Source: Escherichia coli
GTDB lineage: Bacteria; Pseudomonadota; Gammaproteobacteria; Enterobacterales; Enterobacteriaceae
DNA: 64,000 bases
Strand: one strand, 5' to 3'
Assembly: GCF_013315695.1 (NCBI RefSeq)
Contig: NZ_CP054353.1
In this document: piece by piece, positions 1 through 64,000 of the stretch
Numbering within the stretch: position 1 is the first letter of the stretch
How the letters are laid out: each line of letters begins with the position of its first letter
Program-made: the position numbers and the translations under genes
The notes under the pieces: generated by a model
The model's input: only the letters and a program-made list of their open reading frames with translations
Database searches by the model: none
What the model was told of the DNA's origin: nothing

Positions 1-2205
1 GCGCAAAAGCGCGGCCTGAAAGTCGGCAAGCAGCTGACTTTCGCCACCATGACATTTGCAGGCGACACACCGCAGCTGGCGAACGTCAAAGCGGTGGATG
101 ATATCTACCCGATGTATGGCGATCTGCAAACCAATCCCCCAGGCCTGAAACCGCAGGCGGGCAGCGTATTGCTGGCCCCACGCCTGATGGCACTGCTTAA
201 CCTGAAAACGGGCGACACCATTGACGTGGGCGATGCCACCTTGCGGATTGCCGGAGAAGTGATTCAGGAACCGGATTCCGGTTTTAACCCCTTCCAGATG
301 GCTCCGCGTCTGATGATGAATCTGGCGGATGTCGATAAAACCGGAGCCGTGCAGCCGGGGAGTCGGGTCACCTGGCGTTATAAATTCGGCGGCAACGAGA
401 ACCAGCTCGACGGCTATGAGAAATGGTTGTTACCCCAGCTTAAACCCGAACAACGCTGGTACGGTCTGGAACAGGACGAAGGCGCGCTGGGGCGATCGAT
501 AGAACGTTCGCAACAGTTCCTGCTGCTTTCGGCGCTTCTGACCTTGCTGCTGGCGGTGGCGGCGGTCGCGGTGGCGATGAATCATTACTGTCGCAGTCGC
601 TACGATCTGATGGCGATCCTCAAAACGCTGGGAGCAGGGCGAGCGCAATTGCGTAAGTTAATCGTCGGTCAGTGGTTGATGGTGCTGGTACTTTCAGCCG
701 TTACCGGCGGGGCTATAGGTCTGTTGTTCGAAAACGTGTTGATGATGCTGCTCAAACCCGTGCTACCTGCCGCTTTACCTCCTGCCAGCCTCTGGCCGTG
801 GCTGTGGGCGCTCGGCACCATGACAGTCATCTCGCTGCTGGTGGGGCTGCGACCATACCGCCTGTTGTTGGCAACGCAGCCTTTACGCGTGTTACGTAAT
901 GATGTGGTTGCAAACGTCTGGCCGCTGAAGTTTTATCTGCCGATTGTCAGTGTGGTGGTTGTGTTACTGCTCGCCGGACTGATGGGCGGCAGTATGCTGC
1001 TCTGGGCGGTGCTGGCGGGCGCGGTAGTACTGGCTTTGCTGTGCGGTGTCCTGGGCTGGATGCTGCTGAATGTACTTCGCCGCATGACGCTGAAATCGCT
1101 GCCTCTGCGCCTGGCGGTTAGCCGCCTGTTACGTCAGCCGTGGTCAACGTTAAGCCAGCTTTCGGCATTTTCGCTCTCCTTTATGCTGCTGGCACTGCTG
1201 CTGGTGTTGCATGGCGATCTGCTCGACCGCTGGCAGCAGCAGCTACCGCCAGAAAGCCCGAACTACTTTTTAATTAACATCGCCACAGAACAGGTAGCAC
1301 CGCTAAAAGCGTTCCTCGCGGAACATCAGATAGTCCCGGAATCGTTTTATCCGGTGGTGCGGGCGAGACTGACGGCGATTAACGGCAAGCCGACAGAAGG
1401 CAATGAAGATGAGGCGCTCAATCGCGAACTCAATCTTACCTGGCAAAATACGCGGCCCGATCATAATCCGATTGTCGCCGGTAACTGGCCGCCAAAAGCC
1501 GATGAAGTGTCGATGGAAGAGGGGCTGGCGAAACGCTTAAACGTTGCCCTCGGTGATACCGTGACTTTTATGGGCGATACCCAGGAGTTCCGCGCTAAAG
1601 TGACCAGCCTGCGCAAAGTGGACTGGGAAAGTCTGCGGCCTAATTTCTATTTTATTTTCCCTGAAGGGGCATTAGACGGGCAACCGCAGAGCTGGCTTAC
1701 CAGTTTCCGCTGGGAGAATGGCAACGGCATGTTGACGCAACTCAACCGCCAGTTCCCTACCATTAGCCTGTTAGACATTGGCGCGATTTTAAAACAGGTC
1801 GGTCAGGTGCTGGAGCAGGTAAGTCGGGCGCTGGAAGTGATGGTAGTGCTGGTCACTGCCTGCGGTATGTTGCTGTTGCTGGCACAGGTGCAGGTGGGAA
1901 TGCGTCAGCGTCATCAGGAGCTGGTGGTGTGGCGCACACTCGGTGCGGGCAAAAAACTGCTGCGCACGACATTGTGGTGTGAGTTCGCCATGCTCGGGTT
2001 TGTTTCTGGCCTGGTGGCCGCAATTGGTGCGGAAACGGCACTGGCAGTGTTGCAGGCGAAAGTGTTTGATTTCCCGTGGGAGCCAGACTGGCGATTGTGG
2101 ATTGTGCTGCCGTGCAGCGGTGCACTGCTGCTGTCGCTTTGCGGCGGCTGGCTGGGTGCGCGACTGGTTAAGGGTAAGGCGCTGTTCAGGCAGTTTGTGG
2201 GGTGA
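1..2205 (+). CDS. ybbP: FtsX-like ABC transporter permease, N-terminus outside window
   Basis: Reading frame is open from base 1 (listed ORF 49..2205); multiple hydrophobic TM segments; gene-order context upstream of selU. Confidence 0.75.
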   Translation, partial: AQKRGLKVGKQLTFATMTFAGDTPQLANVKAVDDIYPMYGDLQTNPPGLKPQAGSVLLAPRLMALLNLKTGDTIDVGDATLRIAGEVIQEPDSGFNPFQMAPRLMMNLADVDKTGAVQPGSRVTWRYKFGGNENQLDGYEKWLLPQLKPEQRWYGLEQDEGALGRSIERSQQFLLLSALLTLLLAVAAVAVAMNHYCRSRYDLMAILKTLGAGRAQLRKLIVGQWLMVLVLSAVTGGAIGLLFENVLMMLLKPVLPAALPPASLWPWLWALGTMTVISLLVGLRPYRLLLATQPLRVLRNDVVANVWPLKFYLPIVSVVVVLLLAGLMGGSMLLWAVLAGAVVLALLCGVLGWMLLNVLRRMTLKSLPLRLAVSRLLRQPWSTLSQLSAFSLSFMLLALLLVLHGDLLDRWQQQLPPESPNYFLINIATEQVAPLKAFLAEHQIVPESFYPVVRARLTAINGKPTEGNEDEALNRELNLTWQNTRPDHNPIVAGNWPPKADEVSMEEGLAKRLNVALGDTVTFMGDTQEFRAKVTSLRKVDWESLRPNFYFIFPEGALDGQPQSWLTSFRWENGNGMLTQLNRQFPTISLLDIGAILKQVGQVLEQVSRALEVMVVLVTACGMLLLLAQVQVGMRQRHQELVVWRTLGAGKKLLRTTLWCEFAMLGFVSGLVAAIGAETALAVLQAKVFDFPWEPDWRLWIVLPCSGALLLSLCGGWLGARLVKGKALFRQFVG

Positions 2206-2212
2206 TGACAGT

Positions 2213-2440
2213 CGTTAGATTGCCTGATGCGCTACGCTTATCAGGCCTACGAGGATCGTGCAATATATTGATTTTGCAAGATTGTGTAGGCCGGATAAGG
2301 CGTTTACGCCGCATCTGGCAGTTGTGCGCCGATGCCAGATGCGACGCAGGCGCGTCTTATCATGCCTACGAAACAGCACTCACCTGTAGGCTGGATAAGG
2401 CGTTCACGCCGCATCCGGCATGAACAGCGTGCACAGAATC
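2213..2440. repeat. REP/BIME-like palindromic repeat cluster
   Basis: Repeated GCCGGATAAGGCGTT(T/C)ACGCCGCATC(C/T)GGCA and GATGCG..CTTATCAGGCCTAC motifs in the intergenic region. Confidence 0.7.
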
Positions 2441-2445
2441 CCCCA

Positions 2446-3555
<1,110 letters not shown>

Positions 3556-3608
3556 TCAAATCAGCTTGCGCGCTATTTTACGCGCCAACGCGCAAGGAAA
3601 CTTGATTT

Positions 3609-4535
3609 TTAACTGCGTGGGTTGCCGAAAATTTCTAAAAATCCGCTGATTTCCGGCCTGCGTTGGGTAAACAAGGTCACAATATCTTCTACCGCTTTGC
3701 CGCTGCCAAATTTGCGCCATGCCAGACTCAATGGCGAAGGAGGGCGCATCGTTGGGATTACCCGGCTGACCAGTTGTTGATTATCGATCATTGACTGGCA
3801 AAGTGATTTTGGCAAAAAACCAATGCCAACGCCCGCCAGATGGGCGGCGATTTTCGTTTCCATATCAGGAACAATAATCTCTTTTTGCCCTGGCAATCGC
3901 CAGGCGACGCGTTTGGTTAAGGTGCGGGCGCTGTCTTCAATATTGACCGCCGGAAAGCGCCGCAACTGCGCTTCTGTTAGCGGCTCTTCAACGTTCGCCA
4001 GCGGATGATCCGCCGCCATGACAAAGCGCCATTGCACCGATCCTAAGGGATCAAGACTAAAGGTATTTGCCAGCGCCTCGGTTCCCGTGACGCCGATAGC
4101 CAGTGAAAAACCTTCGTATAATAGCGAATCCCAGACGCCCATATAGATTTGTCGGGAGATGTGAAACTGGGTAAAGGGGTAACGTTCATTCAGCCACGCC
4201 AGCAGTTGGGCGACGGCCTGGGGGTTATAGAGCAGGTTGTTGATGACAATATTTACCTGGCGTTCCACGCCATCATTCACCTGTTGCAGCTCGCTGGGCA
4301 TACTTTCCAGCCAGCTCAGCCAGTCTCTGGCCTGGGAAAGTAGATGCTCGCCAGCCGCTGTCAACGTCACGCTGCGAGTCGTGCGGAAAAAGAGCGCTAC
4401 TCCGGTATTCTCTTCCAGAAGTTTAATGCGATAACTGATCGTCGCCGTGGTTTTACATAATCGTTCTGCCGCTTTTGAAAAACTTCCTGTTTCAGCAACC
4501 GCAATGAAAGTCCGCAAGGTTTCTGGATCGAACAT
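3609..4535 (-). CDS. allS: LysR-family transcriptional activator of allantoin genes
   Basis: 308 aa; N-terminal LysR HTH; divergent from allA. Confidence 0.8.
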
Positions 4536-4642
4536 CTTCAGGTATCCCCTTTTAAATCCGCAAGTTGCGTGATTTTCTTATCCTCTGATTTATCAGTATT
4601 TTTACATGATAACCCTGTTCAATTTGTGGACTAAATCTAGTT

Positions 4643-4659
4643 TTGGAAAAATATTCCAA
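4643..4659. promoter_or_regulatory. 17-bp palindrome TTGGAAAAATATTCCAA, candidate AllR operator in the allS-allA intergenic region
   Basis: Perfect inverted repeat TTGGAA..TTCCAA; the same motif recurs upstream of gcl. Confidence 0.5.
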
Positions 4660-4764
4660 CTTTTGTATTGATGTTGTTCTCTTAAGGTTTTAGATTGCCT
4701 GTTATTGAAACCAAGCTGACCGGTCGGCGGTGGTTGAACGGAATTATGTTACAAGGACAAAAAG

Positions 4765-5247
4765 ATGAAACTTCAGGTATTACCGTTAAGTCAGGAAGCC
4801 TTTAGTGCTTATGGCGACGTAATCGAAACGCAGCAACGGGATTTTTTCCATATTAACAATGGCCTGGTGGAGCGTTACCACGATTTGGCGCTGGTTGAGA
4901 TTCTTGAGCAAGACCGTACGCTTATCAGCATTAACCGCGCGCAACCGGCGAATCTGCCGCTGACCATTCACGAACTCGAACGTCATCCGCTGGGCACTCA
5001 GGCCTTTATCCCGATGAAAGGTGAAGTGTTTGTGGTGGTCGTGGCGTTAGGTGACGACAAACCAGACTTGTCAACTCTGCGGGCGTTTATTACCAACGGC
5101 GAACAGGGGGTGAATTACCATCGTAACGTCTGGCATCATCCACTTTTCGCCTGGCAGCGCGTCACCGATTTCTTGACCATCGATCGCGGCGGCAGTGACA
5201 ACTGTGATGTTGAAAGTATTCCTGAACAGGAACTCTGTTTTGCGTGA
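4765..5247 (+). CDS. allA: ureidoglycolate lyase
   Basis: 160 aa ORF; context. Confidence 0.8.
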
Positions 5248-5324
5248 CGCCTGCAACCGACTTGCATAAGATAAACGAATTGTTCATTGTTTATGCTCAT
5301 TTGTAGGTCGGAGTTAACGTAGGT

Positions 5325-6140
5325 ATGACGGAAGTTAGACGGCGCGGCAGGCCAGGACAGGCGGAGCCTGTGGCACAGAAGGGCGCACAGGCGTTAGAGC
5401 GGGGAATTGCGATTCTGCAATATCTGGAAAAAAGTGGGGGAAGTTCGTCGGTTAGCGATATTTCTCTCAATCTGGATTTGCCGCTCTCCACGACCTTTCG
5501 CTTGCTGAAGGTTTTACAGGCAGCGGATTTTGTCTATCAGGACAGTCAGTTAGGCTGGTGGCATATAGGATTAGGTGTCTTTAACGTCGGTGCGGCGTAC
5601 ATCCATAACCGCGATGTCCTCTCCGTCGCCGGGCCGTTTATGCGCCGCCTGATGTTACTTTCCGGCGAAACGGTCAATGTCGCGATCCGTAACGGCAATG
5701 AAGCGGTATTAATTGGTCAGTTAGAGTGTAAATCGATGGTCAGGATGTGTGCGCCGCTGGGCAGTCGTCTGCCGCTGCATGCTTCCGGTGCGGGCAAGGC
5801 GCTGCTTTATCCGCTGGCGGAAGAGGAGTTGATGAGCATCATTCTGCAAACCGGTTTGCAGCAGTTTACGCCAACGACGCTTGTGGATATGCCCACCTTG
5901 CTGAAGGACCTGGAACAAGCGCGTGAACTGGGCTATACCGTAGATAAAGAAGAGCATGTTGTCGGCCTGAATTGCATAGCTTCAGCAATTTACGATGATG
6001 TAGGTAGTGTTGTTGCCGCTATCTCCATCTCCGGGCCTTCATCAAGACTGACAGAAGATCGTTTTGTCAGTCAGGGTGAGCTGGTCAGAGACACCGCCCG
6101 CGATATCAGCACGGCGTTGGGACTGAAAGCACATCCATAG
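5325..6140 (+). CDS. allR: IclR-family repressor of allantoin/glyoxylate genes
   Basis: 271 aa; IclR-type HTH plus effector domain; context. Confidence 0.8.
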
Positions 6141-6192
6141 TGTCTGTCGTATCCCGCTCTGCGGAGCGGGTTTTTTTGACAAAATTTGAAAG

Positions 6193-6209
6193 TTGGAAAA
6201 TTTTTCCAA
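6193..6209. promoter_or_regulatory. 17-bp palindrome TTGGAAAATTTTTCCAA, candidate AllR operator upstream of gcl
   Basis: Inverted repeat about 20 bp upstream of the gcl RBS. Confidence 0.5.
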
Positions 6210-6229
6210 TTAATAGAGGTAGGAATAAA

Positions 6230-8011
6230 ATGGCAAAAATGAGAGCCGTTGACGCGGCAATGTATGTGCTGGAGAAAGAAGGTATCATCACCGCCTTCGG
6301 CGTTCCGGGAGCTGCAATCAATCCGTTCTACTCAGCGATGCGTAAGCACGGCGGTATTCGTCACATTCTGGCGCGTCATGTGGAAGGTGCTTCGCACATG
6401 GCGGAAGGTTATACCCGCGCAACGGCAGGGAATATCGGCGTATGTCTGGGGACTTCCGGTCCTGCGGGCACGGACATGATCACCGCGCTCTATTCTGCTT
6501 CTGCTGATTCCATTCCTATTCTGTGTATTACCGGCCAGGCTCCGCGCGCCCGTCTGCATAAAGAAGATTTCCAGGCCGTTGATATTGAAGCAATTGCTAA
6601 ACCGGTCAGCAAAATGGCGGTTACAGTTCGTGAAGCGGCGCTGGTGCCTCGTGTGCTGCAACAGGCGTTTCACCTGATGCGTTCTGGTCGCCCGGGTCCG
6701 GTACTGGTGGATTTACCGTTCGACGTTCAGGTTGCGGAAATCGAGTTTGATCCTGACATGTACGAACCGCTGCCGGTCTACAAACCTGCTGCCAGCCGTA
6801 TGCAGATCGAAAAAGCTGTAGAAATGTTAATTCAGGCCGAACGTCCGGTGATTGTTGCCGGGGGCGGGGTAATCAATGCTGACGCTGCTGCACTGTTACA
6901 ACAGTTTGCTGAACTGACCAGCGTTCCGGTGATCCCAACGCTGATGGGCTGGGGCTGTATCCCGGACGATCATGAACTGATGGCCGGGATGGTGGGTCTG
7001 CAAACCGCGCATCGTTACGGTAACGCAACGTTGCTGGCGTCCGACATGGTGTTTGGTATCGGTAACCGTTTTGCTAACCGTCATACCGGTTCGGTAGAGA
7101 AATACACCGAAGGGCGCAAAATCGTTCATATCGATATTGAGCCGACGCAAATTGGCCGCGTGCTGTGTCCGGATCTCGGCATTGTCTCTGATGCTAAAGC
7201 GGCGCTGACGCTGCTGGTTGAAGTGGCGCAGGAGATGCAAAAAGCGGGTCGTCTGCCGTGTCGTAAAGAATGGGTCGCCGACTGCCAGCAGCGCAAACGT
7301 ACTTTGCTGCGCAAAACCCACTTCGACAATGTGCCGGTGAAACCGCAGCGCGTGTATGAAGAGATGAACAAAGCCTTTGGTCGCGATGTTTGTTATGTCA
7401 CCACCATTGGCCTGTCACAAATCGCTGCGGCACAAATGCTGCATGTCTTTAAAGACCGCCACTGGATCAACTGTGGGCAGGCAGGCCCGCTGGGCTGGAC
7501 CATTCCGGCGGCGCTGGGGGTTTGTGCCGCTGATCCAGAGCGCAAAGTGGTGGCGATTTCCGGTGACTTCGACTTCCAGTTCCTGATTGAAGAATTGGCC
7601 GTTGGCGCACAGTTCAACATTCCGTACATCCATGTACTGGTCAATAACGCCTATCTGGGGCTGATTCGCCAGTCGCAGCGCGCGTTTGATATGGATTACT
7701 GCGTACAGCTCGCGTTCGAAAATATTAACTCCAGTGAAGTGAACGGTTACGGCGTCGACCACGTAAAAGTAGCGGAAGGTTTAGGTTGTAAAGCAATTCG
7801 CGTTTTCAAACCGGAAGATATTGCACCAGCCTTTGAACAGGCGAAAGTCTTAATGGCGCAATATCGGGTACCGGTAGTCGTGGAAGTTATTCTCGAGCGT
7901 GTGACCAATATTTCGATGGGCAGTGAACTGGATAACGTCATGGAATTTGAAGATATCGCCGATAACGCAGCGGACGCACCGACTGAAACCTGTTTCATGC
8001 ACTATGAATAA
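6230..8011 (+). CDS. gcl: glyoxylate carboligase (ThDP enzyme)
   Basis: 593 aa from [19 protein letters not shown]; ThDP-binding family features; start chosen at internal ATG after RBS AGGAATAAAA. Confidence 0.9.
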
Positions 8012-8023
8012 GGGAGATAAATA

Positions 8024-8800
8024 ATGTTACGTTTCTCTGCTAATTTATCGATGTTATTTGGTGAATATGATTTTCTCGCCCGTTTTGAGAAAGCTGCGCA
8101 GTGTGGTTTTCGCGGCGTTGAATTTATGTTCCCTTATGACTACGACATTGAAGAATTAAAACAGGTGCTGGCGAGTAATAAACTCGAACATACGCTGCAC
8201 AATTTACCGGCAGGTGACTGGGCGGCGGGCGAGCGGGGTATTGCCTGTATTCCTGGCCGTGAAGAAGAGTTTCGGGATGGCGTAGCAGCAGCGATTCGTT
8301 ATGCTCGTGCGCTGGGTAATAAAAAAATTAACTGTCTGGTCGGTAAAATGCCAGCTGGTTTCAGCAGTGAACAGATTCACGCAACGCTTGTAGAAAACCT
8401 GCGTTATGCCGCGAATATGCTGATGAAAGAAGATATTTTATTACTGATTGAACCTATCAACCATTTTGATATTCCTGGTTTCCATCTCACCGGAACCCGG
8501 CAGGCACTGAAACTGATTGACGATGTTGGTTGCTGCAATTTGAAAATTCAGTATGACATTTATCACATGCAGCGGATGGAAGGTGAATTAACTAATACCA
8601 TGACTCAGTGGGCCGATAAAATTGGTCACCTGCAAATCGCTGATAATCCGCATCGCGGCGAACCGGGAACCGGAGAAATTAATTACGAATATCTCTTTAC
8701 GGTAATTGAAAATTCTGACTACAACGGTTGGGTTGGCTGTGAATATAAACCCCAAACCACCACGGAAGCTGGTTTAGGCTGGATGGATCCGTACCGTTAA
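8024..8800 (+). CDS. hyi: hydroxypyruvate isomerase
   Basis: 258 aa; TIM-barrel xylose-isomerase-like; context. Confidence 0.85.
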   Translation: MLRFSANLSMLFGEYDFLARFEKAAQCGFRGVEFMFPYDYDIEELKQVLASNKLEHTLHNLPAGDWAAGERGIACIPGREEEFRDGVAAAIRYARALGNKKINCLVGKMPAGFSSEQIHATLVENLRYAANMLMKEDILLLIEPINHFDIPGFHLTGTRQALKLIDDVGCCNLKIQYDIYHMQRMEGELTNTMTQWADKIGHLQIADNPHRGEPGTGEINYEYLFTVIENSDYNGWVGCEYKPQTTTEAGLGWMDPYR

Positions 8801-8899
8801 AACGTAACGCTATTCAGACAATGCTTTTTTAGGCCGCTAAGTTGGCAGGGGATCGTGTTGTCTGAATTCAGGAAAAGCGAAATTTAAAAGAGGTTAATT

Positions 8900-9778
8900 A
8901 TGAAACTGGGATTTATTGGCTTAGGCATTATGGGTACACCGATGGCCATTAATCTGGCACGTGCTGGTCATCAACTGCATGTCACAACCATTGGTCCGGT
9001 TGCTGATGAATTACTGTCACTGGGTGCCGTCAGTGTTGAAACGGCGCGCCAGGTAACGGAAGCATCGGACATCATTTTTATTATGGTGCCGGATACGCCA
9101 CAGGTTGAAGACGTTCTGTTTGGTGAAAATGGTTGTACCAAAGCCTCGCTGAAGGGCAAAACCATTGTTGATATGAGCTCCATTTCCCCGATCGAAACTA
9201 AACGTTTCGCTCGTCAGGTGAATGAACTGGGCGGCGATTATCTCGATGCGCCCGTCTCCGGCGGTGAAATCGGCGCGCGTGAAGGGACGTTGTCGATTAT
9301 GGTTGGCGGTGACGAAGCGGTATTTGAACGTGTTAAACCGCTGTTTGAACTGCTCGGTAAAAATATCACCCTCGTGGGCGGTAACGGCGACGGTCAAACC
9401 TGCAAAGTGGCAAATCAGATTATCGTGGCGCTCAATATTGAAGCGGTTTCTGAAGCCCTGCTATTTGCTTCAAAAGCCGGAGCGGATCCGGTACGTGTGC
9501 GCCAGGCGCTGATGGGCGGCTTTGCTTCCTCACGTATTCTGGAAGTTCACGGTGAGCGCATGATTAAACGCACCTTTAATCCAGGTTTTAAAATTGCGCT
9601 GCACCAGAAAGATCTCAACCTGGCACTGCAAAGTGCGAAAGCACTGGCGCTGAATCTGCCAAACACCGCGACCTGCCAGGAATTGTTTAATACCTGTGCG
9701 GCAAACGGTGGTAGCCAGTTGGATCACTCTGCGTTAGTGCAGGCGCTGGAATTAATGGCTAACCATAAACTGGCCTGA
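8900..9778 (+). CDS. glxR: tartronate semialdehyde reductase
   Basis: 292 aa; N-terminal GxGxxG Rossmann motif (GFIGLGIMG). Confidence 0.85.
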   Translation: MKLGFIGLGIMGTPMAINLARAGHQLHVTTIGPVADELLSLGAVSVETARQVTEASDIIFIMVPDTPQVEDVLFGENGCTKASLKGKTIVDMSSISPIETKRFARQVNELGGDYLDAPVSGGEIGAREGTLSIMVGGDEAVFERVKPLFELLGKNITLVGGNGDGQTCKVANQIIVALNIEAVSEALLFASKAGADPVRVRQALMGGFASSRILEVHGERMIKRTFNPGFKIALHQKDLNLALQSAKALALNLPNTATCQELFNTCAANGGSQLDHSALVQALELMANHKLA

Positions 9779-9947
9779 TACCCGCAATAAAAATGGCCGA
9801 TATCAGAAAATGAATCGGCCAGCAATATTAAAAAAAGAAAGCAGCCAAAGATGTTGCTTCAGTATTAAAAATAATATTTTTATTTTATTTGTTCCTCATA
9901 GCTAGATTAAAAAGACGTTATTCGATACGTGAAATTAAGAGGGATTT

Positions 9948-11402
9948 ATGGAACATCAGAGAAAACTATTCCAGCAACGCGGCTATAGCGAAGATCTATT
10001 GCCGAAAACGCAAAGCCAGCGGACCTGGAAAACATTTAACTATTTTACCTTATGGATGGGTTCGGTTCATAACGTTCCCAATTATGTGATGGTCGGCGGC
10101 TTTTTTATTCTCGGCTTGTCTACCTTTAGTATTATGCTGGCAATTATCCTCAGCGCCTTTTTCATTGCCGCGGTAATGGTATTAAACGGTGCTGCGGGCA
10201 GTAAATACGGTGTGCCTTTTGCCATGATCCTGCGTGCTTCTTACGGCGTACGTGGTGCACTGTTTCCCGGATTATTAAGAGGCGGGATTGCTGCCATTAT
10301 GTGGTTTGGCCTGCAATGTTACGCTGGATCGCTGGCCTGCTTGATCCTGATTGGCAAAATCTGGCCGGGATTTTTAACTCTCGGTGGTGATTTTACCCTG
10401 TTAGGGCTTTCTCTACCGGGTTTAATCACTTTCTTACTCTTCTGGCTGGTGAACGTCGGAATCGGTTTCGGTGGTGGCAAAGTTTTAAATAAATTCACCG
10501 CCATTCTTAACCCGTGCATCTATGTTGTCTTCGGCGGTATGGCGATTTGGGCGATTTCGCTGGTCGGGATCGGTCCAATCTTTGACTACATTCCGGGCGG
10601 TATTCAGAAAGCAGAAAACGGTGGCTTCCTGTTCCTGGTGGTGATTAACGCGGTAGTTGCGGTCTGGGCGGCACCGGCGGTGAGCGCATCCGACTTTACG
10701 CAAAACGCCCACTCGTTTCGTGAGCAGGCGCTGGGGCAAACGCTGGGTTTAGTTGTGGCCTATATTCTGTTTGCGGTCGCCGGGGTATGTATTATTGCCG
10801 GAGCCAGTATTCACTACGGCGCGGACACCTGGAACGTGCTGGATATTGTTCAGCGTTGGGACAGCCTGTTTGCCTCGTTCTTTGCGGTACTGGTTATTCT
10901 GATGACGACTATCTCCACTAACGCCACCGGTAATATTATTCCGGCTGGTTATCAGATAGCCGCTATTGCACCGACGAAACTGACCTATAAAAACGGCGTA
11001 CTGATTGCCAGTATTATCAGCTTGCTGATCTGCCCGTGGAAATTAATGGAAAATCAGGACAGCATTTATCTGTTCCTCGATATTATCGGCGGAATGCTGG
11101 GTCCGGTAATTGGTGTCATGATGGCGCATTATTTTGTGGTGATGCGCGGACAAATTAATCTTGATGAACTGTATACCGCAGCAGGGGATTTCAAATATTA
11201 CGATAACGGCTTTAACCTTACCGCGTTCTCAGTAACTTTGGTCGCCGTTATTTTATCTCTCGGTGGTAAATTTATTCCGTTCATGGAGCCTTTATCACGC
11301 GTTTCATGGTTTGTCGGCGTTATTGTCGCCTTTGCGGCCTACGCCTTATTAAAGAAACGTACTGCAGCAGAAAAAACAGGAGAACAAAAAGTCACAGGTT
11401 AA
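9948..11402 (+). CDS. ybbW: NCS1-family allantoin permease
   Basis: 484 aa polytopic membrane protein; context. Confidence 0.8.
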   Translation: MEHQRKLFQQRGYSEDLLPKTQSQRTWKTFNYFTLWMGSVHNVPNYVMVGGFFILGLSTFSIMLAIILSAFFIAAVMVLNGAAGSKYGVPFAMILRASYGVRGALFPGLLRGGIAAIMWFGLQCYAGSLACLILIGKIWPGFLTLGGDFTLLGLSLPGLITFLLFWLVNVGIGFGGGKVLNKFTAILNPCIYVVFGGMAIWAISLVGIGPIFDYIPGGIQKAENGGFLFLVVINAVVAVWAAPAVSASDFTQNAHSFREQALGQTLGLVVAYILFAVAGVCIIAGASIHYGADTWNVLDIVQRWDSLFASFFAVLVILMTTISTNATGNIIPAGYQIAAIAPTKLTYKNGVLIASIISLLICPWKLMENQDSIYLFLDIIGGMLGPVIGVMMAHYFVVMRGQINLDELYTAAGDFKYYDNGFNLTAFSVTLVAVILSLGGKFIPFMEPLSRVSWFVGVIVAFAAYALLKKRTAAEKTGEQKVTG

Positions 11403-11462
11403 TTAATCCCGATATTGAACATTGAGTTAAAAAACCAATTTGTATTTTACAAGGAGTTTGTT

Positions 11463-12824
11463 ATGTCTTTTGATTTAATTATTAAAAACGGCACCGTTAT
11501 TTTAGAAAACGAAGCTCGCGTAGTGGATGTCGCCGTTAAAGGCGGAAAAATTGCTGCTATCGGTCAGGATCTGGGCGATGCAAAAGAAGTTATGGATGCG
11601 TCTGGTCTGGTGGTTTCGCCAGGCATGGTTGATGCGCACACCCATATTTCTGAACCGGGTCGCAGCCACTGGGAAGGTTATGAAACCGGTACTCGCGCAG
11701 CAGCAAAAGGTGGTATCACCACCATGATCGAAATGCCGCTCAACCAGCTGCCTGCAACGGTTGACCGCGCATCGATTGAACTGAAGTTTGATGCCGCTAA
11801 AGGCAAGCTGACTATCGATGCGGCGCAACTCGGTGGCCTGGTGTCTTACAACATCGACCGTCTGCATGAGCTGGATGAAGTGGGCGTTGTCGGCTTCAAA
11901 TGCTTCGTTGCGACCTGTGGCGATCGCGGTATCGACAACGACTTCCGTGACGTCAATGACTGGCAGTTCTTCAAAGGTGCGCAGAAGCTGGGCGAACTGG
12001 GACAGCCGGTGTTGGTGCACTGCGAAAACGCGCTGATCTGTGACGAACTTGGCGAAGAAGCGAAACGTGAAGGTCGCGTAACCGCACATGACTATGTGGC
12101 TTCGCGTCCGGTATTTACCGAAGTGGAAGCGATTCGCCGCGTGCTGTACCTGGCGAAAGTTGCTGGTTGCCGTCTGCACGTTTGTCATATCAGCAGCCCG
12201 GAAGGTGTTGAGGAAGTGACTCGTGCACGTCAGGAAGGTCAGGACGTTACCTGTGAATCCTGCCCGCATTACTTTGTGCTGGATACCGACCAGTTTGAAG
12301 AAATCGGTACACTGGCGAAGTGTTCACCGCCGATCCGCGATCTGGAAAACCAGAAAGGCATGTGGGAAAAACTGTTTAACGGTGAAATCGACTGCCTGGT
12401 TTCCGACCACTCTCCATGCCCGCCGGAAATGAAAGCCGGTAACATTATGAAAGCATGGGGCGGTATCGCCGGTCTGCAAAGCTGCATGGACGTGATGTTC
12501 GATGAAGCGGTACAGAAACGCGGTATGTCTCTGCCGATGTTCGGCAAATTAATGGCGACTAACGCAGCAGATATTTTCGGTCTGCAGCAAAAAGGCCGTA
12601 TCGCCCCAGGAAAAGATGCCGACTTCGTCTTCATTCAGCCGAATAGCAGCTATGTTCTTACCAATGACGATCTGGAATATCGCCACAAAGTCAGCCCGTA
12701 TGTTGGCCGTACCATTGGCGCGCGTGTCACGAAAACTATCTTACGTGGTGATGTGATTTACGACATTGAACAGGGCTTCCCTGTTGCGCCGAAAGGTCAA
12801 TTTATCCTTAAACATCAGCAGTAA
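11463..12824 (+). CDS. allB: allantoinase (cyclic amidohydrolase)
   Basis: 453 aa from [10 protein letters not shown]; metal-binding DAHTH motif. Confidence 0.85.
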
Positions 12825-12873
12825 TCTGGCCCTGCAATGCCCGTCCTTGTGGCGGGCATTCTCCGGTTAAGGT

Positions 12874-14181
12874 GTGTTTATGTTCAATTTTGCAGTCAGC
12901 CGCGAAAGCCTGTTATCAGGATTTCAGTGGTTTTTCTTTATTTTTTGCAACACTGTTGTGGTTCCTCCTACGCTACTTTCTGCTTTTCAGTTGCCGCAAA
13001 GTAGCCTGCTTACGCTCACGCAATATGCTTTTCTTGCTACCGCACTGGCCTGCTTCGCTCAGGCGTTCTGCGGTCATCGCCGCGCTATTATGGAAGGGCC
13101 GGGTGGCCTGTGGTGGGGAACCATCCTGACTATCACCCTTGGCGAAGCATCGCGCGGGACACCGATCAACGATATCGCTACCAGTCTGGCGGTGGGGATT
13201 GCGCTCTCCGGCGTGCTGACGATGTTGATTGGTTTTAGCGGATTAGGCCATCGTCTGGCACGGTTATTTACGCCGTCGGTGATGGTCTTGTTTATGTTGA
13301 TGCTGGGTGCGCAACTGACCACTATCTTTTTCAAAGGTATGCTCGGGCTGCCGTTTGGCATAGCCGACCCGAATTTTAAAATTCAGTTACCGCCGTTCGC
13401 GCTCTCGGTGGCGGTGATGTGCCTGGTACTGGCGATGATTATCTTCCTGCCGCAACGTTTTGCCCGTTATGGCCTGCTGGTCGGTACGATAACCGGCTGG
13501 TTGTTGTGGTACTTTTGCTTTCCTTCTTCGCATTCGCTCTCCGGTGAGTTGCACTGGCAGTGGTTCCCGCTCGGCAGTGGCGGTGCTTTGTCGCCGGGGA
13601 TTATTCTGACGGCGGTGATTACAGGTCTGGTAAATATCAGCAATACCTACGGTGCGATTCGTGGCACGGATGTTTTTTATCCGCAACAGGGCGCGGGGAA
13701 TACGCGTTATCGTCGCAGCTTTGTGGCGACCGGATTTATGACGCTGATAACCGTGCCGCTGGCGGTAATTCCATTTTCACCGTTTGTTTCATCCATTGGT
13801 TTATTAACCCAGACTGGCGATTACACGCGACGATCGTTTATTTATGGCAGCGTTATTTGCCTGCTGGTGGCACTGGTTCCGGCACTCACACGACTGTTTT
13901 GCAGTATCCCTTTACCGGTGAGTAGCGCGGTCATGCTGGTTTCTTATCTGCCTTTACTCTTTTCCGCGCTGGTGTTTAGCCAGCAAATCACGTTTACCGC
14001 TCGCAATATTTATCGACTCGCATTGCCGTTATTTGTCGGCATATTTTTAATGGCATTACCGCCTGTGTATCTGCAAGACCTTCCATTAACGCTTCGTCCT
14101 CTGCTCAGTAACGGCTTACTGGTCGGAATTTTACTGGCTGTTCTTATGGATAATCTTATTCCGTGGGAACGCATCGAATAA
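12874..14181 (+). CDS. ybbY: putative purine/uracil-family permease
   Basis: 435 aa membrane protein; context. Confidence 0.7.
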   Translation: MFMFNFAVSRESLLSGFQWFFFIFCNTVVVPPTLLSAFQLPQSSLLTLTQYAFLATALACFAQAFCGHRRAIMEGPGGLWWGTILTITLGEASRGTPINDIATSLAVGIALSGVLTMLIGFSGLGHRLARLFTPSVMVLFMLMLGAQLTTIFFKGMLGLPFGIADPNFKIQLPPFALSVAVMCLVLAMIIFLPQRFARYGLLVGTITGWLLWYFCFPSSHSLSGELHWQWFPLGSGGALSPGIILTAVITGLVNISNTYGAIRGTDVFYPQQGAGNTRYRRSFVATGFMTLITVPLAVIPFSPFVSSIGLLTQTGDYTRRSFIYGSVICLLVALVPALTRLFCSIPLPVSSAVMLVSYLPLLFSALVFSQQITFTARNIYRLALPLFVGIFLMALPPVYLQDLPLTLRPLLSNGLLVGILLAVLMDNLIPWERIE

Positions 14182-14202
14182 TTTGTTGAAAAAGGATTGA
14201 TA

Positions 14203-15345
14203 ATGAAAATTGTCATTGCGCCAGACTCGTTTAAAGAGAGCTTAAGTGCAGAAAAATGTTGTCAGGCAATTAAAGCCGGGTTTTCGACCCTCTTTCCCGA
14301 TGCGCACTATATCTGTTTGCCGATAGCGGATGGCGGCGAAGGAACGGTGGATGCGATGGTCGCCGCGACGGGCGGCAACATCGTGACGCTTGAAGTCTGC
14401 GGGCCGATGGGCGAAACAGTGAATGCTTTTTATGGCCTTACCGGCGACGGGAAAACGGCGGTGATTGAGATGGCTGCGGCAAGCGGCCTGATGCTGGTCG
14501 CGCCTGAAAAGCGTAATCCGTTGCTGGCCTCCAGTTTTGGTACGGGGGAGTTAATTCGCCATGCGCTGGATAACGGCATTCGCCATATTATTCTCGGCAT
14601 TGGCGGCAGTGCGACGGTCGACGGCGGTATGGGCATGGCGCAGGCGCTCGGTGTGCGTTTCCTTGATGCCGACGGTCAGGTGCTGGCGGCTAACGGCGGC
14701 AATTTAGCGCGCGTGGCAAGCATTGAGATGAATGAATGCGATCCGCGTCTGGCGAACTGTCATATTGAAGTCGCATGTGACGTTGATAACCCGCTGGTAG
14801 GGGCACGCGGCGCGGCGGCGGTGTTTGGCCCGCAAAAAGGGGCAACGCCGGAGATGGTCGAAGAACTGGAACAGGGGCTGCAAAATTACGCCCGTGTTTT
14901 ACAACAGCTAACTGAAATCAACGTCTGCCAGATGGCGGGCGGTGGCGCGGCGGGCGGTATGGGCATTGCGGCGGAGGTATTCCTCAATGCGGATATTAAA
15001 CCGGGTATTGAGATTGTGTTGAATGCGGTCAATCTTGCGCAGGCGGTGCAGGGTGCAGCACTGGTGATCACCGGGGAAGGGCGCATCGATTCGCAAACGG
15101 CAGGTGGTAAAGCGCCGCTGGGCGTGGCGTCGGTGGCGAAGCAGTTTAATGTCCCGGTGATTGGGATTGCTGGCGTATTGGGTGATGGCGTGGAAGTGGT
15201 GCACCAGTACGGCATTGACGCGGTGTTCAGCATTTTGCCACGTCTGGCACCTTTAGCCGAAGTGCTCGCCAGCGGTGAAACCAATCTCTTCAACAGCGCA
15301 CGAAATATTGCCTGCGCCGGTGATGCTGCCAACTTACTGATTTAG
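14203..15345 (+). CDS. glxK: glycerate kinase; last codons and stop lie inside the IS1 left inverted repeat
   Basis: About 380 aa; ORF continues across the IS1 boundary at 15319 (…[10 protein letters not shown]). Confidence 0.75.
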
Positions 15346-15373
15346 TGTATGATGGTGTTTTTGAGGTGCTCCA

Positions 15374-15649
15374 GTGGCTTCTGTTTCTATCAGCTGTCCC
15401 TCCTGTTCAGCTACTGACGGGGTGGTGCGTAACGGCAAAAGCACCGCCGGACATCAGCGCTATCTCTGCTCTCACTGCCGTAAAACATGGCAACTGCAGT
15501 TCACTTACACCGCTTCTCAACCCGGTACGCACCAGAAAATCATTGATATGGCCATGAATGGCGTTGGATGCCGGGCAACAGCCCGCATTATGGGCGTTGG
15601 CCTCAACACGATTTTACGTCACTTAAAAAACTCAGGCCGCAGTCGGTAA
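15374..15649 (+). CDS. insA: IS1 InsA
   Basis: 91 aa zinc-finger/HTH protein, identical in both copies. Confidence 0.9.
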
Positions 15650-16071
15650 CCTCGCGCATACAGCCGGGCAGTGACGTCATCGTCTGCGCGGAAATGGACG
15701 AACAGTGGGGCTATGTCGGGGCTAAATCGCGCCAGCGCTGGCTGTTTTACGCGTATGACAGGCTCCGGAAGACGGTTGTTGCGCACGTATTCGGTGAACG
15801 CACTATGGCGACGCTGGGGCGTCTTATGAGCCTGCTGTCACCCTTTGACGTGGTGATATGGATGACGGATGGCTGGCCGCTGTATGAATCCCGCCTGAAG
15901 GGAAAGCTGCACGTAATCAGCAAGCGATATACGCAGCGAATTGAGCGGCATAACCTGAATCTGAGGCAGCACCTGGCACGGCTGGGACGGAAGTCGCTGT
16001 CGTTCTCAAAATCGGTGGAGCTGCATGACAAAGTCATCGGGCATTATCTGAACATAAAACACTATCAATAA
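15568..16071 (+). CDS. insB: IS1 InsB (transposase C-part, made as InsAB' by -1 frameshift)
   Basis: 167 aa ORF overlapping insA in the -1 frame. Confidence 0.85.
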
Positions 16072-16086
16072 GTTGGAGTCATTACC

Positions 16087-17618
16087 TAGATACCACAGGT
16101 TTCTGGCATGACGATTTTAATAACGCCACGCCGAACGATATTTGCGTGGCAATTCGTAGCGAAGCGGCGGATGCGGGGATCGCGCAGGCGGTTATGCAGC
16201 AGCTTGAAGAGGCGCTAAAACAACTGGCGCAGGGTTCAGGCAGCAGCCAGGCGTTGACGCAGGTGCGTCGCTGGGACAGTGCCTGTCAGAAATTACCCGA
16301 TGCCAGTCTGGCGCTGATTTCAGTGGCTGGTGAGTATGCGGCGGAGCTGGCGAACCAGGCGCTGGATCGCAACCTCAACGTGATGATGTTCTCCGATAAC
16401 GTCACGCTGGAAGATGAAATCCAACTTAAAACCCGCGCGCGGGAAAAAGGCTTGCTGGTGATGGGGCCGGACTGCGGTACATCGATGATTGCCGCCACGC
16501 CGCTGGCTTTTGCTAACGTGATGCCGGAAGGCAACATTGGCGTCATTGGCGCTTCCGGTACCGGGATTCAGGAGCTGTGCTCACAGATTGCGCTGGCAGG
16601 GGAGGGAATTACTCATGCGATTGGCCTTGGCGGGCGCGACCTCAGCCGTGAAGTGGGCGGCATCAGTGCGCTGACGGCGCTGGAAATGCTCAGTGCAGAC
16701 GAGAAAAGCGAAGTGCTGGCATTTGTTTCAAAACCACCTGCCGAAGCTGTGCGTCTGAAAATTGTTAATGCCATGAAAGCAACTGGCAAACCGACGGTGG
16801 CGCTGTTTTTAGGTTATACCCCGGCGGTGGCCCGCGACGAGAATGTCTGGTTTGCCTCCTCGCTGGATGAGGCCGCACGCCTGGCTTGTCTGCTTTCACG
16901 CGTCACTGCGCGACGTAACGCGATAGCGCCTGTCAGCAGCGGATTTATTTGCGGTTTGTATACCGGCGGTACGCTGGCTGCTGAAGCTGCGGGATTACTT
17001 GCCGGACACCTTGGCGTGGAAGCCGACGATACCCATCAACATGGCATGATGCTCGACGCCGACGGACATCAGATCCTCGACCTGGGCGATGATTTTTACA
17101 CCGTCGGGCGTCCCCATCCGATGATCGACCCGACCTTACGCAACCTGTTAATTGCCGATCTCGGCGCTAAACCGCAAGTGCGAGTGTTGCTGCTTGATGT
17201 GGTGATTGGCTTCGGTGCGACCGCCGATCCTGCCGCCTCGCTGGTGAGCGCCTGGCAAAAAGCCTGTGCCGCGCGTTCAGACAATCAACCACTGTATGCC
17301 ATTGCCACGGTGACAGGCACTGAACGTGACCCGCAATGCCGCTCGCAGCAAATCGCCACGCTGGAAGATGCGGGGATCGCGGTAGTGAGTTCGCTACCGG
17401 AAGCCACCTTGCTGGCTGCGGCGTTAATTCATCCGCTCTCGCCTGCCACACAGCAACACACACCGTCATTACTGGAAAACGTCGCCGTGATTAACATCGG
17501 ATTACGCAGCTTTGCGCTGGAGCTACAAAGCGCCAGCAAACCGGTTGTGCATTACCAATGGTCGCCAGTCGCCGGTGGCAATAAAAAACTGGCTCGTTTA
17601 TTAGAACGTTTGCAATAA
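16087..17618 (+). pseudogene. fdrA: fdrA-like acyl-CoA synthetase-family gene, 5' end removed by IS1
   Basis: Frame is open right up to the IS1 end with no start codon and no promoter; the listed ORF starts at an internal GTG (16146). Confidence 0.7.
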
Positions 17619-17627
17619 GGGGTTCCC

Positions 17628-18887
17628 ATGTTTACATCAGTGGCGCAAGCCAATGCTGCGGTTATCGAACAAATTCGTCGCGCTCGTCCACACTGGCTGG
17701 ATGTGCAACCGGCTTCTTCACTTATCAGCGAACTAAACAAGGGCAAAACACTGCTTCACGCCGGGCCGCCAATGCGCTGGCAGGAGATGACCGGACCCAT
17801 GAAAGGGGCGTGCGTGGGCGCATGTCTGTTCGAAGGCTGGGCGAAAGATGAAGCGCAGGCGCTGGCAATACTGGAGCAGGGGGAAGTGAACTTCATTCCT
17901 TGTCACCATGTGAATGCCGTCGGGCCAATGGGCGGCATTACTTCTGCCAGTATGCCGATGCTGGTGGTTGAGAACGTGACCGACGGCAACCGGGCGTACT
18001 GCAACCTCAACGAAGGTATCGGCAAAGTGATGCGTTTTGGCGCTTACGGCGAAGATGTCCTGACTCGCCATCGCTGGATGCGCGATGTGTTAATGCCAGT
18101 ATTAAGCGCGGCGCTGGGGCGCATGGAGCGCGGTATCGATCTCACCGCGATGATGGCACAGGGCATTACCATGGGCGATGAGTTCCATCAGCGCAACATT
18201 GCATCCTCAGCACTGTTGATGCGCGCGCTGGCCCCACAAATTGCTCGCCTCAATCACGATAAACAGCACATCGCGGAAGTGATGGATTTCCTCAGCGTGA
18301 CCGATCAGTTCTTCCTCAACCTCGCGATGGCTTACTGCAAGGCGGCGATGGATGCAGGCGCGATGATCCGCGCAGGCAGCATCGTCACGGCTATGACCCG
18401 CAACGGCAATATGTTCGGGATTCGGGTAAGCGGGCTGGGTGAACGCTGGTTTACTGCGCCTGTAAACACTCCGCAAGGTCTGTTTTTCACCGGCTTCTCG
18501 CAGGAGCAGGCGAACCCGGATATGGGCGATAGCGCGATTACCGAAACCTTTGGTATCGGTGGTGCGGCAATGATCGCAGCCCCTGGCGTAACACGCTTTG
18601 TCGGTGCGGGTGGCATGGAAGCGGCCAGAGCGGTATCTGAAGAGATGGCGGAAATCTTCCTTGAACGCAATATGCAGTTGCAGATCCCCGGCTGGGATTT
18701 CCAGGGCGCGTGCCTGGGGCTGGACATTCGTCGCGTGGTAGAAACCGGCATTACGCCACTCATCAATACCGGTATCGCCCATAAAGAGGCGGGGATCGGG
18801 CAGATTGGCGCAGGCACCGTGCGGGCACCGCTGGCGTGCTTTGAACAGGCGCTGGAAGCACTGGCTGCAAGCATGGGTATTGCTTGA
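17628..18887 (+). CDS. ylbE: DUF1116-family protein
   Basis: 419 aa; context after fdrA. Confidence 0.7.
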
Positions 18888-18897
18888 GGAACACGCA

Positions 18898-19713
18898 ATG
18901 ACAATCATCCATCCTCTGCTTGCCAGCCGTAGCGCACCGAATTATCGCCAGTCCTGGCGGTTAGCGGGCGTGTGGCGGCGGGCGATTAACCTGATGACGG
19001 AAAGCGGCGAACTGTTAACGCTGCATCGTCAGGGGAGTGGTTTCGGCCCCGGAGGATGGGTGCTTCGCCGCGCGCAATTCGATGCGTTATGCGGTGGATT
19101 ATGCGGCAATGAACGACCACAGGTTGTGGCTCAAGGCATTCGCCTCGGACGTTTCACGGTTAAACAGCCACAGCGTTATTGTTTGCTGCGTATTACGCCG
19201 CCTGCGCATCCTCAACCGCTTGCAGCTGCATGGATGCAACGCGCGGAGGAAACCGGGCTTTTCGGGCCACTGGCGATGGCGGCAAGCGATCCGCTGCCTG
19301 CTGAGTTACGCCAGTTTCGTCACTGTTTTCAGGCCGCGCTCAATGGCGTTAAGACCGACTGGCGGCACTGGCTGGGTAAAGGCCCAGGATTAACGCCAAG
19401 TCATGATGACACGCTGAGCGGAATGCTGCTGGCGGCCTGGTATTATGGCGCTTTAGATGCGCGCTCCGGTCGCCCGTTTTTTGCCTGTTCCGACAATCTT
19501 CAACTCGTTACCACAGCGGTGAGCGTCAGTTATTTACGTTATGCCGCGCAAGGATATTTCGCCTCGCCACTCCTGCACTTTGTTCATGCTCTGAGTTGCC
19601 CGAAACGTACCGCTGTTGCGATTGATTCGCTGCTGGTGCTGGGGCATACGTCAGGGGCAGATACGCTGCTGGGGTTCTGGCTTGGCCAACAATTATTACA
19701 AGGAAAACCATGA
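18898..19713 (+). CDS. ylbF: putative oxamate carbamoyltransferase subunit-like protein
   Basis: About 271 aa from [10 protein letters not shown]; context. Confidence 0.65.
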
Positions 19714-20603
19714 AAACACTGGTTGTGGCTCTTGGGGGCAACGCCTTACTCCAGCGCGGCGAAGCGCTGACGGCAGAAAATCAATATCGCAATATTGCCA
19801 GTGCTGTACCCGCGTTGACGCGCCTGGCCCGTTCTTATCGGCTGGCGATTGTTCACGGCAACGGGCCACAGGTGGGGCTGTTGGCGTTACAGAATCTGGC
19901 GTGGAAAGAGGTCGAACCGTATCCGCTGGATGTACTGGTGGCGGAAAGTCAGGGGATGATTGGCTATATGCTGGCGCAGAGCTTGAGCGCACAGCCGCAG
20001 ATGCCGCCTGTGACGACGGTGCTGACGCGCATTGAAGTTTCGCCTGATGATCCGGCGTTTTTGCAGCCAGAGAAATTTATCGGTCCGGTTTATCAGCCAG
20101 AAGAACAAGAGGCACTGGAAGCGGCTTACGGCTGGCAGATGAAACGTGATGGTAAATACTTGCGCCGGGTGGTGGCATCTCCGCAACCGCGTAAAATTCT
20201 CGACAGCGAAGCCATTGAGTTGTTGCTCAAAGAGGGGCATGTGGTGATTTGCAGTGGCGGCGGCGGTGTGCCTGTGACGAAAGACGGGGCAGGGAGTGAA
20301 GCAGTGATTGATAAAGATCTCGCCGCTGCGTTGCTCGCCGAGCAGATTAATGCCGATGGACTGGTGATCCTCACCGATGCTGATGCGGTATATGAAAACT
20401 GGGGAACGCCGCAGCAACGTGCCATTCGCCGTGCCACACCGGATGAGTTAGCGCCATTTGCCAAAGCCGATGGTTCGATGGGGCCGAAGGTAACGGCGGT
20501 GAGTGGCTATGTCAGAAGCCGTGGTAAACCCGCGTGGATTGGGGCGTTATCGCGGATTGAAGAGACGCTGGCGGGCGAAGCGGGGACTTGTATTTCGCTG
20601 TAG
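19710..20603 (+). CDS. ybcF: carbamate kinase-like protein
   Basis: 297 aa; amino-acid kinase fold motifs (ALGGNAL…). Confidence 0.8.
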
Positions 20604-20609
20604 TGATGG

Positions 20610-20825
20610 GCACCAGGCAATTGGCACATCTAGCCTGATGCGATGCTGGCGCGTCTTATCAGGTCTACAGGCGGTGTCGGAACGGTAGGCCGGATAAGGC
20701 GTTCACGCCGCATCCGGCAATCGGCACACCATGCCTGATGCGATGCTGGCGCATCTTATCAGGCCTACAGTCGGTGTTGGAACGGTAGGCCTGATAAGGC
20801 GTTCACGCCGCATGCGGCAAGAAAA
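20610..20825. repeat. two tandem REP/BIME units of about 100 bp
   Basis: Near-identical units, each with GCCTGATGCGATGCTGGCGC and GGATAAGGCGTTCACGCCGCATCCGGCA. Confidence 0.75.
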
Positions 20826-20835
20826 TGAGCATCAA

Positions 20836-21903
20836 TTAACTGAACTTGCTCTGCGCCCACATCACGCCGCTGGCATACTCTGGCGGCAGCAGCGGGATTA
20901 AGGCTTCCAGCGTCGCGGTCAGACGCGATGTGTCGCTGTCGGTCAAATTCAGATGCCCCACTTTACGCCCCGGACGGACTTCTTTGTCGTACCAGTGCAG
21001 ATGCACCAGCGGCAGTTTCAGCCAGTCATAATTCACATCGCTACCAATCAGGTTGATCATCACCGACGGACTATTCACTACTGGTTGCGGTAACGGCAGA
21101 TCGGTAATCGCCCGCAGATGCAGCTCAAACTGGCTGATGCTGGCACCGTTTTGTGTCCAGTGACCGCTGTTATGCACACGCGGAGCCAGTTCGTTGATCA
21201 GCAGACCTTGCGGGGTGACAAAACACTCCATCGCCATCACGCCCACATAGCCCAGCTCCTGCATAATCGCCGACAGCATCTCTTCGGCCTGCGCCTGCTG
21301 CTGCGCGTTGGCCTGCGGGAAAGCGACGCTGGTGCGCAAAATACCGTCCTGATGCAGGTTATGCGTCAGCGGATAAAACACGGTGCTACCATCAAAGCCG
21401 CGCGCGCCAACCAGCGACACTTCACCAGAGAAGTTTATGCCCTGCTCGACAATACATTCGCCGTAGCATTCAGCCGGTAACTGTTCGGTTTCATCGGCGC
21501 GTAAACGCCATTGACCGCGTCCGTCATAGCCACCAGTGCGACGCTTAACAATCGCCAGCTCACCTAAACGATCAAACACCGCCGGCCACTCGCTGCGATC
21601 GGCAAGTAACTGCCACGGTGCGGTCGGCAGGTGAAGCTTGTCGAAAAGCTGCTTCTGAGTCAGACGGTCAGCAATAATCGGGAACACATCGCGGTTCACA
21701 AAGGCCGGATGGCGCGCCAGCTCGCGGGTTAATGCGGTTTCCGGCCAGCGTTCGATCTCAGCGGTAATCACACTTTGTTGAAAAGGCACCGCCGCCGGTT
21801 CAGCGTCCAGCCCGACTGGCCAGACAGCAATGCCTAACGGTTCGCCTGCCTGACGCAGCATACGGCCTAACTGCCCGTTACCGAGGACGCAAACCTGTTT
21901 CAT
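20836..21903 (-). CDS. purK: N5-carboxyaminoimidazole ribonucleotide synthase
   Basis: 355 aa ATP-grasp protein; overlaps purE. Confidence 0.9.
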
Positions 21904-22409
21904 GCCGCACCTCGCGGGTCCGGGTTTTCCAGCACTTCGTCAGTCTGTGCTTTGCGCCAGTCATTCAGACGCTGGTGTAGCTCTTTATCATGAGTTGCAA
22001 GAATTTGTGCTGCCAGTAACGCCGCGTTTGCCGCGCCAGCTTTACCAATCGCCAGCGTACCCACCGGAATGCCGCGTGGCATTTGTACGATAGAGTAGAG
22101 GCTATCGACACCGCTCAGTGCGGCGCTCTGTACTGGCACGCCCAGCACTGGCACCAGCGTTTTGGCGGCAATCATGCCAGGCAGGTGCGCTGCGCCGCCT
22201 GCGCCCGCAATAATTACCTGATAACCGTTCTCTTCGGCGCTTTCGGCGAAGCTGAACAGTTTATCGGGGGTGCGGTGAGCAGAAACCACTTCAACGTGGT
22301 GCGGGACATTCAGGATTTCGAAGATTTCGGCGGCGAACTGCATGGTAGCCCAGTCGCTTTTGGACCCCATCACGATGGCGACACGCGCCGGATTATTGCG
22401 GGAAGACAT
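21900..22409 (-). CDS. purE: N5-CAIR mutase
   Basis: 169 aa from [19 protein letters not shown]. Confidence 0.9.
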
Positions 22410-22526
22410 GCGTCTTAAAACTCCTGTGGTGCACAACTCTCGGCTTTAGAGGGCACAGAGAATAGCACGGAAAGAGAGCAAGGAAAACGGTTGCGTGGCT
22501 GTGAAATCAGCAAAGTTGCGGGTTTT

Positions 22527-23249
22527 TTAAAAAGGAAAATGAATCAGCTCAACGTCATCCGCCGTGACTTTTACCATTGAACCTTCCGTATGCCAGGCAC
22601 CCAGCACGACGCGAAAAGCAGGTTGCTGATTGGCGATAAGTTCATGTACCGCCGGGCGATGGGTATGTCCGTGGATCAGCCATTGCACCTGATGTTTTTC
22701 CATCGCACTGACCACCGCGTTTTGGTTAACGTCCATGATCGCCAGCGATTTACTGCTGTTGGCTTCTTTGCTGTTCGCTCGCATTCGCGCGGCAATGCGT
22801 TTGCGCACAAACAACGGCAGGGCGAGGAATAGCGTTTGCAGCCAGGGTTTGTGGACTTTGGCGCGAAAAGCCTGATAACCGGCGTCATCGGTGCACAGCG
22901 TGTCGCCATGCATAATCAATACCCGGCGACCATACAGTTCGAGCACCTTTTCTTCCGGCAATAACGTCATGCCGCTTTCACGGGCAAAGCGTTTGCCGAG
23001 CAGAAAATCACGGTTGCCATGAATGAAATAACAGGGAACGCCGGAATCGGACACCGCTTTGATCGCTGCCGCCATCTGGCGATGGAGTGGGTTGGGATCG
23101 TCGTCGCCAATCCACGCTTCAAACAGATCGCCAAGAATATACAGCGCGTCGGCATTGCGGGCTTCCCCCGCTAAAAAACGCAGAAAACCGGCGGTGATCG
23201 CCGGTTCTTCCACGCAGAGATGAAGATCTGCAATAAAGAGTGTCGCCAC
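22527..23249 (-). CDS. lpxH: UDP-2,3-diacylglucosamine hydrolase
   Basis: 240 aa calcineurin-like phosphoesterase ([11 protein letters not shown]…, GNRD motif). Confidence 0.85.
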
Positions 23250-23251
23250 GA

Positions 23252-23746
23252 TTACTCGCTAACGGTCACGCTTTCAATGATAACGTCTTCTTTTGGCACG
23301 TCCTGGTGCATACCGCTACGACCGGTTGCAACACCTTTGATTTTGTCTACCACGTCCATGCCTTCAACCACTTCAGCAAACACGCAGTAACCCCAACCTT
23401 GCAGGCTTTCGCCAGAGAAGTTCAGGAAGTCGTTATCAACTACGTTGATGAAGAACTGTGCAGTTGCAGAGTGCGGTGCCTGAGTACGGGCCATTGCCAG
23501 CGTACCACGGGTATTTTTCAGACCGTTATTGGCTTCGTTTTTGATCGGGTCTTTGGTGGTTTTTTGCTTCATGCCCGGTTCAAAACCGCCGCCCTGAATC
23601 ATAAAGCCGTTGATTACACGGTGGAAAATGGTGTTGTTGTAAAAACCTTCGCGGCAGTAGTCCAGGAAGTTTTTAACTGTTTCAGGTGCTTTATCGTCAA
23701 AAGTTTTGATGACAATATCGCCGTGATTGGTGTGGAAAGTAACCAT
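23252..23746 (-). CDS. ppiB: peptidyl-prolyl cis-trans isomerase B
   Basis: 164 aa cyclophilin ([16 protein letters not shown]…). Confidence 0.9.
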
Positions 23747-23919
23747 TTTTGCATCCTGTTCCGTTTGATTGGTGCTTCAACCCGGTTCGGGTCATATATA
23801 GGGTGGTGTTATAGCATAACCGCACGATCGGATCATCACGCAATGTATGCTGATTCGCGCGGGAAATATGGGTATTATACGCAACTCAATTACCCACACA
23901 TGTCTAAACGGAATCTTCG

Positions 23920-25305
23920 ATGCTAAAAATCTTCAATACTCTGACACGCCAAAAAGAGGAATTTAAGCCTATTCACGCCGGGGAAGTCGGCATGTACGTG
24001 TGTGGAATCACCGTTTACGATCTCTGTCATATCGGTCACGGGCGTACCTTTGTTGCCTTTGACGTGGTCGCGCGCTATCTGCGTTTCCTCGGCTATAAGC
24101 TGAAGTATGTGCGCAACATTACCGATATCGACGACAAAATCATCAAACGCGCCAATGAAAATGGCGAAAGCTTTGTAGCGCTGGTGGATCGCATGATCGC
24201 CGAAATGCACAAAGATTTTGATGCTTTGAACATTCTGCGCCCGGATATGGAGCCGCGCGCGACGCACCATATCGCAGAAATTATTGAACTCACTGAACAA
24301 CTGATCGCCAAAGGTCACGCGTATGTGGCGGACAACGGCGACGTGATGTTTGACGTCCCGACCGATCCAACATATGGCGTGCTGTCGCGTCAGGATCTCG
24401 ACCAGCTGCAGGCAGGCGCGCGCGTTGACGTGGTCGACGACAAACGCAACCCGATGGACTTCGTTCTGTGGAAGATGTCGAAAGAGGGCGAACCGAGCTG
24501 GCCGTCTCCGTGGGGCGCGGGCCGTCCTGGCTGGCACATTGAATGTTCGGCAATGAACTGCAAGCAGCTGGGTAACCACTTTGATATCCACGGCGGCGGT
24601 TCTGACCTGATGTTCCCGCACCACGAAAACGAAATCGCGCAGTCCACCTGTGCCCATGATGGTCAGTATGTGAACTACTGGATGCACTCCGGAATGGTGA
24701 TGGTTGACCGCGAGAAGATGTCCAAATCGCTGGGTAACTTCTTTACCGTGCGCGATGTGCTGAAATACTACGATGCCGAAACCGTGCGTTATTTCCTGAT
24801 GTCGGGGCACTATCGCAGCCAGTTGAACTACAGCGAAGAGAACCTGAAGCAGGCGCGTGCGGCGCTGGAGCGTCTTTACACTGCGCTGCGCGGCACAGAT
24901 AAAACCGTTGCGCCTGCGGGTGGCGAAGCGTTTGAAGCGCGCTTTATTGAAGCGATGGACGACGATTTCAACACCCCGGAAGCCTATTCCGTGCTGTTTG
25001 ATATGGCCCGTGAAGTGAACCGTCTGAAAGCAGAAGATATGGCAGCGGCGAATGCAATGGCGTCTCATCTGCGTAAACTTTCCGCCGTATTGGGCCTGCT
25101 GGAGCAAGAACCGGAAGCGTTCCTGCAAAGCGGCGCGCAGGCAGACGACAGCGAAGTGGCTGAGATTGAAGCGTTAATTCAACAGCGTCTGGATGCCCGT
25201 AAAGCGAAAGACTGGGCGGCGGCAGATGCGGCACGTGACCGTCTTAACGAGATGGGGATCGTGCTGGAAGATGGCCCGCAAGGGACCACCTGGCGTCGTA
25301 AGTAA
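23920..25305 (+). CDS. cysS: cysteinyl-tRNA synthetase
   Basis: 461 aa class I aaRS with HIGH (HIGH at CHIGHGRT) and KMSKS motifs. Confidence 0.92.
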
Positions 25306-25316
25306 TTGCGCTATTG

Positions 25317-25340
25317 CCGGATGCGAGTTTTCGCATCCGG
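25317..25340. terminator. GC-rich hairpin between convergent cysS and ybcI
   Basis: CCGGATGCGA-GTTTT-CGCATCCGG perfect stem. Confidence 0.45.
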
Positions 25341-25862
25341 TTATCGTCTGCGCCACCACAACATTCCCATCAGTAGCATCCCCGGCAACCACACCCAGAT
25401 CAATTCAGAAATAATCACCTTGTGCCCGTACGGCGTGGTGTAACGAGACAATGCAAACGGCGCGACTTTGATCACCTGCCAGGGAGCGAAAAAGCGTTCA
25501 TCTGACCACGGCCACAGCCAGCCAACCCCTTTACCGCCAGTGGTTACCGAATCCAGCAAGCTGTGCGATAGCAACGAGACGGTTAAAAACAGCCAGCAGC
25601 GAATCAGCCCAGCCCTGAACCATCGACGTCCAATCAGCACACATAACAGCGGGACAACAAACGCAAACACCAGCGAATGGGTAAACCCGCGATGACCAAA
25701 AACATTGCCGTAAGCAACGCCAAATTTAAACGACAATACGTCGGCATCAGGCAGCATCGCCAGGACGATTCCGGCAAATAACAGGCGCGGAGGGATGACT
25801 TTTGAACCCAACCCTAAACCAATGCAAAGGGGAACGGCGGCGTGCGTAATAACGGTTGGCAT
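25341..25862 (-). CDS. ybcI: inner-membrane metal-dependent hydrolase-like protein
   Basis: 173 aa hydrophobic protein; context. Confidence 0.7.
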   Translation of the reverse strand: MPTVITHAAVPLCIGLGLGSKVIPPRLLFAGIVLAMLPDADVLSFKFGVAYGNVFGHRGFTHSLVFAFVVPLLCVLIGRRWFRAGLIRCWLFLTVSLLSHSLLDSVTTGGKGVGWLWPWSDERFFAPWQVIKVAPFALSRYTTPYGHKVIISELIWVWLPGMLLMGMLWWRRR

Positions 25863-25969
25863 GATGGTCGCTTCGGCAAAATGTCGATGCTATCAGCATG
25901 GATGAACGGGGCGTAGAGGGCAACAGTCTGAAAAGAGAACCGGCCTGTTGTTACAGGCCGGGAAAGGGA

Positions 25970-26182
25970 TCAGGCAACAACCTGTACGCTGTGACCTGCA
26001 AAACTCACTGTCTGACCGGCGACGATTTTGCAGCGTTTGCGCGTTTCAACCGCACCGTCGACTTTCACCTGGCCTTCTGCTATCGCGATTTTCGCCTGCG
26101 CGCCGCTTTCGCTCCAGCCTTCCAGTTTCAGCAAGTCGCACAGCTCAACGTGCGGATGTTTACCTAAAGAAAATGTCGCCAT
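25970..26182 (-). CDS. ybcJ: S4-domain RNA-binding protein
   Basis: 70 aa from MATFSLGKHPHVELCDLL; abuts folD. Confidence 0.7.
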   Translation of the reverse strand: MATFSLGKHPHVELCDLLKLEGWSESGAQAKIAIAEGQVKVDGAVETRKRCKIVAGQTVSFAGHSVQVVA

Positions 26183-26183
26183 G

Positions 26184-27050
26184 TTACTCACCCTGTGGAT
26201 CATGATATTCAACGCACGCCTGTAGCGTGTTTTCAATCAGCGTGGCAACCGTCATCGGGCCAACGCCGCCCGGAACAGGCGTAATGTATGAGGCGCGTTT
26301 AGCCGCGTCTTCAAACACGACGTCGCCCACAACTTTGCCATTTTCCAGACGGTTGATGCCGACATCAATCACAATTGCGCCTTCTTTGATCCAGTCACCA
26401 GGAATAAAGCCCGGCTTGCCGACGGCAACGATCAGTAGATCGGCATTTTCTACGTGGTGACGCAGATTTTTAGTGAAACGGTGAGTCACGGTGGTGGTGC
26501 AACCTGCCAGTAGCAGTTCCATGCTCATTGGGCGACCGACGATATTCGATGCGCCAATCACCACGGCGTTAAGGCCGAAGGTATCAATGTTGTAACGCTC
26601 AAGCAGCGTGACAATACCGCGCGGGGTGCAGGGACGCAGACGCGGCGCGCGCTGGCACAGGCGACCGACGTTATAAGGATGGAAACCGTCTACGTCTTTG
26701 TCCGGGTGTATACGTTCCAGCACTTTGACGTTATCAATACCCGCCGGTAACGGCAGTTGAACCAGAATGCCATCAATGGTGTTGTCGGCATTCAGCGTAT
26801 CGATAAGCTCCAGCAGCTCCGCTTCGCTGGTGGTTTCCGGGAGGTCATAAGAGCGGGAGACGAACCCGACTTCTTCACAAGCCTTGCGTTTGCTTGCGAC
26901 ATAAATTTGCGATGCAGGGTTACTACCCACCAGCACAACGGCCAGTCCTGGTGCCCGCAGTCCGGCTGCAATACGCGCCTGAACTTTTTGAGCAACTTCA
27001 GAGCGCACCTGCTGCGCAATCGTTTTACCGTCAATAATCTTTGCTGCCAT
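26184..27050 (-). CDS. folD: methylenetetrahydrofolate dehydrogenase/cyclohydrolase
   Basis: 288 aa ([19 protein letters not shown]…). Confidence 0.9.
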
Positions 27051-27521
27051 CAGAGAGAGGATTCCATCTGTTACGTAGGTCGAAGGGGATGCGCCTATTT
27101 TGTCAGAAGCGGGGCGCGCTGTCAGGTTTCGTTTCAGATTTATCGCGTGAAGCGACCTCTTGCGAAGGTGAGGCGCACCGTCGCTGAGATTGAAAGCTTC
27201 ATTTTTCGTCCATGATGGCGTTGTAAATCTGGAACTGATTTATTTCCTTGTCTAAGGATTAAGATAATTTAAGAAATACCTGACAATATAAAAAGAATTT
27301 TCAGCCTGGTAATTTACCGCTTCAGGTCTATATTTGTGTTGAATATATTTTGCGCGGAAATATTCATCTAACGGGGCTCTCTATTTTTTAGAATAGAGTG
27401 CATATTTTCAATTAAGACATTCTTAGAGGATAAAAAGGAATTTTACTACTATCAGTGTCTTAAATAAAGTAATCGGTTATATACGGATGTGGAGTCGATA
27501 AATGAGATTGAAGGAATATAT

Positions 27522-28064
27522 ATGAAATTAAGATTTATTTCGTCTGCGCTGGCCGCCGCACTATTCGCCGCTACGGGTAGTTATGCTGCCGTTGTAGATG
27601 GCGGTACAATTCACTTTGAAGGCGAACTGGTGAATGCTGCCTGTTCAGTGAATACTGACTCGGCAGACCAGGTTGTCACACTCGGTCAATATCGTACCGA
27701 TATTTTCAATGCTGTTGGTAATACCTCTGCATTAATTCCATTCACTATACAGTTGAACGACTGCGATCCTGTCGTTGCCGCTAATGCTGCCGTTGCATTT
27801 TCTGGTCAGGCGGATGCAATCAATGATAATTTATTGGCCATTGCATCCAGTACTAATACAACAACAGCAACGGGTGTCGGTATTGAAATACTTGATAATA
27901 CATCCGCAATTCTCAAACCTGATGGGAATAGCTTCTCAACCAACCAGAACTTGATCCCCGGGACCAACGTTCTTCATTTTTCTGCACGTTATAAAGGCAC
28001 CGGTACAAGTGCATCAGCAGGGCAAGCAAATGCTGACGCGACTTTTATTATGAGATACGAATAA
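27522..28064 (+). CDS. sfmA: type 1-like fimbrial major subunit
   Basis: About 180 aa with signal peptide; chaperone-usher operon context. Confidence 0.8.
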
Positions 28065-28282
28065 TCAAAACCACGTTGTTTTGAATTATATATCACGTCT
28101 TATAACAAAGTAATGTACCGGTTGTCTGAAGCGGTATGGTGGCAATGTAAATCGAAATCACGTTCACTTTGTATCATGCCGCTTTATTAAATGAAAAGGG
28201 AATAATGTGTGTAAGAAACCAAAGCAATCATTTCTTTATACTCCTTATTTTTGCCGTCAGGAATACACAAGGCGTATTAACT

Positions 28283-28975
28283 ATGATGACTAAAATAAAG
28301 TTATTGATGCTCATTATATTTTATTTAATCATTTCGACCAGCGCCCATGCTGCCGGAGGGATCGCATTAGGTGCCACGCGTATTATTTATCCCGCTGATG
28401 CTAAACAGACTGCGGTATGGATTAGAAATAGTCATACCAATGAGCGCTTTCTGGTCAATTCGTGGATTGAAAACAGCAGCGGTGTAAAAGAAAAGTCATT
28501 CATCATTACACCGCCACTGTTTGTTAGTGAACCCAAAAGCGAAAATACTTTGCGTATTATTTACACCGGTCCACCGCTGGCGGCAGATCGTGAGTCTCTG
28601 TTCTGGATGAATGTTAAGACGATCCCTTCGGTAGATAAAAATGCATTGAACGGCAGGAATGTTTTGCAACTGGCGATTTTATCGCGCATGAAATTATTTC
28701 TCCGTCCAATTCAATTACAAGAATTACCCGCAGAAGCGCCGGACACACTCAAGTTTTCGCGATCCGGTAACTATATCAATGTTCATAATCCATCACCTTT
28801 TTATGTCACCCTGGTTAACTTGCAAGTGGGCAGCCAAAAACTGGGGAATGCTATGGCTGCACCCAGAGTTAATTCACAAATTCCCTTACCCTCAGGAGTG
28901 CAGGGAAAGCTGAAATTTCAGACCGTTAATGATTATGGTTCAGTAACCCCGGTCAGAGAAGTGAACTTAAACTAA
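28283..28975 (+). CDS. sfmC: periplasmic fimbrial chaperone
   Basis: 230 aa from [10 protein letters not shown]; PapD-like. Confidence 0.8.
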
Positions 28976-29005
28976 CCGAATCATCTGACAATATCAGAGC
29001 TAATT

Positions 29006-31615
29006 ATGAAAATACCCACTACTACGGATATTCCGCAGAGGTATACCTGGTGTCTGGCCGGAATTTGTTATTCATCTCTTGCCATTTTACCCTCCTTTTT
29101 AAGCTATGCGGAAAGTTATTTCAACCCGGCATTTTTATTAGAGAATGGCACATCCGTTGCTGATTTATCGCGCTTTGAGAGAGGTAATCATCAACCTGCG
29201 GGTGTGTATCGGGTGGATCTCTGGCGTAATGATGAGTTCATTGGTTCACAGGATATCGTATTTGAATCGACGACAGTAAATACAGGTGATAAATCAGGTG
29301 GGTTAATGCCTTGTTTTAACCAGGCACTCCTTGAACGAATTGGCCTTAATAGCAGTGCATTCCCCGAGTTAGCCCAGCAGCAAAATAATAAATGCATCAA
29401 TTTACTGAAAGCTGTACCTGATGCCACAATTAACTTTGATTTTGCAGCGATGCGCCTGAACATCACTATTCCTCAGATAGCGTTGTTGAGTAGCGCTCAC
29501 GGTTATATTCCGCCTGAAGAGTGGGATGAAGGTATTCCTGCTTTACTCCTGAATTATAATTTCACCGGTAACAGAGGTAATGGTAACGATAGCTATTTTT
29601 TTAGTGAACTCAGCGGGATTAATATTGGCCCGTGGCGTTTACGCAACAATGGTTCCTGGAACTATTTTCGCGGAAATGGATATCATTCAGAACAGTGGAA
29701 TAATATTGGCACCTGGGTACAGCGCGCCATTATTCCGCTGAAAAGTGAACTGGTAATGGGAGACGGTAATACAGGGAGTGATATTTTCGATGGCGTTGGA
29801 TTTCGAGGTGTACGGCTTTATTCTTCCGATAATATGTATCCTGATAGCCAGCAGGGGTTTGCTCCAACGGTACGTGGGATTGCCCGTACGGCGGCCCAGC
29901 TAACGATTCGGCAAAATGGTTTTATTATCTATCAAAGCTATGTTTCCCCCGGCGCTTTTGAAATTACAGATTTGCACCCGACATCTTCAAATGGCGATCT
30001 GGACGTCACCATCGACGAGCGCGATGGTAATCAGCAGAATTACACGATTCCGTATTCAACAGTGCCAATTTTACAACGCGAAGGGCGTTTCAAATTTGAC
30101 CTGACGGCGGGCGATTTTCGTAGCGGTAATAGTCAGCAATCGTCGCCTTTCTTTTTTCAGGGCACGGCACTCGGCGGTTTACCACAGGAATTTACTGCCT
30201 ACGGCGGGACGCAATTATCTGCCAATTACACCGCCTTTTTGTTAGGGCTGGGGCGCAACCTCGGGAACTGGGGCGCAGTGTCGCTGGATGTAACGCATGC
30301 GCGCAGTCAGTTAGCCGACGACAGTCGTCATGAGGGGGATTCCATTCGCTTCCTCTATGCGAAATCAATGAACACTTTCGGCACCAATTTTCAGTTAATG
30401 GGTTACCGCTATTCGACACAAGGTTTTTATACCCTTGATGATGTTGCGTATCGTCGAATGGAGGGGTACGAATATGATTACGATTATGACGGTGAGCATC
30501 GCGATGAACCGATAATCGTGAATTACCACAATTTACGCTTTAGTCGTAAAGACCGTTTGCAGTTAAATATTTCACAATCACTTAATGACTTTGGCTCGCT
30601 TTATATTTCTGGTACCCATCAAAAATACTGGAATACTTCGGATTCAGATACCTGGTATCAGGTGGGGTATACCAGCAGCTGGGTTGGCATCAGTTATTCA
30701 CTCTCATTTTCGTGGAATGAATCTGTAGGGATCCCCGATAACGAACGTATTGTCGGACTTAATGTTTCAGTGCCTTTCAATGTTCTGACCAAACGTCGCT
30801 ACACCCGGGAAAATGCGCTCGACCGCGCTTATGCCTCCTTTAACGCCAACCGTAACAGCAACGGGCAAAATAGCTGGCTGGCAGGCGTTGGTGGGACCTT
30901 ACTGGAAGGCCACAACCTGAGTTATCACGTAAGCCAGGGCGATACCTCGAATAATGGGTATACGGGCAGCGCCACGGCAAACTGGCAGGCCGCTTACGGT
31001 ACGCTGGGGGTCGGGTATAACTACGACCGCGATCAACATGACGTTAACTGGCAGCTGTCTGGCGGTGTGGTCGGGCATGAAAATGGTATAACGCTGAGCC
31101 AGCCTTTAGGGGATACCAATGTTTTGATTAAAGCGCCAGGCGCAGGCGGTGTACGCATTGAAAATCAAACTGGAATTTTAACCGATTGGCGCGGCTATGC
31201 GGTGATGCCGTATGCCACGGTTTATCGGTATAACCGTATCGCGCTTGATACCAATACGATGGGGAATTCCATCGATGTTGAAAAAAATATTAGCAGCGTT
31301 GTGCCGACGCAAGGCGCGTTGGTTCGTGCCAATTTTGATACCCGCATAGGCGTGCGGGCGCTCATTACCGTTACCCAGGGCGGAAAACCGGTGCCGTTTG
31401 GATCACTGGTACGGGAAAACAGTACCGGAATAACCAGTATGGTGGGTGATGACGGGCAAGTTTATTTAAGCGGTGCGCCATTGTCTGGTGAATTACTGGT
31501 TCAGTGGGGAGACGGCGCGAACTCACGCTGCATTGCGCACTATGTATTGCCGAAGCAAAGCTTACAGCAAGCCGTCACTGTTATTTCGGCAGTTTGCACA
31601 CATCCTGGCTCATAA
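29006..31615 (+). CDS. sfmD: fimbrial outer-membrane usher
   Basis: 869 aa. Confidence 0.88.
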
Positions 31616-31627
31616 AGGAAATTATCA

Positions 31628-32635
31628 ATGAAGATAATCTGCAGATTATTATTGGCGATGGCATGTTTGTGGTTAACAAACATATCCTGGGCTACTGTTT
31701 GTGCAAATAGTACTGGCGTAGCAGAAGATGAACACTATGATCTCTCAAATGTCTTTAATAGCACCAATAACCAGCCAGGGCAGATTGTTGTTTTACCGGA
31801 AAAATCCGGCTGGGTAGGTGTATCAGCAATTTGTCCACCCGGCACGCTGGTGAATTATACATACCGTAGTTATGTCACCAACTTTATTGTTCAGGAAACT
31901 ATCGATAATTATAAATATATGCAATTAAATGATTATCTATTAGGTGCGATGAGTCTGGTTGATAGCGTGATGGATATTCAATTCCCTCCGCAAAATTATA
32001 TTCGTATGGGAACAGATCCTAACGTTTCGCAAAACCTTCCGTTCGGGGTGATGGATTCTCGTTTGATATTTCGTTTAAAGGTTATTCGTCCCTTTATTAA
32101 CATGGTGGAGATCCCCAGACAGGTGATGTTTACCGTGTATGTGACATCAACGCCTAACGATCCGTTGGTTACACCTGTTTATACCATTAGTTTTGGTGGC
32201 CGGGTTGAAGTACCGCAAAACTGCGAATTAAATGCCGGGCAAATTGTTGAATTTGATTTTGGTGATATCGGCGCATCGTTATTTAGTGCGGCAGGGCCGG
32301 GGAATCGACCAGCTGGTGTCATGCCGCAAACCAAGAGCATTGCGATCAAATGTACGAATGTTGCTGCGCAGGCTTATTTAACAATGCGTCTGGAAGCCAG
32401 TGCCGTTTCTGGTCAGGCGATGGTGTCGGACAATCAGGATTTAGGTTTTATTGTGGCCGATCAGAACGATACGCCGATCACGCCTAACGATCTCAATAGC
32501 GTTATTCCTTTCCGTCTGGATGCAGCTGCGGCAGCCAATGTCACACTTCGCGCCTGGCCTATCAGTATTACCGGTCAAAAACCGACCGAAGGGCCGTTTA
32601 GCGCGCTGGGGTATTTACGCGTCGATTATCAATGA
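31628..32635 (+). CDS. sfmH: fimbrial adhesin-like subunit
   Basis: 335 aa with signal peptide. Confidence 0.75.
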   Translation: MKIICRLLLAMACLWLTNISWATVCANSTGVAEDEHYDLSNVFNSTNNQPGQIVVLPEKSGWVGVSAICPPGTLVNYTYRSYVTNFIVQETIDNYKYMQLNDYLLGAMSLVDSVMDIQFPPQNYIRMGTDPNVSQNLPFGVMDSRLIFRLKVIRPFINMVEIPRQVMFTVYVTSTPNDPLVTPVYTISFGGRVEVPQNCELNAGQIVEFDFGDIGASLFSAAGPGNRPAGVMPQTKSIAIKCTNVAAQAYLTMRLEASAVSGQAMVSDNQDLGFIVADQNDTPITPNDLNSVIPFRLDAAAAANVTLRAWPISITGQKPTEGPFSALGYLRVDYQ

Positions 32636-32645
32636 GGTACGGAGA

Positions 32646-33161
32646 ATGAGAAGAGTACTCTTTAGCTGTTTCTGCGGGCTACTGTGGAGTTCCAGTGGAT
32701 GGGCAGTTGACCCTTTAGGAACGATTAATATCAATTTGCACGGTAACGTTGTTGATTTCTCCTGTACCGTAAACACAGCGGATAAGGATAAGACGGTAGA
32801 TTTAGGCAGATGGCCTACGACACAATTACTGAGCGCTGGCGATACCACGGCACTCGTCCCTTTTAGCCTGCGGCTGGAGGGATGTCCTCCGGGTTCAGTT
32901 GCGATTTTATTTACGGGAACGCCGGCATCTGATGCCAACCTGCTGGCTCTGGATGATCCCGCAATGGCACAAACCGTCGCCATCGAATTACGTAATAGCG
33001 ATCGCTCCCGGCTCGCACTGGGGGAGGCGAGCTCGACTGAGGAAGTTGATGCAAATGGCAATGTCACACTAAACTTTTTTGCCAATTATCGAGCGTTAGC
33101 CAGCGGTGTTCAGCCTGGTGTGGCGAAAGCGGATGCGATATTTATGATCAATTATAATTAA
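32646..33161 (+). CDS. sfmF: fimbrial minor subunit
   Basis: About 171 aa from MRRVLFSCFCGLLWSSSGWA. Confidence 0.75.
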   Translation: MRRVLFSCFCGLLWSSSGWAVDPLGTININLHGNVVDFSCTVNTADKDKTVDLGRWPTTQLLSAGDTTALVPFSLRLEGCPPGSVAILFTGTPASDANLLALDDPAMAQTVAIELRNSDRSRLALGEASSTEEVDANGNVTLNFFANYRALASGVQPGVAKADAIFMINYN

Positions 33162-33163
33162 TA

Positions 33164-33796
33164 TTATATTAATTCATATAATTTGGCGTAGTCGATAAGC
33201 TCTACAATTGAATGCAAACCTAGCTTGCCATAAATATTAGATTTATGTGCACTAACTGTTTTATTGCTAAGTAATAACTTATCGGCAATTTCTTTATTAG
33301 ATAATCCGCTAACCAGATAACGTAATATGGTTACTTCACGATTAGATAGCACCGTGACCGTTGAACTATTCGTACTGCATTTATTGCTTTTTATATAGTT
33401 GAGCGTTTCGCTGGGAAAAAAAGTGTATCCGGAGAGGATCATCTGAACGGCATGAAAAATATCATTCTGATCATTGCATTTACTGACAAAACCGTTAGCA
33501 CCAGCTTGTACCGCTCTGCCAGCATAAAAGCATTCTGATTTCGATGATAAAAATAATACTTTCACTGTACTCTGGATTTGTTTGATCCTTTTCAGGAAGG
33601 TAAAACCGTCTGTTCCGGGCAAGTCTATATCCATAATGATTAAATCAACAGGACGGGTTCGGAGATAATCGATGGTTATGCGATAATCATCCGTTTTCAG
33701 GACAATTTGCAATTCATTGTTTTTTTGCAACAGAACTTCAATAGACATTCTGATGATAGGATGAGTATCCATAATGATCACCGACGTTGGTTTCAT
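33164..33796 (-). CDS. fimZ: LuxR-family response regulator of fimbrial expression
   Basis: About 210 aa; receiver domain plus C-terminal LuxR HTH. Confidence 0.8.
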   Translation of the reverse strand: MKPTSVIIMDTHPIIRMSIEVLLQKNNELQIVLKTDDYRITIDYLRTRPVDLIIMDIDLPGTDGFTFLKRIKQIQSTVKVLFLSSKSECFYAGRAVQAGANGFVSKCNDQNDIFHAVQMILSGYTFFPSETLNYIKSNKCSTNSSTVTVLSNREVTILRYLVSGLSNKEIADKLLLSNKTVSAHKSNIYGKLGLHSIVELIDYAKLYELI

Positions 33797-34037
33797 AGTT
33801 ACCAGTCTCATTGGATCGGACAATTTTCCGTTAGGGCGGGAAATTGTACTTGATACATGAAAATACGGGTTTTCTTGATTCAGACGCGCAGCGGTGTGCG
33901 TTTGTTTGCCGCTATAACGAAATAAATCAGAAAATCAGACGCGGTCGTTCACTTGTTCAGCAACCAGATCAAAAGCCATTGACTCAGCAAGGGTTGACCG
34001 TATAATTCACGCGATTACACCGCATTGCGGTATCAAC

Positions 34038-34114
34038 GCGCCCTTAGCTCAGTTGGATAGAGCAACGACCTTCTAAGTCGTGGGCCGCAGGTTCGAATCC
34101 TGCAGGGCGCGCCA
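34038..34114 (+). tRNA. argU: tRNA-Arg (anticodon TCT in CTTCTAAG loop)
   Basis: GCGCCCTTAGCTCAGTTGGATAGAGC…GGTTCGAATCC…GCGCGCCA cloverleaf elements; integrase immediately downstream. Confidence 0.9.
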
Positions 34115-34129
34115 TTACAATTCAATCAG

Positions 34130-35293
34130 TTACGCCTTCTTTATATCCTCCATAATTCCACAGTGGGACATATTTGGGACATTATCACCAAAAATGTCGT
34201 CTATTTTCCTTGCATGCTCTGTCAAATGATTAGGCGCAAGGTGAGCATACCTACGAACCATTTCTATGGACTCCCATCCGCCCATTTCCTGAAGCACAGA
34301 TAATGGGACGCCTGACTGGATCAGCCAGCTTGCCCAGGTGTGTCTGAGGTCATGGAAACGGAAATCTTCAATTCCTGCACGACGACAAGCTGATAGCCAT
34401 GATGTCTTGCTGTCGATGCGCATCTTCCTGACCGCAGGCGTTGATGTTCCATCTGCTCGCTTAGTCGCCTTGGTATGTACAAACACCCATTTGTGATGCT
34501 TGCCTATTTGATCACGCAACACTTTACAGGCGGTATCGTTCAGCGCCACACCAATGGCGCGGTTTGATTTGCTCTCTTCTGGATTCACCCAGGCAACTCG
34601 TCGCTGCATGTCGATTTGTTGCCATTCCAGATTTATGATGTTCGACTTTCTCAGACCAGTTGCCAGCGCAAACTTGACGACAGATTTCAGTGGTTCGGGG
34701 CACTCATCAATAAGGCGTTTTGCTTCCTCCTTTTCCAGCCATCTGACTCGCTTGTTTCTGACCGCTGGTATCTTGATGACAGGCGCTTTTTCCAGCCACT
34801 TCCAGTCGCGTTCTGCAGCACGGAGAATGGCCTTTATCATGGCAAGATGCTTTGCCTTTGTCTGAGTTGATACTGGCTTTGGTTCATAAACAGGCGGTTC
34901 TTTACCTTTCCTGATGGCGGCCTGAACTTTCTGTTTCCATATTTCTTTCGTCTTTCTGTTATGCATTCTGCTTACAGCAGAGTAAATCTTTGCCTCCGAG
35001 ATATCTTTAAGCCTTATACCCTCAAAATGTTCAAGCCAGAACTCAATCCGGCTTTTATCTGAATCGAGAGATTTTTTATCAGCTTTTTCCTCAAGCCATC
35101 TTAGGCAGGCCTCTTCAAAAGTGACATCAGGTAAATCCCCTAGCTTTTCTACTCGCCAGAGTTCTGCTTTTCGCTTGTCGTGCAACTCCTGAGCTTGCCG
35201 CTTGTCCTTTGTGCCAAGAGATTCCTTAATTCGTTTCCCGCCCGGGAGCGAATACGAGGCATACCATATTTCATTTCTGCGGAAGAGTGACAT
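34130..35293 (-). CDS. intD: prophage tyrosine integrase (DLP12-type, argU-specific)
   Basis: 387 aa; C-terminal R..HxxR..Y catalytic region ([10 protein letters not shown]… ; …RRYAHL). Confidence 0.88.
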
Positions 35294-35523
35294 TTTCTTT
35301 CCTCTGTTATGCCATCACCCGCGCTCACCTGGACAGTATGCAGCGGAGACTGAAGCGCCGCAATGCAAGCTTGCCGTGTTGTGAGGTAAGGAGATTTTGG
35401 CTTGGTTGGATCTTTACGTGTTGCCTGTAGGCGGCCTGTTCGTATCCAGTTGGTGGCGGTTGGTCTGGATATCTTAAGAAACTGACAGGCCTCATCGAGT
35501 GTGAGGCTGTATGGCTCCATTAT
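35149..35523 (-). CDS. AlpA/Xis-like excisionase/DNA-binding protein (overlaps int 5' end; start uncertain)
   Basis: [34 protein letters not shown] typical of AlpA-family excisionases. Confidence 0.55.
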
Positions 35524-35825
35524 TTCACCTCTTGCTGTGTCATTGTTGAAAAATGGATACCAGCTCGTTGCTGCCAGACGATCCAACCGAGAGTCATATC
35601 CCATGCCATGTATTCGTTATCGCCGTTTTTTACTCTCCGACGATCTACTAAGTCACCGAAACGCTTTTCCATGAATAATTCATAGGCTTCGCGTTCATCT
35701 GGCTCTACTTCCAGAGATACGAGTGCGATTTCATAAGCACGGCGCTCAATATCGTCTCGAACCTCTAGGCTGCTGATTCGTTCTTTGATTTCTTTAATCA
35801 GTTCTTTATTGGTAAATGTGGTCAT
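35520..35825 (-). CDS. hypothetical prophage early-left protein (101 aa)
   Basis: Translationally coupled (overlapping start/stop) in the int-xis operon. Confidence 0.45.
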   Translation of the reverse strand: MTTFTNKELIKEIKERISSLEVRDDIERRAYEIALVSLEVEPDEREAYELFMEKRFGDLVDRRRVKNGDNEYMAWDMTLGWIVWQQRAGIHFSTMTQQEVK

Positions 35826-36187
35826 TATGCTCCAGCCTCCGGTGCTTTTGGCATTACTGCCCAGTGAGTGATATTGACGTTTTCAAGGTCCCCGACCTGA
35901 AATGTCCACTGCCATTCTCCGGTTTCTTTTTGTCCCCAGGTGTACCAGAGAGAACGCCAGCCAATCAGCCAGCCTTCTCCATTAGCATCAAATAACAGAA
36001 CACTTTCATTTGCTGGTGGCAGTTCAGCTGACACTGGTATTATTTTGTTTTCCAGTGCCGCACATTTAGCTTCAAGCGCGTCGAATTTACGTAACAGGTA
36101 CTCAGCATTTGTTTCATTCACTTTCAGATCTCGCGGTACACATTTCCCGCGAAGAAACCCTTCCATTTCGAAAACATTCATGCGCAT
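35825..36187 (-). CDS. DUF551-like prophage protein (120 aa)
   Basis: Trp-rich C-terminus ending …THWAVMPKAPE; coupled to neighbours. Confidence 0.45.
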   Translation of the reverse strand: MRMNVFEMEGFLRGKCVPRDLKVNETNAEYLLRKFDALEAKCAALENKIIPVSAELPPANESVLLFDANGEGWLIGWRSLWYTWGQKETGEWQWTFQVGDLENVNITHWAVMPKAPEAGA

Positions 36188-36741
36188 TTGCGTAACTCCG
36201 ATAAATCGTTAAAACGTTCCATAAACATCCCGTAGGCATGACCCGGTGCCAGTGGAATCACGTTGAACATCTCTGTTGCCGGGATGCCTTCCAGTACAGG
36301 CCAGAAAGAGCCATCATCAAGCCCGAGATCGCGGCGTTCGGTTGCCAGCATGATGAGATCGGCATATTTCACGGGTGTACTCATAACTGGGGGTAACCCG
36401 TATTTCTCACGGATTACGGCGTCTATTTTTTCTTCCATCCGTTTATAGTCAGGAAGAAGGCGTTTCAGTGGTGCGGGAATGTCCTGGCAATACGCTTCTG
36501 TTGCATCATGCATTAACGCTTCAAAAGCAAATTCCTGCGGCACCAGCTGGCTGCAAAGAACCGCATGTTGGGCGACGCTGTAGAAGTGCGAAAGATGACC
36601 GGCAAAGCGACAGATATTTGAAAGGGAAACCGCGATATCGTTAATATCGATGTCGTCTTTATTTATCTTGTCATAATAAAAATGCTTCCCGGAAAAAGTT
36701 TTAATAAATGACATTTTGTTCTCCACGTATATGCACTGCAC
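36178..36741 (-). CDS. HD-domain phosphohydrolase (YfbR-like 5'-nucleotidase family)
   Basis: H…HD metal-binding signature (…SVAQHAVL… ; …ALMHDATEAY…). Confidence 0.6.
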   Translation of the reverse strand: MQCIYVENKMSFIKTFSGKHFYYDKINKDDIDINDIAVSLSNICRFAGHLSHFYSVAQHAVLCSQLVPQEFAFEALMHDATEAYCQDIPAPLKRLLPDYKRMEEKIDAVIREKYGLPPVMSTPVKYADLIMLATERRDLGLDDGSFWPVLEGIPATEMFNVIPLAPGHAYGMFMERFNDLSELRKCA

Positions 36742-36839
36742 CGCGCTGAATTCTGGTAAAAGGAAGCCCTCACCATCCGGTGATTATTGAGTTAATTACG
36801 TTTCCATAAATGCCCCCGCAGGGGCATTTGCAGTAATGA

Positions 36840-37041
36840 AATCAGGCGGTGAAAGTACCAATAAAGGTTTCTACTTTGCTGTCTTTGAATTTCTCAACAA
36901 GCAGATCACGAAATTCGTTAGCCATTTCTTCCTGCACCGCTTCCAGCTGAATAATGCGCAGAACCAGTACAGGACGATCGCCAGTGATAATGCTGAGGCG
37001 TAATTTAAACGGACGTTCTTTCAGACCTTCAAACGGAACGC
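36840..37041 (-). pseudogene. 3' fragment of a prophage early gene, truncated by IS1
   Basis: Minus-strand frame open from the IS1 boundary to a stop at 36840 (…[39 protein letters not shown]); no start codon. Confidence 0.45.
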
Positions 37042-37096
37042 GGTGATGCTGCCAACTTACTGATTTAGTGTATGATGGTGTTTTTGAGGTGCTCCA

Positions 37097-37372
37097 GTGG
37101 CTTCTGTTTCTATCAGCTGTCCCTCCTGTTCAGCTACTGACGGGGTGGTGCGTAACGGCAAAAGCACCGCCGGACATCAGCGCTATCTCTGCTCTCACTG
37201 CCGTAAAACATGGCAACTGCAGTTCACTTACACCGCTTCTCAACCCGGTACGCACCAGAAAATCATTGATATGGCCATGAATGGCGTTGGATGCCGGGCA
37301 ACAGCCCGCATTATGGGCGTTGGCCTCAACACGATTTTACGTCACTTAAAAAACTCAGGCCGCAGTCGGTAA
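37097..37372 (+). CDS. insA: IS1 InsA
   Basis: Identical to 15374..15649. Confidence 0.9.
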
Positions 37373-37794
37373 CCTCGCGCATACAGCCGGGCAGTGACGT
37401 CATCGTCTGCGCGGAAATGGACGAACAGTGGGGCTATGTCGGGGCTAAATCGCGCCAGCGCTGGCTGTTTTACGCGTATGACAGGCTCCGGAAGACGGTT
37501 GTTGCGCACGTATTCGGTGAACGCACTATGGCGACGCTGGGGCGTCTTATGAGCCTGCTGTCACCCTTTGACGTGGTGATATGGATGACGGATGGCTGGC
37601 CGCTGTATGAATCCCGCCTGAAGGGAAAGCTGCACGTAATCAGCAAGCGATATACGCAGCGAATTGAGCGGCATAACCTGAATCTGAGGCAGCACCTGGC
37701 ACGGCTGGGACGGAAGTCGCTGTCGTTCTCAAAATCGGTGGAGCTGCATGACAAAGTCATCGGGCATTATCTGAACATAAAACACTATCAATAA
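37291..37794 (+). CDS. insB: IS1 InsB
   Basis: Identical to 15568..16071. Confidence 0.85.
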
Positions 37795-37850
37795 GTTGGA
37801 GTCATTACCTTCTAATTGATATGCAATTGTTTACTAAAAGTTATTAAAAA

Positions 37851-37868
37851 TGGGGCGTGGAAACGCCC
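37851..37868 (-). terminator. hairpin GGGGCGTGGAAACGCCCC with flanking A/T runs, likely the porin terminator
   Basis: Perfect 7-bp GC stem; on the minus strand it is followed by a T-run. Confidence 0.4.
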
Positions 37869-38007
37869 CCAAAATAAAGGGTAATATATAACAGAAGGTT
37901 TATATAGTAAGAAGCAAGGTAGTGCTTCTAAAGGAAGTGGCTTGAGGGCTCCACTTATATGTTGCGGAGGCAAAGCCTCCCGCAACATATCTTTTTCGTA
38001 AGTCAGA

Positions 38008-39090
38008 TTAGAACTGATAAACCAGACCTACAGCGACGATGTCGTCGGTATCAATACCAGCTGTTTTGGTAAACTTACTATCGTCAATTAAGTTGATTTT
38101 GTAATCAACAAAAGTGGACATGTTTTTATTAAAGTAGTAAGTAGCACCGACATCGACATACTTGACTAAGTCTCGGTCACCATGAACACCAAGGTCTTTA
38201 CCTTTTGACTGAAGGTAAGCAACAGATGGACGCAGACCGAAGTCAAACTGATATTGTGCTACTGCTTCAAAGTTTTGTGCTTTGTTTGCAATATGGTTAT
38301 TACCAAAAACGGTCATATTCTGAGTTTCAGAATATGTGGTAGCCAGATAGATATTGTTCGCATCATATTTCAGGCCTGCAGCCCATACTTCCGCATTTTT
38401 GCCGGAGGCATTGAATTTGCTCTTACCATAGGCGACCTGACCGTCAGTGCGATCTGATTTAGCATAGGTTGCACCCACGCCGAATCCTTCATACTCATAA
38501 GTAGTGGAGAAACCGAAACCATCACCATTGGCTTCAGTTACGTCAGTGCGGTCATTTTTACCCTGATACTGAGCAGCAAAGTTCAGGCCATCGACCAGAC
38601 CAAAGAAGTCGTTGTTACGATAAGTTGCAACACCAGTAGTGCGACCAGTCATGAACACATCTGTTTGGGTCCAGGTATCACCACCGAATTCTGGCAGGAC
38701 GTCAGTCCACGCACCGATGTCGTATGCTACACCGTAGTTACGGCCGTAATCGATTGAGCCGTAATCACCAAATTTCAGGCCTGCAAATGCAAGACGGGTT
38801 TTGTCTTTGGAAGAACCTTGAGATTCAGCACGGTTGCCTTTGAATTCATATTCCCACTGACCGAAACCAGTCAGTTGATCGTTGATTTGGGTTTCACCTT
38901 TGAAGCCAAGACGGGCATAAGTAGTATCACCATCATCTGCATCATTAGAGGAGAAGTAGTGCTTGGCATTAACTTTCCCGTATAGATCCAGCTTGTTACT
39001 GTCTTTATTATAAATTTCAGCTGCCTGAGCAGACATCGCCATCAGTACTGATGCAGCTACAGCAGAAATTGCCACTGTTAATTTTTTCAT
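38008..39090 (-). CDS. nmpC: prophage-encoded OmpC/OmpF-family porin, apparently intact
   Basis: 360 aa from [23 protein letters not shown] signal peptide; C-terminal …VAVGLVYQF beta-barrel signature. Confidence 0.85.
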
Positions 39091-39516
39091 TGTACGCCCT
39101 TTTTTTGAACTATTATTAAAAAATGATGTCACTGCGCGATAAATATTCATCTAATCAATGCGATTATTTCAAGATGTAAGTTTTAGTTTCTCATTTAATT
39201 TGTGAAGTAGATCTCTATTTTTATCTAAACCTTTTCTATCTAATCCTATTCATGGCTCTTGTTTGAACGAAAATAAATCTATTAGCTAATTTATATTAAT
39301 GGCACTTATTTATAAGCGATCTATAATTCTTTAGCTTAATTTAAACAAGCTAAAAATAACATCGGAAATTATTCATTGGTTATTTGTTGAAGTTTTCTTA
39401 TGTATTTGTGGTGGTGTTTTGAACACTCGGTGGCATTCTCACAAATATCATTTAGTAGTTTACGTACGTAAAAAATTGGTTATGCTGTTAAGAGTGGTTA
39501 CTTCGTCACACAGCTT

Positions 39517-39549
39517 AAACCCGCCGTCGAGCGGGTTTTTCCATTTTTT
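39517..39549 (+). terminator. rho-independent terminator upstream of the holin (tR'-like)
   Basis: AAACCCGC-CGTCGA-GCGGGTTTTTCCATTTTTT; stem-loop plus U tract. Confidence 0.5.
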
Positions 39550-39678
39550 GAGTCTCGATATTAGCTGATAACCCAATACCTGAGTTATTCACTGACTCCG
39601 AATCTGTTACGTTTCTGCCTTTATTGCGATACGTAGTATCCCCTTAATTTACACCCGCTTTGTCTGCGAGGTGGGGTT

Positions 39679-39894
39679 ATGAAATCCATGGATAAGTTAA
39701 CAACGGGTGTCGCCTATGGCACCTCAGCAGGTAGTGCCGGATACTGGTTTTTACAGCTGCTAGATAAAGTCACGCCCTCACAGTGGGCGGCAATTGGAGT
39801 GCTGGGTAGCCTGGTATTTGGCCTGCTGACGTACCTGACAAACCTTTATTTCAAGATTAAAGAAGATAAGCGCAAGGCTGCGAGAGGTGGATAA
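39679..39894 (+). CDS. essD: class II holin (phage-21 S21-like pinholin)
   Basis: 71 aa, two TM segments ([26 protein letters not shown]…), charged C-terminus. Confidence 0.85.
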
Positions 39895-40391
39895 TGCCTC
39901 CATCATTACGAAAAGCTGTTGCTGCTGCTATTGGTGGCGGGGCTATTGCTATAGCATCTGTGTTAATCACTGGCCCAAGTGGTAACGATGGTCTGGAAGG
40001 TGTGAGACATAATCCTTACAAAGACATAGTTGGTGTATGGACTGTATGTTACGGGCATACAGGAAAAGACATCATTCCCGGTAAAACGTATACCGAAGCA
40101 GAGTGCAAAGCCCTCCTGAATAAAGACCTTGCCACTGTCGCCAGACAAATTAACCCGTACATCAAAGTCGATATACCGGAAACAACGCGCGGCGCTCTTT
40201 ACTCGTTCGTCTACAACGTGGGTGCTGGCAATTTCAGAACATCGACGCTTCTTCGCAAAATCAACCAGGGCGATATCAAAGGCGCATGTGACCAGCTACG
40301 TCGCTGGACATACGCTGGCGGTAAGCAATGGAAAGGGCTGATGACTCGCCGTGAGATTGAGCGTGAAGTCTGTTTGTGGGGGCAGCAATGA
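39894..40391 (+). CDS. rrrD: SAR endolysin (T4 lysozyme-type muramidase with N-terminal signal-anchor-release domain)
   Basis: 165 aa; Gly/Ala-rich SAR segment [20 protein letters not shown] followed by lysozyme fold. Confidence 0.85.
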
Positions 40392-40825
40392 GCAGGTTAA
40401 CCGCGATTATCTCCGCTCTGGTTATCTGCATCATCGTCTGTCTGTCATGGGCTGTTAATCATTACCGTGATAACGCCATTACCTATAAAGAACAGCGCGA
40501 TAAAGCCACGTACATCATCGCTGACATGCAGAAGCGTCAACGTGACGTAGCAGAACTCGATGCCAGATATACAAAGGAGCTTGCTGATGCTAACGCGACT
40601 ATCGAAAGTCTCCGTGCTGATGTTTCTGCTGGGCGTAAGCGCCTGCAAGTCGCCGCCACCTGTGCAAAGTCAACGACCGGAGCCAGCGGCATGGGCGATG
40701 GAGAAAGCCCAGGACTTACAGCAGATGCTGAACTCAATTATTACCGTCTCCGAAGTGGAATCGACAAGATAACCGCGCAGGTTAACTACCTGCAGGAATA
40801 CATCAGGACGCAATGCCTGAAATAA
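40376..40825 (+). CDS. rzpD: Rz-like i-spanin
   Basis: 149 aa; N-terminal TM then coiled coil; overlaps endolysin end. Confidence 0.8.
40560..40772 (+). CDS. rzoD: Rz1-like o-spanin lipoprotein embedded in the +1 frame of Rz
   Basis: Lipobox LLGVSAC followed by Pro-rich segment; fully nested in rzpD; true start probably an internal Met. Confidence 0.7.
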
Positions 40826-40886
40826 TTTTTTTGCAAATCACAAAGTCAATTTAATGAGCCTCGCGATGCGGGGCTTTTTGCAATAA

Positions 40887-40911
40887 ATGCGTACCGCAAC
40901 GCATGTTTTTT
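40887..40911 (+). terminator. weak terminator-like hairpin after the spanin genes
   Basis: ATGCGT-ACCGCA-ACGCAT followed by GTTTTTT. Confidence 0.3.
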
Positions 40912-41026
40912 ACACCGAACCTGCCCCTTTGGAATGGGCCTTTGAGGATACCAGTTAGTGCTGGCGAGCCTCGGTGGGCTGGTTTCCTGTGCGGCAAAGG
41001 TTCATTTCAAAGAGTAGGTACACGCT

Positions 41027-41524
41027 ATGAAATCATTAACCCTCTTCAATCAACCAATTCGTATCGGTGAAGATGGCATGATCTGCCTCACTGATATGTG
41101 GAAAGCCAGTGGTAAAAGTGAATCTGAATCGCCTTACCACTACCTGCGAAACAAGCAGACCAAAGAGTTCTTAGCCGAGCTGGAGAAAAACCACGAATCT
41201 GTGGTTTTTACTGAGCGCGGTGTACACGGTGGAACATATGGCGGGAAGTTTGTTGCTTACGATTATGCGGCTTGGTTAAACCCCGGGTTCAAGTACGCGG
41301 CCTATAAAGTCCTCGATGACTACTTCACCGGAGAACTTCAGCATCGCAACAGCTTAAGTGCGCAGCTCAACATGAAATGTCATGAGTTTGACCAGAAGAA
41401 AGACATGGCGAGCTTCTGCGGACAAGGGCTGGCAGCATGGCGCTATACGAAGCCAGTGTTGGTCGCTGAGATTAACTCCCTGGCTAACCAGCTGCAGATT
41501 ACGATCCCCGGGCTTCCGGGATGA
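41027..41524 (+). CDS. KilA-N domain protein (165 aa)
   Basis: N-terminal KilA-N/APSES-like signature (…ICLTDMWKASGK… ; …YDYAAWLNPGFKYA…). Confidence 0.55.
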   Translation: MKSLTLFNQPIRIGEDGMICLTDMWKASGKSESESPYHYLRNKQTKEFLAELEKNHESVVFTERGVHGGTYGGKFVAYDYAAWLNPGFKYAAYKVLDDYFTGELQHRNSLSAQLNMKCHEFDQKKDMASFCGQGLAAWRYTKPVLVAEINSLANQLQITIPGLPG

Positions 41525-41778
41525 GTGATCGTGTTATTGAATGCGCCTCCAGAGCGGGGCGCGACTTCTCAGAGTTCATGAAAGGCGAGAAGGGCATGAT
41601 GGAAGCATTGGCCTCGGTGGATGAGTTTGGCGAGCAGCTGCGCCTCAACGGCTGTGTCAATCATCACTTTGTTAGCTACATGATGCGGAACTCGATCATG
41701 CAGGCATTCATGGACATGGCAAAAGCCGAGAGGAAAGAAGAGCGCCGGCGTAAGCGAGCGGAAGCAAAAGCGAAGTAG
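41521..41778 (+). CDS. hypothetical protein (85 aa), translationally coupled to the KilA-N gene
   Basis: ATGA start/stop overlap; Lys/Arg/Glu-rich C-terminal tail. Confidence 0.4.
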   Translation: MSDRVIECASRAGRDFSEFMKGEKGMMEALASVDEFGEQLRLNGCVNHHFVSYMMRNSIMQAFMDMAKAERKEERRRKRAEAKAK

Positions 41779-42263
41779 CCATTACAAAGCCTATCTACGG
41801 GTGGGCTTGATAATGGCTTATACCCTACACGGGATAACTTAACTGATATCCCTTTTAAAGGATAAAGGTATTCAAGCCTGACACATCATGCGCTGTATCG
41901 TCGCCGTGTTCCCGTATTAACAGAGACCGTAGCCCGACGGGGAACTCCTTCTGCGCGAGTGTGCGGGAATAATCAAAAACGATGCACACCGGGGTTACCG
42001 GGTACACATATTTCATCATGCCAGCGAGTCCGGTTCTGGCACGGAAGAAACCGGACGTTATGATTTAGTGCGGAAATATTTGTGTAGTGTTCTGAATGTT
42101 CTCAGTAAAGAGTAATGAATTATCAAAGGTATAGTAATACCTTTTGTTTTCGTGGATATTTGTAATCCATCTGAAAACCCCTGCTGTAGCAAGATTTTTC
42201 CTGTATTCGTAAAATGATAACTCTCCTGATTTGAATCCTTTTAAGGTGGCTTCTATAAGGCAT

Positions 42264-42476
42264 TTATTTTTTTGAAAATCTTACATTTACAACCTTACCC
42301 TGTCCTTTTATTAAAACCGTATTATCGTTTTCAAGAACAAGATGAATATTCTCTGTGGCTAAATAGTAAATGTAATGTGAGACATTGTGACGTTTTAGTT
42401 CAGAATAAAACCAGTGATAGTTTAAATTATTTCGCACTTTATCGAATATTTGTTTAAAAATGGCAACCTGAGCCAT
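42264..42476 (-). CDS. hypothetical small protein (about 70 aa) in an AT-rich island
   Basis: Likely start at the second Met (MAQVAIF…) preceded by GGAAGG; GC content well below surroundings. Confidence 0.4.
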
Positions 42477-42533
42477 TGTAGTACCTTCCATGTGATATGA
42501 GGGGGCGTAGTCTGCACGATTATCTAGATTGCT

Positions 42534-42767
42534 TCAATCTGGTCTAACCTGTTTTCTGAGCAATTCAGTAATGTCACTCTTTTCTTTGTTTGCTTCAGGC
42601 GAAACTCTTTTTTCTGAGCACAGTCTCCGGCGGCAGGCTTCAATGACCCAGGCTGAGAAATTCCCGGACCCTTTTTGAACAAGAGCGATGTTAATTTGTT
42701 CAATCATTTGGTTAGGAAAGCGGATGTTGCGGGTTGTTGTTCTGCGGGTTCTGTTCTTCGTTGACAT
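42534..42767 (-). CDS. ribbon-helix-helix-like small DNA-binding protein (77 aa)
   Basis: Basic N-tail then beta-strand/helix pattern …RNIRFPNQMIEQINIALVQKGSGNFSAWVIEACRRRL…. Confidence 0.45.
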   Translation of the reverse strand: MSTKNRTRRTTTRNIRFPNQMIEQINIALVQKGSGNFSAWVIEACRRRLCSEKRVSPEANKEKSDITELLRKQVRPD

Positions 42768-42966
42768 GAGGTTGCCCTGTATTCAGTGTCGCTGATTTGT
42801 ATTGTCTGAAGTTGTTTTTACGTTAAGTTGATGCAGATCAATTAATACGATACCTGCGTCATAATTGATTATTTGACGTGGTTTGATGGCGTAGATGCAC
42901 GTTGTGACATGTAGATGATAATTATTATCATTTTTCGGGTCCTTTCCGGCGATCCGACAGGTTACG

Positions 42967-42978
42967 GGGCGGCGACCT
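42967..42978. other. cosN cohesive-end site of the lambda-like packaging module
   Basis: …CGACAGGTTACG|GGGCGGCGACCT|CGCGGGTTTTCGCTATTTATGAAAATTTTCCGG… matches the remembered lambda end sequences; Nu1 starts 178 bp downstream. Confidence 0.8.
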
Positions 42979-43155
42979 CGCGGGTTTTCGCTATTTATGA
43001 AAATTTTCCGGTTTAAGGCGTTTCCGTTCTTCTTCGTCGTAACTTAATGTTTTTATTTAAAATACCCCCTGAAAAGAAAGGAAACGACAGGTGCTGAAAG
43101 CGAGCTTTTTGGCCTCTGTCGTTTCCTTTCTCTGTTTTTGTCCGTGGAATGAGCA

Positions 43156-43675
43156 ATGGAAGTCAACAAAAAGCAGCTGGCTGACATTTTCGGTGCGAGT
43201 ATCCGTACCATTCAGAACTGGCAGGAACAGGGAATGCCCGTTCTGCGAGGCGGTGGCAAGGGTAATGAGGTGCTTTATGACTCTGCCGCCGTCATAAAAT
43301 GGTATGCCGAAAGGGATGCTGAAATTGAGAACGAAAAGCTGCGCCGGGAGGTTGAAGAACTGCGGCAGGCCAGCGAGGCAGATCTCCAGCCAGGGACTAT
43401 TGAGTACGAACGCCACCGACTTACGCGTGCGCAGGCCGACGCACAGGAACTGAAGAATGCCAGAGACTCCGCTGAAGTGGTGGAAACCGCATTCTGTACT
43501 TTCGTGTTGTCGCGGATCGCAGGTGAAATTGCCAGTATTCTCGACGGGATCCCCCTGTCGGTGCAGCGGCGTTTTCCGGAACTGGAAAACCGACATGTTG
43601 ATTTCCTGAAACGGGATATCATCAAAGCCATGAACAAAGCAGCCGCGCTGGATGAACTGATACCGGGGTTGCTGA

Positions 43676-43701
<26 letters not shown>
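43156..43701 (+). CDS. nu1: terminase small subunit
   Basis: 181 aa, near-identical to remembered lambda Nu1 (MEVNKKQLADIFGASIRTIQNWQEQGMPVLRGGGKGNEVLYD…). Confidence 0.95.
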
Positions 43702-47382
<3,681 letters not shown>

Positions 47383-47402
<20 letters not shown>

Positions 47403-48702
47403 TCTCCCGCATATTACCAGTATGGCCTTTAATGAGCCGCTGATGCTTGAACCCGCCTATGCGCGGGTTTTCTTTTGTGCGCTTGCAGGCCAGCTTGGGA
47501 TCAGCCGCCTGACGGATGCGGTATCCGGCGACAGCCTGACTGCCGGAGAGGCACCCGCGGCGCTGGCGTTATCCGTTGATGATGACGGACCACGGCAGGC
47601 CCGCAGTTATCAGGTCATGAACGGCATCGCCGTGCTGCCGGTGTCCGGCACGCTGGTCAGCCGGACGCGGGCGCTGCAGCCGTATTCGGGGATGACCGGT
47701 TACAACGGCATTATCGCCCGTCTGCAACAGGCTGCCAGCGACCCGATGGTGGACGGCATTCTGCTCGATATGGATACGCCAGGCGGGATGGTGGCAGGGG
47801 CATTTGACTGCGCTGACATCATCGCCCGTGTGCGTGACATAAAGCCGGTATGGGCGCTGGCCAATGACATGAACTGCAGCGCAGGTCAGCTGCTTGCCAG
47901 TGCCGCCTCCCGGCGTCTGGTCACGCAGACCGCCCGGACAGGCTCCATCGGCGTCATGATGGCTCACAGTAATTACGGTGCTGCGCTGGAGAAACAGGGC
48001 GTGGAAATCACGCTGATTTACAGCGGCAGCCATAAGGTGGATGGCAACCCCTACAGCCATCTTCCGGATGACGTCCGGGAGACACTGCAGTCCCGGATGG
48101 ATGCAACCCGCCGGATGTTTGCGCAGAAGGTGTCGGCATATACCGGCCTGTCCGTGCAGGCTGTGCTGGATACCGAGGCTGCAGTGTACAGCGGTCAGGA
48201 GGCCATTGATGCCGGACTGGCTGATGAACTTGTTAACAGCACCGATGCGATCACCGTCATGCGTGATGCACTGGATGCACGTAAATCCCGTCTCTCAGGA
48301 GGGCGAATGACCAAAGAGACTCAATCAACAACTGTTTCAGCCACCGCTTCGCAGGCTGACGTTACTGACGTGGTGCAAGCGACGGAGGGCGAAAACGCCA
48401 GCGCGGCGCAGCCGGACGTGAACACGCAGATCACCGCAGCGGTTGCGGCAGAAAACAGCCGCATTATGGGGATCCTCAACTGTGAGGAGGCTCACGGACG
48501 CGAAGAACAGGCGCGCGTGCTGGCAGAAACCCCCGGAATGACCGTGGAAACGGCCCGCCGCATTCTGGCCGCAGCACCACAGAGTGCACAGGCGCGCAGT
48601 GACACTGCGCTGGATCGTCTGATGCAGGGTGCACCGGCACCACTGGCTGCAGGTAACCCGGCATCTGATGCCGTTAACGATTTGCTGAACACACCAGTGT
48701 AA
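47383..48702 (+). CDS. C: prohead protease/scaffold C (GTG start), with nested in-frame Nu3 scaffold in the 3' part
   Basis: 439 aa from (V)TAELRNLPHI; ClpP-like protease motifs; RBS GAGGAGGAG upstream. Confidence 0.9.
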
Positions 48703-48711
48703 GGGATGTTT

Positions 48712-49044
48712 ATGACGAGCAAAGAAACCTTTACCCATTACCAGCCGCTGGGCAACAGTGACCCGGCTCATACCGCAACCGCGCCCGGCGGATTGAGTGC
48801 GAAAGCGCCTGCAATGACTCCGCTGATGCTTGACACCGCCACCCGTAAGCTGGTTGCGTGGGATGGCACCACCGACGGTGCTGCCGTTGGCATTCTGGCT
48901 GTTGCAGCTGACCAGACCAGCACCACGCTGACGTTCTACAAGTCCGGCACGTTCCGTTATGAGGATGTGCTCTGGCCGGAGGCTGCCAGCGACGAGACGA
49001 AAAAACGGACCGCGTTTGCCGGAACGGCAATCAGCATCGTTTAA
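48712..49044 (+). CDS. D: head decoration protein D
   Basis: 110 aa ([27 protein letters not shown]…). Confidence 0.95.
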
Positions 49045-49099
49045 CTTTACCCTTCATCACTAAAGGCCGCCTGTGCGGCTTTTTTTACGGGATTTTTTT

Positions 49100-50125
49100 A
49101 TGTCGATGTACACAACCGCCCAGCTGCTGGCGGCAAATGAGCAGAAATTTAAGTTTGATCCGCTGTTTCTGCGTCTCTTTTTCCGTGAGAGCTATCCCTT
49201 CACCACGGAGAAAGTCTATCTCTCACAAATTCCGGGACTGGTAAACATGGCGCTGTACGTTTCGCCGATTGTTTCCGGTGAGGTTATCCGCTCCCGTGGC
49301 GGCTCCACCTCTGAATTTACACCGGGATATGTCAAGCCGAAGCATGAGGTGAATCCGCAGATGACCCTGCGTCGCCTGCCGGATGAAGATCCGCAGAATC
49401 TGGCGGACCCGGCTTACCGCCGCCGTCGCATCATCATGCAGAACATGCGTGACGAAGAGCTGGCCATTGCTCAGGTCGAAGAGATGCAGGCCGTTTCTGC
49501 CGTGCTTAAGGGCAAATACACCATGACCGGTGAAGCCTTCGATCCGGTTGAGGTGGATATGGGCCGCAGTGCGGCGAATAACATCACGCAGTCCGGCGGC
49601 ACGGAGTGGAGCAAGCGTGACAAGTCCACGTATGACCCGACCGACGATATCGAAGCCTACGCGCTGAACGCCAGCGGTGTGGTGAATATCATCGTGTTTG
49701 ATCCGAAAGGCTGGGCGCTGTTCCGTTCCTTCAAAGCCGTCAGGGAGAAGCTGGATACCCGTCGTGGCTCTCATTCCGAGCTGGAGACAGCGGTAAAAGA
49801 CCTGGGTAAAGCGGTGTCCTATAAGGGTATGTATGGCGATGTTGCCATCGTCGTGTATTCCGGACAGTACGTGGAAAACGGCGTCAAAAAGAACTTCCTG
49901 CCGGACAACACGATGGTGCTGGGGAACACTCAGGCACGCGGTCTGCGCACCTATGGTTGTATTCAGGATGCGGACGCACAGCGCGAAGGCATTAACGCCT
50001 CTGCCCGTTACCCGAAAAACTGGGTGACCACCGGCGATCCGGCACGTGAGTTCACCATGATTCAGTCAGCACCGCTGATGCTGCTGGCTGACCCTGATGA
50101 GTTCGTGTCCGTACAACTGGCGTAA
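49100..50125 (+). CDS. E: major capsid protein E
   Basis: 341 aa from MSMYTTAQLLAANEQKFKF. Confidence 0.95.
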   Translation: MSMYTTAQLLAANEQKFKFDPLFLRLFFRESYPFTTEKVYLSQIPGLVNMALYVSPIVSGEVIRSRGGSTSEFTPGYVKPKHEVNPQMTLRRLPDEDPQNLADPAYRRRRIIMQNMRDEELAIAQVEEMQAVSAVLKGKYTMTGEAFDPVEVDMGRSAANNITQSGGTEWSKRDKSTYDPTDDIEAYALNASGVVNIIVFDPKGWALFRSFKAVREKLDTRRGSHSELETAVKDLGKAVSYKGMYGDVAIVVYSGQYVENGVKKNFLPDNTMVLGNTQARGLRTYGCIQDADAQREGINASARYPKNWVTTGDPAREFTMIQSAPLMLLADPDEFVSVQLA

Positions 50126-50166
50126 TCATGGCCCTTCGGGGCCATTGTCTCTCTGTGGAGAAGTCC

Positions 50167-50562
50167 ATGACGAAAGATGAACTGATTGCCCGTCTCCGCT
50201 CGCTGGGTGAACAACTGAACCGTGATGTCAGCCTGACGGGGACGAAAGAAGAACTGGCGCTCCGTGTGGCAGAGCTGGAAGAAGAGCTTGATGACACGGG
50301 CGACACTGCCGGTCAGGATACCCCTCTCAGCCCGGAAAATGTGCTGACCGGACATGAAAATGAGGTTGTATCAGCGCAGCCGGATACCGTGACTGATACG
50401 GCTGATCTGGTCACGGTTGTGGCACTGGTGACGCTGCATACTGATGCACTTCACGCCACGCGGGATGAGGCTGTGGCATTTGTGCTGCCGGGAACGGCGT
50501 TCCGTGTCTCTGCCGGTGTGGCAGCTGAAATGACAGAGCGCGGCCTGGCCAGAATGCAATAA
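50167..50562 (+). CDS. FI: DNA-packaging protein FI
   Basis: About 131 aa from MTKDELIARLRSLGEQL. Confidence 0.9.
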   Translation: MTKDELIARLRSLGEQLNRDVSLTGTKEELALRVAELEEELDDTGDTAGQDTPLSPENVLTGHENEVVSAQPDTVTDTADLVTVVALVTLHTDALHATRDEAVAFVLPGTAFRVSAGVAAEMTERGLARMQ

Positions 50563-50573
50563 CGGGAGGCGCT

Positions 50574-50927
50574 GTGGCTGATTTCGATAACCTGTTCGAT
50601 GCTGCCATTGCCTGCGCCGATGAAACGATACGCGGGTACATGGGAACGTCAGCCACCATGACATCCGGTGAGCAGTCCGGTGCTGTGATACGTGGTGTTT
50701 TTGATGACCCTGAAAATATCAGCTATGCCGGACAGGGCGTGCGCGTTGAAGGCTCCAGCCCGTCCCTGTTTGTCCGGACTGATGATGTGCGGCAACTGCG
50801 GCGTGGAGACACGCTGACCATCGGTGAGGAAAACTTCTGGATAGATCGTGTTTCGCCGGATGATGGCGGAAGCTGTCATCTCTGGCTTGGGCGGGGCGTA
50901 CCGCCTGCCGTTAACCGTCGCCGCTGA
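50574..50927 (+). CDS. FII: head-tail connector FII (GTG start)
   Basis: 117 aa (M)ADFDNLFDAAIA…. Confidence 0.9.
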   Translation: MADFDNLFDAAIACADETIRGYMGTSATMTSGEQSGAVIRGVFDDPENISYAGQGVRVEGSSPSLFVRTDDVRQLRRGDTLTIGEENFWIDRVSPDDGGSCHLWLGRGVPPAVNRRR

Positions 50928-50938
50928 AAGGGGGATGT

Positions 50939-51517
50939 ATGGCCATAAAAGGTCTTGAGCAGGCCGTTGAAAACCTCAGCCGTATCAGCAAAACGGCGGT
51001 TCCCGGTGCCGCCGCAATGGCCATTAACCGCGTTGCGTCATCCGCGATATCGCAGTCGGCGTCACAGGTTGCCCGTGAGACAAAGGTACGCCGGAAACTG
51101 GTAAAGGAAAGGGCCAGGCTGAAAAGGGCCACGGTCAAAAATCCGCAGGCCAGAATCAAAGTTAACCGGGGGGATTTGCCCGTAATCAAGCTGGGTAATG
51201 CGCGGGTTGTCCTGTCCCGCCGCAGGCGTCGTAAAAAGGGGCAGCGTTCATCCCTGAAAGGTGGCGGCAGCGTGCTTGTGGTGGGTAACCGTCGTATTCC
51301 CGGCGCGTTTATTCAGCAACTGAAAAATGGCCGGTGGCATGTTATGCAGCGTGTGGCCGGGAAAAACCGTTACCCCATTGATGTGGTGAAAATCCCGATG
51401 GCGGTGCCGCTGACCACGGCGTTTAAACAGAATATTGAACGGATACGGCGTGAACGTCTTCCGAAAGAGCTGGGCTATGCGCTGCAGCATCAACTGAGAA
51501 TGGTAATAAAGCGATGA
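50939..51517 (+). CDS. Z: tail completion protein Z
   Basis: 192 aa. Confidence 0.9.
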   Translation: MAIKGLEQAVENLSRISKTAVPGAAAMAINRVASSAISQSASQVARETKVRRKLVKERARLKRATVKNPQARIKVNRGDLPVIKLGNARVVLSRRRRRKKGQRSSLKGGGSVLVVGNRRIPGAFIQQLKNGRWHVMQRVAGKNRYPIDVVKIPMAVPLTTAFKQNIERIRRERLPKELGYALQHQLRMVIKR

Positions 51518-51909
51518 AACATACTGAACTCCGTGCAGCCGTACTGGATGCACTGGAGAAGCATGACACCGGGGCGACGCTTTTTGATGGTCGCCCCGCT
51601 GTTTTTGATGAGGAAGATTTTCCGGCAATTGCCGTTTATCTCACCGGCGCTGAATACACGGGCGAAGAGCTGGACAGCGATACCTGGCAGGCGGAGCTGC
51701 ATATTGAAGTTTTCCTGCCTGCTCAGGTGCCGGATTCAGAGCTGGATTCGTGGATGGAGTCCCGGATTTATCCGGTGATGAGCGATATCCCGGCACTGTC
51801 AGATTTGATCACCAGTATGGTGGCCAGTGGCTATGACTACCGGCGCGACGATGATGCGGGCCTGTGGAGTTCAGCCGATCTGACTTATGTCATTACCTAT
51901 GAAATGTGA
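51514..51909 (+). CDS. U: tail terminator protein U
   Basis: 131 aa. Confidence 0.9.
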
Positions 51910-51916
51910 GGACGCT

Positions 51917-52657
51917 ATGCCTGTACCAAATCCTGTAATGCCGGTGAAAGGTGCCGGGACCACCCTGTGGGTTTATAAGGGGAGCGGTGACCCTTATGCG
52001 AACCCGCTTTCAGACGTTGACTGGTCGCGTCTGGCAAAAGTTAAAGACCTGACGCCCGGCGAACTGACCGCTGAGTCCTATGACGACAGTTATCTCGATG
52101 ATGAGGATGCGGACTGGACTGCGACCGGGCAGGGGCAGAAATCAGCCGGAGATACCAGCTTCACGCTGGCGTGGATGCCCGGAGAGCAGGGGCAGCAGGC
52201 GCTGCTGGCGTGGTTTAATGAAGGTGATACCCGTGCCTATAAAATCCGCTTCCTGAACGGCACGGTCGATGTGTTCCGTGGCTGGGTCAGCAGCATCGGT
52301 AAGGCGGTGACGGCAAAGGAAGTGATCACCCGTACGGTGAAGGTCACCAATGTGGGTCGTCCGTCAATGGCAGAAGAACACAGTACGGTGACGGCGGCAA
52401 CCGGTATGACCGTGACGCCAGCCAGCGCTTCCGTAGTGAAAGGGAAGAGCACCACGCTGACCGTGGCCTTCCAGCCGGAAGGCGCAACCGACAAGAGCTT
52501 CCGTGCGGTGTCAGCGGATAAAACAAAAGCTACCGTGTCGGTCAGTGGTATGACCATCACCGTGAATGGCGTTGCTGCAGGTAAGGTCAACATTCCGGTC
52601 GTATCCGGTAATGGTGAGTTTGCTGCGGTTGCAGAAATTACCGTCACCGCCAGTTAA
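51917..52657 (+). CDS. V: major tail tube protein V
   Basis: 246 aa from [22 protein letters not shown]; C-terminal Ig-like region. Confidence 0.95.
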
Positions 52658-52672
52658 TCCGGAGAGTCAGCG

Positions 52673-53095
52673 ATGTTCCTGAAAACCGAATCATTTGAAC
52701 ATAACGGTGTGACCGTCACGCTTTCTGAACTGTCAGCCCTGCAGCGCATTGAGCATCTCGCCCTGATGAAACGGCAGGCAGAACAGGCGGAGTCAGACAG
52801 CAACCGGAAGTTTACTGTGGAAGACGCCATCAGAACCGGCGCGTTTCTGGTGGCGATGTCCCTGTGGCATAACCATCCGCAGAAGACGCAGATGCCGTCC
52901 ATGAATGAAGCCGTTAAACAGATTGAGCAGGAAGTGCTTACCACCTGGCCCACGGAGGCAATTTCTCATGCTGAAAACGTGGTGTACCGGCTGTCTGGTA
53001 TGTATGAGTTTGTGGTGAATAATGCCCCTGAACAGACAGAGGACGCCGGGCCCGCAGAGCCTGTTTCTGCGGGAAAGTGTTCGACGGTGAGCTGA
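52673..53095 (+). CDS. G: tail assembly chaperone G
   Basis: 140 aa; ends just after slippery heptamer GGGAAAG (53071..53077). Confidence 0.9.
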   Translation: MFLKTESFEHNGVTVTLSELSALQRIEHLALMKRQAEQAESDSNRKFTVEDAIRTGAFLVAMSLWHNHPQKTQMPSMNEAVKQIEQEVLTTWPTEAISHAENVVYRLSGMYEFVVNNAPEQTEDAGPAEPVSAGKCSTVS

Positions 53096-53511
53096 GTTTT
53101 GCCCTGAAACTGGCGCGTGAGATGGGGCGACCCGACTGGCGTGCCATGCTTGCCGGGATGTCATCCACGGAGTATGCCGACTGGCACCGCTTTTACAGTA
53201 CCCATTATTTTCATGATGTTCTGCTGGATATGCACTTTTCCGGGCTGACGTACACCGTGCTCAGCCTGTTTTTCAGCGATCCGGATATGCATCCGCTGGA
53301 TTTCAGTCTGCTGAACCGGCGCGAGGCTGACGAAGAGCCTGAAGATGATGTGCTGATGCAGAAAGCGGCAGGGCTTGCCGGAGGTGTCCGCTTTGGCCCG
53401 GACGGGAATGAAGTTATCCCCGCTTCCCCGGATGTGGCGGACATGACGGAGGATGACGTAATGCTGATGACAGTATCAGAAGGGATCGCAGGAGGAGTCC
53501 GGTATGGCTGA
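53077..53511 (+). CDS. T: T segment of the G-T tail assembly chaperone, expressed by programmed -1 frameshift from G
   Basis: ORF in the -1 frame begins at the slippery site and runs to the start of H. Confidence 0.85.
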   Translation: MFDGELSFALKLAREMGRPDWRAMLAGMSSTEYADWHRFYSTHYFHDVLLDMHFSGLTYTVLSLFFSDPDMHPLDFSLLNRREADEEPEDDVLMQKAAGLAGGVRFGPDGNEVIPASPDVADMTEDDVMLMTVSEGIAGGVRYG

Positions 53512-56065
53512 ACCGGTAGGCGATCTGGTCGTTGATTTGAGTCTGGATGCGGCCAGATTTGACGAGCAGATGGCCAGAGTCAGGCGTCATTTTTCCGGTA
53601 CGGAAAGTGATGCGAAAAAAACAGCGGCAGTCGTTGAACAGTCGCTGAGCCGACAGGCGCTGGCTGCACAGAAAGCGGGGATTTCCGTCGGGCAGTATAA
53701 AGCCGCCATGCGTATGCTGCCTGCACAGTTCACCGACGTGGCCACGCAGCTTGCCGGCGGGCAAAGTCCGTGGCTGATCCTGCTGCAACAGGGGGGGCAG
53801 GTGAAGGACTCCTTCGGCGGGATGATCCCCATGTTCAGGGGGCTTGCCGGTGCGATCACCCTGCCGATGGTGGGGGCCACCTCGCTGGCGGTGGCGACCG
53901 GTGCGCTGGCGTATGCCTGGTATCAGGGCAACTCAACCCTGTCCGATTTCAACAAAACGCTGGTCCTTTCCGGCAATCAGGCGGGACTGACGGCAGATCG
54001 TATGCTGGTCCTGTCCAGAGCCGGGCAGGCGGCAGGGCTGACGTTTAACCAGACCAGCGAGTCACTCAGCGCACTGGTTAAGGCGGGGGTAAGCGGTGAG
54101 GCTCAGATTGCGTCCATCAGCCAGAGTGTGGCGCGTTTCTCCTCTGCATCCGGCGTGGAGGTGGACAAGGTCGCTGAAGCCTTCGGGAAGCTGACCACAG
54201 ACCCGACGTCGGGGCTGACGGCGATGGCACGCCAGTTCCATAACGTGACGGCGGAGCAGATTGCGTATGTTGCTCAGTTGCAGCGTTCCGGCGATGAAGC
54301 CGGGGCATTGCAGGCGGCGAACGAGGCCGCAACGAAAGGGTTTGATGACCAGACCCGCCGCCTGAAAGAGAACATGGGCACGCTGGAGACCTGGGCAGAC
54401 AGGACAGCGCGGGCATTCAAATCCATGTGGGATGCGGTGCTGGATATTGGTCGTCCTGATACCGCGCAGGAGATGCTGATTAAGGCAGAGGCTGCGTTTA
54501 AGAAAGCAGACGACATCTGGAATCTGCGCAAGGATGATTATTTTGTTAACGATGAAGCGCGGGCGCGTTACTGGGATGATCGTGAAAAGGCCCGTCTTGC
54601 GCTTGAAGCCGCCCGAAAGAAGGCTGAGCAGCAGACTCAACAGGACAAAAATGCGCAGCAGCAGAGCGATACCGAAGCGTCACGGCTGAAATATACCGAA
54701 GAGGCGCAGAAGGCTTACGAACGGCTGCAGACGCCGCTGGAGAAATATACCGCCCGTCAGGAAGAACTGAACAAGGCACTGAAAGACGGGAAAATCCTGC
54801 AGGCGGATTACAACACGCTGATGGCGGCGGCGAAAAAGGATTATGAAGCGACGCTGAAAAAGCCGAAACAGTCCGGCGTGAAGGTGTCTGCGGGCGATCG
54901 TCAGGAAGACAGTGCTCATGCTGCCCTGCTGACGCTTCAGGCAGAACTCCGGACGCTGGAGAAGCATGCCGGAGCAAATGAGAAAATCAGCCAGCAGCGC
55001 CGGGATTTGTGGAAGGCGGAGAGTCAGTTCGCGGTACTGGAGGAGGCGGCGCAACGTCGCCAGCTGTCTGCACAGGAGAAATCCCTGCTGGCGCATAAAG
55101 ATGAGACGCTGGAGTACAAACGCCAGCTGGCTGCACTTGGCGACAAGGTTACGTATCAGGAGCGCCTGAACGCGCTGGCGCAGCAGGCGGATAAATTCGC
55201 ACAGCAGCAACGGGCAAAACGGGCCGCCATTGATGCGAAAAGCCGGGGGCTGACTGACCGGCAGGCAGAACGGGAAGCCACGGAACAGCGCCTGAAGGAA
55301 CAGTATGGCGATAATCCGCTGGCGCTGAATAACGTCATGTCAGAGCAGAAAAAGACCTGGGCGGCTGAAGACCAGCTTCGCGGGAACTGGATGGCAGGCC
55401 TGAAGTCCGGCTGGAGTGAGTGGGAAGAGAGCGCCACGGACAGTATGTCGCAGGTAAAAAGTGCAGCCACGCAGACCTTTGATGGTATTGCACAGAATAT
55501 GGCGGCGATGCTGACCGGCAGTGAGCAGAACTGGCGCAGCTTCACCCGTTCCGTGCTGTCCATGATGACAGAAATTCTGCTTAAGCAGGCAATGGTGGGG
55601 ATTGTCGGGAGTATCGGCAGCGCCATTGGCGGGGCTGTTGGTGGCGGCGCATCCGCGTCAGGCGGTACAGCCATTCAGGCCGCTGCGGCGAAATTCCATT
55701 TTGCAACCGGAGGATTTACGGGAACCGGCGGCAAATATGAGCCAGCGGGGATTGTTCACCGTGGTGAGTTTGTCTTCACGAAGGAGGCAACCAGCCGGAT
55801 TGGCGTGGGGAATCTTTACCGGCTGATGCGCGGCTATGCCACCGGCGGTTATGTCGGTACACCGGGCAGCATGGCAGACAGCCGGTCGCAGGCGTCCGGG
55901 ACGTTTGAGCAGAATAACCATGTGGTGATTAACAACGACGGCACGAACGGGCAGATAGGTCCGGCTGCTCTGAAGGCGGTGTATGACATGGCCCGCAAGG
56001 GTGCCCGTGATGAAATTCAGACACAGATGCGTGATGGTGGCCTGTTCTCCGGAGGTGGACGATGA
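53504..56065 (+). CDS. H: tail tape measure protein H
   Basis: 853 aa, coiled-coil rich, Gly-rich C-terminal region. Confidence 0.95.
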   Translation: MAEPVGDLVVDLSLDAARFDEQMARVRRHFSGTESDAKKTAAVVEQSLSRQALAAQKAGISVGQYKAAMRMLPAQFTDVATQLAGGQSPWLILLQQGGQVKDSFGGMIPMFRGLAGAITLPMVGATSLAVATGALAYAWYQGNSTLSDFNKTLVLSGNQAGLTADRMLVLSRAGQAAGLTFNQTSESLSALVKAGVSGEAQIASISQSVARFSSASGVEVDKVAEAFGKLTTDPTSGLTAMARQFHNVTAEQIAYVAQLQRSGDEAGALQAANEAATKGFDDQTRRLKENMGTLETWADRTARAFKSMWDAVLDIGRPDTAQEMLIKAEAAFKKADDIWNLRKDDYFVNDEARARYWDDREKARLALEAARKKAEQQTQQDKNAQQQSDTEASRLKYTEEAQKAYERLQTPLEKYTARQEELNKALKDGKILQADYNTLMAAAKKDYEATLKKPKQSGVKVSAGDRQEDSAHAALLTLQAELRTLEKHAGANEKISQQRRDLWKAESQFAVLEEAAQRRQLSAQEKSLLAHKDETLEYKRQLAALGDKVTYQERLNALAQQADKFAQQQRAKRAAIDAKSRGLTDRQAEREATEQRLKEQYGDNPLALNNVMSEQKKTWAAEDQLRGNWMAGLKSGWSEWEESATDSMSQVKSAATQTFDGIAQNMAAMLTGSEQNWRSFTRSVLSMMTEILLKQAMVGIVGSIGSAIGGAVGGGASASGGTAIQAAAAKFHFATGGFTGTGGKYEPAGIVHRGEFVFTKEATSRIGVGNLYRLMRGYATGGYVGTPGSMADSRSQASGTFEQNNHVVINNDGTNGQIGPAALKAVYDMARKGARDEIQTQMRDGGLFSGGGR

Positions 56066-56391
56066 AGACCTTCCGCTGGAAAGTGAAACCAGGTATGGAT
56101 GTGGCTTCGGTCCCTTCTGTAAGAAAGGTGCGCTTTGGTGATGGCTATTCTCAGCGAGCGCCTGCCGGGCTGAATGCCAACCTGAAAACGTACAGCGTGA
56201 CGCTTTCTGTCCCCCGTGAGGAGGCCACGGTACTGGAGTCGTTTCTGGAAGAGCACGGGGGCTGGAAATCCTTTCTGTGGACGCCGCCTTATGAGTGGCG
56301 GCAGATAAAGGTGACCTGCGCAAAATGGTCGTCGCGGGTCAGTATGCTGCGTGTTGAGTTCAGCGCAGAGTTTGAACAGGTGGTGAACTGA
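56062..56391 (+). CDS. M: tail tip protein M
   Basis: 109 aa. Confidence 0.9.
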   Translation: MKTFRWKVKPGMDVASVPSVRKVRFGDGYSQRAPAGLNANLKTYSVTLSVPREEATVLESFLEEHGGWKSFLWTPPYEWRQIKVTCAKWSSRVSMLRVEFSAEFEQVVN

Positions 56392-57089
56392 TGCAGGATA
56401 TCCGGCAGGAAACACTGAATGAATGCACCCGTGCGGAGCAGTCGGCCAGCGTGGTGCTCTGGGAAATCGACCTGACAGAGGTCGGTGGAGAACGTTATTT
56501 TTTCTGTAATGAGCAGAACGAAAAAGGTGAGCCGGTCACCTGGCAGGGGCGACAGTATCAGCCGTATCCCATTCAGGGGAGCGGTTTTGAACTGAATGGC
56601 AAAGGCACCAGTACGCGCCCCACGCTGACGGTTTCTAACCTGTACGGTATGGTCACCGGGATGGCGGAAGATATGCAGAGTCTGGTCGGCGGAACGGTGG
56701 TCCGGCGTAAGGTTTACGCCCGTTTTCTGGATGCGGTGAACTTCGTCAACGGAAACAGTTACGCCGATCCGGAGCAGGAGGTGATCAGCCGCTGGCGCAT
56801 TGAGCAGTGCAGCGAACTGAGCGCGGTGAGTGCCTCCTTTGTACTGTCCACGCCGACGGAAACGGATGGCGCTGTTTTTCCGGGACGTATCATGCTGGCC
56901 AACACCTGCACCTGGACCTATCGCGGTGACGAGTGCGGTTATAGCGGTCCGGCTGTCGCGGATGAATATGACCAGCCAACGTCCGATATCACGAAGGATA
57001 AATGCAGCAAATGCCTGAGCGGTTGTAAGTTCCGCAATAACGTCGGCAACTTTGGCGGCTTCCTTTCCATTAACAAACTTTCGCAGTAA
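56391..57089 (+). CDS. L: tail tip protein L
   Basis: 232 aa; C-terminal Cys cluster. Confidence 0.9.
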   Translation: MQDIRQETLNECTRAEQSASVVLWEIDLTEVGGERYFFCNEQNEKGEPVTWQGRQYQPYPIQGSGFELNGKGTSTRPTLTVSNLYGMVTGMAEDMQSLVGGTVVRRKVYARFLDAVNFVNGNSYADPEQEVISRWRIEQCSELSAVSASFVLSTPTETDGAVFPGRIMLANTCTWTYRGDECGYSGPAVADEYDQPTSDITKDKCSKCLSGCKFRNNVGNFGGFLSINKLSQ

Positions 57090-57094
57090 ATCCC

Positions 57095-57838
57095 ATGACA
57101 CAGACAGAATCAGCGATTCTGGCGCACGCCCGGCGATGTGCGCCAGCGGAGTCGTGCGGCTTCGTGGTAAGCACGCCGGAGGGGGAAAGATATTTCCCCT
57201 GCGTGAATATCTCCGGTGAGCCGGAGGCGTATTTCCGTATGTCGCCGGAAGACTGGCTGCAGGCAGAAATGCAGGGTGAGATTGTGGCGCTGGTCCACAG
57301 CCACCCCGGTGGCCTGCCCTGGCTGAGTGAGGCCGACCGGCGGCTGCAGGTGCAGAGTGATTTGCCGTGGTGGCTGGTCTGCCGGGGGACGATTCATAAG
57401 TTCCGCTGTGTGCCGCATCTCACCGGGCGGCGCTTTGAGCACGGTGTGACGGACTGTTACACACTGTTCCGGGATGCTTATCATCTGGCGGGGATTGAGA
57501 TGCCGGACTTTCATCGTGAGGATGACTGGTGGCGTAACGGCCAGAATCTCTATCTGGATAATCTGGAGGCGACGGGGCTGTATCAGGTGCCGTTGTCAGC
57601 GGCACAGCCGGGCGATGTGCTGCTGTGCTGTTTTGGTTCATCGGTGCCGAATCACGCCGCAATTTACTGCGGCGACGGCGAGCTGCTGCACCATATTCCT
57701 GAACAACTGAGCAAACGAGAGAGGTACACCGACAAATGGCAGCGACGCACACACTCCCTCTGGCGTCACCGGGCATGGCGCGCATCTGCCTTTACGGGGA
57801 TTTACAACGATTTGGTCGCCGCATCGACCTTCGTGTGA
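57095..57838 (+). CDS. K: tail tip assembly protein K (MPN/JAB plus NlpC/P60-like); 3' end as in ORF track, overlaps I
   Basis: HSHPGG JAMM-like motif; Cys/His NlpC/P60-like residues. Confidence 0.8.
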   Translation: MTQTESAILAHARRCAPAESCGFVVSTPEGERYFPCVNISGEPEAYFRMSPEDWLQAEMQGEIVALVHSHPGGLPWLSEADRRLQVQSDLPWWLVCRGTIHKFRCVPHLTGRRFEHGVTDCYTLFRDAYHLAGIEMPDFHREDDWWRNGQNLYLDNLEATGLYQVPLSAAQPGDVLLCCFGSSVPNHAAIYCGDGELLHHIPEQLSKRERYTDKWQRRTHSLWRHRAWRASAFTGIYNDLVAASTFV

Positions 57839-58407
57839 AAACGGGGGCTGAAGCCATCCGGGCACTGGCCACACAGCTCCCGGCGTTTCGTCAGAAACTG
57901 AGCGACGGCTGGTATCAGGTACGGATTGCCGGGCGGGACGTCAGCACGTCCGGGTTAACGGCGCAGTTACATGAGACTCTGCCTGATGGCGCTGTGATTC
58001 ATATTGTTCCCAGAGTCGCCGGGGCCAAGTCAGGTGGCGTATTCCAGATTGTCCTGGGGGCTGCCGCCATTGCCGGATCATTCTTTACCGCCGGAGCCAC
58101 CCTTGCAGCATGGGGGGCAGCCATTGGGGCCGGTGGTATGACCGGCATCCTGTTTTCTCTCGGTGCCAGTATGGTGCTCGGTGGTGTGGCGCAGATGCTG
58201 GCACCGAAAGCCAGAACTCCCCGTACACAGACAACGGATAACGGTAAGCAGAACACCTATTTCTCCTCACTGGATAACATGGTTGCCCAGGGCAATGTTC
58301 TGCCTGTTCTGTACGGGGAAATGCGCGTGGGGTCACGCGTGGTTTCTCAGGAGATCAGCACGGCAGACGAAGGGGACGGTGGTCAGGTTGTGGTGATTGG
58401 TCGCTGA
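57736..58407 (+). CDS. I: tail tip assembly protein I
   Basis: 223 aa (MAATHTLPLASPGMARICLYG…). Confidence 0.9.
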   Translation: MAATHTLPLASPGMARICLYGDLQRFGRRIDLRVKTGAEAIRALATQLPAFRQKLSDGWYQVRIAGRDVSTSGLTAQLHETLPDGAVIHIVPRVAGAKSGGVFQIVLGAAAIAGSFFTAGATLAAWGAAIGAGGMTGILFSLGASMVLGGVAQMLAPKARTPRTQTTDNGKQNTYFSSLDNMVAQGNVLPVLYGEMRVGSRVVSQEISTADEGDGGQVVVIGR

Positions 58408-58467
58408 TGCAAAATGTTTTATGTGAAACCGCCTGCGGGCGGTTTTGTCATTTATGGAGCGTGAGGA

Positions 58468-61400
58468 ATGGGTAAAGGAAGCAGTAAGGGGCATACCCCG
58501 CGCGAAGCGAAGGACAACCTGAAGTCCACGCAGTTGCTGAGTGTGATCGATGCCATCAGCGAAGGGCCGGTTGAAGGTCCGGTGGATGGATTAAAAAGCG
58601 TGCTGCTGAACAGTACGCCGGTGCTGGACACTGAGGGGAATACCAACATCTCCGGTGTCACGGTGGTGTTCCGTGCCGGTGAGCAGGAGCAGACACCGCC
58701 GGAGGGGTTTGAATCCTCCGGCTCCGAGACGGTGCTGGGTACGGAAGTGAAATATGACACGCCGATCACCCGCACCATTACGTCTGCAAACATCGACCGT
58801 CTGCGCTTTACCTTCGGTGTACAGGCACTGGTGGAAACCACCTCAAAGGGTGACAGGAATCCGTCGGAAGTCCGTCTGCTGGTTCAGATACAACGTAACG
58901 GTGGCTGGGTGACGGAAAAAGACATCACCATTAAGGGCAAAACCACCTCGCAGTATCTGGCCTCGGTGGTGGTGGGTAACCTGCCGCCGCGCCCGTTTAA
59001 TATCCGGATGCGCAGGATGACGCCGGACAGCACCACAGACCAGCTGCAGAACAAAACGCTCTGGTCGTCATACACCGAAATCATCGATGTGAAACAGTGC
59101 TACCCGAACACGGCACTGGTCGGCGTGCAGGTGGACTCGGAGCAGTTCGGCAGCCAGCAGGTGAGCCGTAATTATCATCTTCGCGGGCGCATTCTGCAGG
59201 TGCCGTCGAACTATAACCCGCAGACGCGGCAATACAGCGGTATCTGGGACGGAACGTTTAAGCCGGCATACAGCAACAACCCGGCCTGGTGTCTGTGGGA
59301 TATGCTGACCCACCCGCGCTACGGCATGGGGAAACGTCTTGGTGCGGCGGATGTGGATAAATGGGCGCTGTATGTCATCGGCCAGTACTGCGACCAGTCA
59401 GTGCCGGACGGTTTTGGCGGCACGGAGCCGCGCATCACCTGTAATGCCTGGCTGACCACGCAGCGTAAGGCGTGGGATGTGCTCAGTGATTTCTGCTCGG
59501 CGATGCGCTGTATGCCGGTATGGAACGGGCAGACGCTGACGTTCGTGCAGGACCGACCATCAGATAAGGTGTGGACCTATAACCGCAGTAATGTGGTGAT
59601 GCCGGATGATGGCGCGCCGTTCCGCTACAGCTTCAGCGCCCTGAAGGACCGCCATAATGCCGTTGAGGTGAACTGGATTGACCCGAACAACGGCTGGGAG
59701 ACGGCGACAGAGCTTGTTGAAGATACGCAGGCCATTGTCCGTTACGGTCGTAATGTCACGAAGATGGATGCCTTTGGCTGTACCAGCCGGGGGCAGGCAC
59801 ACCGCGCCGGGCTGTGGCTGATTAAAACTGAACTGCTGGAGACGCAGACCGTGGATTTCAGCGTGGGTGCTGAAGGGCTTCGCCATGTACCGGGCGATGT
59901 CATTGAAATCTGCGATGATGACTATGCCGGTATCAGCACCGGTGGTCGCGTGCTGGCGGTGAACAGCCAGACCCGGACGCTGACGCTCGACCGTGAAATC
60001 ACGCTGCCATCCTCCGGTACCACGCTGATAAGCCTGGTTGACGGAAGTGGTAATCCGGTCAGCGTGGAGGTTCAGTCCGTCACCGACGGACTTAAGGTGA
60101 AAGTGAACCGGGTTCCTGACGGCGTTGCAGAATACAGTGTGTGGGGGCTGAAGTTGCCGACGTTGCGTCAGCGCCTGTTCCGCTGTGTGAGTATCCGTGA
60201 GAACGATGACGGCACGTATGCCATCACTGCCGTGCAGCATGTACCGGAAAAAGAAGCCATCGTGGATAACGGGGCGCACTTTGACGGCGACCAGAGCGGC
60301 ACGGTGAATGGTGTCACGCCGCCAGCGGTGCAGCACCTGACCGCCGAAGTCACCGCAGACAGCGGGGAATATCAGGTGCTGGCGCGCTGGGACACGCCGA
60401 AGGTGGTGAAGGGCGTGAGCTTCCTGCTCCGTCTGACCGTAACAGCGGATGACGGCAGTGAGCGGCTGGTCAGCACGGCCCGGACGACGGAAACCACATA
60501 CCGCTTCACGCAACTGGCGCTGGGGAACTACAGACTGACAGTCCGGGCGGTAAATGCGTGGGGGCAGCAGGGCGATCCGGCGTCGGTATCGTTCCGGATT
60601 GCCGCACCGGCAGCACCGTCGAGGATTGAGCTGACGCCGGGCTATTTTCAGATAACCGCCACGCCGCATCTTGCCGTTTATGACCCGACGGTACAGTTTG
60701 AGTTCTGGTTCTCGGAAAAGCGGATTACCGATATCAGGCAGGTTGAAACCACAGCCCGCTATCTTGGTACGGCGCTGTACTGGATAGCCGCCAGTATCAA
60801 TATCAAACCGGGCCATGATTATTACTTTTATATCCGCAGTGTGAACACCGTTGGCAAATCGGCATTCGTGGAGGCTGTCGGTCAGGCGAGCGATGATGCG
60901 GAAGGTTACCTGGATTTTTTCAAAGGCCAGATAACCGAATCCCATCTCGGCAAGGAGCTGCTGGAAAAAGTCGAGCTGACGGAGGATAACGCCAGCAGAC
61001 TGGAGGAGTTTTCGAAAGAGTGGCAGGACGCTAACGATAAGTGGAATGCCATGTGGGGCGTCAAAATTGAGCAGACCAAAGACGGCAAACATTATGTCGC
61101 GGGTATTGGCCTCAGCATGGAGGACACGGAAGAAGGCAAGCTGAGCCAGTTTCTGGTTGCCGCTAACCGTATCGCGTTTATTGACCCGGCAAACGGGAAT
61201 GAAACGCCGATGTTTGTGGCGCAGGGCAATCAGATATTTATGAACGACGTGTTCCTGAAGCGCCTGACGGCCCCGACCATTACCAGTGGTGGAAATCCAC
61301 CGGCATTTTCCCTGACATCAGACGGAAAGCTGACCGCTAAAAATGCGGATATCAGTGGCAGAGTGAATGCGAACGCCGGGACGCTCAACAATGTCACGGT

Positions 61401-61881
61401 AAATGAAAACTGTACGATTAAGGGCATGCTGGAGGCGACTCAGGTCAGAGGTGACTTCGTTAAAGCTGTATCCAAATCATTCCCGAAACAGGCTGGTACG
61501 TGGGGTAACACGGAAACACCAAACGGGACGGTTACAGTCACCATCAGCGATGATCATAACTTTGACCGTCAAATCATTATTCCGCCCATTATCTTTAACG
61601 GAATAGCGTATAGCGATCCGGGAAGTGGTAATAACCCGGGAGGTACAAGATACACGGGTTATGGTTTTGAAGTTCGCAAAAACGGTGTATTAATCGCATC
61701 CAGAGAAACTAAAGGGGCCATTCCCGGTAGCTACAGTGCGGTTATTGATATGCCGAGTGGCAGGGGAAGCGTCACTCTGGAGTTTAAGGTTTTCCATAAA
61801 GGCAATCAGTGGGCAGGTAATATCACCGACTGTACGGTGATTGTGACCAAAAAAGCCGCTTCCGGCATCAGTATTCGTTGA
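58468..61881 (+). CDS. J: central tail fibre/host specificity protein J
   Basis: 1137 aa; lambda J-like over most of its length, divergent C-terminal receptor-binding part. Confidence 0.93.
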
Positions 61882-61950
61882 AATTGTTATAACCCATATA
61901 AGGGCACCAGAAATGGTGCCTTTTTTATTGCAGAAAAGCGAGAGGTAATT

Positions 61951-62550
61951 ATGCGTAAACTTTATGCCGCCATTTTGTCCGCAGCCATTTGTCTGGCCGT
62001 ATCCGGTGCGCCTGCATGGGCATCTGAACATCAGTCCACGCTGAGCGCGGGGTATCTTCATGCCCGGACCAACGTTCCCGGCAGTGATGATCTGAACGGG
62101 ATTAACGTGAAATACCGTTATGAGTTTACGGATACGCTGGGGCTGGTGACGTCATTCAGCTATGCAGGAGACAAGAATCGCCAGCTGACCCGTTACAGCG
62201 ATACCAGCTGGCATGAAGATTCCGTGCGTAACCGCTGGTTCAGCGTGATGGCGGGGCCGTCTGTGCGCGTGAATGAATGGTTCAGCGCGTATGCGATGGC
62301 GGGTATGGCTTACAGCCGTGTTTCGACTTTTTCCGGGGATTACCTTCGCGTAACTGACAACAAGGGGAAAACGCACGATGTGCTGACCGGAAGTGATGAC
62401 GGTCGCCACAGCAACACGTCTCTGGCGTGGGGGGCTGGCGTGCAGTTTAACCCGACCGAATCCGTGGCCATTGATATTGCTTATGAAGGTTCTGGCAGTG
62501 GTGACTGGCGCACTGACGGTTTCATCGTGGGTGTCGGTTATAAATTCTGA
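61951..62550 (+). CDS. lom: Ail/Lom/OmpX-family outer-membrane protein (moron)
   Basis: 199 aa, signal peptide, C-terminal …YEGSGSGDWRTDGFIVGVGYKF. Confidence 0.85.
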   Translation: MRKLYAAILSAAICLAVSGAPAWASEHQSTLSAGYLHARTNVPGSDDLNGINVKYRYEFTDTLGLVTSFSYAGDKNRQLTRYSDTSWHEDSVRNRWFSVMAGPSVRVNEWFSAYAMAGMAYSRVSTFSGDYLRVTDNKGKTHDVLTGSDDGRHSNTSLAWGAGVQFNPTESVAIDIAYEGSGSGDWRTDGFIVGVGYKF

Positions 62551-62614
62551 TTAGCCAGGTAACACAGTGTTATGACAGCCCGCCGGTTCAGGTGGGCTTT
62601 TTTGTGGGGGGAAT

Positions 62615-64000
62615 ATGGCAGTAAAGATTTCAGGTGTACTGAAAGACGGCACAGGAAAACCGGTACAGAACTGCTCAATCCAGCTGAAAGCAAAACGTAA
62701 CAGCACCACGGTGGTAGTGAACACGCTGGCCTCAGAAAATCCGGATGAAGCCGGGCGTTACAGTATGGATGTTGAGTATGGCCAGTACAGCGTTATCCTG
62801 CTGGTTGAAGGTTTTTCGCCTTCACATGCCGGGACCATCACCGTGTATGAAGATTCTAAGCCGGGGACGCTGAATGATTTTCTCGGTGCCATGACGGAAG
62901 ATGATGTCATGCCGGAGGCATTGCGTCGTTTTGAGGAAATGGTGGAAGAAGCGGCACGCAACGCTGAAGCCGCCTCTCAGAGCGCAGCGGCGGCAAAGAA
63001 ATCCGAAACTGCAGCGGCATCATCGAAGAACGCGGCGAAAACCTCAGAAACGAATGCAGCTAATAGTGCACAGGCGGCAGCGACCTCAAAGACTGCATCG
63101 GCAAACTCCGCGACAGCAGCCAAAAAATCAGAAACCAACGCGAAAAATAGCGAGACAGCCGCAAAGACGAGCGAAACCAACGCAAAGTCCAGCCAGACGG
63201 CAGCGAAAACCAGCGAAACGAATGCCAAAGCCAGTGAAACTGCGGCAAAAAACAGCCAGGTTGCAGCAGCCCAAAGCGAGAGCGCGGCAGCCGGTTCTGC
63301 GACTTCAGCAGCTGGATCAGCAACTGCTGCGGCTAACAGCCAGAAAGCTGCGAAGACGAGTGAAACTAACGCAAAGTCCAGCCAGACGGCAGCGAAGACC
63401 AGCGAAACGAATGCCAAAGCCAGCGAAACTGCGGCGAAAAACAGTCAGGATGCAGCAGCCCAAAGCGAGAGTGCTGCAGCTGGTTCTGCAAGCGCGGCGG
63501 CTGCTTCTGCCACTGCATCAGCCAACAGTCAAAAAGCAGCAAAAACCAGTGAAACCAATGCAAAGACAAGCGAGACTGCAGCGGCGAACTCGGCGAAAGC
63601 ATCGGCAGCAAGCCAGACAGCAGCTAAAGCAAGTGAAGACGCAGCCAGAGAGTATGCAAGTCAGGCAGCAGAGCCGTATAAATATGTCTTACAGCCACTG
63701 CCTGATGTGTGGATACCGTTTAACGATTCACTGGATATGATTACGGGCTTTTCGCCGTCATATAAAAAAATTGTTATTGGTGATGATGAAATAACGATGC
63801 CTGGCGACAAGGTTGTTAAGTTTAAACGCGCATCAACTGCCACATATATCAATAAATCAGGCGTATTTAGTGTTGCTAAAATTGATGAGCCACGATTTGA
63901 AAAAGAAGGTTTATTGATTGAAGGACAGCGCACTAACTATTTTGTTAAATCCAATACTCCCGCTGAATGGACGAGTACCAGCAATATCGATAAAACTAAT
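62615..64000 (+). CDS. stf: side tail fibre protein, 5' portion (continues beyond window)
   Basis: Open frame from MAVKISGVLKDGTGKPVQNCSIQLKAKRN with no stop before the window end; repetitive (S/T)ETNAK(A/S/T) shaft repeats. Confidence 0.85.
   Translation, partial: MAVKISGVLKDGTGKPVQNCSIQLKAKRNSTTVVVNTLASENPDEAGRYSMDVEYGQYSVILLVEGFSPSHAGTITVYEDSKPGTLNDFLGAMTEDDVMPEALRRFEEMVEEAARNAEAASQSAAAAKKSETAAASSKNAAKTSETNAANSAQAAATSKTASANSATAAKKSETNAKNSETAAKTSETNAKSSQTAAKTSETNAKASETAAKNSQVAAAQSESAAAGSATSAAGSATAAANSQKAAKTSETNAKSSQTAAKTSETNAKASETAAKNSQDAAAQSESAAAGSASAAAASATASANSQKAAKTSETNAKTSETAAANSAKASAASQTAAKASEDAAREYASQAAEPYKYVLQPLPDVWIPFNDSLDMITGFSPSYKKIVIGDDEITMPGDKVVKFKRASTATYINKSGVFSVAKIDEPRFEKEGLLIEGQRTNYFVKSNTPAEWTSTSNIDKTN

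Follow-up and report, generated by a model that had tools for sequence, protein, structure and literature searches.

A probable phage 21/DLP12-type pinholin and SAR endolysin cassette beside a lambda-type virion module in a Q-less argU prophage of Escherichia coli

Which kind of lysis system precedes the lambda-type structural genes in this E. coli prophage, and where does it give way to them? The window, which is the whole 64,000-nucleotide stretch of contig NZ_CP054353.1 (assembly GCF_013315695.1) that was analysed, had been described in an earlier note as carrying, at 39679-40825, a pinholin and SAR endolysin cassette of the phage 21 type joined to a lambda-type head and tail module. By analogy with the characterised systems, the cassette is very probably a late-gene lysis set of the phage 21 and DLP12 (essD-rrrD) kind, which resides in a lambdoid prophage at argU. 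A lysis set of this kind has already been well described, and the pinholin and SAR endolysin, the embedded Rz1 and lambdoid mosaicism are all textbook material. The combination is not new, as wild-type phage 434 carries pinholin and SAR endolysin genes together with lambda-type structural genes. Nor is the cassette itself new; it differs by a single base in the deposited PhiR49_1 (PV340568, host ECOR13), and RefSeq names its genes essD and rrrD. The present analysis adds to this picture a spanin allele of the Stx-phage kind, module boundaries spread over about 2 kb, and a prophage that has become Q-less through an IS1 deletion. In practice it yields a clean annotation of this part of the genome, and its broader importance is little.

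Lysis genes and their products

The list of open reading frames and the sequence itself revealed four intact forward-strand genes, S, R, Rz and Rz1, which filled 39679-40825; the span given in the earlier note was exact, as it starts at the S start codon and ends at the Rz stop codon. The S gene (39679-39894, + strand; 71 aa) was assigned as the gene of a class II holin, a pinholin, with a dual start (Pfam PF04971, E 2e-35), and R (39894-40391, + strand; 165 aa) as the gene of a SAR endolysin, a GH24 T4-type lysozyme (PF00959, E 3e-48). The remaining two genes were assigned to the i-spanin Rz (40388-40825, + strand; 145 aa; PF03245, E 4e-35) and the o-spanin lipoprotein Rz1 (40587-40772, + strand; 61 aa; PF06085, E 2e-20). 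Given these four E-values, the identification of the cassette lies far above chance. The NCBIfam search returned no model for S, Rz and Rz1, and only sub-threshold lysozyme matches for R. The S stop codon and the R start codon share one base (TAATG), and the start of Rz overlaps the stop of R (ATGA).

The S protein scored 121 bits in the family 'Bacteriophage P21 holin S' (PF04971), for which the cut-off is 26, and the match covered profile positions 1-63 of 64. Its amino acid identity was 98.6% to the DLP12/434B holin and 84.5% to that of phage 21. The N-terminus, MKSMDK, contains the dual start Met1-Lys2-Ser3-Met4, which is identical to that of phage 21. By the sequence, translation from Met1 yields the antiholin of 71 aa and translation from Met4 (39688) the holin of 68 aa, and an antiholin S71 and a holin S68 are annotated at these two starts in the records of phage 21 and 434B. 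RNA folding of the 81 nt around the dual start gave a stability no greater than that of shuffled sequence (z 0.03 here; -0.56 in phage 21); because the region folds no more stably than shuffled sequence, an sdi-like element at the dual start is unsupported here.

The description of S as a holin of 71 aa with two transmembrane segments held for the length and, by hydropathy, for TMD2 (residues 36-54; mean Kyte-Doolittle 1.72), which was strongly hydrophobic and contained G40, S44 and G48. TMD1 (residues 10-28) was weak at a mean of 0.68, below the plain threshold and similar to the 0.64 of the phage 21 S equivalent, and was assigned by homology to S21; 12 of the 21 residues at positions 8-28 were Gly, Ala, Ser or Thr. 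As the value of 0.68 fails the plain hydropathy threshold, membrane insertion of TMD1 rests on the experiments with S21 (PMC6116005). The weak hydropathy fits the published behaviour of a TMD1 that exits the membrane (PMC6116005).

The R protein had 95.8% amino acid identity to DLP12 RrrD/434B and 94.5% to R21. It aligned over its full length with PDB entries 4ZPU (DLP12 RrrD, 1e-106) and 3HDE (phage 21 lysozyme, 9e-106), and residues 1-37 were identical in both alignments. An N-terminal Gly/Ala-rich signal-anchor-release segment had been claimed for this endolysin, and the hydropathy check for its absence was run; the segment was present, with a mean Kyte-Doolittle value of 2.11 at residues 8-26 and a sequence identical to that of R21, and the claim stands unrefuted. 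The segment (approximately residues 8-27) contained 7 Ala, 4 Gly, 1 Ser and 1 Thr, that is 13 of 20 residues, and was preceded by the basic residues R6 and K7. A catalytic triad E35-X8-D44-X5-T50 could be read from the sequence; PMC9239132 gives E-X8-D-X5-T as the definition of this lysozyme motif. Residues 1-51 of R contained no Cys. In these predicted features R resembles the R21 type and not the P1 Lyz type, the distinction between R21-type refolding and disulfide isomerisation in P1 Lyz being that of works cited in PMC6116005. The definitive test of a SAR endolysin is its release from the inner membrane by the pinholin or by depolarisation (PMC9239132).

Spanin allele and module boundaries up to cos

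Full nesting of Rz1 within Rz, which had also been proposed, was borne out; the whole of Rz1 (40587-40772) is encoded in the +1 frame within Rz (40388-40825) and occupies 0.45-0.88 of the Rz length. This position is close to the usual span of an embedded Rz1, which starts at 0.4-0.5 and ends at 0.9-1 of Rz (PMC6139136). The motif AAGGAG was found 7 nt upstream of the Rz1 ATG. The Rz protein has an N-terminal TMD at residues 5-23 (mean Kyte-Doolittle 2.63), and its periplasmic Cys92 and Cys143 align with C99 and C152 of lambda Rz. The Rz1 lipobox, V-S-A-C with Cys20 and a Lys at +2, would fit an outer-membrane lipoprotein, and there was no further Cys in Rz1. According to the rule for the lambda spanins, either Rz C152 or Rz1 C29 must remain for an intermolecular disulfide (PMC6139136). 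As mature Rz1 has no such Cys, spanin dimerisation would therefore depend on Rz Cys143.

Comparison with the spanins of related phages revealed 56-58% identity of Rz to the Rz proteins of lambda, phage 21 and phage 434 and 55% to that of DLP12, while Rz1 was only 33% identical to the pair common to lambda, phage 21, phage 434 and DLP12. Against Stx2a_F349 (Pankowvirus pv1717, AP012530), Rz was 94.5% identical and mature Rz1 100% identical. Judged by these identities, the spanin pair is the allele of Stx phage 1717, not that of lambda and phage 21. At the DNA level, the resemblance to phage 21, phage 434 and lambda ends within Rz at approximately 40636, just inside Rz1. A fresh Rz chimera with its joint at 40636 was considered and rejected, since the 94.5% identity to the Rz of Stx2a_F349 extends from end to end; the shared stretch is simply the conserved 5' part of Rz, common to all alleles.

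Downstream of Rz, an accessory module was found on the forward strand. It consisted of a KilA-N/ORF11CD3 protein gene (41027-41524, + strand; Pfam KilA-N 1e-15, ORF11CD3 2e-13), 97% identical to its Stx2a_F349 counterpart, and an 85-aa ORF (41521-41778, + strand) with 100% identity to a Stx2a_F349 protein. No homology to lambda, phage 21 or phage 434 was found within this module (41027-41778). It is followed by a homologue of the lambda ybcV region on the complementary strand (41889-42550, 82.6% identity). In the RefSeq annotation of a near-identical genome, that of E. coli strain MSB1_4I, this part contains a frameshifted ybcV-like DUF1398 gene (approximately 42066-42477), after which comes a YlcI/YnfO gene (approximately 42535-42768); relative to PhiR49_1, in which ybcV is unframeshifted, the ybcV-like gene of the window has an indel at 42273.

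The cosN site, GGGCGGCGACCT, was located at 42967-42978 (+ strand) as an exact match. It marks the left terminus of a virion chromosome of the lambda type, and its position in the window corresponds to the start of the linear lambda-like phage records. The lambda-type packaging, head and tail module, which takes in cos, Nu1 and the following genes in the lambda order up to and including most of J, extends over 42605-61437 (+ strand), with a DNA identity to lambda of 98.1% over 18,836 bp, from 362 bp left of cosN to inside J. The products of Nu1, A, B and E were 99.4, 99.5, 99.1 and 98.8% identical to those of lambda and 51.6-64.3% identical to those of phage 21, and the tail genes are common to lambda and phage 21 (95.8% nucleotide identity to phage 21). 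The lambda-like character proposed for the downstream structural genes was thereby upheld over 18.8 kb, with head proteins at about 99% identity. The proposal of a mosaic of phage 21-type lysis genes and a lambda-type head was likewise supported, but the word 'joint' applies only loosely, as approximately 2.1 kb separates Rz from cos. The best-matching partner switches at approximately 39678, 40636, 41889 and 42605. On this pattern of similarity there are at least three module boundaries between Rz and cos, and the arrangement is ordinary lambdoid mosaicism, not a single junction.

Prophage site, IS1 deletion and known relatives

The left end of the prophage is the tRNA-Arg gene argU (34038-34111, + strand; Rfam tRNA, 72 bits), followed by an intD-type integrase gene (34130-35293, - strand), in the RefSeq order fimZ, tRNA-Arg, intD. 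The prophage is integrated at argU, which is the DLP12 site. Between 33500 and 43500, Rfam hits at E≤0.1 were limited to this tRNA-Arg and one spurious antisense match.

An IS1 element was found at 37042-37809 (+ strand), with its ends read directly and an IS1A transposase annotation. The window from 34116 to 37041 corresponds to positions 1-2926 of PhiR49_1, and the window from 37810 onwards to PhiR49_1 from 12257; PhiR49_1 positions 2927-12256 (9.3 kb) are absent here, and IS1 stands in their place. The genes lost with this segment are part of yfdQ, yfdP, cI, cro, O, a methyltransferase gene, rusA and Q, of which the last 10 nt remain (37810-37819). Between the deleted Q and S lies an OmpC/NmpC/Lc-type porin gene (38008-39150, - strand; Pfam Porin_1 2e-151), annotated as ompC/OmpD, for which RefSeq places the start at 39090. 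Owing to the loss of the early region, the prophage cannot repress, replicate or antiterminate on its own. As judged from its gene content the prophage is defective, while the lysis cassette and a complete lambda-type virion module are intact. The loss of Q is relevant to the strain's capacity for lysis and particle release upon induction. The deletion looks recent because its flanks are 99.97% identical to PhiR49_1. The stretch of DNA was 99.86% identical to strain MSB1_4I, and the Q-less arrangement over the whole 12-kb query occurred in only 1 of 5,426 complete E. coli genomes.

Phage PhiR49_1 shares with this prophage the integrase, the porin, the KilA-N module and the structural genes of the lambda type, with 97.8% identity over 26 kb, 99.9% over the 1.6 kb around the cassette and 100% over the S-R DNA. 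The sole difference within the cassette is the last codon of Rz, which is AAT (Asn) in PhiR49_1 and AAA (Lys) here, at 40822, and which sets the cassette apart from every database copy; the Rz of Stx2a_F349 also ends in Lys. In place of IS1, PhiR49_1 retains the early region of 9.3 kb with yfdQ/P, cI, cro, O, rusA and Q. A literature search for PhiR49 found no paper.

Phage 21 (OL657228; PDB 3HDE, 3HDF) shares the lengths of S and R, the dual start, the SAR segment and the start/stop overlaps, with 89.4% identity of the S-R DNA, while the DLP12- and 434-like cassettes are nearer (94-95%). It differs in its spanin allele (Rz 56.5%, Rz1 33%), in its head proteins (52-64% identical) and in the DNA upstream of the lysis genes, where it carries pR' and two tRNAs, whereas a porin gene is found here. 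DLP12 (essD-rrrD-rzpD/rzoD of K-12), which was compared via the DLP12-derived segment of 434B, occupies the same argU/intD site and has an nmpC-type porin gene beside S, but its spanin pair is of the lambda type (Rz 55%, Rz1 33% identical to the pair here). The DNA upstream of S was 87.9% identical to the DLP12-derived region of 434B. Unlike the prophage described here, the DLP12 of K-12 is not known to have a full lambda-type virion module.

Phage 434 (OL657226) carries a pinholin, a SAR endolysin (94.5% identical) and spanins upstream of lambda-type structural genes (97.3%). Its holin, with a single 68-aa start annotated, is 78.9% identical to S; its spanin allele is of the lambda type, and bor, not the KilA-N module, lies between Rz and cos. 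Stx2a_F349 has the same spanin allele and the same module of KilA-N gene and 85-aa ORF (97% and 100%), but its S is only 80.3% identical, and taxonomically the rest of its genome belongs to another type of phage. In 75 phage records, S-R was covered to at least 80%. Among the 5,426 complete E. coli genomes, 5,053 had a match to the cassette, which in 914 of them extended over at least 80% of the cassette; in MSB1_4I, RefSeq names the products essD, rrrD and 'lysis protein'.

Expected lysis mechanism, expression and alternative explanations

The mechanism by which the cassette would act is carried over by homology from phage 21, DLP12 and lambda, with the pinholin and SAR endolysin steps as described in PMC6116005 and PMC6139136. 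By analogy with phage 21, S68 would be the pinholin, and S71, with its extra N-terminal Lys, the antiholin that delays it. The S68 form would accumulate in the inner membrane, where TMD1 would leave the bilayer and TMD2 would oligomerise into pinholes of approximately 2 nm, which would collapse the proton-motive force. The R protein would be exported by Sec, and its Gly/Ala-rich SAR segment would hold it in the membrane in an inactive state until depolarisation sets it free to refold and degrade the murein. As the SAR segment has no Cys, this refolding would take place without a disulfide switch. The Rz/Rz1 spanin complex would then fuse the inner and outer membranes.

The DLP12 cassette is under the control of Q, RpoE and Hha (PMC7918800). 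Here Q is deleted, which leaves the cassette without an antiterminator of its own to turn it on; if it is expressed at all, this would be through a host promoter or through Q provided in trans. A promoter scan of 37700-43200 gave 8 sites, against 10.4 expected by chance, and did not locate pR'. A terminator scan of the same range revealed a terminator-like hairpin at 39517-39538, upstream of S.

A canonical lambda-type system, in which a large-hole holin releases a soluble cytoplasmic endolysin, would share with this locus the order S-R-Rz/Rz1 and the place upstream of cos, and the first 250 nt or so of Rz (40388-40636) have 77% DNA identity to lambda. The S and R proteins themselves, however, had identities of only 21.6% and 19.8% to their lambda counterparts, compared with 84.5% and 94.5% for phage 21, and since values of about 20% came from a forced global alignment, the lambda proteins are regarded as unrelated. 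Moreover, S matches the P21 holin family and no lambda holin family, and the hydrophobic N-terminal segment of R, at 2.11, stands against a maximum of 0.04 in lambda R. Lambda R is a transglycosylase, whereas the R found here belongs to the T4 lysozyme family. A lambda-type system can practically be dismissed, and the earlier reading of pinholin and SAR endolysin in place of lambda S/R is retained. Nor is it likely that the cassette has lost its function and is decaying as the remnant of a dead prophage. The prophage is defective, with IS1 in place of 9.3 kb that held Q, cI and the replication genes, and the neighbouring ybcV-like gene is frameshifted, both of which would suit a remnant. Yet all four lysis ORFs are full-length, the DNA of S and R matches that of PhiR49_1 base for base, and the cassette has a single altered codon, the last one of Rz, which gives the Lys that is also found in the Stx-phage allele. 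With every ORF intact, and with flanks at 99.97% identity pointing to a recent deletion after which decay has not begun, this explanation is very improbable.

A different possibility, compatible with the functions assigned above to the phage 21/DLP12-type proteins, is that the host keeps the cassette and uses it at a low level, through a host promoter and not through Q, for wall turnover, outer-membrane vesicles or biofilm, as has been reported for the essD-rrrD-rzpD module of DLP12 in K-12. The argU site and the gene family are those of DLP12, the 87.9% identity upstream of S extends the likeness to the DLP12-derived region of 434B, and roles of the DLP12 cassette together with its RpoE and Hha control have been summarised (PMC7918800). 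Against this, the Q-less arrangement is rare, with a single genome among 5,426 over the 12-kb query, and the apparently recent date of the deletion, deduced from its nearly identical flanks, disfavours long-term selection for such a use. A role for the host is accordingly considered unlikely, though less so than either of the explanations above.

Another lambdoid prophage in the same cell, if its Q were compatible, could activate the late genes in trans, in a helper-dependent, satellite-like lifestyle, although we regard this as a decidedly long shot. If it were true, the remnant would add lysis proteins and lambda-type particles when the other phage is induced, and its own cos-bearing DNA could be mobilised during that induction. 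Every base downstream of the last 10 nt of Q, including cos, was retained in the window, and three places in the MSB1_4I genome matched the cassette.

Region upstream of the lysis genes

Comparison with PhiR49_1 (PV340568), the closest phage, which retains the early region, revealed that 9.3 kb of the prophage comprising cI, cro, O, rusA and Q had been swapped for an IS1 element. The IS1 together with the Q remnant occupied 37042–37819, and only the final 10 nt of this late antiterminator gene were left. An intact, prophage-borne porin gene of the OmpC/NmpC/Lc type (38008–39150, minus strand; Pfam Porin_1, 2e-151) was located between the former Q site and the holin gene S, antisense to the late transcript, and hairpins were present downstream of it at approximately 37950–37990 and 37852–37869. 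In phage 434B, the DLP12-derived copy of the porin gene is broken by IS5, in contrast to the intact copy in the window.

A terminator-like hairpin on the plus strand (39517–39538; AAACCCGC...GCGGGTTT, then a stretch of T residues) was found 140 nt upstream of S, where it stands in the route of any late transcript. Polymerase modified by Q would be expected to read through this hairpin, while without Q it may stop the transcripts arriving from upstream.

Rz terminus and downstream genes

At position 40822, the window carried one base unlike all database copies of the lysis cassette, including those of PhiR49_1 and the closest genome, E. coli MSB1_4I. The final Rz codon was AAA (Lys) in the window and AAT (Asn) in the database copies; the C-terminal residue of Rz in the Stx2-converting phage Stx2a_F349 (Pankowvirus pv1717) is likewise Lys. 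Downstream, a ybcV-like DUF1398 gene (approximately 42066–42477, minus strand) was frameshifted, with an indel relative to PhiR49_1 at 42273; the gene is frameshifted in MSB1_4I as well, whereas that of PhiR49_1 is intact.

The alignment with MSB1_4I was interrupted at 50920–50972, between the FII and Z genes, where the offset shifted by 44 bp; the FII–Z spacer was shorter in the window than in both MSB1_4I and PhiR49_1. Past 61437, at the end of J, similarity to lambda fell, and it returned only patchily within 61437–64000, with one lambda-like patch at 62423–62964 (86.9%). In the tail-fibre gene, two 249-bp stretches (63146–63394 and 63335–63583) cross-matched the PhiR49_1 counterparts of each other at approximately 84%, which points to a repeat within the gene.

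Second IS1 copy in the allantoin region

A second IS1 copy was present at 15318–16087 (flanks 14197–15345 and 16146–17618), and its sequence was identical to that of the prophage IS1. It was flanked by a 3'-truncated glxK, with the glycerate 3-kinase profile covered over 1–372 of 381, and a 5'-truncated fdrA, with its own profile covered over 67–555 of 555. At this site MSB1_4I has allC and allD, both of which the window lacks, and this sequence comparison points to a further IS1-associated deletion, here in the allantoin region.

Follow-up and report, generated by a model that had tools for sequence, protein, structure and literature searches.

Proteins of the Bro network promiscuously combine an N-terminal nucleic-acid-binding domain (KilA-N, Bro-N, pRha or P22_AR_N) with a C-terminal ORF11CD3, P63C, ANT or T5orf172 domain (Iyer, Koonin and Aravind 2002; domain list as used in PMC10111431). 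Few accessory proteins of phages that lack a tested role are as common as these Bro/KilA-N proteins. The P22-like 'ant morons' without arc have been noted to need some other control mechanism (PMC2629481). In Gifsy-1, the isrK-orf45-anrP mRNA is transcribed but translationally silent through RNA structure (Hershko-Shalev et al. 2016, PMC4825925). The T-even homing-endonuclease genes I-TevI, mobE and segB carry hairpins that sequester the ribosome binding site, together with upstream terminators (reviewed in PMC2988022). The KilA-N protein BstA senses invading phage DNA and aborts infection (PMC8585504).

The window analysed here is a 64,000-nucleotide stretch of an Escherichia coli genome (contig NZ_CP054353.1), and the element that hosts the locus is a lambdoid prophage with 99.8% identity to Escherichia phage PhiR49_1. 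Two genes, ORF A and ORF B (Table 1), lie downstream of the holin, lysozyme and Rz/Rz1 genes (39679–40825) and upstream of Nu1/terminase, which begins at 43156; the ATG of ORF B overlaps the TGA of ORF A (ATGA). The coordinates, + strand and overlap given in a sequence-only reading of the region stand on re-reading the sequence, and its comparison with the bor gene of lambda holds for position only. The same pair is found as hkbK/hkbL in HK620, in the Stx2 phages 1717 and 2851 ('kilA' plus a hypothetical gene) and in PhiR49_1 ('KilA-N-ORF11CD3' plus a hypothetical gene), with 95–100% identity and no difference in order, overlap or placement after Rz. These HK620, Stx2 and PhiR49_1 records name the pair only as 'unknown', 'hypothetical' or by domain. 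A literature search found no functional study of the pair, and neither PhiR49 nor KilA is named in a paper on lambdoid phages rich in Chi sites (Genome Research 2025) that was considered as a possible origin of the PhiR49_1 record.

Table 1. Genes and predicted RNA elements of the A/B locus (positions are those of the window).
Feature	Position	Strand	Description
ORF A	41027-41524	+	165 aa; KilA-N + ORF11CD3
ORF B	41521-41778	+	85 aa; three-helix bundle (modelled), PHROG 875
Leader hairpin 1	40858..40879	+	7-bp stem GCCTCGC/GCGGGGC, loop GAT, then TTTTT; intrinsic-terminator-like
Leader hairpin 2	40887..40911	+	ATGCGT-ACCGCA-ACGCAT (40887-40904), T-run after it in this variant; terminator-like
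Long imperfect stem-loop (~100 nt)	40919..41019	+	from folding and covariation
P1	40919-40924:41014-41019	+	leader stem
P2	40927-40944:40995-41012	+	leader stem
P3	40945-40956:40977-40988	+	leader stem
Apical hairpin of stem-loop	40960-40969	+	
3' internal loop	40989-40994	+	GUGCGG
Small hairpin	41507..41520	+	CCCGG-GCTT-CCGGG; sequence reading; abuts B start codon

Both ORFs are real genes that are common among E. coli prophages, although the functions assigned to them are putative. In nearly all of 80 IMG/VR loci, which are the best-ranked matches to the query, ORF A is intact directly 5′ of ORF B with the same geometry, so the pair is more than two chance reading frames; this also answers whether the two genes co-occur in other prophages. 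Of 5426 complete E. coli genomes, 377 carry at least 80% of the block 40826–41778 and 1321 carry parts of it, with intact pairs in 7% of E. coli genomes. Given the 377 genomes, and the annotation of the same pair in HK620 and the Stx2 phages, the genes themselves are not new; what is added here concerns the B family, the structure of the leader that precedes the genes, and the spread of this leader beyond KilA-N genes.

Assignment of ORF A to the KilA-N proteins, made originally from the sequence alone, is borne out by profile searches: residues 9–101 match Pfam KilA-N (PF04383; E 1.8e-15, model positions 8–106 of 107), and residues 109–161 match ORF11CD3 (PF10549; E 4e-13, model positions 1–54 of 54), a domain which the sequence-only reading had not named. 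This KilA-N+ORF11CD3 combination places A in the Bro network, in which some pRha-type and P22_AR_N-type proteins likewise end in an ORF11CD3-like region and KilA-N is also joined to P63C. Public records likewise name the product a KilA-N domain-containing protein. It matches PHROG 129 and 10441; PHROG labels such as 'transcriptional regulator' or 'anti-repressor' are annotation transfers. The AF2 model has a beta-beta-alpha-alpha-alpha-beta-beta-alpha order over residues 1–84 (pLDDT about 70–87) followed by helices at 86–130 and 132–156. The ORF11CD3 part of the model is a helical hairpin, with a probable role in oligomerisation or in binding a partner. Neither A nor B has a match in NCBIfam or, by sequence, in the PDB, and a Foldseek search of the PDB with a linker-fused A-B model returned no significant match. 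Copies of A without an intact B are also found (e.g. the pPE4 record), and truncated copies of A are frequent.

ORF B has no Pfam domain, and PADLOC gives only a noise-level match to QatB. Its entire length aligns with PHROG 875 (E 3e-54), and its family is restricted to the Enterobacterales, with 20 representatives among 1.84 billion proteins. The AF2 model (pLDDT 93.7, pTM 0.74) predicts a three-helix bundle (helices 3–20, 26–42 and 48–84) with a long basic C-terminal helix, and two motifs, ASRxGRDFSxF and GCxxHHF, are conserved. A zinc site formed by C8, C45, H48 and H49 was considered and dropped, position 8 being Ser or Ala in the distant homologues P0122 and P0133. In all 11 of the contexts examined, homologues of B follow a Bro-network gene or, in one case, are fused next to one. 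The preceding gene may encode KilA-N+ORF11CD3, KilA-N+P63C (as in HK97 gp73) or pRha with or without ANT; KilA-N+P63C precedes B in 14 of 21 further loci. Near-identical copies follow KilA-N+P63C proteins (HK97 gp73, mEp234), more distant ones follow pRha/ANT proteins, and in a distant relative a B-like N-terminal region is fused to a T5orf172/MUG113 nuclease-like domain (PHROG 4284). B is thus a module that repeatedly accompanies Bro-network genes, whatever their architecture among the several seen, and its independent start behind unrelated upstream genes rules out the idea that A and B are fragments of a single gene.

How B is expressed appears to depend on its upstream neighbor. No spaced Shine-Dalgarno sequence can be read ahead of it, so that its synthesis would rely entirely on ribosomes that have just completed the preceding gene; the ATGA overlap and the small hairpin at the junction point to translation by termination-reinitiation. 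The earlier description of B as a translationally coupled gene of unassigned function is upheld, but B is not tied to this KilA-N protein alone, as it also follows the P63C and pRha/ANT types. The occurrence of nearly the same B after unrelated upstream C-terminal domains argues against a specific interface between B and the ORF11CD3 domain of A, and the fused A-linker-B model (pTM 0.43) is uninformative on this point. No toxin-antitoxin family in PADLOC, NCBIfam or Pfam matches either protein and no promoter-like site precedes them; the likeness to a type II toxin-antitoxin system is confined to the coupling.

The third part of the locus is the spacer between Rz and A (40858–41019), a conserved leader of about 165 nt. 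Two weak terminator-like hairpins had been noted here after Rz/Rz1. They do exist, as a reading of the sequence confirms (hairpin 1 has its stem-loop at 40858–40874 and then a T-run), but they are neither weak nor incidental: a conserved, structured leader begins with them, and they belong to the cassette. Hairpin 1 has the GC-rich stem and T-run of an intrinsic terminator, hairpin 2 with its T-run is listed as terminator-like by the sequence scan, and termination activity is predicted for both. The equivalents of hairpin 1 score as intrinsic terminators in HK620 and in L091, and whatever the context, the cassette opens at its 5′ end with a hairpin 1, whose stem sequence differs. Beyond hairpin 2 lies the long stem-loop, whose 3′ strand is the Shine-Dalgarno region of A (GAGTAGG, 41012–41018), paired with an upstream strand containing CCTTT. 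The Shine-Dalgarno sequence thus sits inside a stable, conserved helix, and in all variants it forms the 3′ strand of the stem, with a constant spacing to the start codon.

Several lines of evidence support this structure. First, the whole leader has a minimum free energy of −71.5 kcal/mol (z = −3.56), and independent folds of at least five sequence types give the same architecture. Second, 90.5% of cells in the leader alignment are paired, with double changes in 21 of 38 pairs; an independent set of species gives 90.8% and 28 of 38. For this second set, none of 500 shuffles reaches the observed covariation, and slid controls give 6–10. Many conserved positions are G-U pairs. Third, the loop of hairpin 2 (CCGCA, 40894–40898) is complementary to UGCGG (40990–40994), forming a pseudoknot of 5–7 Watson-Crick pairs which is kept in all 12 leader variants with 9 different core sequences; the complementarity is present in 28 of 36 independent genomes and in 6% of non-cognate pairs. 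The pseudoknot tests used loops only, whole-hairpin regions being blurred by shared GCGC stems. A MAFFT alignment folded with RNAalifold recovered the central helix only, a limit of an alignment that is not structure-aware, and covariance models were needed.

A covariance model built from the window type alone (R1) missed the HK97/Klebsiella and L093 leader types, both of which are found at E about 1e-5 by the model R2, itself built without HK97, Klebsiella or L093 types. One leader subtype has at least 120 matches in IMG/VR, and across about 30 species of Enterobacterales leaders stand ahead of genes for Ant, Rha, HNH endonucleases and further accessory products, including a tellurite-resistance-like protein, one 491-aa protein and the B-like+T5orf172 (GIY-YIG-like) protein. 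Since it also stands before genes outside the Bro network, the leader says little about the specific function of A. Leader and gene types are shuffled, the leader of HK97 gp73 resembling that of the Klebsiella A-type. In Rfam 15, with matches admitted up to E ≤ 10, the best that the window leader finds is at E = 1 or above (isrJ, rimP, DUF805b), and the leaders of seven other loci give no match at E ≤ 0.5; the leader is apparently undescribed so far. Two further observations were made during these scans: the one lower E-value in the scanned stretch is a GlsR20 match (E 0.036), which falls where A and B join and scores far under the family's gathering cutoff, and L086 has a GC-rich terminator-plus-structure analogue that R2 does not detect.

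Leader and genes travel together. In nearly all of the 80 best-ranked loci, A, B and the spacer stay associated while the flanking Rz (50–99% identity), R (31–100%) and Nu1 genes vary, and the cassette is also present inside tail-gene clusters of Klebsiella phage RAH1 and of other prophages. There are tandem cassettes (L009), five loci with two leader-model matches about 200–1300 nt apart (L221, L223, L229, L230 and L244) and one deletion derivative (L094). The suggestion that the pair forms an independent accessory cassette is therefore half right: it is accessory, keeping its own spacer while the flanks change and recurring in tail clusters, but it does not appear to be independently expressed. 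A crude consensus scan finds no + strand promoter-like site between Rz and A in three leader types, a terminator stands ahead of the genes, and the Shine-Dalgarno sequence is buried. The same division is seen when the locus is set against the definition of a moron (Juhala et al. 2000), an element present or absent between conserved late genes, with its own promoter and a downstream terminator so that it is expressed from the prophage. The cassette is variably present and occupies several insertion contexts; it has no + strand sigma-70-like site, and its terminator is upstream rather than downstream of A/B.

On balance, and with some reserve, we favor the interpretation that the locus is a three-part Bro/KilA-N accessory cassette in a Q-dependent late operon, locked by its leader, in which A (possibly with B) is a regulator. 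The terminator in hairpin 1 would stop RNA polymerase unmodified by Q, and hairpin 2 and the ~100-nt stem-loop, tied by the pseudoknot, would bury the Shine-Dalgarno sequence of A. With a terminator hairpin and a buried Shine-Dalgarno sequence, the genes would by default not be transcribed in the lysogen, and even late transcripts would be translated little. The lock may be released when the structure is opened or cleaved, for which RNase III, a trans-acting RNA and a protein are candidates. The protein that would then be made carries a nucleic-acid-binding KilA-N domain followed by the ORF11CD3 hairpin, and it would be a late-expressed DNA-binding regulator of the antirepressor/Rha/KilA kind, possibly acting with B. 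The P1 KilA protein is lethal, and from this and the tight control of the gene we assume that A too is toxic; harm from its mis-expression would explain the double lock.

We also put forward, more tentatively and as something that may well prove wrong, a broader proposal: that the leader at 40858–41019 is the first member of a class of pseudoknotted cis-regulatory RNA that is so far undescribed and extends across the Enterobacterales, a standard 'lock' placed before accessory or selfish late-operon genes (KilA-N, Rha, Ant, HNH, T5orf172 and others), which RNase III, a protein or a trans-acting RNA would open as the specific trigger that times translation, and that B is a new module of the Bro network.

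Among the alternatives, the one that best withstands the data, though we consider it unlikely, is that the cassette is a selfish mobile unit of little or no benefit to the phage, comparable to a free-standing homing-endonuclease gene, whose leader keeps harm to the operon of the host phage to a minimum and also offers shared homology through which the unit spreads by recombination. HNH endonucleases and the B-like+T5orf172 proteins behind the same leader fit such a unit, as do the shuffling of leaders and gene types, the tandem stacking, the frequency of truncated A, the L094 deletion derivative and the same two-layer control of the T-even homing-endonuclease genes (PMC2988022). However, Pfam searches reveal no nuclease domain in A or B, and B is 100% identical across the 80 loci, although these are the best-ranked matches to the query; intact pairs are found in 7% of E. 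coli genomes, which suggests purifying selection. A selfish unit is also compatible with a regulatory function.

A defense or superinfection-exclusion system of the BstA kind is improbable. It would accord with the accessory position of A/B in the prophage, with BstA being the only KilA-N phage protein of characterised function that the literature search turned up (PMC8585504), and with the only PADLOC match of A, a weak one to the candidate system PDC-S22 (E 1.2e-8). This match, however, covers only a short stretch inside KilA-N (residues 60–90), and the BstA models in PADLOC do not match A. Moreover, defense genes need expression in the lysogen, whereas A/B have an upstream terminator, no promoter-like site and a buried ribosome binding site, and late clusters of virulent appearance and tail operons accommodate the cassette just as well.

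That the folded element acts as DNA, for instance as a single-stranded recombination site like the attC of integrons, is still harder to accept. Its structure is conserved above its sequence, it lies at cassette boundaries and the cassettes occur in arrays; but the G-U pairs at many conserved positions exist on the sense strand only, the 3′ stem strand coincides with the Shine-Dalgarno sequence in every variant, pseudoknots that join a loop to an internal loop are a usual feature of tertiary structure in RNA, and a non-systematic inspection of the loci examined showed no integrase or recombinase gene adjoining the cassette. Lastly, a role as accessory lysis or DNA packaging factors, suggested by the position between Rz and terminase and, in HK97-like phages, just upstream of an HNH endonuclease gene next to the terminase region, is scarcely credible given that the same pair lies in siphovirus and myovirus tail-gene clusters and also beside tailspike genes, that many lambdoid phages with the same lysis and terminase genes lack it, and that neither protein has a membrane segment or a terminase-like domain.

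The leader-locked cassette that we favor has several consequences. The leader is abundant, strongly supported by covariation and absent from Rfam, and searching for it, instead of for proteins, gives a practical handle on prophage accessory cassettes. It also hints at harm from KilA-N genes as the reason for their silencing. The definition of B provides a small, tractable partner protein with which the biochemistry of the Bro network can be started.

Comparison with known systems shows partial likeness in each case. BstA shares an N-terminal KilA-N domain in a prophage-encoded protein, but A is shorter, with another C-terminal domain and a late-gene context in contrast to the expression of BstA in the lysogen. 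Gifsy-1 isrK-orf45-anrP likewise has a late-region antirepressor-like gene behind a terminator hairpin, whereas the window leader has no upstream small ORF and no demonstrated trans-acting short RNA. Homology to IsrK was rejected (Rfam isrK has no match in the window, R2 finds nothing in Gifsy-1 and AnrP is not similar to A), as was a link to the EHEC prophage anti-sRNAs AgvB and AsxR, which are located elsewhere, downstream of pR′. In the T-even phages, accessory genes within essential operons, often for nucleases, are similarly silenced by a terminator and a Shine-Dalgarno hairpin, and the leader described here likewise serves HNH endonuclease genes; the T-even hairpins, however, are short and are bypassed by a late promoter inside the hairpin, whereas the window leader is long and has a covarying pseudoknot. 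A promoter inside the leader, which is the T-even solution, was looked for by consensus scan in the three leader types and none was found.

The closest relatives of different gene content are HK97 gp73 with HK97p61 and mEp234 gp58/gp59, in which a KilA-N protein is followed by a B homologue, after Rz and behind a leader of the same kind. HK97 gp73 and A have only KilA-N in common (23% identity), its C-terminus being of the P63C type, as in L091 and L096, and not ORF11CD3. The B homologues of the mEp phages are 95–97% identical, and the HK97 copy diverges past residue 54. The immI region of P22 (mnt, arc, ant, sar) and the 'ant morons' resemble the locus in having Bro-network or antirepressor genes in a late operon under tight, multi-layer control, a likeness extended by distant B homologues inside Arc/Arc/antirepressor/pRha clusters beside a tailspike gene. 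Arc genes occur only in the distant loci L087, L090 and L086; the window has no Arc or Mnt gene next to A, no ORF between Rz and A and no promoter-like site. Control in the window is thus apparently exerted by a terminator and RNA structure, in contrast to the protein repressors and antisense RNA of immI, and the leader is a concrete candidate for the missing control of those P22-like 'ant morons' that are without Arc/Mnt (PMC2629481).

The A/B pair lies in a lambdoid prophage that, over this stretch, shares 99.8% identity with Escherichia phage PhiR49_1 (from ECOR13). The sequence-only reading, which described A as a KilA-N gene followed, behind Rz/Rz1, by an ATGA-overlapping 85-aa ORF (B), is correct as written in view of the gene positions, the Pfam matches of A (KilA-N, E 1.8e-15, and ORF11CD3, E 4e-13) and the membership of B in PHROG 875, the profile search giving no Pfam domain for B. 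Yet both genes were already catalogued: they are hkbK/hkbL of HK620, are annotated 'kilA' plus hypothetical in Stx2 phages 2851 and 1717, and are carried in many further records, although a literature search found no functional study of the pair. What is added here is chiefly a pseudoknotted leader RNA, widespread and apparently not described before, together with a placement of B, from sequence comparisons, as a putative new companion module of the Bro network (phage proteins mixing KilA-N, pRha and P22_AR_N with ORF11CD3, P63C, ANT and T5orf172 modules). Further downstream, a ybcV-like gene (42065-42491, - strand; 136 aa in PhiR49_1) is interrupted near 42267 by one T more than PhiR49_1 has in a T-run, leaving ORFs of 75 aa (42264-42491) and 46 aa (42123-42263); either the gene is a pseudogene or the additional T is a homopolymer sequencing error.

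Features of the lysis region, leader RNA and A/B cassette (window coordinates)
Feature	Position	Strand	Remarks
Holin S	39679-39894	+	
Lysozyme R	39894-40391	+	
Rz	40376-40825	+	Rz1 embedded
Spacer between Rz and A		+	201 bp
Leader hairpin 1	40858-40879	+	GC stem and T-run
Leader hairpin 2	40887-40904	+	
Leader pseudoknot	40894-40898 with 40990-40994	+	CCGCA with UGCGG
Leader imperfect stem-loop	40919-41019	+	~100 nt; 3' strand contains Shine-Dalgarno sequence of A
ORF A	41027-41524	+	165 aa; Pfam KilA-N and ORF11CD3
GC hairpin	41507-41520	+	abuts B start codon; read from sequence
ORF B	41521-41778	+	85 aa; PHROG 875, full length
Minus-strand genes	between B and Nu1	-	
Nu1	43156 onward		
Terminase A	43676 onward		

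Of 5426 complete E. coli genomes, 377 carry the block 40826-41778 over at least 80% of its length. Among the 80 best-ranked IMG/VR loci whose B is identical to that of the window, nearly all have A directly upstream of B with the ATGA overlap unchanged (a few truncated copies are the exceptions), and the spacer of ~200 bp is retained while the neighbors vary (Rz identity 50-99%, lysozyme 31-100%, differing types of terminase small subunit); the unit thus behaves as an accessory cassette, as the sequence-only reading proposed. The unit also lies between tail genes, both in Klebsiella phage RAH1 (A 77%, B about 70% identical) and in other prophages, including one myovirus-type tail cluster, and at one locus three such units are stacked behind Rz. 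Some prophages have two locked Bro cassettes in one lysis region, as in L076, where a leader and a 188-aa P22_AR_N/ORF11CD3-like 'Ant' gene (1564-2236) lie between lysozyme and Rz and a second leader, with A and B, lies behind Rz. In Edwardsiella and Arsenophonus genomes, leader copies also occur in pairs with only about 200-290 nt between them (L221 12851-13278, L230 1328-1755, L229 3150-3653), which points to very short or empty cassettes in an array-like organization. In a deletion derivative (L094 2880-3010), the 5' two-thirds of a leader runs straight into what is left of a KilA-N+P63C gene, its ~14 final codons, and an intact B homologue lies 3' of this remnant.

Alignment of spacers from different contexts reveals that the spacer moves together with the cassette. 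The two weak terminator-like hairpins that the sequence-only reading placed at 40857-40911 are present, but are instead two elements of this travelling leader; hairpin 1 equivalents in other variants score as intrinsic terminators. There are several lines of support for the structure. First, the window leader has a predicted folding energy of -71.5 kcal/mol (z = -3.56), and the same architecture emerges when at least five sequence types, ~50-60% identical, are each folded independently to minimum energy. Second, a covariance model built from the window type only recovered other leader types, with 90.5% of cells paired, double-sided changes at 21 of 38 pairs and a covariation score of 0.446 (at most 0.10 with partners slid); a second-generation model (R2) matched the unseeded HK97/Klebsiella and L093 types with E about 1e-5. 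Third, in 36 sequences that played no part in model building and come from about 30 other species, 90.8% of cells are paired and double changes occur at 28 of 38 pairs, a level reached in 0 of 500 shuffles and compared with 6-10 in slid controls. Alignments fitted to a model are biased toward its structure, but both the slid controls and the folds of single sequences, made independently, favor a real signal. The leader has no match among Rfam families, either in the window or at seven other loci. The Rfam isrJ model gives a weak, non-significant match at 40810-40877, over hairpin 1 (18.5 bits, E 1.7); in Gifsy-1, isrJ is directly downstream of the antirepressor-like anrP, and the terminator hairpin of isrJ may be a boundary element of a related kind of cassette.

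The hairpin 2 loop can pair with the 3' internal loop of the long stem, and 5-7 contiguous Watson-Crick pairs are kept in all 12 leader variants through nine different core sequences, whereas non-cognate combinations average 2.9 pairs, with five or more in 7 of 126. Within one body type, loops UCACAC, UCUCAC and UCGCA are accompanied by internal loops GUGUGA, GUGAGA and UGCGA respectively. Fully automated extraction gave at least five pairs in 105 of 121 IMG/VR instances and in 28 of 36 independent genomes (6% of non-cognate pairs), most misses in the latter set being due to wrongly chosen hairpins or to gaps in the alignment.

The leader also stands before genes other than KilA-N genes. In at least 120 IMG/VR stretches matching a single-subtype pattern, the downstream genes are KilA-N+ORF11CD3 (31, and one 187-aa A-type), KilA-N+P63C (25), tellurite-resistance-like (PHROG 632; 17), P22_AR_N-type Ant (11), Rha-like (11), other Ant/Rha types (9), HNH endonucleases (8), B-like+T5orf172 (3) and a 491-aa protein (1); in E. 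coli C3 the leader precedes a Rha-family gene behind Rz. Confirmed hosts are Enterobacteriaceae, Erwiniaceae, Yersiniaceae, Hafniaceae and Morganellaceae; pattern matches in other phyla are attributable to chance, the covariance model not confirming them. A near-threshold Rfam int-alpA hit (L091 486-533, +; 34.3 bits, gathering 35.8, E 0.002), directly 5' of an HNH_3 endonuclease gene that interrupts a tail-gene cluster, suggests another structured RNA preceding an inserted selfish gene.

The B family is very small, with 20 members among 1.84 billion representative proteins by profile search and only Enterobacterales members (identity at least 64%) by word-indexed search. Its conserved motifs are ASRxGRDFSxF, close to the N-terminus, and GCxxHHF, which lies in the loop preceding helix 3. 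The informative evidence comes from synteny. B lies 3' of KilA-N+ORF11CD3 (window, RAH1, L093, L095), of KilA-N+P63C (HK97 gp73, mEp234, L091, L096 and 14 of 21 further loci) and of pRha or pRha+ANT genes (L087 and L090, in Arc/Arc/antirepressor clusters adjoining a tailspike gene), and a distant homologue, P0133 (PHROG 4284), fuses a B-like region to a T5orf172/MUG113 nuclease-like domain, next to a KilA-N+P63C gene. These three upstream architectures and the fusion argue that B is a further Bro-network module rather than the private partner of A, and near-identical B sequences behind unrelated C-terminal domains argue against a specific ORF11CD3-B interface. The window sequence offers no spaced Shine-Dalgarno sequence for B, which is likely translated by reinitiation after the upstream gene. 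An antisense sigma-70-like promoter match (9/12) inside the 3' part of B (41722-41695, - strand) recurs in HK620 (L004 4202-4175) and in a divergent homologue (L091 4279-4251), and could drive antisense RNA across A/B or be due to chance. At L086 (GCA_046521305.1, 4800-5730), a terminator hairpin and a GC-rich structured region ending at a Shine-Dalgarno sequence stand before each of two neighboring genes, B-like+T5orf172 and KilA-N+P63C; these elements may be distant analogues of the leader, undetected by R2.

The predicted model of A consists of a domain of mixed beta/alpha structure (residues 1-84) and, after it, two long helices (86-130 and 132-156), and a word-indexed search finds homologues confined to Enterobacterales. 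The record of the Pasteurellaceae phage vB_Apl-pPE4 (Actinobacillus; PP818812) has an A 96% identical to that of E. coli and just the first 22 codons of B, so A can stand alone. At 430-598 and 2300-3070, this record carries two enterobacterial-type leaders, one before a tellurite-resistance-like gene and one before A, which points to transfer in the very recent past or to a mixed assembly.

From its domains, annotation transfer and the stringency of the lock, we infer that A, possibly with B, is a DNA-binding regulator or antirepressor-like factor, harmful if mis-expressed. A serious alternative, or complement, is a largely selfish, homing-gene-like cassette, since HNH and T5orf172 genes share the leader, and leader and gene types are shuffled relative to each other. 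It seems unlikely that A/B has a BstA-like role in defense, with no BstA match in PADLOC and no sign of expression in the lysogen. A role in lysis or packaging is contradicted by the tail-cluster locations, and a DNA-level recombination site by the strand-specific G-U pairs of the leader and its fixed relation to the start codon.

The leader belongs with the translational-lock leaders of phage accessory genes: it is conserved in anatomy, pseudoknotted and oriented with the late operon, it begins with a terminator, and it buries the Shine-Dalgarno sequence of A. By analogy with established lambda biology, polymerase unmodified by Q would stop at hairpin 1, leaving the cassette silent in the lysogen, while Q-modified polymerase would pass to give an mRNA translationally closed from the start, which some event would open. 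No + strand promoter-like site was found in three leader types. This control logic has known precedents in the Gifsy-1 isrK-orf45-anrP mRNA (PMC4825925) and in T-even homing-endonuclease genes (PMC2988022), although neither is homologous to the leader, and T-even release uses a promoter inside the hairpin, which was looked for in the leader and not found. According to Casjens and co-workers (PMC2629481), arc is missing from some P22-like 'ant morons', and these need some other form of control, for which this leader is a candidate.

Follow-up and report, generated by a model that had tools for sequence, protein, structure and literature searches.

A lambda-type G-T frameshift site between the tail tube and tape measure genes of an Escherichia coli prophage

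Does the heptanucleotide GGGAAAG near the end of a tail gene in an Escherichia coli prophage direct ribosomes into a second reading frame, as its counterpart does in phage lambda, or does it lie by chance where two separately expressed genes meet? The window analysed here is the whole stretch of 64,000 nucleotides taken from contig NZ_CP054353.1 (assembly GCF_013315695.1), and the genes concerned all lie on its + strand. Two overlapping open reading frames are found between gene V, encoding the major tail tube protein (51917-52657; Pfam Phage_TTP_12, E 1.1e-68, plus Big_2), and gene H, encoding the tape measure protein (53504-56065; Pfam tape-measure families), which has its own Shine-Dalgarno (SD) sequence, AGGAGGAG. 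The upstream frame of the pair is gene G (52673-53095), encoding the tail assembly chaperone gpG as the zero-frame product; it has 140 codons from the ATG at 52673 to a TGA at 53093-53095, and direct reading of the sequence places an SD-like GGAGAG at 52661-52666, 6 nt 5' of the ATG. The downstream frame, T (53077-53511), is in the -1 phase relative to G and corresponds to the C-terminal half of the gpGT fusion. The -1 frame has no stop between 53032 and a TGA at 53509-53511 and overlaps the H gene, from its ATG at 53504, by 8 nt. Both the G frame and the -1 frame are open between 53032 and 53095, and this zone is the sole place where a productive shift can occur. With regard to gene V, the mechanically called open reading frame starts at an ATG at 51887 (256 aa), 30 nt 5' of the start used for V in lambda, at 51917 (246 aa); the longer form is given in the HK630 record and the shorter in the lambda RefSeq and in the PGAP annotation.

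The heptamer occupies 53071-53077. The local codons of the G frame are GCG GGA AAG TGT TCG ACG GTG AGC TGA and base 53071 is the third codon position of G, so the heptamer is phased G GGA AAG, i.e. as a slippery X XXY YYZ site for a -1 ribosomal slip, in phase with the upstream frame and within the G/T overlap. A sequence-only reading of this DNA had placed GGGAAAG at the same position, and computation of the phase bears out the register. Its statement that the site lies eight codons before the G stop was looser, being right for the first G of the heptamer, which is in the eighth codon; the codons on which slippage takes place, GGA and AAG, are the seventh and sixth. The same reading had the -1 frame open to the start of H, and the frame does extend that far, reaching 53511, 8 nt past the start of the H ATG. 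The heptamer by itself is within what chance allows, and it is the context that carries the significance. Both strands counted, GGGAAAG is present 13 times in the window, where dinucleotide-preserving shuffles give 7.56 +/- 2.57, and at least 13 copies were seen in 3 of 100 shuffles. Only one of the 13 copies, that at 53071, joins a long upstream zero-frame open reading frame (138 codons) to a stop seven codons 3' and a -1 extension of 138 codons past that stop.

The relation of this region to lambda is one of identity. Over 839 nt, beginning with the start codon of G and ending with the stop codon of T (52673-53511), the DNA is 100% identical to positions 9711-10549 of lambda (J02459/NC_001416), and the heptamer is therefore lambda 10109-10115. 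The G protein is identical to UniProt G_LAMBD and matches Pfam PF06894 Phage_TAC_2 ("lambda tail assembly chaperone protein G") with an E value of 9.2e-62 over positions 1-125 of the 126 in the profile. The open reading frame homologous to T, which matches PF06223 Phage_tail_T (E 2.1e-14), lies in the -1 frame, and the Pfam families together give the canonical order V-G-T-H. To derive the fusion protein, G was translated as far as AAG (53075-53077) and base 53077 was then used a second time, to begin the following codon, i.e. join(52673..53077, 53077..53511). The predicted product of 279 aa, with the junction peptide PVSAGKVFDGELSF for a slip at the heptamer, agrees at every residue with UniProt P03735 (GT_LAMBD, "Tail assembly protein GT"). 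The earlier suggestion that the locus reproduces the lambda G-T frameshift is thus upheld by the DNA, the fusion protein, the Pfam families and gene order, and by a literature that names the same site. The site in the window is the lambda G/T programmed -1 frameshift signal, which is already known. A sequence search of the PDB with the GT fusion gave no match to any solved structure. Among database records, that of HK630 has a CDS called "tail assembly protein GT" with the coordinates of T alone, and the true 279-aa fusion is given in few records only (phage O276 and UniProt P03735).

The -1 frameshift of the lambda G/GT tail chaperone was reportedly characterised by Levin, Hendrix and Casjens in 1993, who are said to have put the shift at about 4%, and by Xu, Hendrix and Duda in 2004, 2013 and 2014. 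Judging from the identity of the sequences, the site would work as it does in lambda whenever the prophage mRNA is translated. Ribosomes would begin at the G ATG (52673), and most would decode G GGA AAG in frame and end at the TGA at 53093, giving the 140-aa gpG. A few per cent would slip back by one base with tRNA-Gly on GGA and tRNA-Lys on AAG, the two tRNAs would re-pair with GGG and AAA, and reading of the T frame as far as 53511 would give the 279-aa gpGT fusion. A constant rate of slippage would fix the G:GT ratio at roughly 30:1, the G parts would bind the tape measure protein H, the T part would recruit the tail tube protein V, and neither chaperone would be found in the virion. The slip rate, the ratio and the roles of the chaperones are taken from the literature, while the sequence, the phase, the layout of the frames, the identity with lambda and the deep conservation come from the present analysis. 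In the published work, the slippery sequence of lambda G/GT is given as GGGAAAG (Table 1), with the zero frame kept in about 96% of cases (PMC3296357). The level of frameshifting in lambda responds to thiolation of U34 of tRNA-Lys, and phage yield is modulated as a result (PMC3296357; PMC7618472). Lambda tails are assembled only if both products are made, and the ratio of G to GT, about 30:1, is crucial to the process; the G part of each protein attaches it to the tape measure protein, the T part binds V, and both are absent from the virion (PMC5009743).

The term "conserved" had also been applied to the site in the sequence-only reading, and it proved well founded. Relatives were gathered from two IMG/VR scans and from the annotated records of N15, phi80, mEp237, mEp043, cdtI, mEp460, Fels-1, Gifsy-1 and two Stx phages. 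Of 134 distinct G-to-T sequences, with identities of the G protein down to 28%, 133 had an in-phase N NNA AAG inside the dual-open zone. The heptamers in these 133 sequences were GGGAAAG (61), GGAAAAG (70) and AAAAAAG (2), and the dual-open zone ranged from 7 to 27 codons in length (median 16). The frequency of in-phase N NNA AAG elsewhere in those G genes is 0.0064 per codon, so that about 10% of zones (~0.10 per zone) would be expected to hold one by chance. The only sequence without a site in the zone was L062, in which the G gene is interrupted (1501-1922; G frame broken, 124 codons, no usable site), and this interruption together with the loss of a usable site makes decay of the prophage, or a fault in the assembly, the probable cause. 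The distance from the heptamer to the G stop is fixed at seven codons, as in the window, or at three in the clade of cdtI, Fels-1 and Gifsy-1. Gene 14/15 of N15 and the corresponding genes of phi80, mEp237, mEp043, cdtI, mEp460, Fels-1 and Gifsy-1 share with the window the layout of two open reading frames flanked by the genes for the tail tube and the tape measure, and also an in-phase A AAG at the homologous position. They differ in having G GAA AAG rather than G GGA AAG, and their G proteins are only 28-47% identical. The lysine of the heptamer is invariant in the alignment of the G proteins (30-46% identity to the first sequence, N15), whereas the surrounding C-terminal tail is poorly conserved. 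The record for N15 itself labels the homologous heptamer "slippery sequence for -1 translational frameshift", and that for Gifsy-1 also notes a frameshift. The records for N15 (L083, 1468-1485) and mEp460 (L088, 1461-1484) place a rho-independent terminator after the tail tube gene and ahead of the G homologue. The spacer between V and G in the window is only 15 nt and leaves no room for such a terminator, and the dosage of G relative to V may therefore be set differently in N15 and mEp460.

The pattern of variability around the heptamer carries a signature of the change of frame. Variability was taken as the entropy per column of 78 distinct 131-nt segments centred on the heptamer. Upstream of it the wobble position of the G frame is the most variable, with 1.56 bits against 0.81-0.84 at the other two positions, while downstream of the G stop it is the wobble position of the T frame, with 0.85 bits against 0.15-0.22. 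The heptamer thus marks the point at which wobble variability passes from the frame of G to that of T. The G-frame wobble columns of the heptamer itself have 0.17, 0 and 0 bits, compared with 1.3-1.6 at the wobble positions just upstream. The wobble G of AAG is never exchanged for the synonymous A, which implies a constraint beyond protein coding.

Whether sequences outside the heptamer stimulate the slip was also considered. The lambda G-T shift has been described as requiring no stimulatory signals (PMC5009743, section 6), and in the window no SD-like stimulator was found within 20 nt 5' of the heptamer. On the 3' side, the nucleotides next to the heptamer are much more conserved than those on the 5' side, and a candidate RNA structure begins 7 nt past it on the + strand (53085-53155), with helix 1 formed by 53085-53092 and 53148-53155 and helix 3 by 53112-53126 and 53131-53145. 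Compared with dinucleotide shuffles, folding is more favourable both for the first 93 nt past the heptamer (z = -2.25) and for the first 130 nt (z = -3.0). Pairing in helix 1 reaches 96.7% over 79 distinct sequences, with one covarying pair, 46-114 (A-U in 48, G-C in 27 and C-G in 2), and the covariation score with these 79 sequences was above those of all 500 shuffles and of the slid controls; some covariation was also seen with a set of 18 sequences. The 79 sequences gave no support to helix 2 or to the tip of helix 3. When synonymous codons were randomised with the T peptide kept, the z value was -1.43 for the window (44 of 500) and ranged from +0.11 to -2.0 in 11 relatives. Much of the pairing is due to the conserved peptide, in which LAR (CUG GCG CGU) is set against WRAM (UGG CGC GCC AUG). 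The T-frame wobble positions had 0.66 bits in helices 1 and 3 against 1.15 bits where unpaired (one-sided p = 0.04), a marginal difference from a small sample, due in part to non-degenerate codons, since two of the invariant paired columns belong to Trp or Met codons. In the relative L026 (~1969-1999) an in-frame deletion of 45 nt in T removes the 3' half of the structure and leaves a T frame of 124, not 139, codons past the G stop. A two-helix RNA structure at 53085-53155, conserved from lambda to N15, phi80 and the Stx phages, could tune the slip rate and the G:GT ratio, although we regard this as rather unlikely. If it were true, the lambda-type G-T frameshift would not be free of stimulators, as reviews state it to be.

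The genomic setting of the cassette differs from that in lambda. The 5' part of the window is E. coli chromosome, with ybbP, the allantoin cluster, purK, sfm and fimZ, followed by the tRNA-Arg gene argU (34038-34114). From there to the end of the window runs a lambda-like prophage at the argU/DLP12 attachment site, with lysis genes of the DLP12 type and without an immunity, replication or Q region; the common ground with lambda consists of the 839 nt, the heptamer with its phase and stop spacing, the fusion protein P03735 and the order V-G-T-H. The structural arm is ~97-98% identical to lambda-like phages, the closest being PhiR49_1, and the prophage is 99.6% identical to one in strain AF3 (L173). 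A copy of IS1 lies inside the prophage at 37041-37810, and at the junction 37809/37810 a segment of 9.3 kb of the AF3 prophage (L173, 470-9809) is missing. Carried on this segment are the cI-like repressor ymfK, ymfT, ymfL, the genes for replication, RusA, a methylase, genes of the KilA-N and DUF968 kinds, and the antiterminator gene quuD (Q) except for its last 10 nt. With the repressor, replication and quuD genes gone, the prophage is defective for immunity, replication and late-gene activation, and the deletion of quuD leaves the late operon, including G and T, without its cognate Q in cis. A prophage porin gene annotated as OmpC (NmpC-like) lies on the - strand at ~38008-39090, between the IS1 and the lysis genes essD/rrrD (positions derived from L174, 31009-32091). 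A second IS1, identical to the prophage copy at 769 of 769 positions, is found in the allantoin cluster at 15318-16087. By comparison with strain MSB1_4I (L174, 5364-9087), allE, allC, allD and the first ~136 nt of fdrA are missing beside it, a loss that, from the sequence, looks like an IS1-mediated adjacent deletion.

Both IS1 copies contain the -1 frameshift motif A AAA AAC (TTAAAAAACTC), at 15625-15631 and 37348-37354, flagged "programmed frameshift" by PGAP. Since each IS1 bears its own motif, the window holds two unrelated kinds of programmed -1 frameshift. The InsAB' frameshift of IS1 resembles that of G-T in being a -1 shift of low efficiency that fuses two overlapping open reading frames; it differs in its heptamer and in producing an unrelated transposase, and it controls the frequency of transposition rather than the stoichiometry of virion assembly. 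The A AAG of the G-T site, like that of the dnaX site of E. coli, is decoded by the single tRNA-Lys of this organism. The dnaX site (A AAA AAG), at which tau and gamma are made, is likewise a -1 slip at a heptamer ending in A AAG and yields two products from one gene (PMC5009743). It differs in that the shift reaches ~50% and needs an SD-like element 5' of the heptamer and a strong stem-loop 3' of it, whereas the lambda G-T shift is a matter of a few per cent.

Two other accounts of the T frame have to be set against a ribosomal slip. T could be a separate gene read from its own GTG at 53077, with the heptamer incidental, as in the lambda RefSeq, the PGAP annotations and the majority of records, which list T as a separate CDS from the GTG without slippage; a GTG does stand exactly at the end of the heptamer and opens a frame of 144 aa. 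That GTG is not preceded by a properly spaced SD ("gcgggaaa GTG"), whereas both G and H are, and in all relatives with a G identity of 70% or less it is replaced by GCG, GTC, GCC or GCA. In these same relatives the first start codon in the T frame lies 11-53 nt past the G stop, at a variable position, and yet the T-frame peptide is conserved from the heptamer onwards (GKVFDGELSFALKLAREM in the window and GKALASELKFAMKLAREF in N15). The onset of the T-frame wobble signature at the heptamer also speaks against a separate gene, which we consider very improbable. The fusion might instead arise by slippage of RNA polymerase on the run of A residues, of which there are three at the site and six (AAAAAA) in two Stx-phage relatives. 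A run of three A residues is much shorter than those known to support polymerase slippage, and the element conserved is a phased N NNA AAG that includes the wobble G of AAG, as fits re-pairing of tRNAs; this account is hardly credible. The literature is against both, the first in that T expression is reported solely as the GT fusion (PMC3296357, PMC5009743) and the second in that the level of frameshifting depends on the modification of U34 of tRNA-Lys (PMC3296357). No feature of the DNA speaks against a ribosomal slip, and the site is almost certainly the signal for programmed -1 ribosomal frameshifting between G and T, the chaperone genes of lambda tail assembly.

A different doubt, which is compatible with the identity of the frameshift signal, concerns its use: the cassette may be an intact but silent relic, from which neither G nor GT is made in this host. 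The 9.3-kb loss beside IS1 relative to AF3 points this way, as it removes the repressor, the replication genes, RusA and nearly all of quuD, and no other Q-like gene is annotated from argU to cos in a genome that matches at 100%. The structural open reading frames from Nu1 to J are on the other hand all intact in the window, and G-T has remained identical to lambda. If the cell harbours another prophage whose Q has the right specificity, that Q could activate the operon in trans, and most E. coli genomes hold several G-T copies, with a median of two per genome. A relic from which nothing is made is a possibility of some weight, with the balance tilted against it. The gene content suggests that the late operon is probably silent unless switched on in trans by another prophage.

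For this host, the loss of the Q, repressor and replication genes makes expression of G and GT doubtful, to judge from the sequence, and a prophage without its own late-gene activator illustrates that a perfect signal is no proof that the function operates in the genome that carries it. For the family at large, T is still annotated as a free-standing gene from a non-conserved GTG in the lambda RefSeq and, by PGAP, in thousands of E. coli genomes, with the result that automated proteomes miss the 279-aa GT protein. The frameshift so overlooked, that of G-T, is a classic case in which a ribosomal slip sets the proportion in which a virus makes two assembly proteins.

Follow-up and report, generated by a model that had tools for sequence, protein, structure and literature searches.

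The 3′ end of gene J in the stretch of Escherichia coli DNA analysed here (64,000 nucleotides, hereafter the window) encodes a receptor-binding domain (RBD) of the phage 434 type, which is carried on a J body common to lambda and 434. This combination is already known. We put the probability at about 85% that the protein is best described as this J body joined near residue 964 to a 434-type RBD, with a porin as receptor that is most probably OmpC and not LamB, as judged from sequence likeness to phages of known receptor use.

The J gene and the limit of its likeness to lambda

Gene J, encoding the tip attachment protein or central tail fibre, lies at 58468..61881 on the plus strand and is an intact open reading frame of 1137 amino acids in the ORF list and its translation. 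The product is named 'phage attachment tail tip protein J' in RefSeq (WP_016235924.1). The gene is the last of the M-L-K-I-J series and is followed by lom and stf, which is the position of gpJ, and the RefSeq annotation concurs. Over its whole length the protein is 89% identical to lambda J, while 434 J differs from it at 25 of the 1137 residues. Both J peptides quoted in an earlier note on this DNA are found in this reading frame, and the lambda J C-terminus that was given there for comparison (MPAGRGNVILTFTLTSTRHSADIPPYTFASDVQVMVIKKQALGISVV) matches J02459 exactly.

Identity to lambda differs sharply between two parts of the protein. Residues 1-964 (58468..61359, plus strand) comprise the hub, FNIII, helical shaft and most of the central straight fibre, domain names being those of PMC11101478, and it is through this part that homology to gpJ covers all of these domains. 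There are 21 amino acid differences from lambda in this part (97.8% identity) and 14 from 434; at the DNA level identity to lambda is 87-100% per 100-nt block and mostly at least 93%. The earlier description of J as near-lambda for most of its length thus holds. Residues 965-1137 with the stop codon (61360..61881, plus strand) form the 434-type receptor-binding module, in which codons 965-985 are a transition and the RBD proper comes after them. Here only 72 of 179 aligned columns are identical to lambda (40%), and the contrast in identity between the two parts is highly significant (Fisher exact p = 2.6e-79). The density of DNA mismatches to lambda climbs from about codon 965 and is saturated by about codon 985. 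The C-terminal divergence claimed in the earlier note is therefore real, but it covers about 170 residues instead of the last 100-140, and it starts at about 61360, some 100 nt upstream of the proposed 61468. Beyond J the divergence from lambda takes in the intergenic region and the greater part of lom, ending at about 62470.

The surrounding late region is of the same lambda/434 type. The cos site and the head and tail operon from Nu1 to I (42967..58467, plus strand) contain only intact ORFs, with sizes matching those of lambda. DNA identity to lambda 1..18474 is 98.1% over 42967..61437, and the segment between cos and the beginning of stf (42967..62967) is collinear with 434 (OL657226) 1..20004 at 97.3%. 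Just 3′ of J a consensus scan detected a terminator-like hairpin with a T-run (61900..61923, plus strand); the 434 record has a terminator annotated at the collinear position 18940..18966. The lom gene (61951..62550, plus strand; 199 aa), encoding an Ail/Lom outer-membrane beta-barrel protein, has 46% amino acid identity to lambda Lom and 96.5% nucleotide identity to 434 lom. Of the next gene, stf (side tail fibre), the window contains the 5′ part (62616..64000, plus strand), and the gene runs off its end; the collinear RefSeq annotation is 'prophage tail fiber N-terminal domain-containing protein'. It begins with a lambda/434-like N-terminal domain, 87% identical to lambda orf-401 up to 62964, and continues with Ala/Ser/Lys-rich repeats. 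Direct repeats of about 189 nt each, about 84% identical to one another, occur in stf at 63146..63583.

Since the region of divergence from lambda (about 61360-62470) spans both the J terminus and most of lom, a linked cassette of J RBD and lom was considered. This was ruled out, as several J RBD types are found together with the lom type of the window, which is present in 175 phage records (434, phi330 and many Stx phages are among them). The lom gene of lambda is an outlier, like the RBD of its J protein.

The receptor-binding domain compared with other phages

The last 161 residues of J align with those of 434 without gaps and are identical at 152 positions (94.4%); for residues 965-1137 as a whole there are 11 substitutions in 173 (93.6% identity). 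High identity thus extends over the entire RBD, with no indels, which identifies it as the 434 type. The J protein of 434 (OL657226, UMO75286.1), the classical h434 host-range determinant, resembles that of the window also in its length of 1137 aa and equal gene order. Relative to lambda, both proteins have a GSGNNPGG loop insertion and, close to the C-terminus, a loop that is shorter, and lom type and terminator downstream of J are alike. A difference is that 434 is a viable phage, whereas the J copy of the window belongs to an IS1-truncated prophage at argU. Sequences fully identical to the last 161 residues are present in Ayreon, in PhiR49_1 and in many O157:H7 Stx1a/Stx2c phages. In PhiR49_1 the DNA of the J 3′ end is also 100% identical to the window, whereas Ayreon, in spite of the shared RBD, is only about 89% identical over the tail region and has different head genes. 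The J RBD allele is a product of the usual swapping of modules between lambdoid prophages.

The LamB-binding gpJ of lambda (P03749; PDB 8iyk, 8xck, 8xcj) occupies the same place in the tail operon, but its RBD (residues ~977-1132) is only 39% identical to that of the window and differs from it by several indels, which are loop insertions and deletions. The alignment proposed in the earlier note as a check on whether the C-terminus might be lambda-identical after all thus gives 39-40% identity to lambda, with 434 (94%) as the nearest J protein of known receptor. Other J proteins with known receptors are also distant. The RBDs of gpJ A8 (9wca; 9wcb with OmpC) and phi330 J belong to the same domain family and fold, and by sequence gpJ A8 is the closest solved structure (E 1.2e-33), yet at 46-47% identity to the window RBD they represent a separate RBD type, with 96% identity to each other. 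The gpJ 1A2 chimera is joined at lambda residue 964, a junction as in the window J, but its RBD is of the 'WLVNNWYPT' type and 45% identical to that of the window. The window RBD is not among the engineered gpJ chimeras A8 and 1A2: both have RBDs of other types, and its DNA motifs do not occur in the supplement of PMC11338833. Fragments retrieved in a homologue search with the RBD carry Pfam PF12421.

An AlphaFold2 model of residues 958-1137, calculated as a monomer from an alignment of just 17 sequences, has a mean pLDDT of 79.5. The top Foldseek matches to this model were 9wcb, 8xck, 9wca and 8xcj, with E values of about 1e-16 and TM scores of 0.69-0.71. These entries represent A8 gpJ with OmpC (9wcb), the closed form of lambda gpJ (8xck) and lambda gpJ with LamB (8xcj); for the lambda gpJ RBD the values were E 1.6e-16 and TM 0.71. 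The predicted structure is a C-terminal beta-sandwich folded like the gpJ RBDs of known structure.

Receptor specificity

In three papers that cite this at second hand (PMC3509688, PMC11101478, PMC12502783) phage 434 is described as infecting via OmpC, and introduction of the 434 fibre gene into lambda as causing binding to OmpC in place of LamB. The J proteins of lambda and 434 differ almost only in the C-terminal part, so receptor specificity must map there. Brodel et al. 2024 fused J C-termini from natural prophages to lambda J at residue 964 (PMC11338833). Delivery by chimeras A8 and 1A2 was OmpC-dependent and LamB-independent, and phage phi330 was found to require ompC (PMC12502783). The exchange of J C-termini that was suggested as an experiment in the earlier note is thus a classical one for 434 and was carried out with other natural J C-termini in 2024 (PMC11338833). 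The non-lambda natural J RBD types tested to date all use OmpC (PMC11338833, PMC12502783).

With 94% RBD identity to the OmpC-using 434 and 39% to lambda, the sequence comparison supports the earlier proposal of a different receptor specificity on a lambda-type tail. The receptor of lambda is LamB, while for the window J OmpC would be expected. For the exact sub-allele of the window OmpC binding is predicted from its 94% identity to 434; a literature search for the receptor of PhiR49_1 and ECOR13 phages, Ayreon, and the O157 Stx1a/Stx2c phages returned none. The database records name E. coli K12 as host of Ayreon and ECOR13 as host of PhiR49_1. Because the identical 161-residue RBD occurs in phages whose records give an E. 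coli host, the domain is functional.

By analogy with the lambda and A8 gpJ structures, three copies of the C-terminal beta-sandwich would come together as the tip at the far end of the central tail fibre. The RBD loops would then dock into an outer-membrane porin trimer, most probably OmpC, and this binding would trigger opening of the tail.

In the 434-type RBD family, variation is concentrated at residues 1049, 1099, 1108, 1110 and 1115 (about 61612..61812 in the window), as found from the alignment diversity in a search of representative proteins. Of the last 161 residues, 9 differ between the window and 434, and among these are S1049 (Asp in 434), R1099 (Gly) and W1115 (Arg), which are polymorphic within the family and located in or beside predicted loops when the sites are placed on the AlphaFold2 model through its DSSP string. 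At position 1115 most cluster representatives have Gly. The S1049/R1099/W1115 sub-allele is common to the window and the O157 Stx1a/Stx2c phages. The polymorphic RBD positions may mark contact loops that are adapted to particular OmpC alleles. Related gpJ variants discriminate among OmpC variants, gpJ 1A2 for example using EDL933 OmpC but not MG1655 OmpC (PMC11338833), so the range of OmpC alleles accepted by the window sub-allele may differ from that of 434. A more specific proposal is that the loop positions act as a code for fine-tuning to porin alleles and that the sub-allele recognizes other natural OmpC variants than 434 does, or an Lc/NmpC-type porin; we regard this as speculative and rather doubtful.

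Loop substitutions might also have shifted the 434-type RBD away from K-12 OmpC altogether, to OmpF, LamB, an Lc/NmpC-type porin like that encoded by the prophage itself, or a narrow subset of OmpC proteins that does not include the K-12 form. The differences from 434 at the polymorphic positions 1049, 1099 and 1115 could be read in this way. Single J mutations gave phage 21 first OmpC and then OmpF as added receptors (PMC11336670), and gpJ 1A2 fails with MG1655 OmpC although it uses the EDL933 form. However, identity to 434 is 94% throughout the RBD, the tested non-lambda natural types are all OmpC users, and Ayreon, with a fully identical RBD, has K12 as its recorded host, which implies that this allele recognizes something on K-12. 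A shift of this kind is therefore considered unlikely.

State and location of the prophage

The prophage is inserted at the tRNA-Arg(tct) gene argU (34038..34114, plus strand; detected by ARAGORN and Rfam), which is the DLP12 site. Its left end is marked by the integrase gene intD (34130..35293, minus strand; RefSeq annotation of MSB1_4I), and past its right end ompT-envY-ybcH-nfrA are found in matching genomes. The window is 99.975% identical to E. coli MSB1_4I over 32044..44043 and 100% identical over 56000..64000; the latter segment also equals E. coli AF3 at 100%. In the chromosomal part of the window (2243..2366; 20688..20765), gathering-level Rfam matches to naRNA4 (CssrE, two copies) and ES036 (CssrF) were recorded, which are REP-type repeats and have no bearing on J.

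Where the immunity, replication, nin and Q region would be expected there is an IS1 copy (37042..37809, plus strand), recognized by the IS1 terminal repeat at 37042 and annotated in RefSeq as an IS1A transposase; a second IS1 copy lies elsewhere in the window (15318..16087). Inspection of the flanks (35300..38010) shows that the first copy is located between a DUF2303 fragment, which adjoins yfdR-yfdT-intD, and the last ~10 nt of quuD, with a porin gene on this other side. In the related AF3 prophage the place of the IS1 is taken by a full early region with regulatory and recombination genes as well as QuuD, and collinearity resumes at position 37810 of the window. No repressor, replication genes or Q remain in the window prophage, whereas the virion genes are intact. 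Through these losses J is probably silent unless another lambdoid phage provides antitermination, and it is probably not expressed autonomously in this strain. The J module may instead be regarded as a reservoir, open to transactivation by a helper phage or to uptake by such a phage through recombination.

The same losses raise the question whether the J C-terminus has any present function, or is drifting or inactive in a decaying, defective prophage. Autonomous late-gene expression is indeed improbable with the repressor, replication genes and Q lost beside IS1. Against loss of function of the J terminus itself stand the intact J ORF and the intact genes from Nu1 to I, the 100% DNA identity of the J 3′ end to the deposited phage PhiR49_1, and the form of the divergence, which is a clean module swap common to 434 and not scattered decay. 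We consider a functionless terminus very unlikely.

The porin gene mentioned above (38011..39090, minus strand) is of the Lc/NmpC type and is borne by the prophage, with the former Q gene on one side and the lysis genes on the other. Phage PA-2 uses OmpC as receptor and carries lc, which alters the porin content of the host. The prophage porin has 90.7% amino acid identity to the lc porin of PA-2 (J02580) and 100% to that of PhiR49_1, and PGAP labels it 'porin OmpC'. Its presence was considered as support for OmpC as the receptor, but this argument was discarded since the porin gene also accompanies other J RBD types (2G7b, 4A7, PhiR63_2, Turner).

Occurrence of the RBD types in E. coli

Of the 5426 complete E. 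coli genomes searched, 2111 have a match to the 434-type RBD family, almost all hits being at 90% DNA identity or above, and within this family 752 records reach at least 99%. Assembly or reading error (a frameshift or chimeric contig) as the origin of the difference from lambda is refuted by these 752 records and by two complete genomes, independent of each other, in which the sequence is present at 100%. It would also conflict with the uninterrupted J ORF and with the exact match of the lambda C-terminus given in the earlier note to J02459. The lambda-type RBD, in contrast, was found by megablast in only 98 of these 5426 genomes, every hit being at 99% identity or more. Among the lambda-type matches listed (8 of 98) are K-12 laboratory strains and BL21(DE3), and the strain of the window is absent from these eight. 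A search with the RBD against 1.84 billion representative proteins gave 172 hits to the domain family, in J-like proteins. It is the RBD of lambda that is the outlier, and the window carries the ordinary form.

Significance

The J C-terminal allele of the window is the known h434 or OmpC type and not a novelty. That host range in lambdoid phages is based on swapping of the J C-terminus is textbook knowledge, and the present case has little significance as a discovery. Its use is in annotation: from its likeness to 434, OmpC and not LamB is the predicted receptor for particles built from the tail module of the window. The rarity of the LamB-binding tip of lambda bears on the choice of J module for engineered lambda-based delivery vehicles.

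Follow-up and report, generated by a model that had tools for sequence, protein, structure and literature searches.

The lom gene in the window (the whole stretch of 64,000 nt of Escherichia coli DNA that was analysed) is very probably an intact gene of the type found in phage 434 and in E. coli prophages, which encodes an eight-stranded outer membrane barrel of the Ail/Lom family and has a mosaic junction inside it. It is this junction within the gene that confines the match with lambda lom to the tail. The allele itself is an ordinary, already annotated one of the phage 434 type. The features on which this reading rests are collected in Table 1.

Table 1. Features of lom and of its neighbours, numbered from the first nucleotide of the window.
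Feature	Coordinates	Strand	Description
J	58468..61881	+	1137 aa
3' end of J, receptor-binding domain, 434 type	61419..61881	+	codons ~985-1137 and stop; left part of the block differing from lambda
Hairpin and T-run between J and lom	61900..61923	+	terminator-like; 10-pair stem, then TTTATT
Ribosome-binding site GAGAGGT	61940..61946	+	4 nt 5' of the lom ATG; read from the sequence
lom ORF	61951..62550	+	ATG start, 199 aa; sole ORF at these coordinates
Putative Sec-type signal peptide, lom codons 1-24	61951..62022	+	MRKLYAAILSAAICLAVSGAPAWA; basic N-terminus, hydrophobic core, A-W-A before S25
Lom body, window/434 type	62023..62470	+	codons 25-173; β1-β6, start of β7, L1-L3 (predicted); 37% to lambda, saturated dS
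lom tail	62471..62550	+	codons 174-199 and stop; most of β7 (from residue 174), L4, β8 (predicted), C-terminal Y-K-F; ~90% nt identity to lambda
Hairpin and T-run between lom and stf	62577..62598	+	terminator-like; 8 pairs, 6 of them G-C, then TTTTTGTGGG
stf 5' part	62615..64000	+	translation starts MAVKISGVLKDGTGKPVQNC; runs off the window end

The genes J, lom and stf follow one another in this order on one strand, as they do in lambda and in phage 434, and no second copy of lom was found within the window. The Lom protein starts with MRK, continues through a hydrophobic core to AWA|SE and ends in GVGYKF, and from residue 27 onward it aligns with the N-terminus of mature OmpX. Judged by these signals, Lom would be exported by Sec, cleaved after A24 (before S25) and inserted into the outer membrane by BAM via its C-terminal G-x-x-Y-K-F signal. 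The Pfam family PF06316 (Ail_Lom) covered the protein from end to end (395.5 bits against a cut-off of 23, E = 5.8e-119; protein 1-199 on profile 1-199 of 199), and the scores of the window Lom against the NCBIfam models for Rck (PRK15240; 118 bits, equivalog cut-off 258) and OmpX (PRK09408; 96.5 bits, equivalog cut-off 176) lay below the respective cut-offs. The sequence E-values of OmpX and Ail for the window Lom were ~1e-18.

In an AF2 model (pLDDT 85.5), Lom is predicted to fold into a small barrel of eight antiparallel strands (residues 29-40, 47-58, 63-81, 86-106, 111-135, 141-166, 172-183 and 186-198), with a low-confidence helix at residues 2-17 ahead of the barrel. The best Foldseek matches of this model were Ail (3qra/3qrc) and OmpX (1qj9), with E-values of about 1e-14 to 3qra and 1qj9. 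Lom thus has its barrel fold in common with Ail of Yersinia, OmpX of E. coli and Rck/PagC of Salmonella, at ~30-37% identity; compared with OmpX, however, the β3-β4 and β5-β6 hairpins are much longer in Lom, and its being prophage-borne also sets the window Lom apart. A sequence-only reading of this DNA had assigned the gene to the Ail/Lom/OmpX type, and the full-length PF06316 match, the predicted barrel and the slot between J and stf, the same as in lambda, bear this assignment out.

Among the closest known relatives is the Lom of phage 434 (OL657226.1, CPT_434_22, annotated as 'Ail/PagC/OmpX porin'), which is identical to the window Lom at 195 of 199 residues (98%) and differs from it by four substitutions. 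Phage 434 also has the arrangement seen in the window, namely J, a terminator, a ribosome-binding site, a 600-bp gene, a second terminator and the side tail fibre; a difference lies in J, in which the N-terminal ~984 residues are lambda-like in the window. Sequences 95-99% identical to the window Lom were present in 137 phage records, and this allele is also that of further lambdoid phages, Stx-converting ones among them (Ayreon, WGPS2/4/6, CP-1639 and phi330). Quantification in complete E. coli genomes revealed DNA of the window-type Lom body in 4666 of 5426 genomes (median 2 copies, up to 13), whereas the lambda-type body was found in 100 of the 5426, almost all at an identity of at least 99%, and the top-listed records of the latter were laboratory or commercial strains. 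The seemingly divergent window allele is therefore the norm in E. coli, and the lambda type is a rare outlier. A description of the window Lom as a diverged lambda Lom was rejected on these grounds: it is the 434 allele and the commonest E. coli type, and it is lambda's type that is rare. Since lambda's own Lom is an atypical allele, lambda is a poor yardstick for 'divergence'.

The 3 kb around lom are 100% identical to NZ_OZ547117, the chromosome of an E. coli bloodstream isolate, in which RefSeq names the product of the ORF 'Ail/Lom family outer membrane beta-barrel protein' (WP_001571062.1). There, lom is part of a lambdoid prophage, with ompT and envY only a few kb away. In the identical genome, past the point that corresponds to the window end (L002; 13328-14525 and 16380-19001), we observed fragments of tail-fibre-assembly and DinI pseudogenes at the right end of the prophage. 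This right end adjoins ompT, envY and ybcH. In K-12, this neighbourhood is that of the right end of the DLP12 cryptic prophage.

Alignment with lambda Lom (J02459, 18965-19585) gave 46% identity (86 of 187 aligned residues; E = 3e-57), spread very unevenly along the chain: 50 of 135 residues were identical at 25-159 (37%), 8 of 14 at 160-173 and 25 of 26 at 174-199. Identity to lambda Lom was thus not uniform, and close identity along the whole protein was not seen, the window and lambda proteins belonging to two allele types (LomN1 and LomN4, respectively; see below). The C-terminal string that the sequence-only reading had quoted from lambda Lom, YEGSGSGDWRTDGFIVGVGYKF, corresponds to residues 178-199 and is the same in lambda. 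The near-identity at this end is real but spans ~26 residues rather than the ~40 that had been supposed, and the divergence of the N-terminal part, real as well, takes up ~87% of the protein and not two-thirds of it. Otherwise, lambda Lom occupies the same slot, belongs to the same Pfam family, has the same predicted eight-stranded fold and shares the last 25 residues; an L1 region shorter by 8 residues counts among the differences, and RefSeq uses the name 'lom: outer membrane beta-barrel protein Lom' for the lambda type but only 'Ail/Lom family' for the window type.

At the DNA level, identity to lambda was at least 90% up to ~61400, fell to 35-60% at ~61410-62470, returned to ~90-93% from 62471 to ~62930 and was low beyond ~62930. 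The maximum chi-square method placed the right breakpoint at 62471 (lom codon 174), with an identity of 0.51 to its left and 0.91 to its right, and the left breakpoint at 61419 (J codon ~985); in either case, 0 of 1000 permutations reached the value. J is ~98% identical to lambda J until ~residue 960 and then divergent, and its receptor-binding domain is 95.4% identical to the central tail fibre of phage 434 (94% over the last 170 aa). Synonymous divergence from lambda followed the same steps: dS was 0.12 in J codons 1-960, 3.3 (saturated) in J codons 985-1137, 1.5 (saturated) in lom codons 25-173, 0.57 in lom codons 174-199, a stretch with only ~17 synonymous sites, and 0.38 in stf codons 1-105. 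Likewise, pS was 0.40 in lom codons 174-199 and 0.65-0.77 upstream. Because synonymous sites are saturated, dN/dS between the two types is uninformative.

Beyond the lom stop codon, 63 of 67 nt in the lom-stf intergenic region are identical to lambda, the terminator downstream of lom and the start of stf are near-identical in the two, and the first ~105 codons of stf are lambda-like (90-93% identity to ~62930) in continuity with the 3' end of lom, so that high identity to lambda extends 380 nt past the stop codon and into stf. Since this identity crosses the stop codon and the terminator and enters stf, the C-terminus of Lom is the left edge of a conserved segment. We read the contrast between the N-terminal and C-terminal parts, as the alignments present it, as a recombination junction and not as a domain that was kept fixed while the rest diversified. 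Mosaicism of lambdoid phages is textbook knowledge. Relative to lambda, the prophage has a 434-type block at 61419-62470, made up of the J receptor-binding domain, the Lom body and the hairpin between the two, and the last 26 lom codons are part of a conserved segment that runs through the terminator to the 5' end of stf and is common to most lambdoid prophages.

Next, we compared lom loci from IMG/VR. Two scans yielded 157 loci, all chosen for having lom. In the analysis of 156 complete lom genes, window and lambda included, each locus contributed its Lom, the C-terminus of J and the N-terminus of Stf. The Lom bodies fell into types separated at 85% identity or less: LomN1 (window type; 100 loci), LomN2 (43 loci), LomN3 (8 loci) and LomN4 (lambda type; 5 loci). 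LomN1, LomN2 and LomN4 agree almost completely in their last 26 residues; the spacer behind the gene is also common to them, and so, in most loci, is the Stf N-terminus. LomN3 has its own tail, VDLAYEVAGHGDWRTDAFIVGIGYRF, and all 8 of its loci also have a separate Stf type, indicating that the lom tail follows the downstream module. On the other side of the gene, the 27 nt ahead of the lom ATG go with the Lom type, and it is inside the J-lom hairpin that the J type takes over; between the T-run and the ATG, nearly all intergenic variants of window-type Lom have one and the same sequence, regardless of the J type. The loci L030 and L101 share J ends that are 100% identical and yet differ in their Lom bodies, so that one junction lies in the intergenic hairpin between J and lom. 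Similarly, loci with the J type JC1 vary in their Lom: 36 have Lom type 2, five have Lom type 3 and one has Lom type 1, and Lom type 3 is found beside the lambda-like JC6 as well. From these comparisons, the Lom body, from the ribosome-binding site to codon 173, is an independently exchangeable cassette with at least four types. We rejected the idea that the J domain and Lom form one obligatory unit, as loci with identical J ends have different Lom bodies.

Several loci in this collection depart from the common arrangement. L005 retains no more than the last ~100 residues of a 434-type J, joined to upstream sequence that is unrelated. L071 has, ahead of lom, an ORF that bears no relation to J and is, by its appearance, presumably transposase-like. 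Lom is shorter in L138-L140, at 181-191 aa and with 56-57% identity to its lambda counterpart, and stands there beside JC1-like J ends.

Could the C-terminal identity be due to nothing more than purifying selection that acts on the BAM signal and on the final two strands, without recombination? Outer-membrane barrels in general need a C-terminal aromatic signal, the tail of Lom ends in G-V-G-Y-K-F where OmpX has G-V-G-Y-R-F, and the BAM signal and barrel closure would also account for part of the protein conservation in the tail. However, the ~90% nucleotide identity takes in synonymous sites and reaches 380 nt past the stop codon, OmpX shares just about the last 8 residues, and the LomN3 tail goes with a different stf type at every one of its loci. 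Constraint by itself does not enforce an identity of 25 of 26, given that OmpX departs from Lom at about half of the 26 tail positions. To the extent that sequence comparison can tell, identity in the flanking non-coding DNA already contradicts purifying selection acting alone, and we consider this explanation highly improbable.

We then considered where in the predicted barrel the differences from lambda fall. Exposed regions were set as residues 39-48, 73-96, 121-156 and 182-187 (L1-L4), limits that assume ~10 membrane residues beside each periplasmic turn. With these limits, identity to lambda Lom was 22% in L1-L3 and 100% in L4, compared to 63% for the barrel core of the whole protein and 55% for the core inside the divergent block. 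A loop-focused divergence appears to be real, then, and to lie on top of the mosaic step. Of the earlier view that divergence concerns exposed parts, it holds that L1-L3 are far more diverged than the core (22% vs 55%), but exposure is not limited to the N-terminus. Since exposed and membrane segments alternate along the chain in the AF2 model, the N-terminal part is not 'the exposed part', as the sequence-only reading had it: loops alternate with membrane strands along the whole predicted barrel, and the conserved tail holds L4.

Variation within the window type was quantified in 85 unique nucleotide alleles of window-type lom. The pN/pS ratio was 0.13 in the barrel core (pS 0.11), 0.35 in L1 (pS 0.34), 0.33 in L2 (pS 0.18) and 0.11 in L3 (pS 0.10), and a region average of pN/pS above 1 was found in none of the regions among these 85 alleles; positive selection at single sites may nonetheless occur beneath such averages. 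It is in L1 (residues 37-49) and L2 (73-81) that common amino-acid polymorphisms are concentrated. Since pS is raised together with pN in L1 and L2, and since a haplotype of multiple substitutions stands beside a single J type, this pattern suggests that the L1/L2 variation stems from imported segments rather than from repeated point substitution. The haplotype in question (LQPHTDMPGSDDLK plus ANAEDEQKTH, residues 36-49 and 72-81) was seen only beside JC3, at ~10-12 of the loci L003-L159; other L1 and L2 variants are common to several J types. We also observed that the window allele has Ser86 (62204-62206) where 83 of the 85 unique window-type alleles have Arg, S86 being present in 2 of the 85. 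Residue 86 lies at the exposed tip of the β3-β4 hairpin in the predicted fold.

These values speak against the diversifying selection that had been proposed for this gene: per region of the window-type allele, pN/pS ranged from 0.11 to 0.35, and where pN was raised (L1 and L2), raised pS accompanied it. In its fuller form, the proposal would be that positive selection drove the divergent N-terminal region of a lambda-like lom while structural constraint held the C-terminus. The low identity of L1-L3 to lambda relative to the core inside the divergent block (22% vs 55%) and the clustering of polymorphisms in L1 and L2, with pN/pS of 0.33-0.35 vs 0.13 in the core, are in its favour. Nevertheless, the step in identity is present also at the DNA level and at synonymous sites, runs into non-coding DNA and stf, and has a symmetrical counterpart inside J; pN/pS remains below 1 in every region, with pS itself raised in L1 (0.34) and L2 (0.18) relative to the core (0.11); about half of the 26 tail positions are different in OmpX; and the exposed loops are not restricted to the N-terminal part. 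We thus regard positive selection as an improbable source of the contrast between the two parts of the gene, a role that the pattern in the flanking DNA, as we interpret it, already refutes, and retain the recombination junction as its explanation.

Hairpins followed by T-runs lie on both sides of lom, and the phage 434 record has terminators annotated at the sites of both. The J-lom hairpin with its T-run is conserved across lambdoid loci and bounds the exchangeable Lom cassette on the left. Among 13 intergenic variants, this hairpin shows compensatory changes at three stem pairs, with 91% of cells paired vs 38-62% when the partners are slid. Stem variants across L003-L159 include GGCACC/GGTGCC, GGCGCC/GGCGCC and GGCGTC/GACGCC, and most variants, the window included, have a GAAA loop. 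The lom-stf intergenic region is near-identical in most loci. An Rfam scan of 61700-62800 returned two far-sub-threshold matches to eukaryotic families only, which we took as chance. The small RNA 24B_1, which lies 'downstream of lom' in phage phi24B (PMC4426718), was rejected as a candidate at the window lom: phi24B is of a different phage type with a 428-nt spacer, and the 64-nt spacer of the window is occupied by the terminator, so 24B_1 is not relevant here.

The stf product is named 'prophage tail fiber N-terminal domain-containing protein' in RefSeq. The centre of stf in the window (63112-63583) is a tandem array with units of 189, 42 and 21 bp, encoding Ala/Ser/Thr/Lys-rich repeats such as AAKTSETNAKSSQT. 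AT skew in this array is strong (up to 0.65), and an Arg/Gln-rich ORF of 279 aa at 62901-63740 is the stf repeat in another frame.

With regard to expression, a scan of 61500-62900 gave no match to a sigma-70 consensus promoter, and only ~27 nt separate the upstream hairpin from the lom ATG; a weak or non-consensus promoter may still be present. Of the features of a moron, a terminator downstream is present, as a hairpin with a T-run that is conserved across loci. Expression of lom is most safely attributed to the late operon, via antiterminated read-through. Lambda Lom is reported to be expressed from the repressed prophage (PMC12366544; PMC12502783), and PMC12366544 cites a ribosome-profiling study (Liu et al. 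2013) for expression of lambda Lom in the lysogen. By analogy with lambda Lom, the window lom may be expressed as part of the late operon and, weakly, in the lysogen.

As to its function, a role of the Ail/Rck type in adhesion or serum resistance is the classical view of Lom. Such a role is the alternative to what we consider most likely by analogy with lambda, namely that Lom binds or masks an outer membrane phage receptor and so cuts adsorption of kin phages. The long β3-β4 and β5-β6 hairpins, which would stand above the membrane, are the likely ligand-binding part. Expression of lambda Lom protects strongly against lambda-vir and not against T7 (PMC12366544), and the PDB entry 9wso holds maltoporin (LamB) together with lambda Lom, J not being part of the entry. 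A literature search retrieved no paper on 9wso or on Lom-LamB, and a search on 9wso, 9wca and 9wcb, the entries found with the window and L001 queries, likewise found no paper on them. The entry 9wcb contains 'A8 gpJ 713' and OmpC, and its J domain is 99% identical to JC4. To transfer the LamB-binding and anti-lambda function to the window allele is to argue by analogy, the exposed regions of the two proteins being ~22% identical.

The J proteins of the 434 type use OmpC as receptor, and OmpC was shown genetically to be the receptor of phi330 (PMC12502783). The J domains JC2 (434 type) and JC4 (phi330/A8 gpJ type) are 48% identical to each other, and both occur with window-type Lom. It is possible, although we hold this only tentatively and lean against it, that lom is half of a receptor-matched cassette, in which each Lom type binds or masks the receptor of its own phage (LamB for lambda, OmpC for 434 and phi330) and moves with the J domain. 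In agreement with such matching, the block that diverges from lambda consists of exactly the J receptor-binding domain and the Lom body; 9wso joins LamB with lambda Lom, and lambda Lom blocks lambda-vir specifically (PMC12366544); JC2 and JC4, both OmpC-related (PMC12502783; PDB 9wcb), both pair with window-type Lom; and Lom type and J type are strongly associated across loci. However, adjacency alone yields an association, and the sample is clonally redundant; reassortment is also seen, as in the combination of JC1 with Lom types 1, 2 and 3, of Lom type 3 with JC1 and JC6, and of 100% identical J ends with different Lom bodies in L030 and L101. Slightly more doubtful still is the specific case of the window, in which Lom of the window/434 type would pair with OmpC and mask it on infected or lysogenic cells, thereby limiting wasteful adsorption of kin phages and making 61419-62470 a two-part 'bind it / hide it' unit.

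Taken by itself, the lom of the window matters little, as it is a routinely annotated prophage gene present in most E. coli genomes. What the contrast between its two parts marks is a precise mosaic junction, and this contrast shows the Lom body to be an exchangeable cassette. If receptor matching were true, a prophage gene that is very widespread and has long been enigmatic would gain a function, and such matching would also help in predicting, from sequence, superinfection exclusion and the receptors that phages use.

Follow-up and report, generated by a model that had tools for sequence, protein, structure and literature searches.

The long direct repeats near the end of the analyzed stretch of Escherichia coli DNA (64,000 nucleotides, here called the window) are the remains of a true DNA duplication in the heptad stalk of a side tail fibre gene. 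We regard it as very likely that this is an old nine-heptad duplication within a modular coiled-coil stalk, which was repeatedly shortened by in-frame deletion. The features on which the analysis is based are compiled in Table 1.

Table 1. Features of the stf region and its surroundings (positions refer to the window).
Feature	Position	Strand	Details
Gene J (central tail fibre / tail tip attachment protein)	58468..61881	+	1137 aa; open reading frame, context only
lom (Ail/Lom family outer-membrane beta-barrel)	61951..62550	+	199 aa; open reading frame and annotation, context only
stf-type side tail fibre gene	62615..64000	+	first 462 codons; window ends inside the gene
N-terminal collar (tail-attachment) domain	62615..63007	+	PF08400 aa 1-131; solved lambda equivalent aa 1-94
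Alternative-frame ORF, not a gene	62901..63740	+	279 aa, Arg/Gln/Lys/Pro-rich; ORF list
Shaft, 36 consecutive heptads	62915..63670	+	aa 101-352; consensus x-S-x-x-(A/N)-A-(K/A)
Antisense ORF, not a gene	62977..63417	-	146 aa, Ala/Phe/Val/Leu-rich; ORF list
Repeat unit 1, nine heptads	63146..63334	+	aa 178-240; repeat searches and heptad layout; NSETAAK TSETNAK SSQTAAK TSETNAK ASETAAK NSQVAAA QSESAAA GSATSAA GSATAAA
Longest exact unit match, 29 nt; crossover interval of L012	63179..63207 (equivalent 63368-63396)	+	
Crossover interval of L009 and L010	63236..63246 (equivalent 63425-63435)	+	informative sites
Repeat unit 2, nine heptads	63335..63523	+	aa 241-303; repeat searches and heptad layout; NSQKAAK TSETNAK SSQTAAK TSETNAK ASETAAK NSQDAAA QSESAAA GSASAAA ASATASA
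Partial third unit, three heptads	63524..63586	+	NSQKAAK TSETNAK TSETAAA; Tandem Repeats Finder copies end at 63583

Judged by its sequence, the gene at 62615 is a side tail fibre gene of the lambda Stf type (PF08400 phage_tail_N family), which agrees with the preliminary description of the region as a side tail fibre shaft. It starts downstream of J and lom, i.e., in the order of a lambdoid tail module, and this order and its annotation are common to the related loci L001, L002, L004–L006, L008 and L013; J is named “phage attachment tail tip protein J” in the annotation of an identical chromosome. PF08400 matches residues 1–131 (E = 1.2e-68; 229.8 bits versus a cutoff of 26.6), the collar of Ur-lambda Stf (PDB 9e7m/9mgh) matches residues 1–94 (E = 5e-50) and phrog_1419 “tail protein” matches along the full length of the protein. 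The collar was shown to have a tail-attachment role in Ur-lambda Stf (PMC12617516). The part of stf within the window is 100% identical over 1386 nt to the CDS WP_001571063.1 of NZ_OZ547117.1, and the complete gene in an identical E. coli chromosome has 2397 nt encoding 798 aa. The distal part of the protein matches GTA_spike_fiber and LamG/pentraxin-like beta sandwiches. Unlike lambda, this stf allele has neither the T4 gp37-like distal domain nor a Tfa chaperone encoded downstream: in the identical chromosome stf is followed by a 93-aa hypothetical protein, a “tail fiber domain-containing protein” and, further downstream, two tail-fibre-assembly pseudogene fragments, and there is no intact tfa directly after stf. 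The gp37-like domain and Tfa are a trait of lambda’s own allele and not of the mosaic PF08400 family. The NCBIfam model NlpC_P60_DIP1281, which aligned to residues 102–348 with 19.9 bits versus a cutoff of 517, was rejected as a low-complexity/coiled-coil artefact.

Among the characterized systems, Ur-lambda Stf (gpStf, 774 aa; Sci Adv 2025, PMC12617516) is encoded by a gene that also follows J and lom, its collar is ~90% identical to that of the window Stf over residues 1–94, and it likewise continues with a short linker and a long Ala/Ser/Lys/Glu-rich heptad stalk from residue ~101. The distal parts differ: the published lambda protein combines a hinge and a T4 gp37-like distal domain with a tip that binds OmpC (PMC12617516), whereas the window Stf carries the domains named above. 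In the lambda-type phage L003 the first ~10 heptads are nearly identical in sequence to the window shaft, but it has only 21 heptads between the same landmarks compared to 36 in the window and does not contain the nine-heptad block. The closest kin are Stf alleles of E. coli prophages (in RefSeq “prophage tail fiber N-terminal domain-containing protein”; PhiR49_1, PhiR46_1, IdasGreatGrand, ev243). E. coli chromosomes carry 100% identical copies of the window sequence and stf of phage PhiR49_1 is 98.7% identical, while other prophage alleles differ in heptad number and C-terminal domain. The stf query matched in 4835 of 5426 complete E. coli genomes, ~1000 of which cover at least 80% of it, and stf places in these genomes number ~17,000. 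More distantly, a Ser/Ala/Lys/Glu heptad stretch of 43–44 residues in Klebsiella phage depolymerases (DpK2, 7LZJ; 7VYV, 7VZ3) aligns to the shaft with E ~1e-3. In DpK2, low-resolution density showed an extended triple-helical bundle for the N-terminal region (PMC8552709). However, bundles of this type are much shorter, have no atomic model, are attached to a beta-helix depolymerase instead of a fibre tip and lack the PF08400 collar. Finally, EHEC prophages are described as encoding tail fibres with collagen-like repeats (PMC3368898). Repeats of the collagen type are Gly-X-Y units that form a triple helix, unlike the seven-residue unit of the window shaft. A Gly-X-Y periodicity was not found in the shaft, which contains 1.2% Gly and has a period of seven, not three.

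This seven-residue periodicity is unbroken along residues 101–352. All 32 central heptads have Ser at position 2 and all 32 have either Ala or Ser at position 6, and the self-identity of the shaft protein is ~0.5 at all multiples of seven and at most 0.3 at the other offsets from 1 to 129. The periodic positions are occupied by small residues, i.e., Ser (position 2), Ala/Asn (position 5) and Ala (position 6), and not by bulky or classical hydrophobic core residues; such a small Ser/Ala core would be compatible with the tightly packed coiled coils of fibres. In Ur-lambda Stf the residues 102–393 form a trimeric proximal coiled coil (PMC12617516), and the shaft is located at the equivalent position. 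By analogy, residues 101–352 most likely form a parallel trimeric alpha-helical coiled coil of ~37 nm in length, for which the trimeric state would be as in Ur-lambda and DpK2. An AF2 monomer model of the full protein has helices at 101–221 and 261–352 with a break at 222–260; as the pLDDT in the shaft is as low as 30–50, this is at most a weak hint on secondary structure, and trimerisation is outside the reach of a monomer model. The preliminary description had placed the repeats at 62980–63620. This interval is slightly narrow compared to the heptad region at 62915–63670.

Two stretches of the shaft had been described as ~90% identical. The comparison of 63170–63260 with 63359–63449 yielded 93.4% identity (85/91 nt) with six differences, all of which are synonymous, and both stretches encode the same peptide in the stf frame, SETNAKSSQTAAKTSETNAKASETAAKNSQ, which bears out the repeated (T/S)ETNAK(A/S)S(Q/E)TAAK pattern reported earlier. 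These ~90-nt stretches are the cores of a tandem duplication of 189 nt, i.e., 63 aa or nine heptads. A pairwise repeat search aligned 63107–63295 to 63296–63484 at 83% identity, and Tandem Repeats Finder reported 63149–63583 with a period of 189 nt (2.3 copies, 83% matches, no indels, score 604) alongside nested periods of 21 and 42 nt. A self-comparison of the shaft, which should show no significant repetition if the repeats were not real, peaks at an offset of 189 nt: the in-register nucleotide identity is 0.63 at this offset, compared to 0.44–0.51 at the remaining in-phase offsets (multiples of 21 nt) and 0.33 at out-of-phase offsets, and locally it reaches 90–97%. Units 1 and 2 are 85% identical over 189 nt and 90% identical over a core of 153 nt, with 21 of the 28 differences at third codon positions and shared exact runs of 29, 26 and 21 nt. 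The partial third unit matches the first part of units 1 and 2 at 77–79% identity. Between alleles orthologous units are 96–99% identical and paralogous units 88–90%, showing that the duplication is old.

As the entire shaft is one degenerate heptad, the units might in principle have become alike by convergence, i.e., because one and the same coiled-coil peptide was selected for throughout a region of low complexity (Ala/Ser/Thr/Lys), without any duplication of DNA. The elevated identity at every in-phase offset (44–51% versus 33% out of phase) would fit to this. However, it does not account for the excess at 189 nt (63% overall), nor for the order of nine heptads, which is exactly reproduced without indels. 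Moreover, identical peptides encoded by random synonymous codons, drawn from the shaft’s own codon usage, are expected to share 74 ± 4% of their nucleotides, and none of 5000 simulations reached the 93% observed. Convergence is refuted by this test, making it extremely improbable as an explanation. Two long open reading frames in other frames of the shaft (62901–63740 and 62977–63417) could similarly be taken as overlapping genes, given their length of 279 and 146 codons, although they had been considered spurious from the beginning. Synonymous reshuffling of the stf codons results in frames of equal length: the open length of 281 codons for the first compares to 276.6 ± 4.1 in 1000 reshuffles, 34% of which reach it, and that of 155 for the second to 142 ± 46, reached by 32%. 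Stop codons are rare in all frames because the shaft contains only 9.8% T. Furthermore, substitutions fall mostly on third positions of stf codons (21/28 between units, 27/36 between alleles), which in the other frames correspond to first or second positions, and the products would be extreme low-complexity sequences. The alternative-frame ORFs are compositional by-products, and the probability that they are real genes is practically negligible.

A comparison of stf lengths across related prophages, as proposed at the outset, revealed that the lengths vary mostly by whole units or heptads. Of 223 related cluster representatives, 150 have a shaft of 253 aa and 56 one of 190 aa, with rarer lengths of 204 aa (n = 4), 239 aa (n = 2), 246 aa (n = 2) and 225 aa (n = 1). 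All of these are of the form 7n+1 and differ by whole heptads, so that 215 of the 223 representatives preserve the heptad phase; the heptad counts found among E. coli prophage alleles are 21, 27, 29, 32, 34, 35 and 36. The remaining eight variants are out of phase, with one or two per length, one shaft of 242 aa joins a different C-terminus, and errors of sequencing or assembly may account for some of these rare variants. Since about half of the distinct indel events are not multiples of 7 aa (-4 twice, +3, -12, -27, -30, -44), phase preservation is a tendency among abundant alleles and not a rule. In a survey of PF08400 proteins (1.84 billion representatives) the stalk lengths from Pro to Pro range from 60 to 386 aa; automatic tracking of the heptad phase is too noisy where Ala is abundant and subfamilies do not share one downstream boundary, and the statement on phase conservation therefore applies to the related representatives and not to the whole PF08400 family. 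A literature search for length differences of heptad shafts among prophage tail fibres returned nothing specific to Stf.

The one-unit alleles are explained by the loss of 189 nt. L009, L010 and L004 each differ from the window by one clean gap of 189 nt, and L009 otherwise shares 99.1% identity with the window left of this gap and 99.5% in the C-terminal part. At informative sites each one-unit allele combines unit 1 and unit 2 cleanly, with a single switch: L009 and L010 carry all unit-1 states up to 63235 and all unit-2 states from 63247, and L012 switches between 63178 and 63208, without a private mismatch. As the two crossover points are distinct, one unit was deleted independently at least twice. 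Of the earlier suggestion that the repeats permit in-frame expansion or contraction, contraction is thus borne out by the gaps, the chimeras and the whole-heptad deletions. Expansion is not, as no allele exceeds 36 heptads apart from one variant with +3 aa. A search of 5,426 complete E. coli genomes gave no three-unit allele; the best 25 matches of a synthetic three-unit DNA query all had two-unit length, where two-unit records are also 100% covered in two pieces and an allele with three diverged units might score lower than these 25. Similarly, a three-unit protein query against 5.8 billion protein clusters yielded no shaft of more than 36 heptads, except for the +3-aa variant.

Shortened alleles might be suspected to be assembly artefacts, in which the repeat collapsed while the real shaft length is invariant. 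They come mostly from draft or metagenome assemblies, many flagged as partial, and the best 30 complete-genome matches of a one-unit query built from L009 were all two-unit. Nevertheless, a query built from L012 identified a one-unit allele in strain CB209, whose chromosome is complete and circular and which is the one complete genome that was checked directly, and L004 is a complete phage genome. No exact repeat shared by the units exceeds 29 nt, which is shorter than the usual k-mers of assemblers and reads, and collapse is therefore not expected. Moreover, the one-unit alleles comprise several diverged sequence classes, two crossover points and 56 separate 90% clusters, so that a general assembly artefact is highly improbable. 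The opposite reading, that of a contingency locus with fast changes of block number by slippage and mixed virions with long and short stalks as bet-hedging, might draw on the two independent one-unit losses, on the several smaller whole-heptad deletions and on the occurrence of two-unit and one-unit alleles in separate prophages of one genome. A contingency locus is characterized by near-perfect repeats and by copy numbers that vary between near-identical genomes, but these units are only 85–90% identical with short exact runs, a poor substrate next to the repeats of genuine contingency loci. Two units are retained in each of the 13 records that match the window with at least 99% identity (1386-nt query), which argues for a slow polymorphism and not for a hypermutable switch. 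Furthermore, the similarity of orthologous units across alleles shows no homogenisation, and the synthetic three-unit queries revealed no further block. We therefore consider a contingency locus to be very unlikely, albeit slightly less so than an artefact of assembly.

The account favored here, an old duplication followed by repeated shortening, can be summarized as follows. Stf is composed of a collar that clamps onto the tail tip, a short linker, the 36-heptad shaft and distal beta-rich receptor-binding domains, which lie mostly beyond the window. In the shaft, the small Ser/Ala residues occupy the core positions, and three parallel chains most likely form an alpha-helical coiled coil. A block of 63 aa (189 nt) was duplicated in tandem long ago, which left the two copies, now 85–90% identical, and the partial third. 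Misaligned homologous recombination or replication slippage can then remove whole heptads in frame, because all 21-nt heptads resemble each other and exact runs of up to 29 nt are present. One block, corresponding to ~9 nm of stalk, was lost at least twice independently next to smaller whole-heptad deletions, and events that keep the heptad phase dominate among the surviving alleles. The trimeric coiled-coil fold, the route of deletion (RecA-dependent or slippage), the physical stalk lengths and any effect of stalk length are what we infer here. No Chi site was found near the repeats, i.e., after position 55000 of the window. That stalk length is a selected, tunable trait, with the alleles of 21, 27 and 36 heptads as adaptive “sizes” and not a neutral polymorphism, appears unlikely to us. 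If it were so, the loss of heptads would set the reach of the receptor-binding tip relative to the central J fibre, matching the thickness of the host’s O-antigen or capsule. The prevalence of phase-preserving representatives and the recurrent loss of 63 aa are compatible with such a role.

Repeated heptads in an stf shaft are ordinary phage biology that is already annotated, and the importance of the finding beyond annotation is small. It accounts for three observations: the long false ORFs in several frames at this locus, the discrete lengths of stf-like genes in E. coli prophages (798/799 aa versus 727–736 aa), and the splitting of stf alignments into two pieces. Moreover, natural Stf alleles tolerate the removal of 1, 2, 4, 7 or 9 heptads from the stalk. 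The nine-heptad block is therefore a natural cassette for fibre length, which might be used in phage engineering while leaving the collar and the receptor-binding tip untouched.

A lambdoid tail module occupies the end of the window, with J and lom followed by an stf-type gene (see table). The 1386 nt of stf present match a CDS of the E. coli chromosome NZ_OZ547117.1 with 100% identity; there, the full gene comprises 2397 nt and 798 aa (WP_001571063.1, annotated as 'prophage tail fiber N-terminal domain-containing protein') and is flanked by lom and further tail-fibre genes. Moreover, the gene is 98.7% identical to the 'side tail fiber protein Stf' of phage PhiR49_1. The identity as a side tail fibre, proposed in the preliminary description, proved correct: residues 1-131 match Pfam PF08400 (Prophage tail fibre N-terminal; E=1.2e-68), the solved collar of Ur-lambda Stf (PDB 9e7m/9mgh) aligns to residues 1-94 (E=5e-50), and a match to phrog_1419 'tail protein' spans the entire protein from end to end. 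On the basis of its collar domain, its position in the module and its heptad stalk, the gene belongs to the lambda Stf/PF08400 family. In PhiR49_1 (L002 3328-3941), whose stf is near-identical, the annotation splits the upstream lom into two CDSs of 249 and 330 nt, and this lom is apparently disrupted. Past stf, the NZ_OZ547117.1 chromosome (L001 9713-10910, downstream of the window) contains two fragments of tail-fibre-assembly pseudogenes, a DinI pseudogene and a SAM methyltransferase before ompT is reached; this prophage is thus partly decayed or mosaic at its right end.

Coordinates of tail genes, repeat units and alternative-frame ORFs in the window
Feature	Position	Strand	Size and remarks
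J	58468-61881		1137 aa
lom	61951-62550		199 aa; intact, 600 nt
stf-type gene	ATG at 62615, frame still open at 64000		1386 nt inside window
Unit 1	63146-63334		nine heptads, 63 aa
Unit 2	63335-63523		nine heptads, 63 aa
Partial third unit	63524-63586		three heptads
ORF	62901-63740	+	279 aa
ORF	62977-63417	-	146 aa

Two stretches of about 90 bp in the fibre shaft had been described as about 90% identical, and 63170-63260 and 63359-63449 do share 93.4% identity (85/91 nt). Read in the stf frame, both give an identical 30-residue peptide, and all six nucleotide differences are thus synonymous. A larger tandem duplication surrounds these stretches, which are its best-conserved parts. A repeat search aligned 63107-63295 with 63296-63484 at 83% identity, and Tandem Repeats Finder reported 63149-63583 with a period of 189, 2.3 copies, 83% matches, zero indels and a score of 604, in addition to shorter periods of 21 and 42 nt nested within it. 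The previously noted motif (T/S)ETNAK(A/S)S(Q/E)TAAK comprises 14 residues and is found again as the 42-nt sub-period within each unit. A low-complexity origin of the repeat was ruled out, since the in-register identity across the shaft peaks at 0.63 at offset 189, compared to 0.44-0.51 at multiples of 21 nt and 0.33 out of phase, and since the same peptide encoded with random synonymous codons of the shaft's own usage yields an expected identity of 74 +/- 4% versus the observed 93%, which was reached in 0/5000 simulations.

The heptads run without interruption from residue 101 to residue 352 (36 in total), after which the sequence continues as EPYKYVLQPLPDVW into the distal part. In all of the 32 central heptads, Ser takes position 2 (32/32); position 6 is Ala (29) or Ser (3), and position 5 is mainly Ala (24) or Asn (7). 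Position 7 is filled by Lys or Ala; Glu, Gln and Ala predominate at position 3, as does Thr at position 4. Ala accounts for 36% and Ser for 17% of the shaft, and Pro is absent. Just three Gly occur in the 253 aa, each at heptad position 1 and near unit ends (GSATSAA GSATAAA, aa 227-240, 63293-63334; GSASAAA, aa 290, 63482-63488). Seven SETNA- heptads (six SETNAK, one SETNAA) are located in 63041-63586, and Asn at position 5 always lies within S-E-T-N-A. If Ser at position 2 occupies core position a, Asn would be placed at position d, and the Asn pattern of the shaft would resemble the ion-coordinating 'N@d' layers described in trimeric autotransporter coiled coils.

For Ur-lambda, cryo-EM, cryo-ET and AlphaFold3 describe each side fibre as a trimer, in which a collar (1-91) and a flexible linker (92-101) lead into the proximal coiled coil (102-393), followed by a hinge and the distal domain (PMC12617516). 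The window shaft begins at the same residue as this coiled coil, and the first ~10 heptads of lambda-type alleles are found nearly verbatim in it. The N-terminal region of the Klebsiella phage depolymerase DpK2 (PDB 7LZJ) contains heptads of this type over 43-44 residues; it appeared in low-resolution density as an extended triple-helical bundle that was not modelled (PMC8552709). An AF2 monomer model of the window-type protein shows helix at 101-221 and 261-352 with low confidence (pLDDT 30-50) and a break over the Gly-containing heptads; low pLDDT and break would be expected if the chain belongs to an obligate trimer and is modelled singly. Taken together, the Ur-lambda coiled coil, the DpK2 bundle and the AF2 helix suggest that the shaft most likely forms a parallel coiled coil of three strands whose core is made of small residues (Ser/Ala). 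With a canonical helix rise of ~0.148 nm per residue, the 253-residue shaft would be ~37 nm long and one 63-residue unit ~9 nm. The predicted break at 222-260 near the Gly heptads may mark a site where the stalk bends, or be a mere monomer-folding artefact. A collagen-like fibre was rejected, as Gly-X-Y periodicity is absent.

The preliminary description further held that the repeats permit in-frame expansion or contraction of the shaft; contraction is supported by the alleles compared, and expansion was not found. Compared to the window, two E. coli draft genomes (L009, L010) and phage IdasGreatGrand show one clean 189-nt gap, i.e., exactly one unit. Outside the gap, L009 is 99.1% identical on the left and 99.5% over the last 1338 nt, and the last 445 aa of its protein are 99.6% identical to the window type. 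At the informative sites, where units 1 and 2 of the window differ, L009 and L010 carry unit-1 states through 63235 and unit-2 states from 63247. The 728-aa one-unit allele L012, representing a 219-sequence cluster, switches between 63178 and 63208 with zero private mismatches across the informative stretch, and its crossover falls within the longest exact unit-unit match of 29 nt. If units that had already diverged recombine, one clean switch is predicted, whereas an ancestral single unit would interleave the states. The two different switch points show that at least two independent deletions took place, which may have proceeded via RecA-dependent crossover or replication slippage. An assembly artefact is ruled out by the complete circular chromosome of strain CB209, which carries a one-unit allele of 2187 nt and 728 aa. 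CB209 harbours this 27-heptad allele (NZ_CM144249.1 1328534-1330720) and a two-unit, 36-heptad allele (1181351-1182460) in different prophages ~147 kb apart, and the two prophages could possibly exchange sequence at this pair. Right of the deletion, 9/15 mismatches to L009/L010 cluster within ~35 nt of the partial third unit (63559-63592), a pattern resembling a short mosaic or gene-conversion tract acquired from another allele.

Comparing stf lengths across relatives, as had been proposed, revealed whole-heptad length classes among 223 cluster representatives obtained with native and synthetic queries (shaft measured from E101 to the next Pro). The reference length of 253 aa is found in 150 representatives, 190 aa (-9 heptads) in 56, 204 aa (-7) in four, 239 aa (-2) and 246 aa (-1) in two each, both by two different events, and 225 aa (-4) in one; every one of these lengths equals 7n+1. 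Out-of-phase shafts of 209, 223, 226, 241, 249 (twice) and 256 aa have 1-2 representatives each, and one 242-aa shaft is joined to a different C-terminus. In the more distant alleles ev243, PhiR40_1 and the lambda-like L003, the shaft counts 21 heptads and the unit is entirely absent. For a three-unit allele, the best 25 matches of a synthetic DNA query against complete E. coli genomes were all two-unit spans, and a synthetic protein query returned no shaft >253 aa except P0001 (+3 aa). A hypermutable switch or contingency locus was rejected: two units are kept in 13/13 records that are >=99% identical to the window, and exact runs common to both units reach only 29, 26 and 21 nt. The polymorphism is slow and historical.

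Among the window, PhiR49_1, PhiR46_1 and PhiR11_1, all of which have two units, identity amounts to 96-99% between orthologous units and 88-90% between paralogous units of one gene. The duplication is therefore older than the split of these alleles, and concerted evolution has left no sign among them. Third codon positions hold 21/28 differences between units and 27/36 between alleles, which shows purifying selection in the stf frame. The alternative-frame ORFs had been regarded as spurious, and this view was confirmed. The shaft contains 9.8% T, and 2% at second codon positions, making stop codons rare in all frames. When synonymous codons were shuffled 1000 times among identical residues, the +1-shifted frame stayed open for 276.6 +/- 4.1 codons (observed 281, reached by 34%) and the relevant antisense frame for 142 +/- 46 (observed 155, reached by 32%). 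Together with the third-position substitutions, this identifies both ORFs as by-products.

The distal part was analyzed in L001 (7300-8397, aa ~434-798), as the window covers aa 1-462. Residues 434-634 match GTA_spike_fiber (NCBIfam; 'phage head spike fiber domain'), and Foldseek relates the confidently modelled distal beta domains to LamG/neurexin LNS, pentraxin and botulinum-toxin Hc lectin-like beta sandwiches, in contrast to lambda's own Stf allele with its T4 gp37-like distal part. Both results suggest a carbohydrate- or protein-binding jelly-roll tip that is not T4 gp37-like. Tail fibres are mosaic, and the lambda-unlike distal part fits such mosaicism. E. coli BL21(DE3) (NC_012971.2 1586304-1586963; search match H76) matches query nt 447-1106 only, i.e., most of the shaft, at 93% identity and carries the annotation 'phage head spike fiber domain-containing protein'; as just the second half of the query is matched, it is a 5'-truncated stf remnant without collar domain. 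The top match of the representative search, P0121 (246 aa, E=1.7e-116), matched with two collar-domain stretches and is possibly a tandem collar-domain duplication, or a fusion or assembly artefact.

As a summary, the identical sequence is already known from RefSeq and the stalk architecture was described for Ur-lambda, and the repeat finding is correct but ordinary. What it adds is modest: the nine-heptad cassette, the crossovers mapped for two independent deletions, and the series of alleles that differ by whole heptads.
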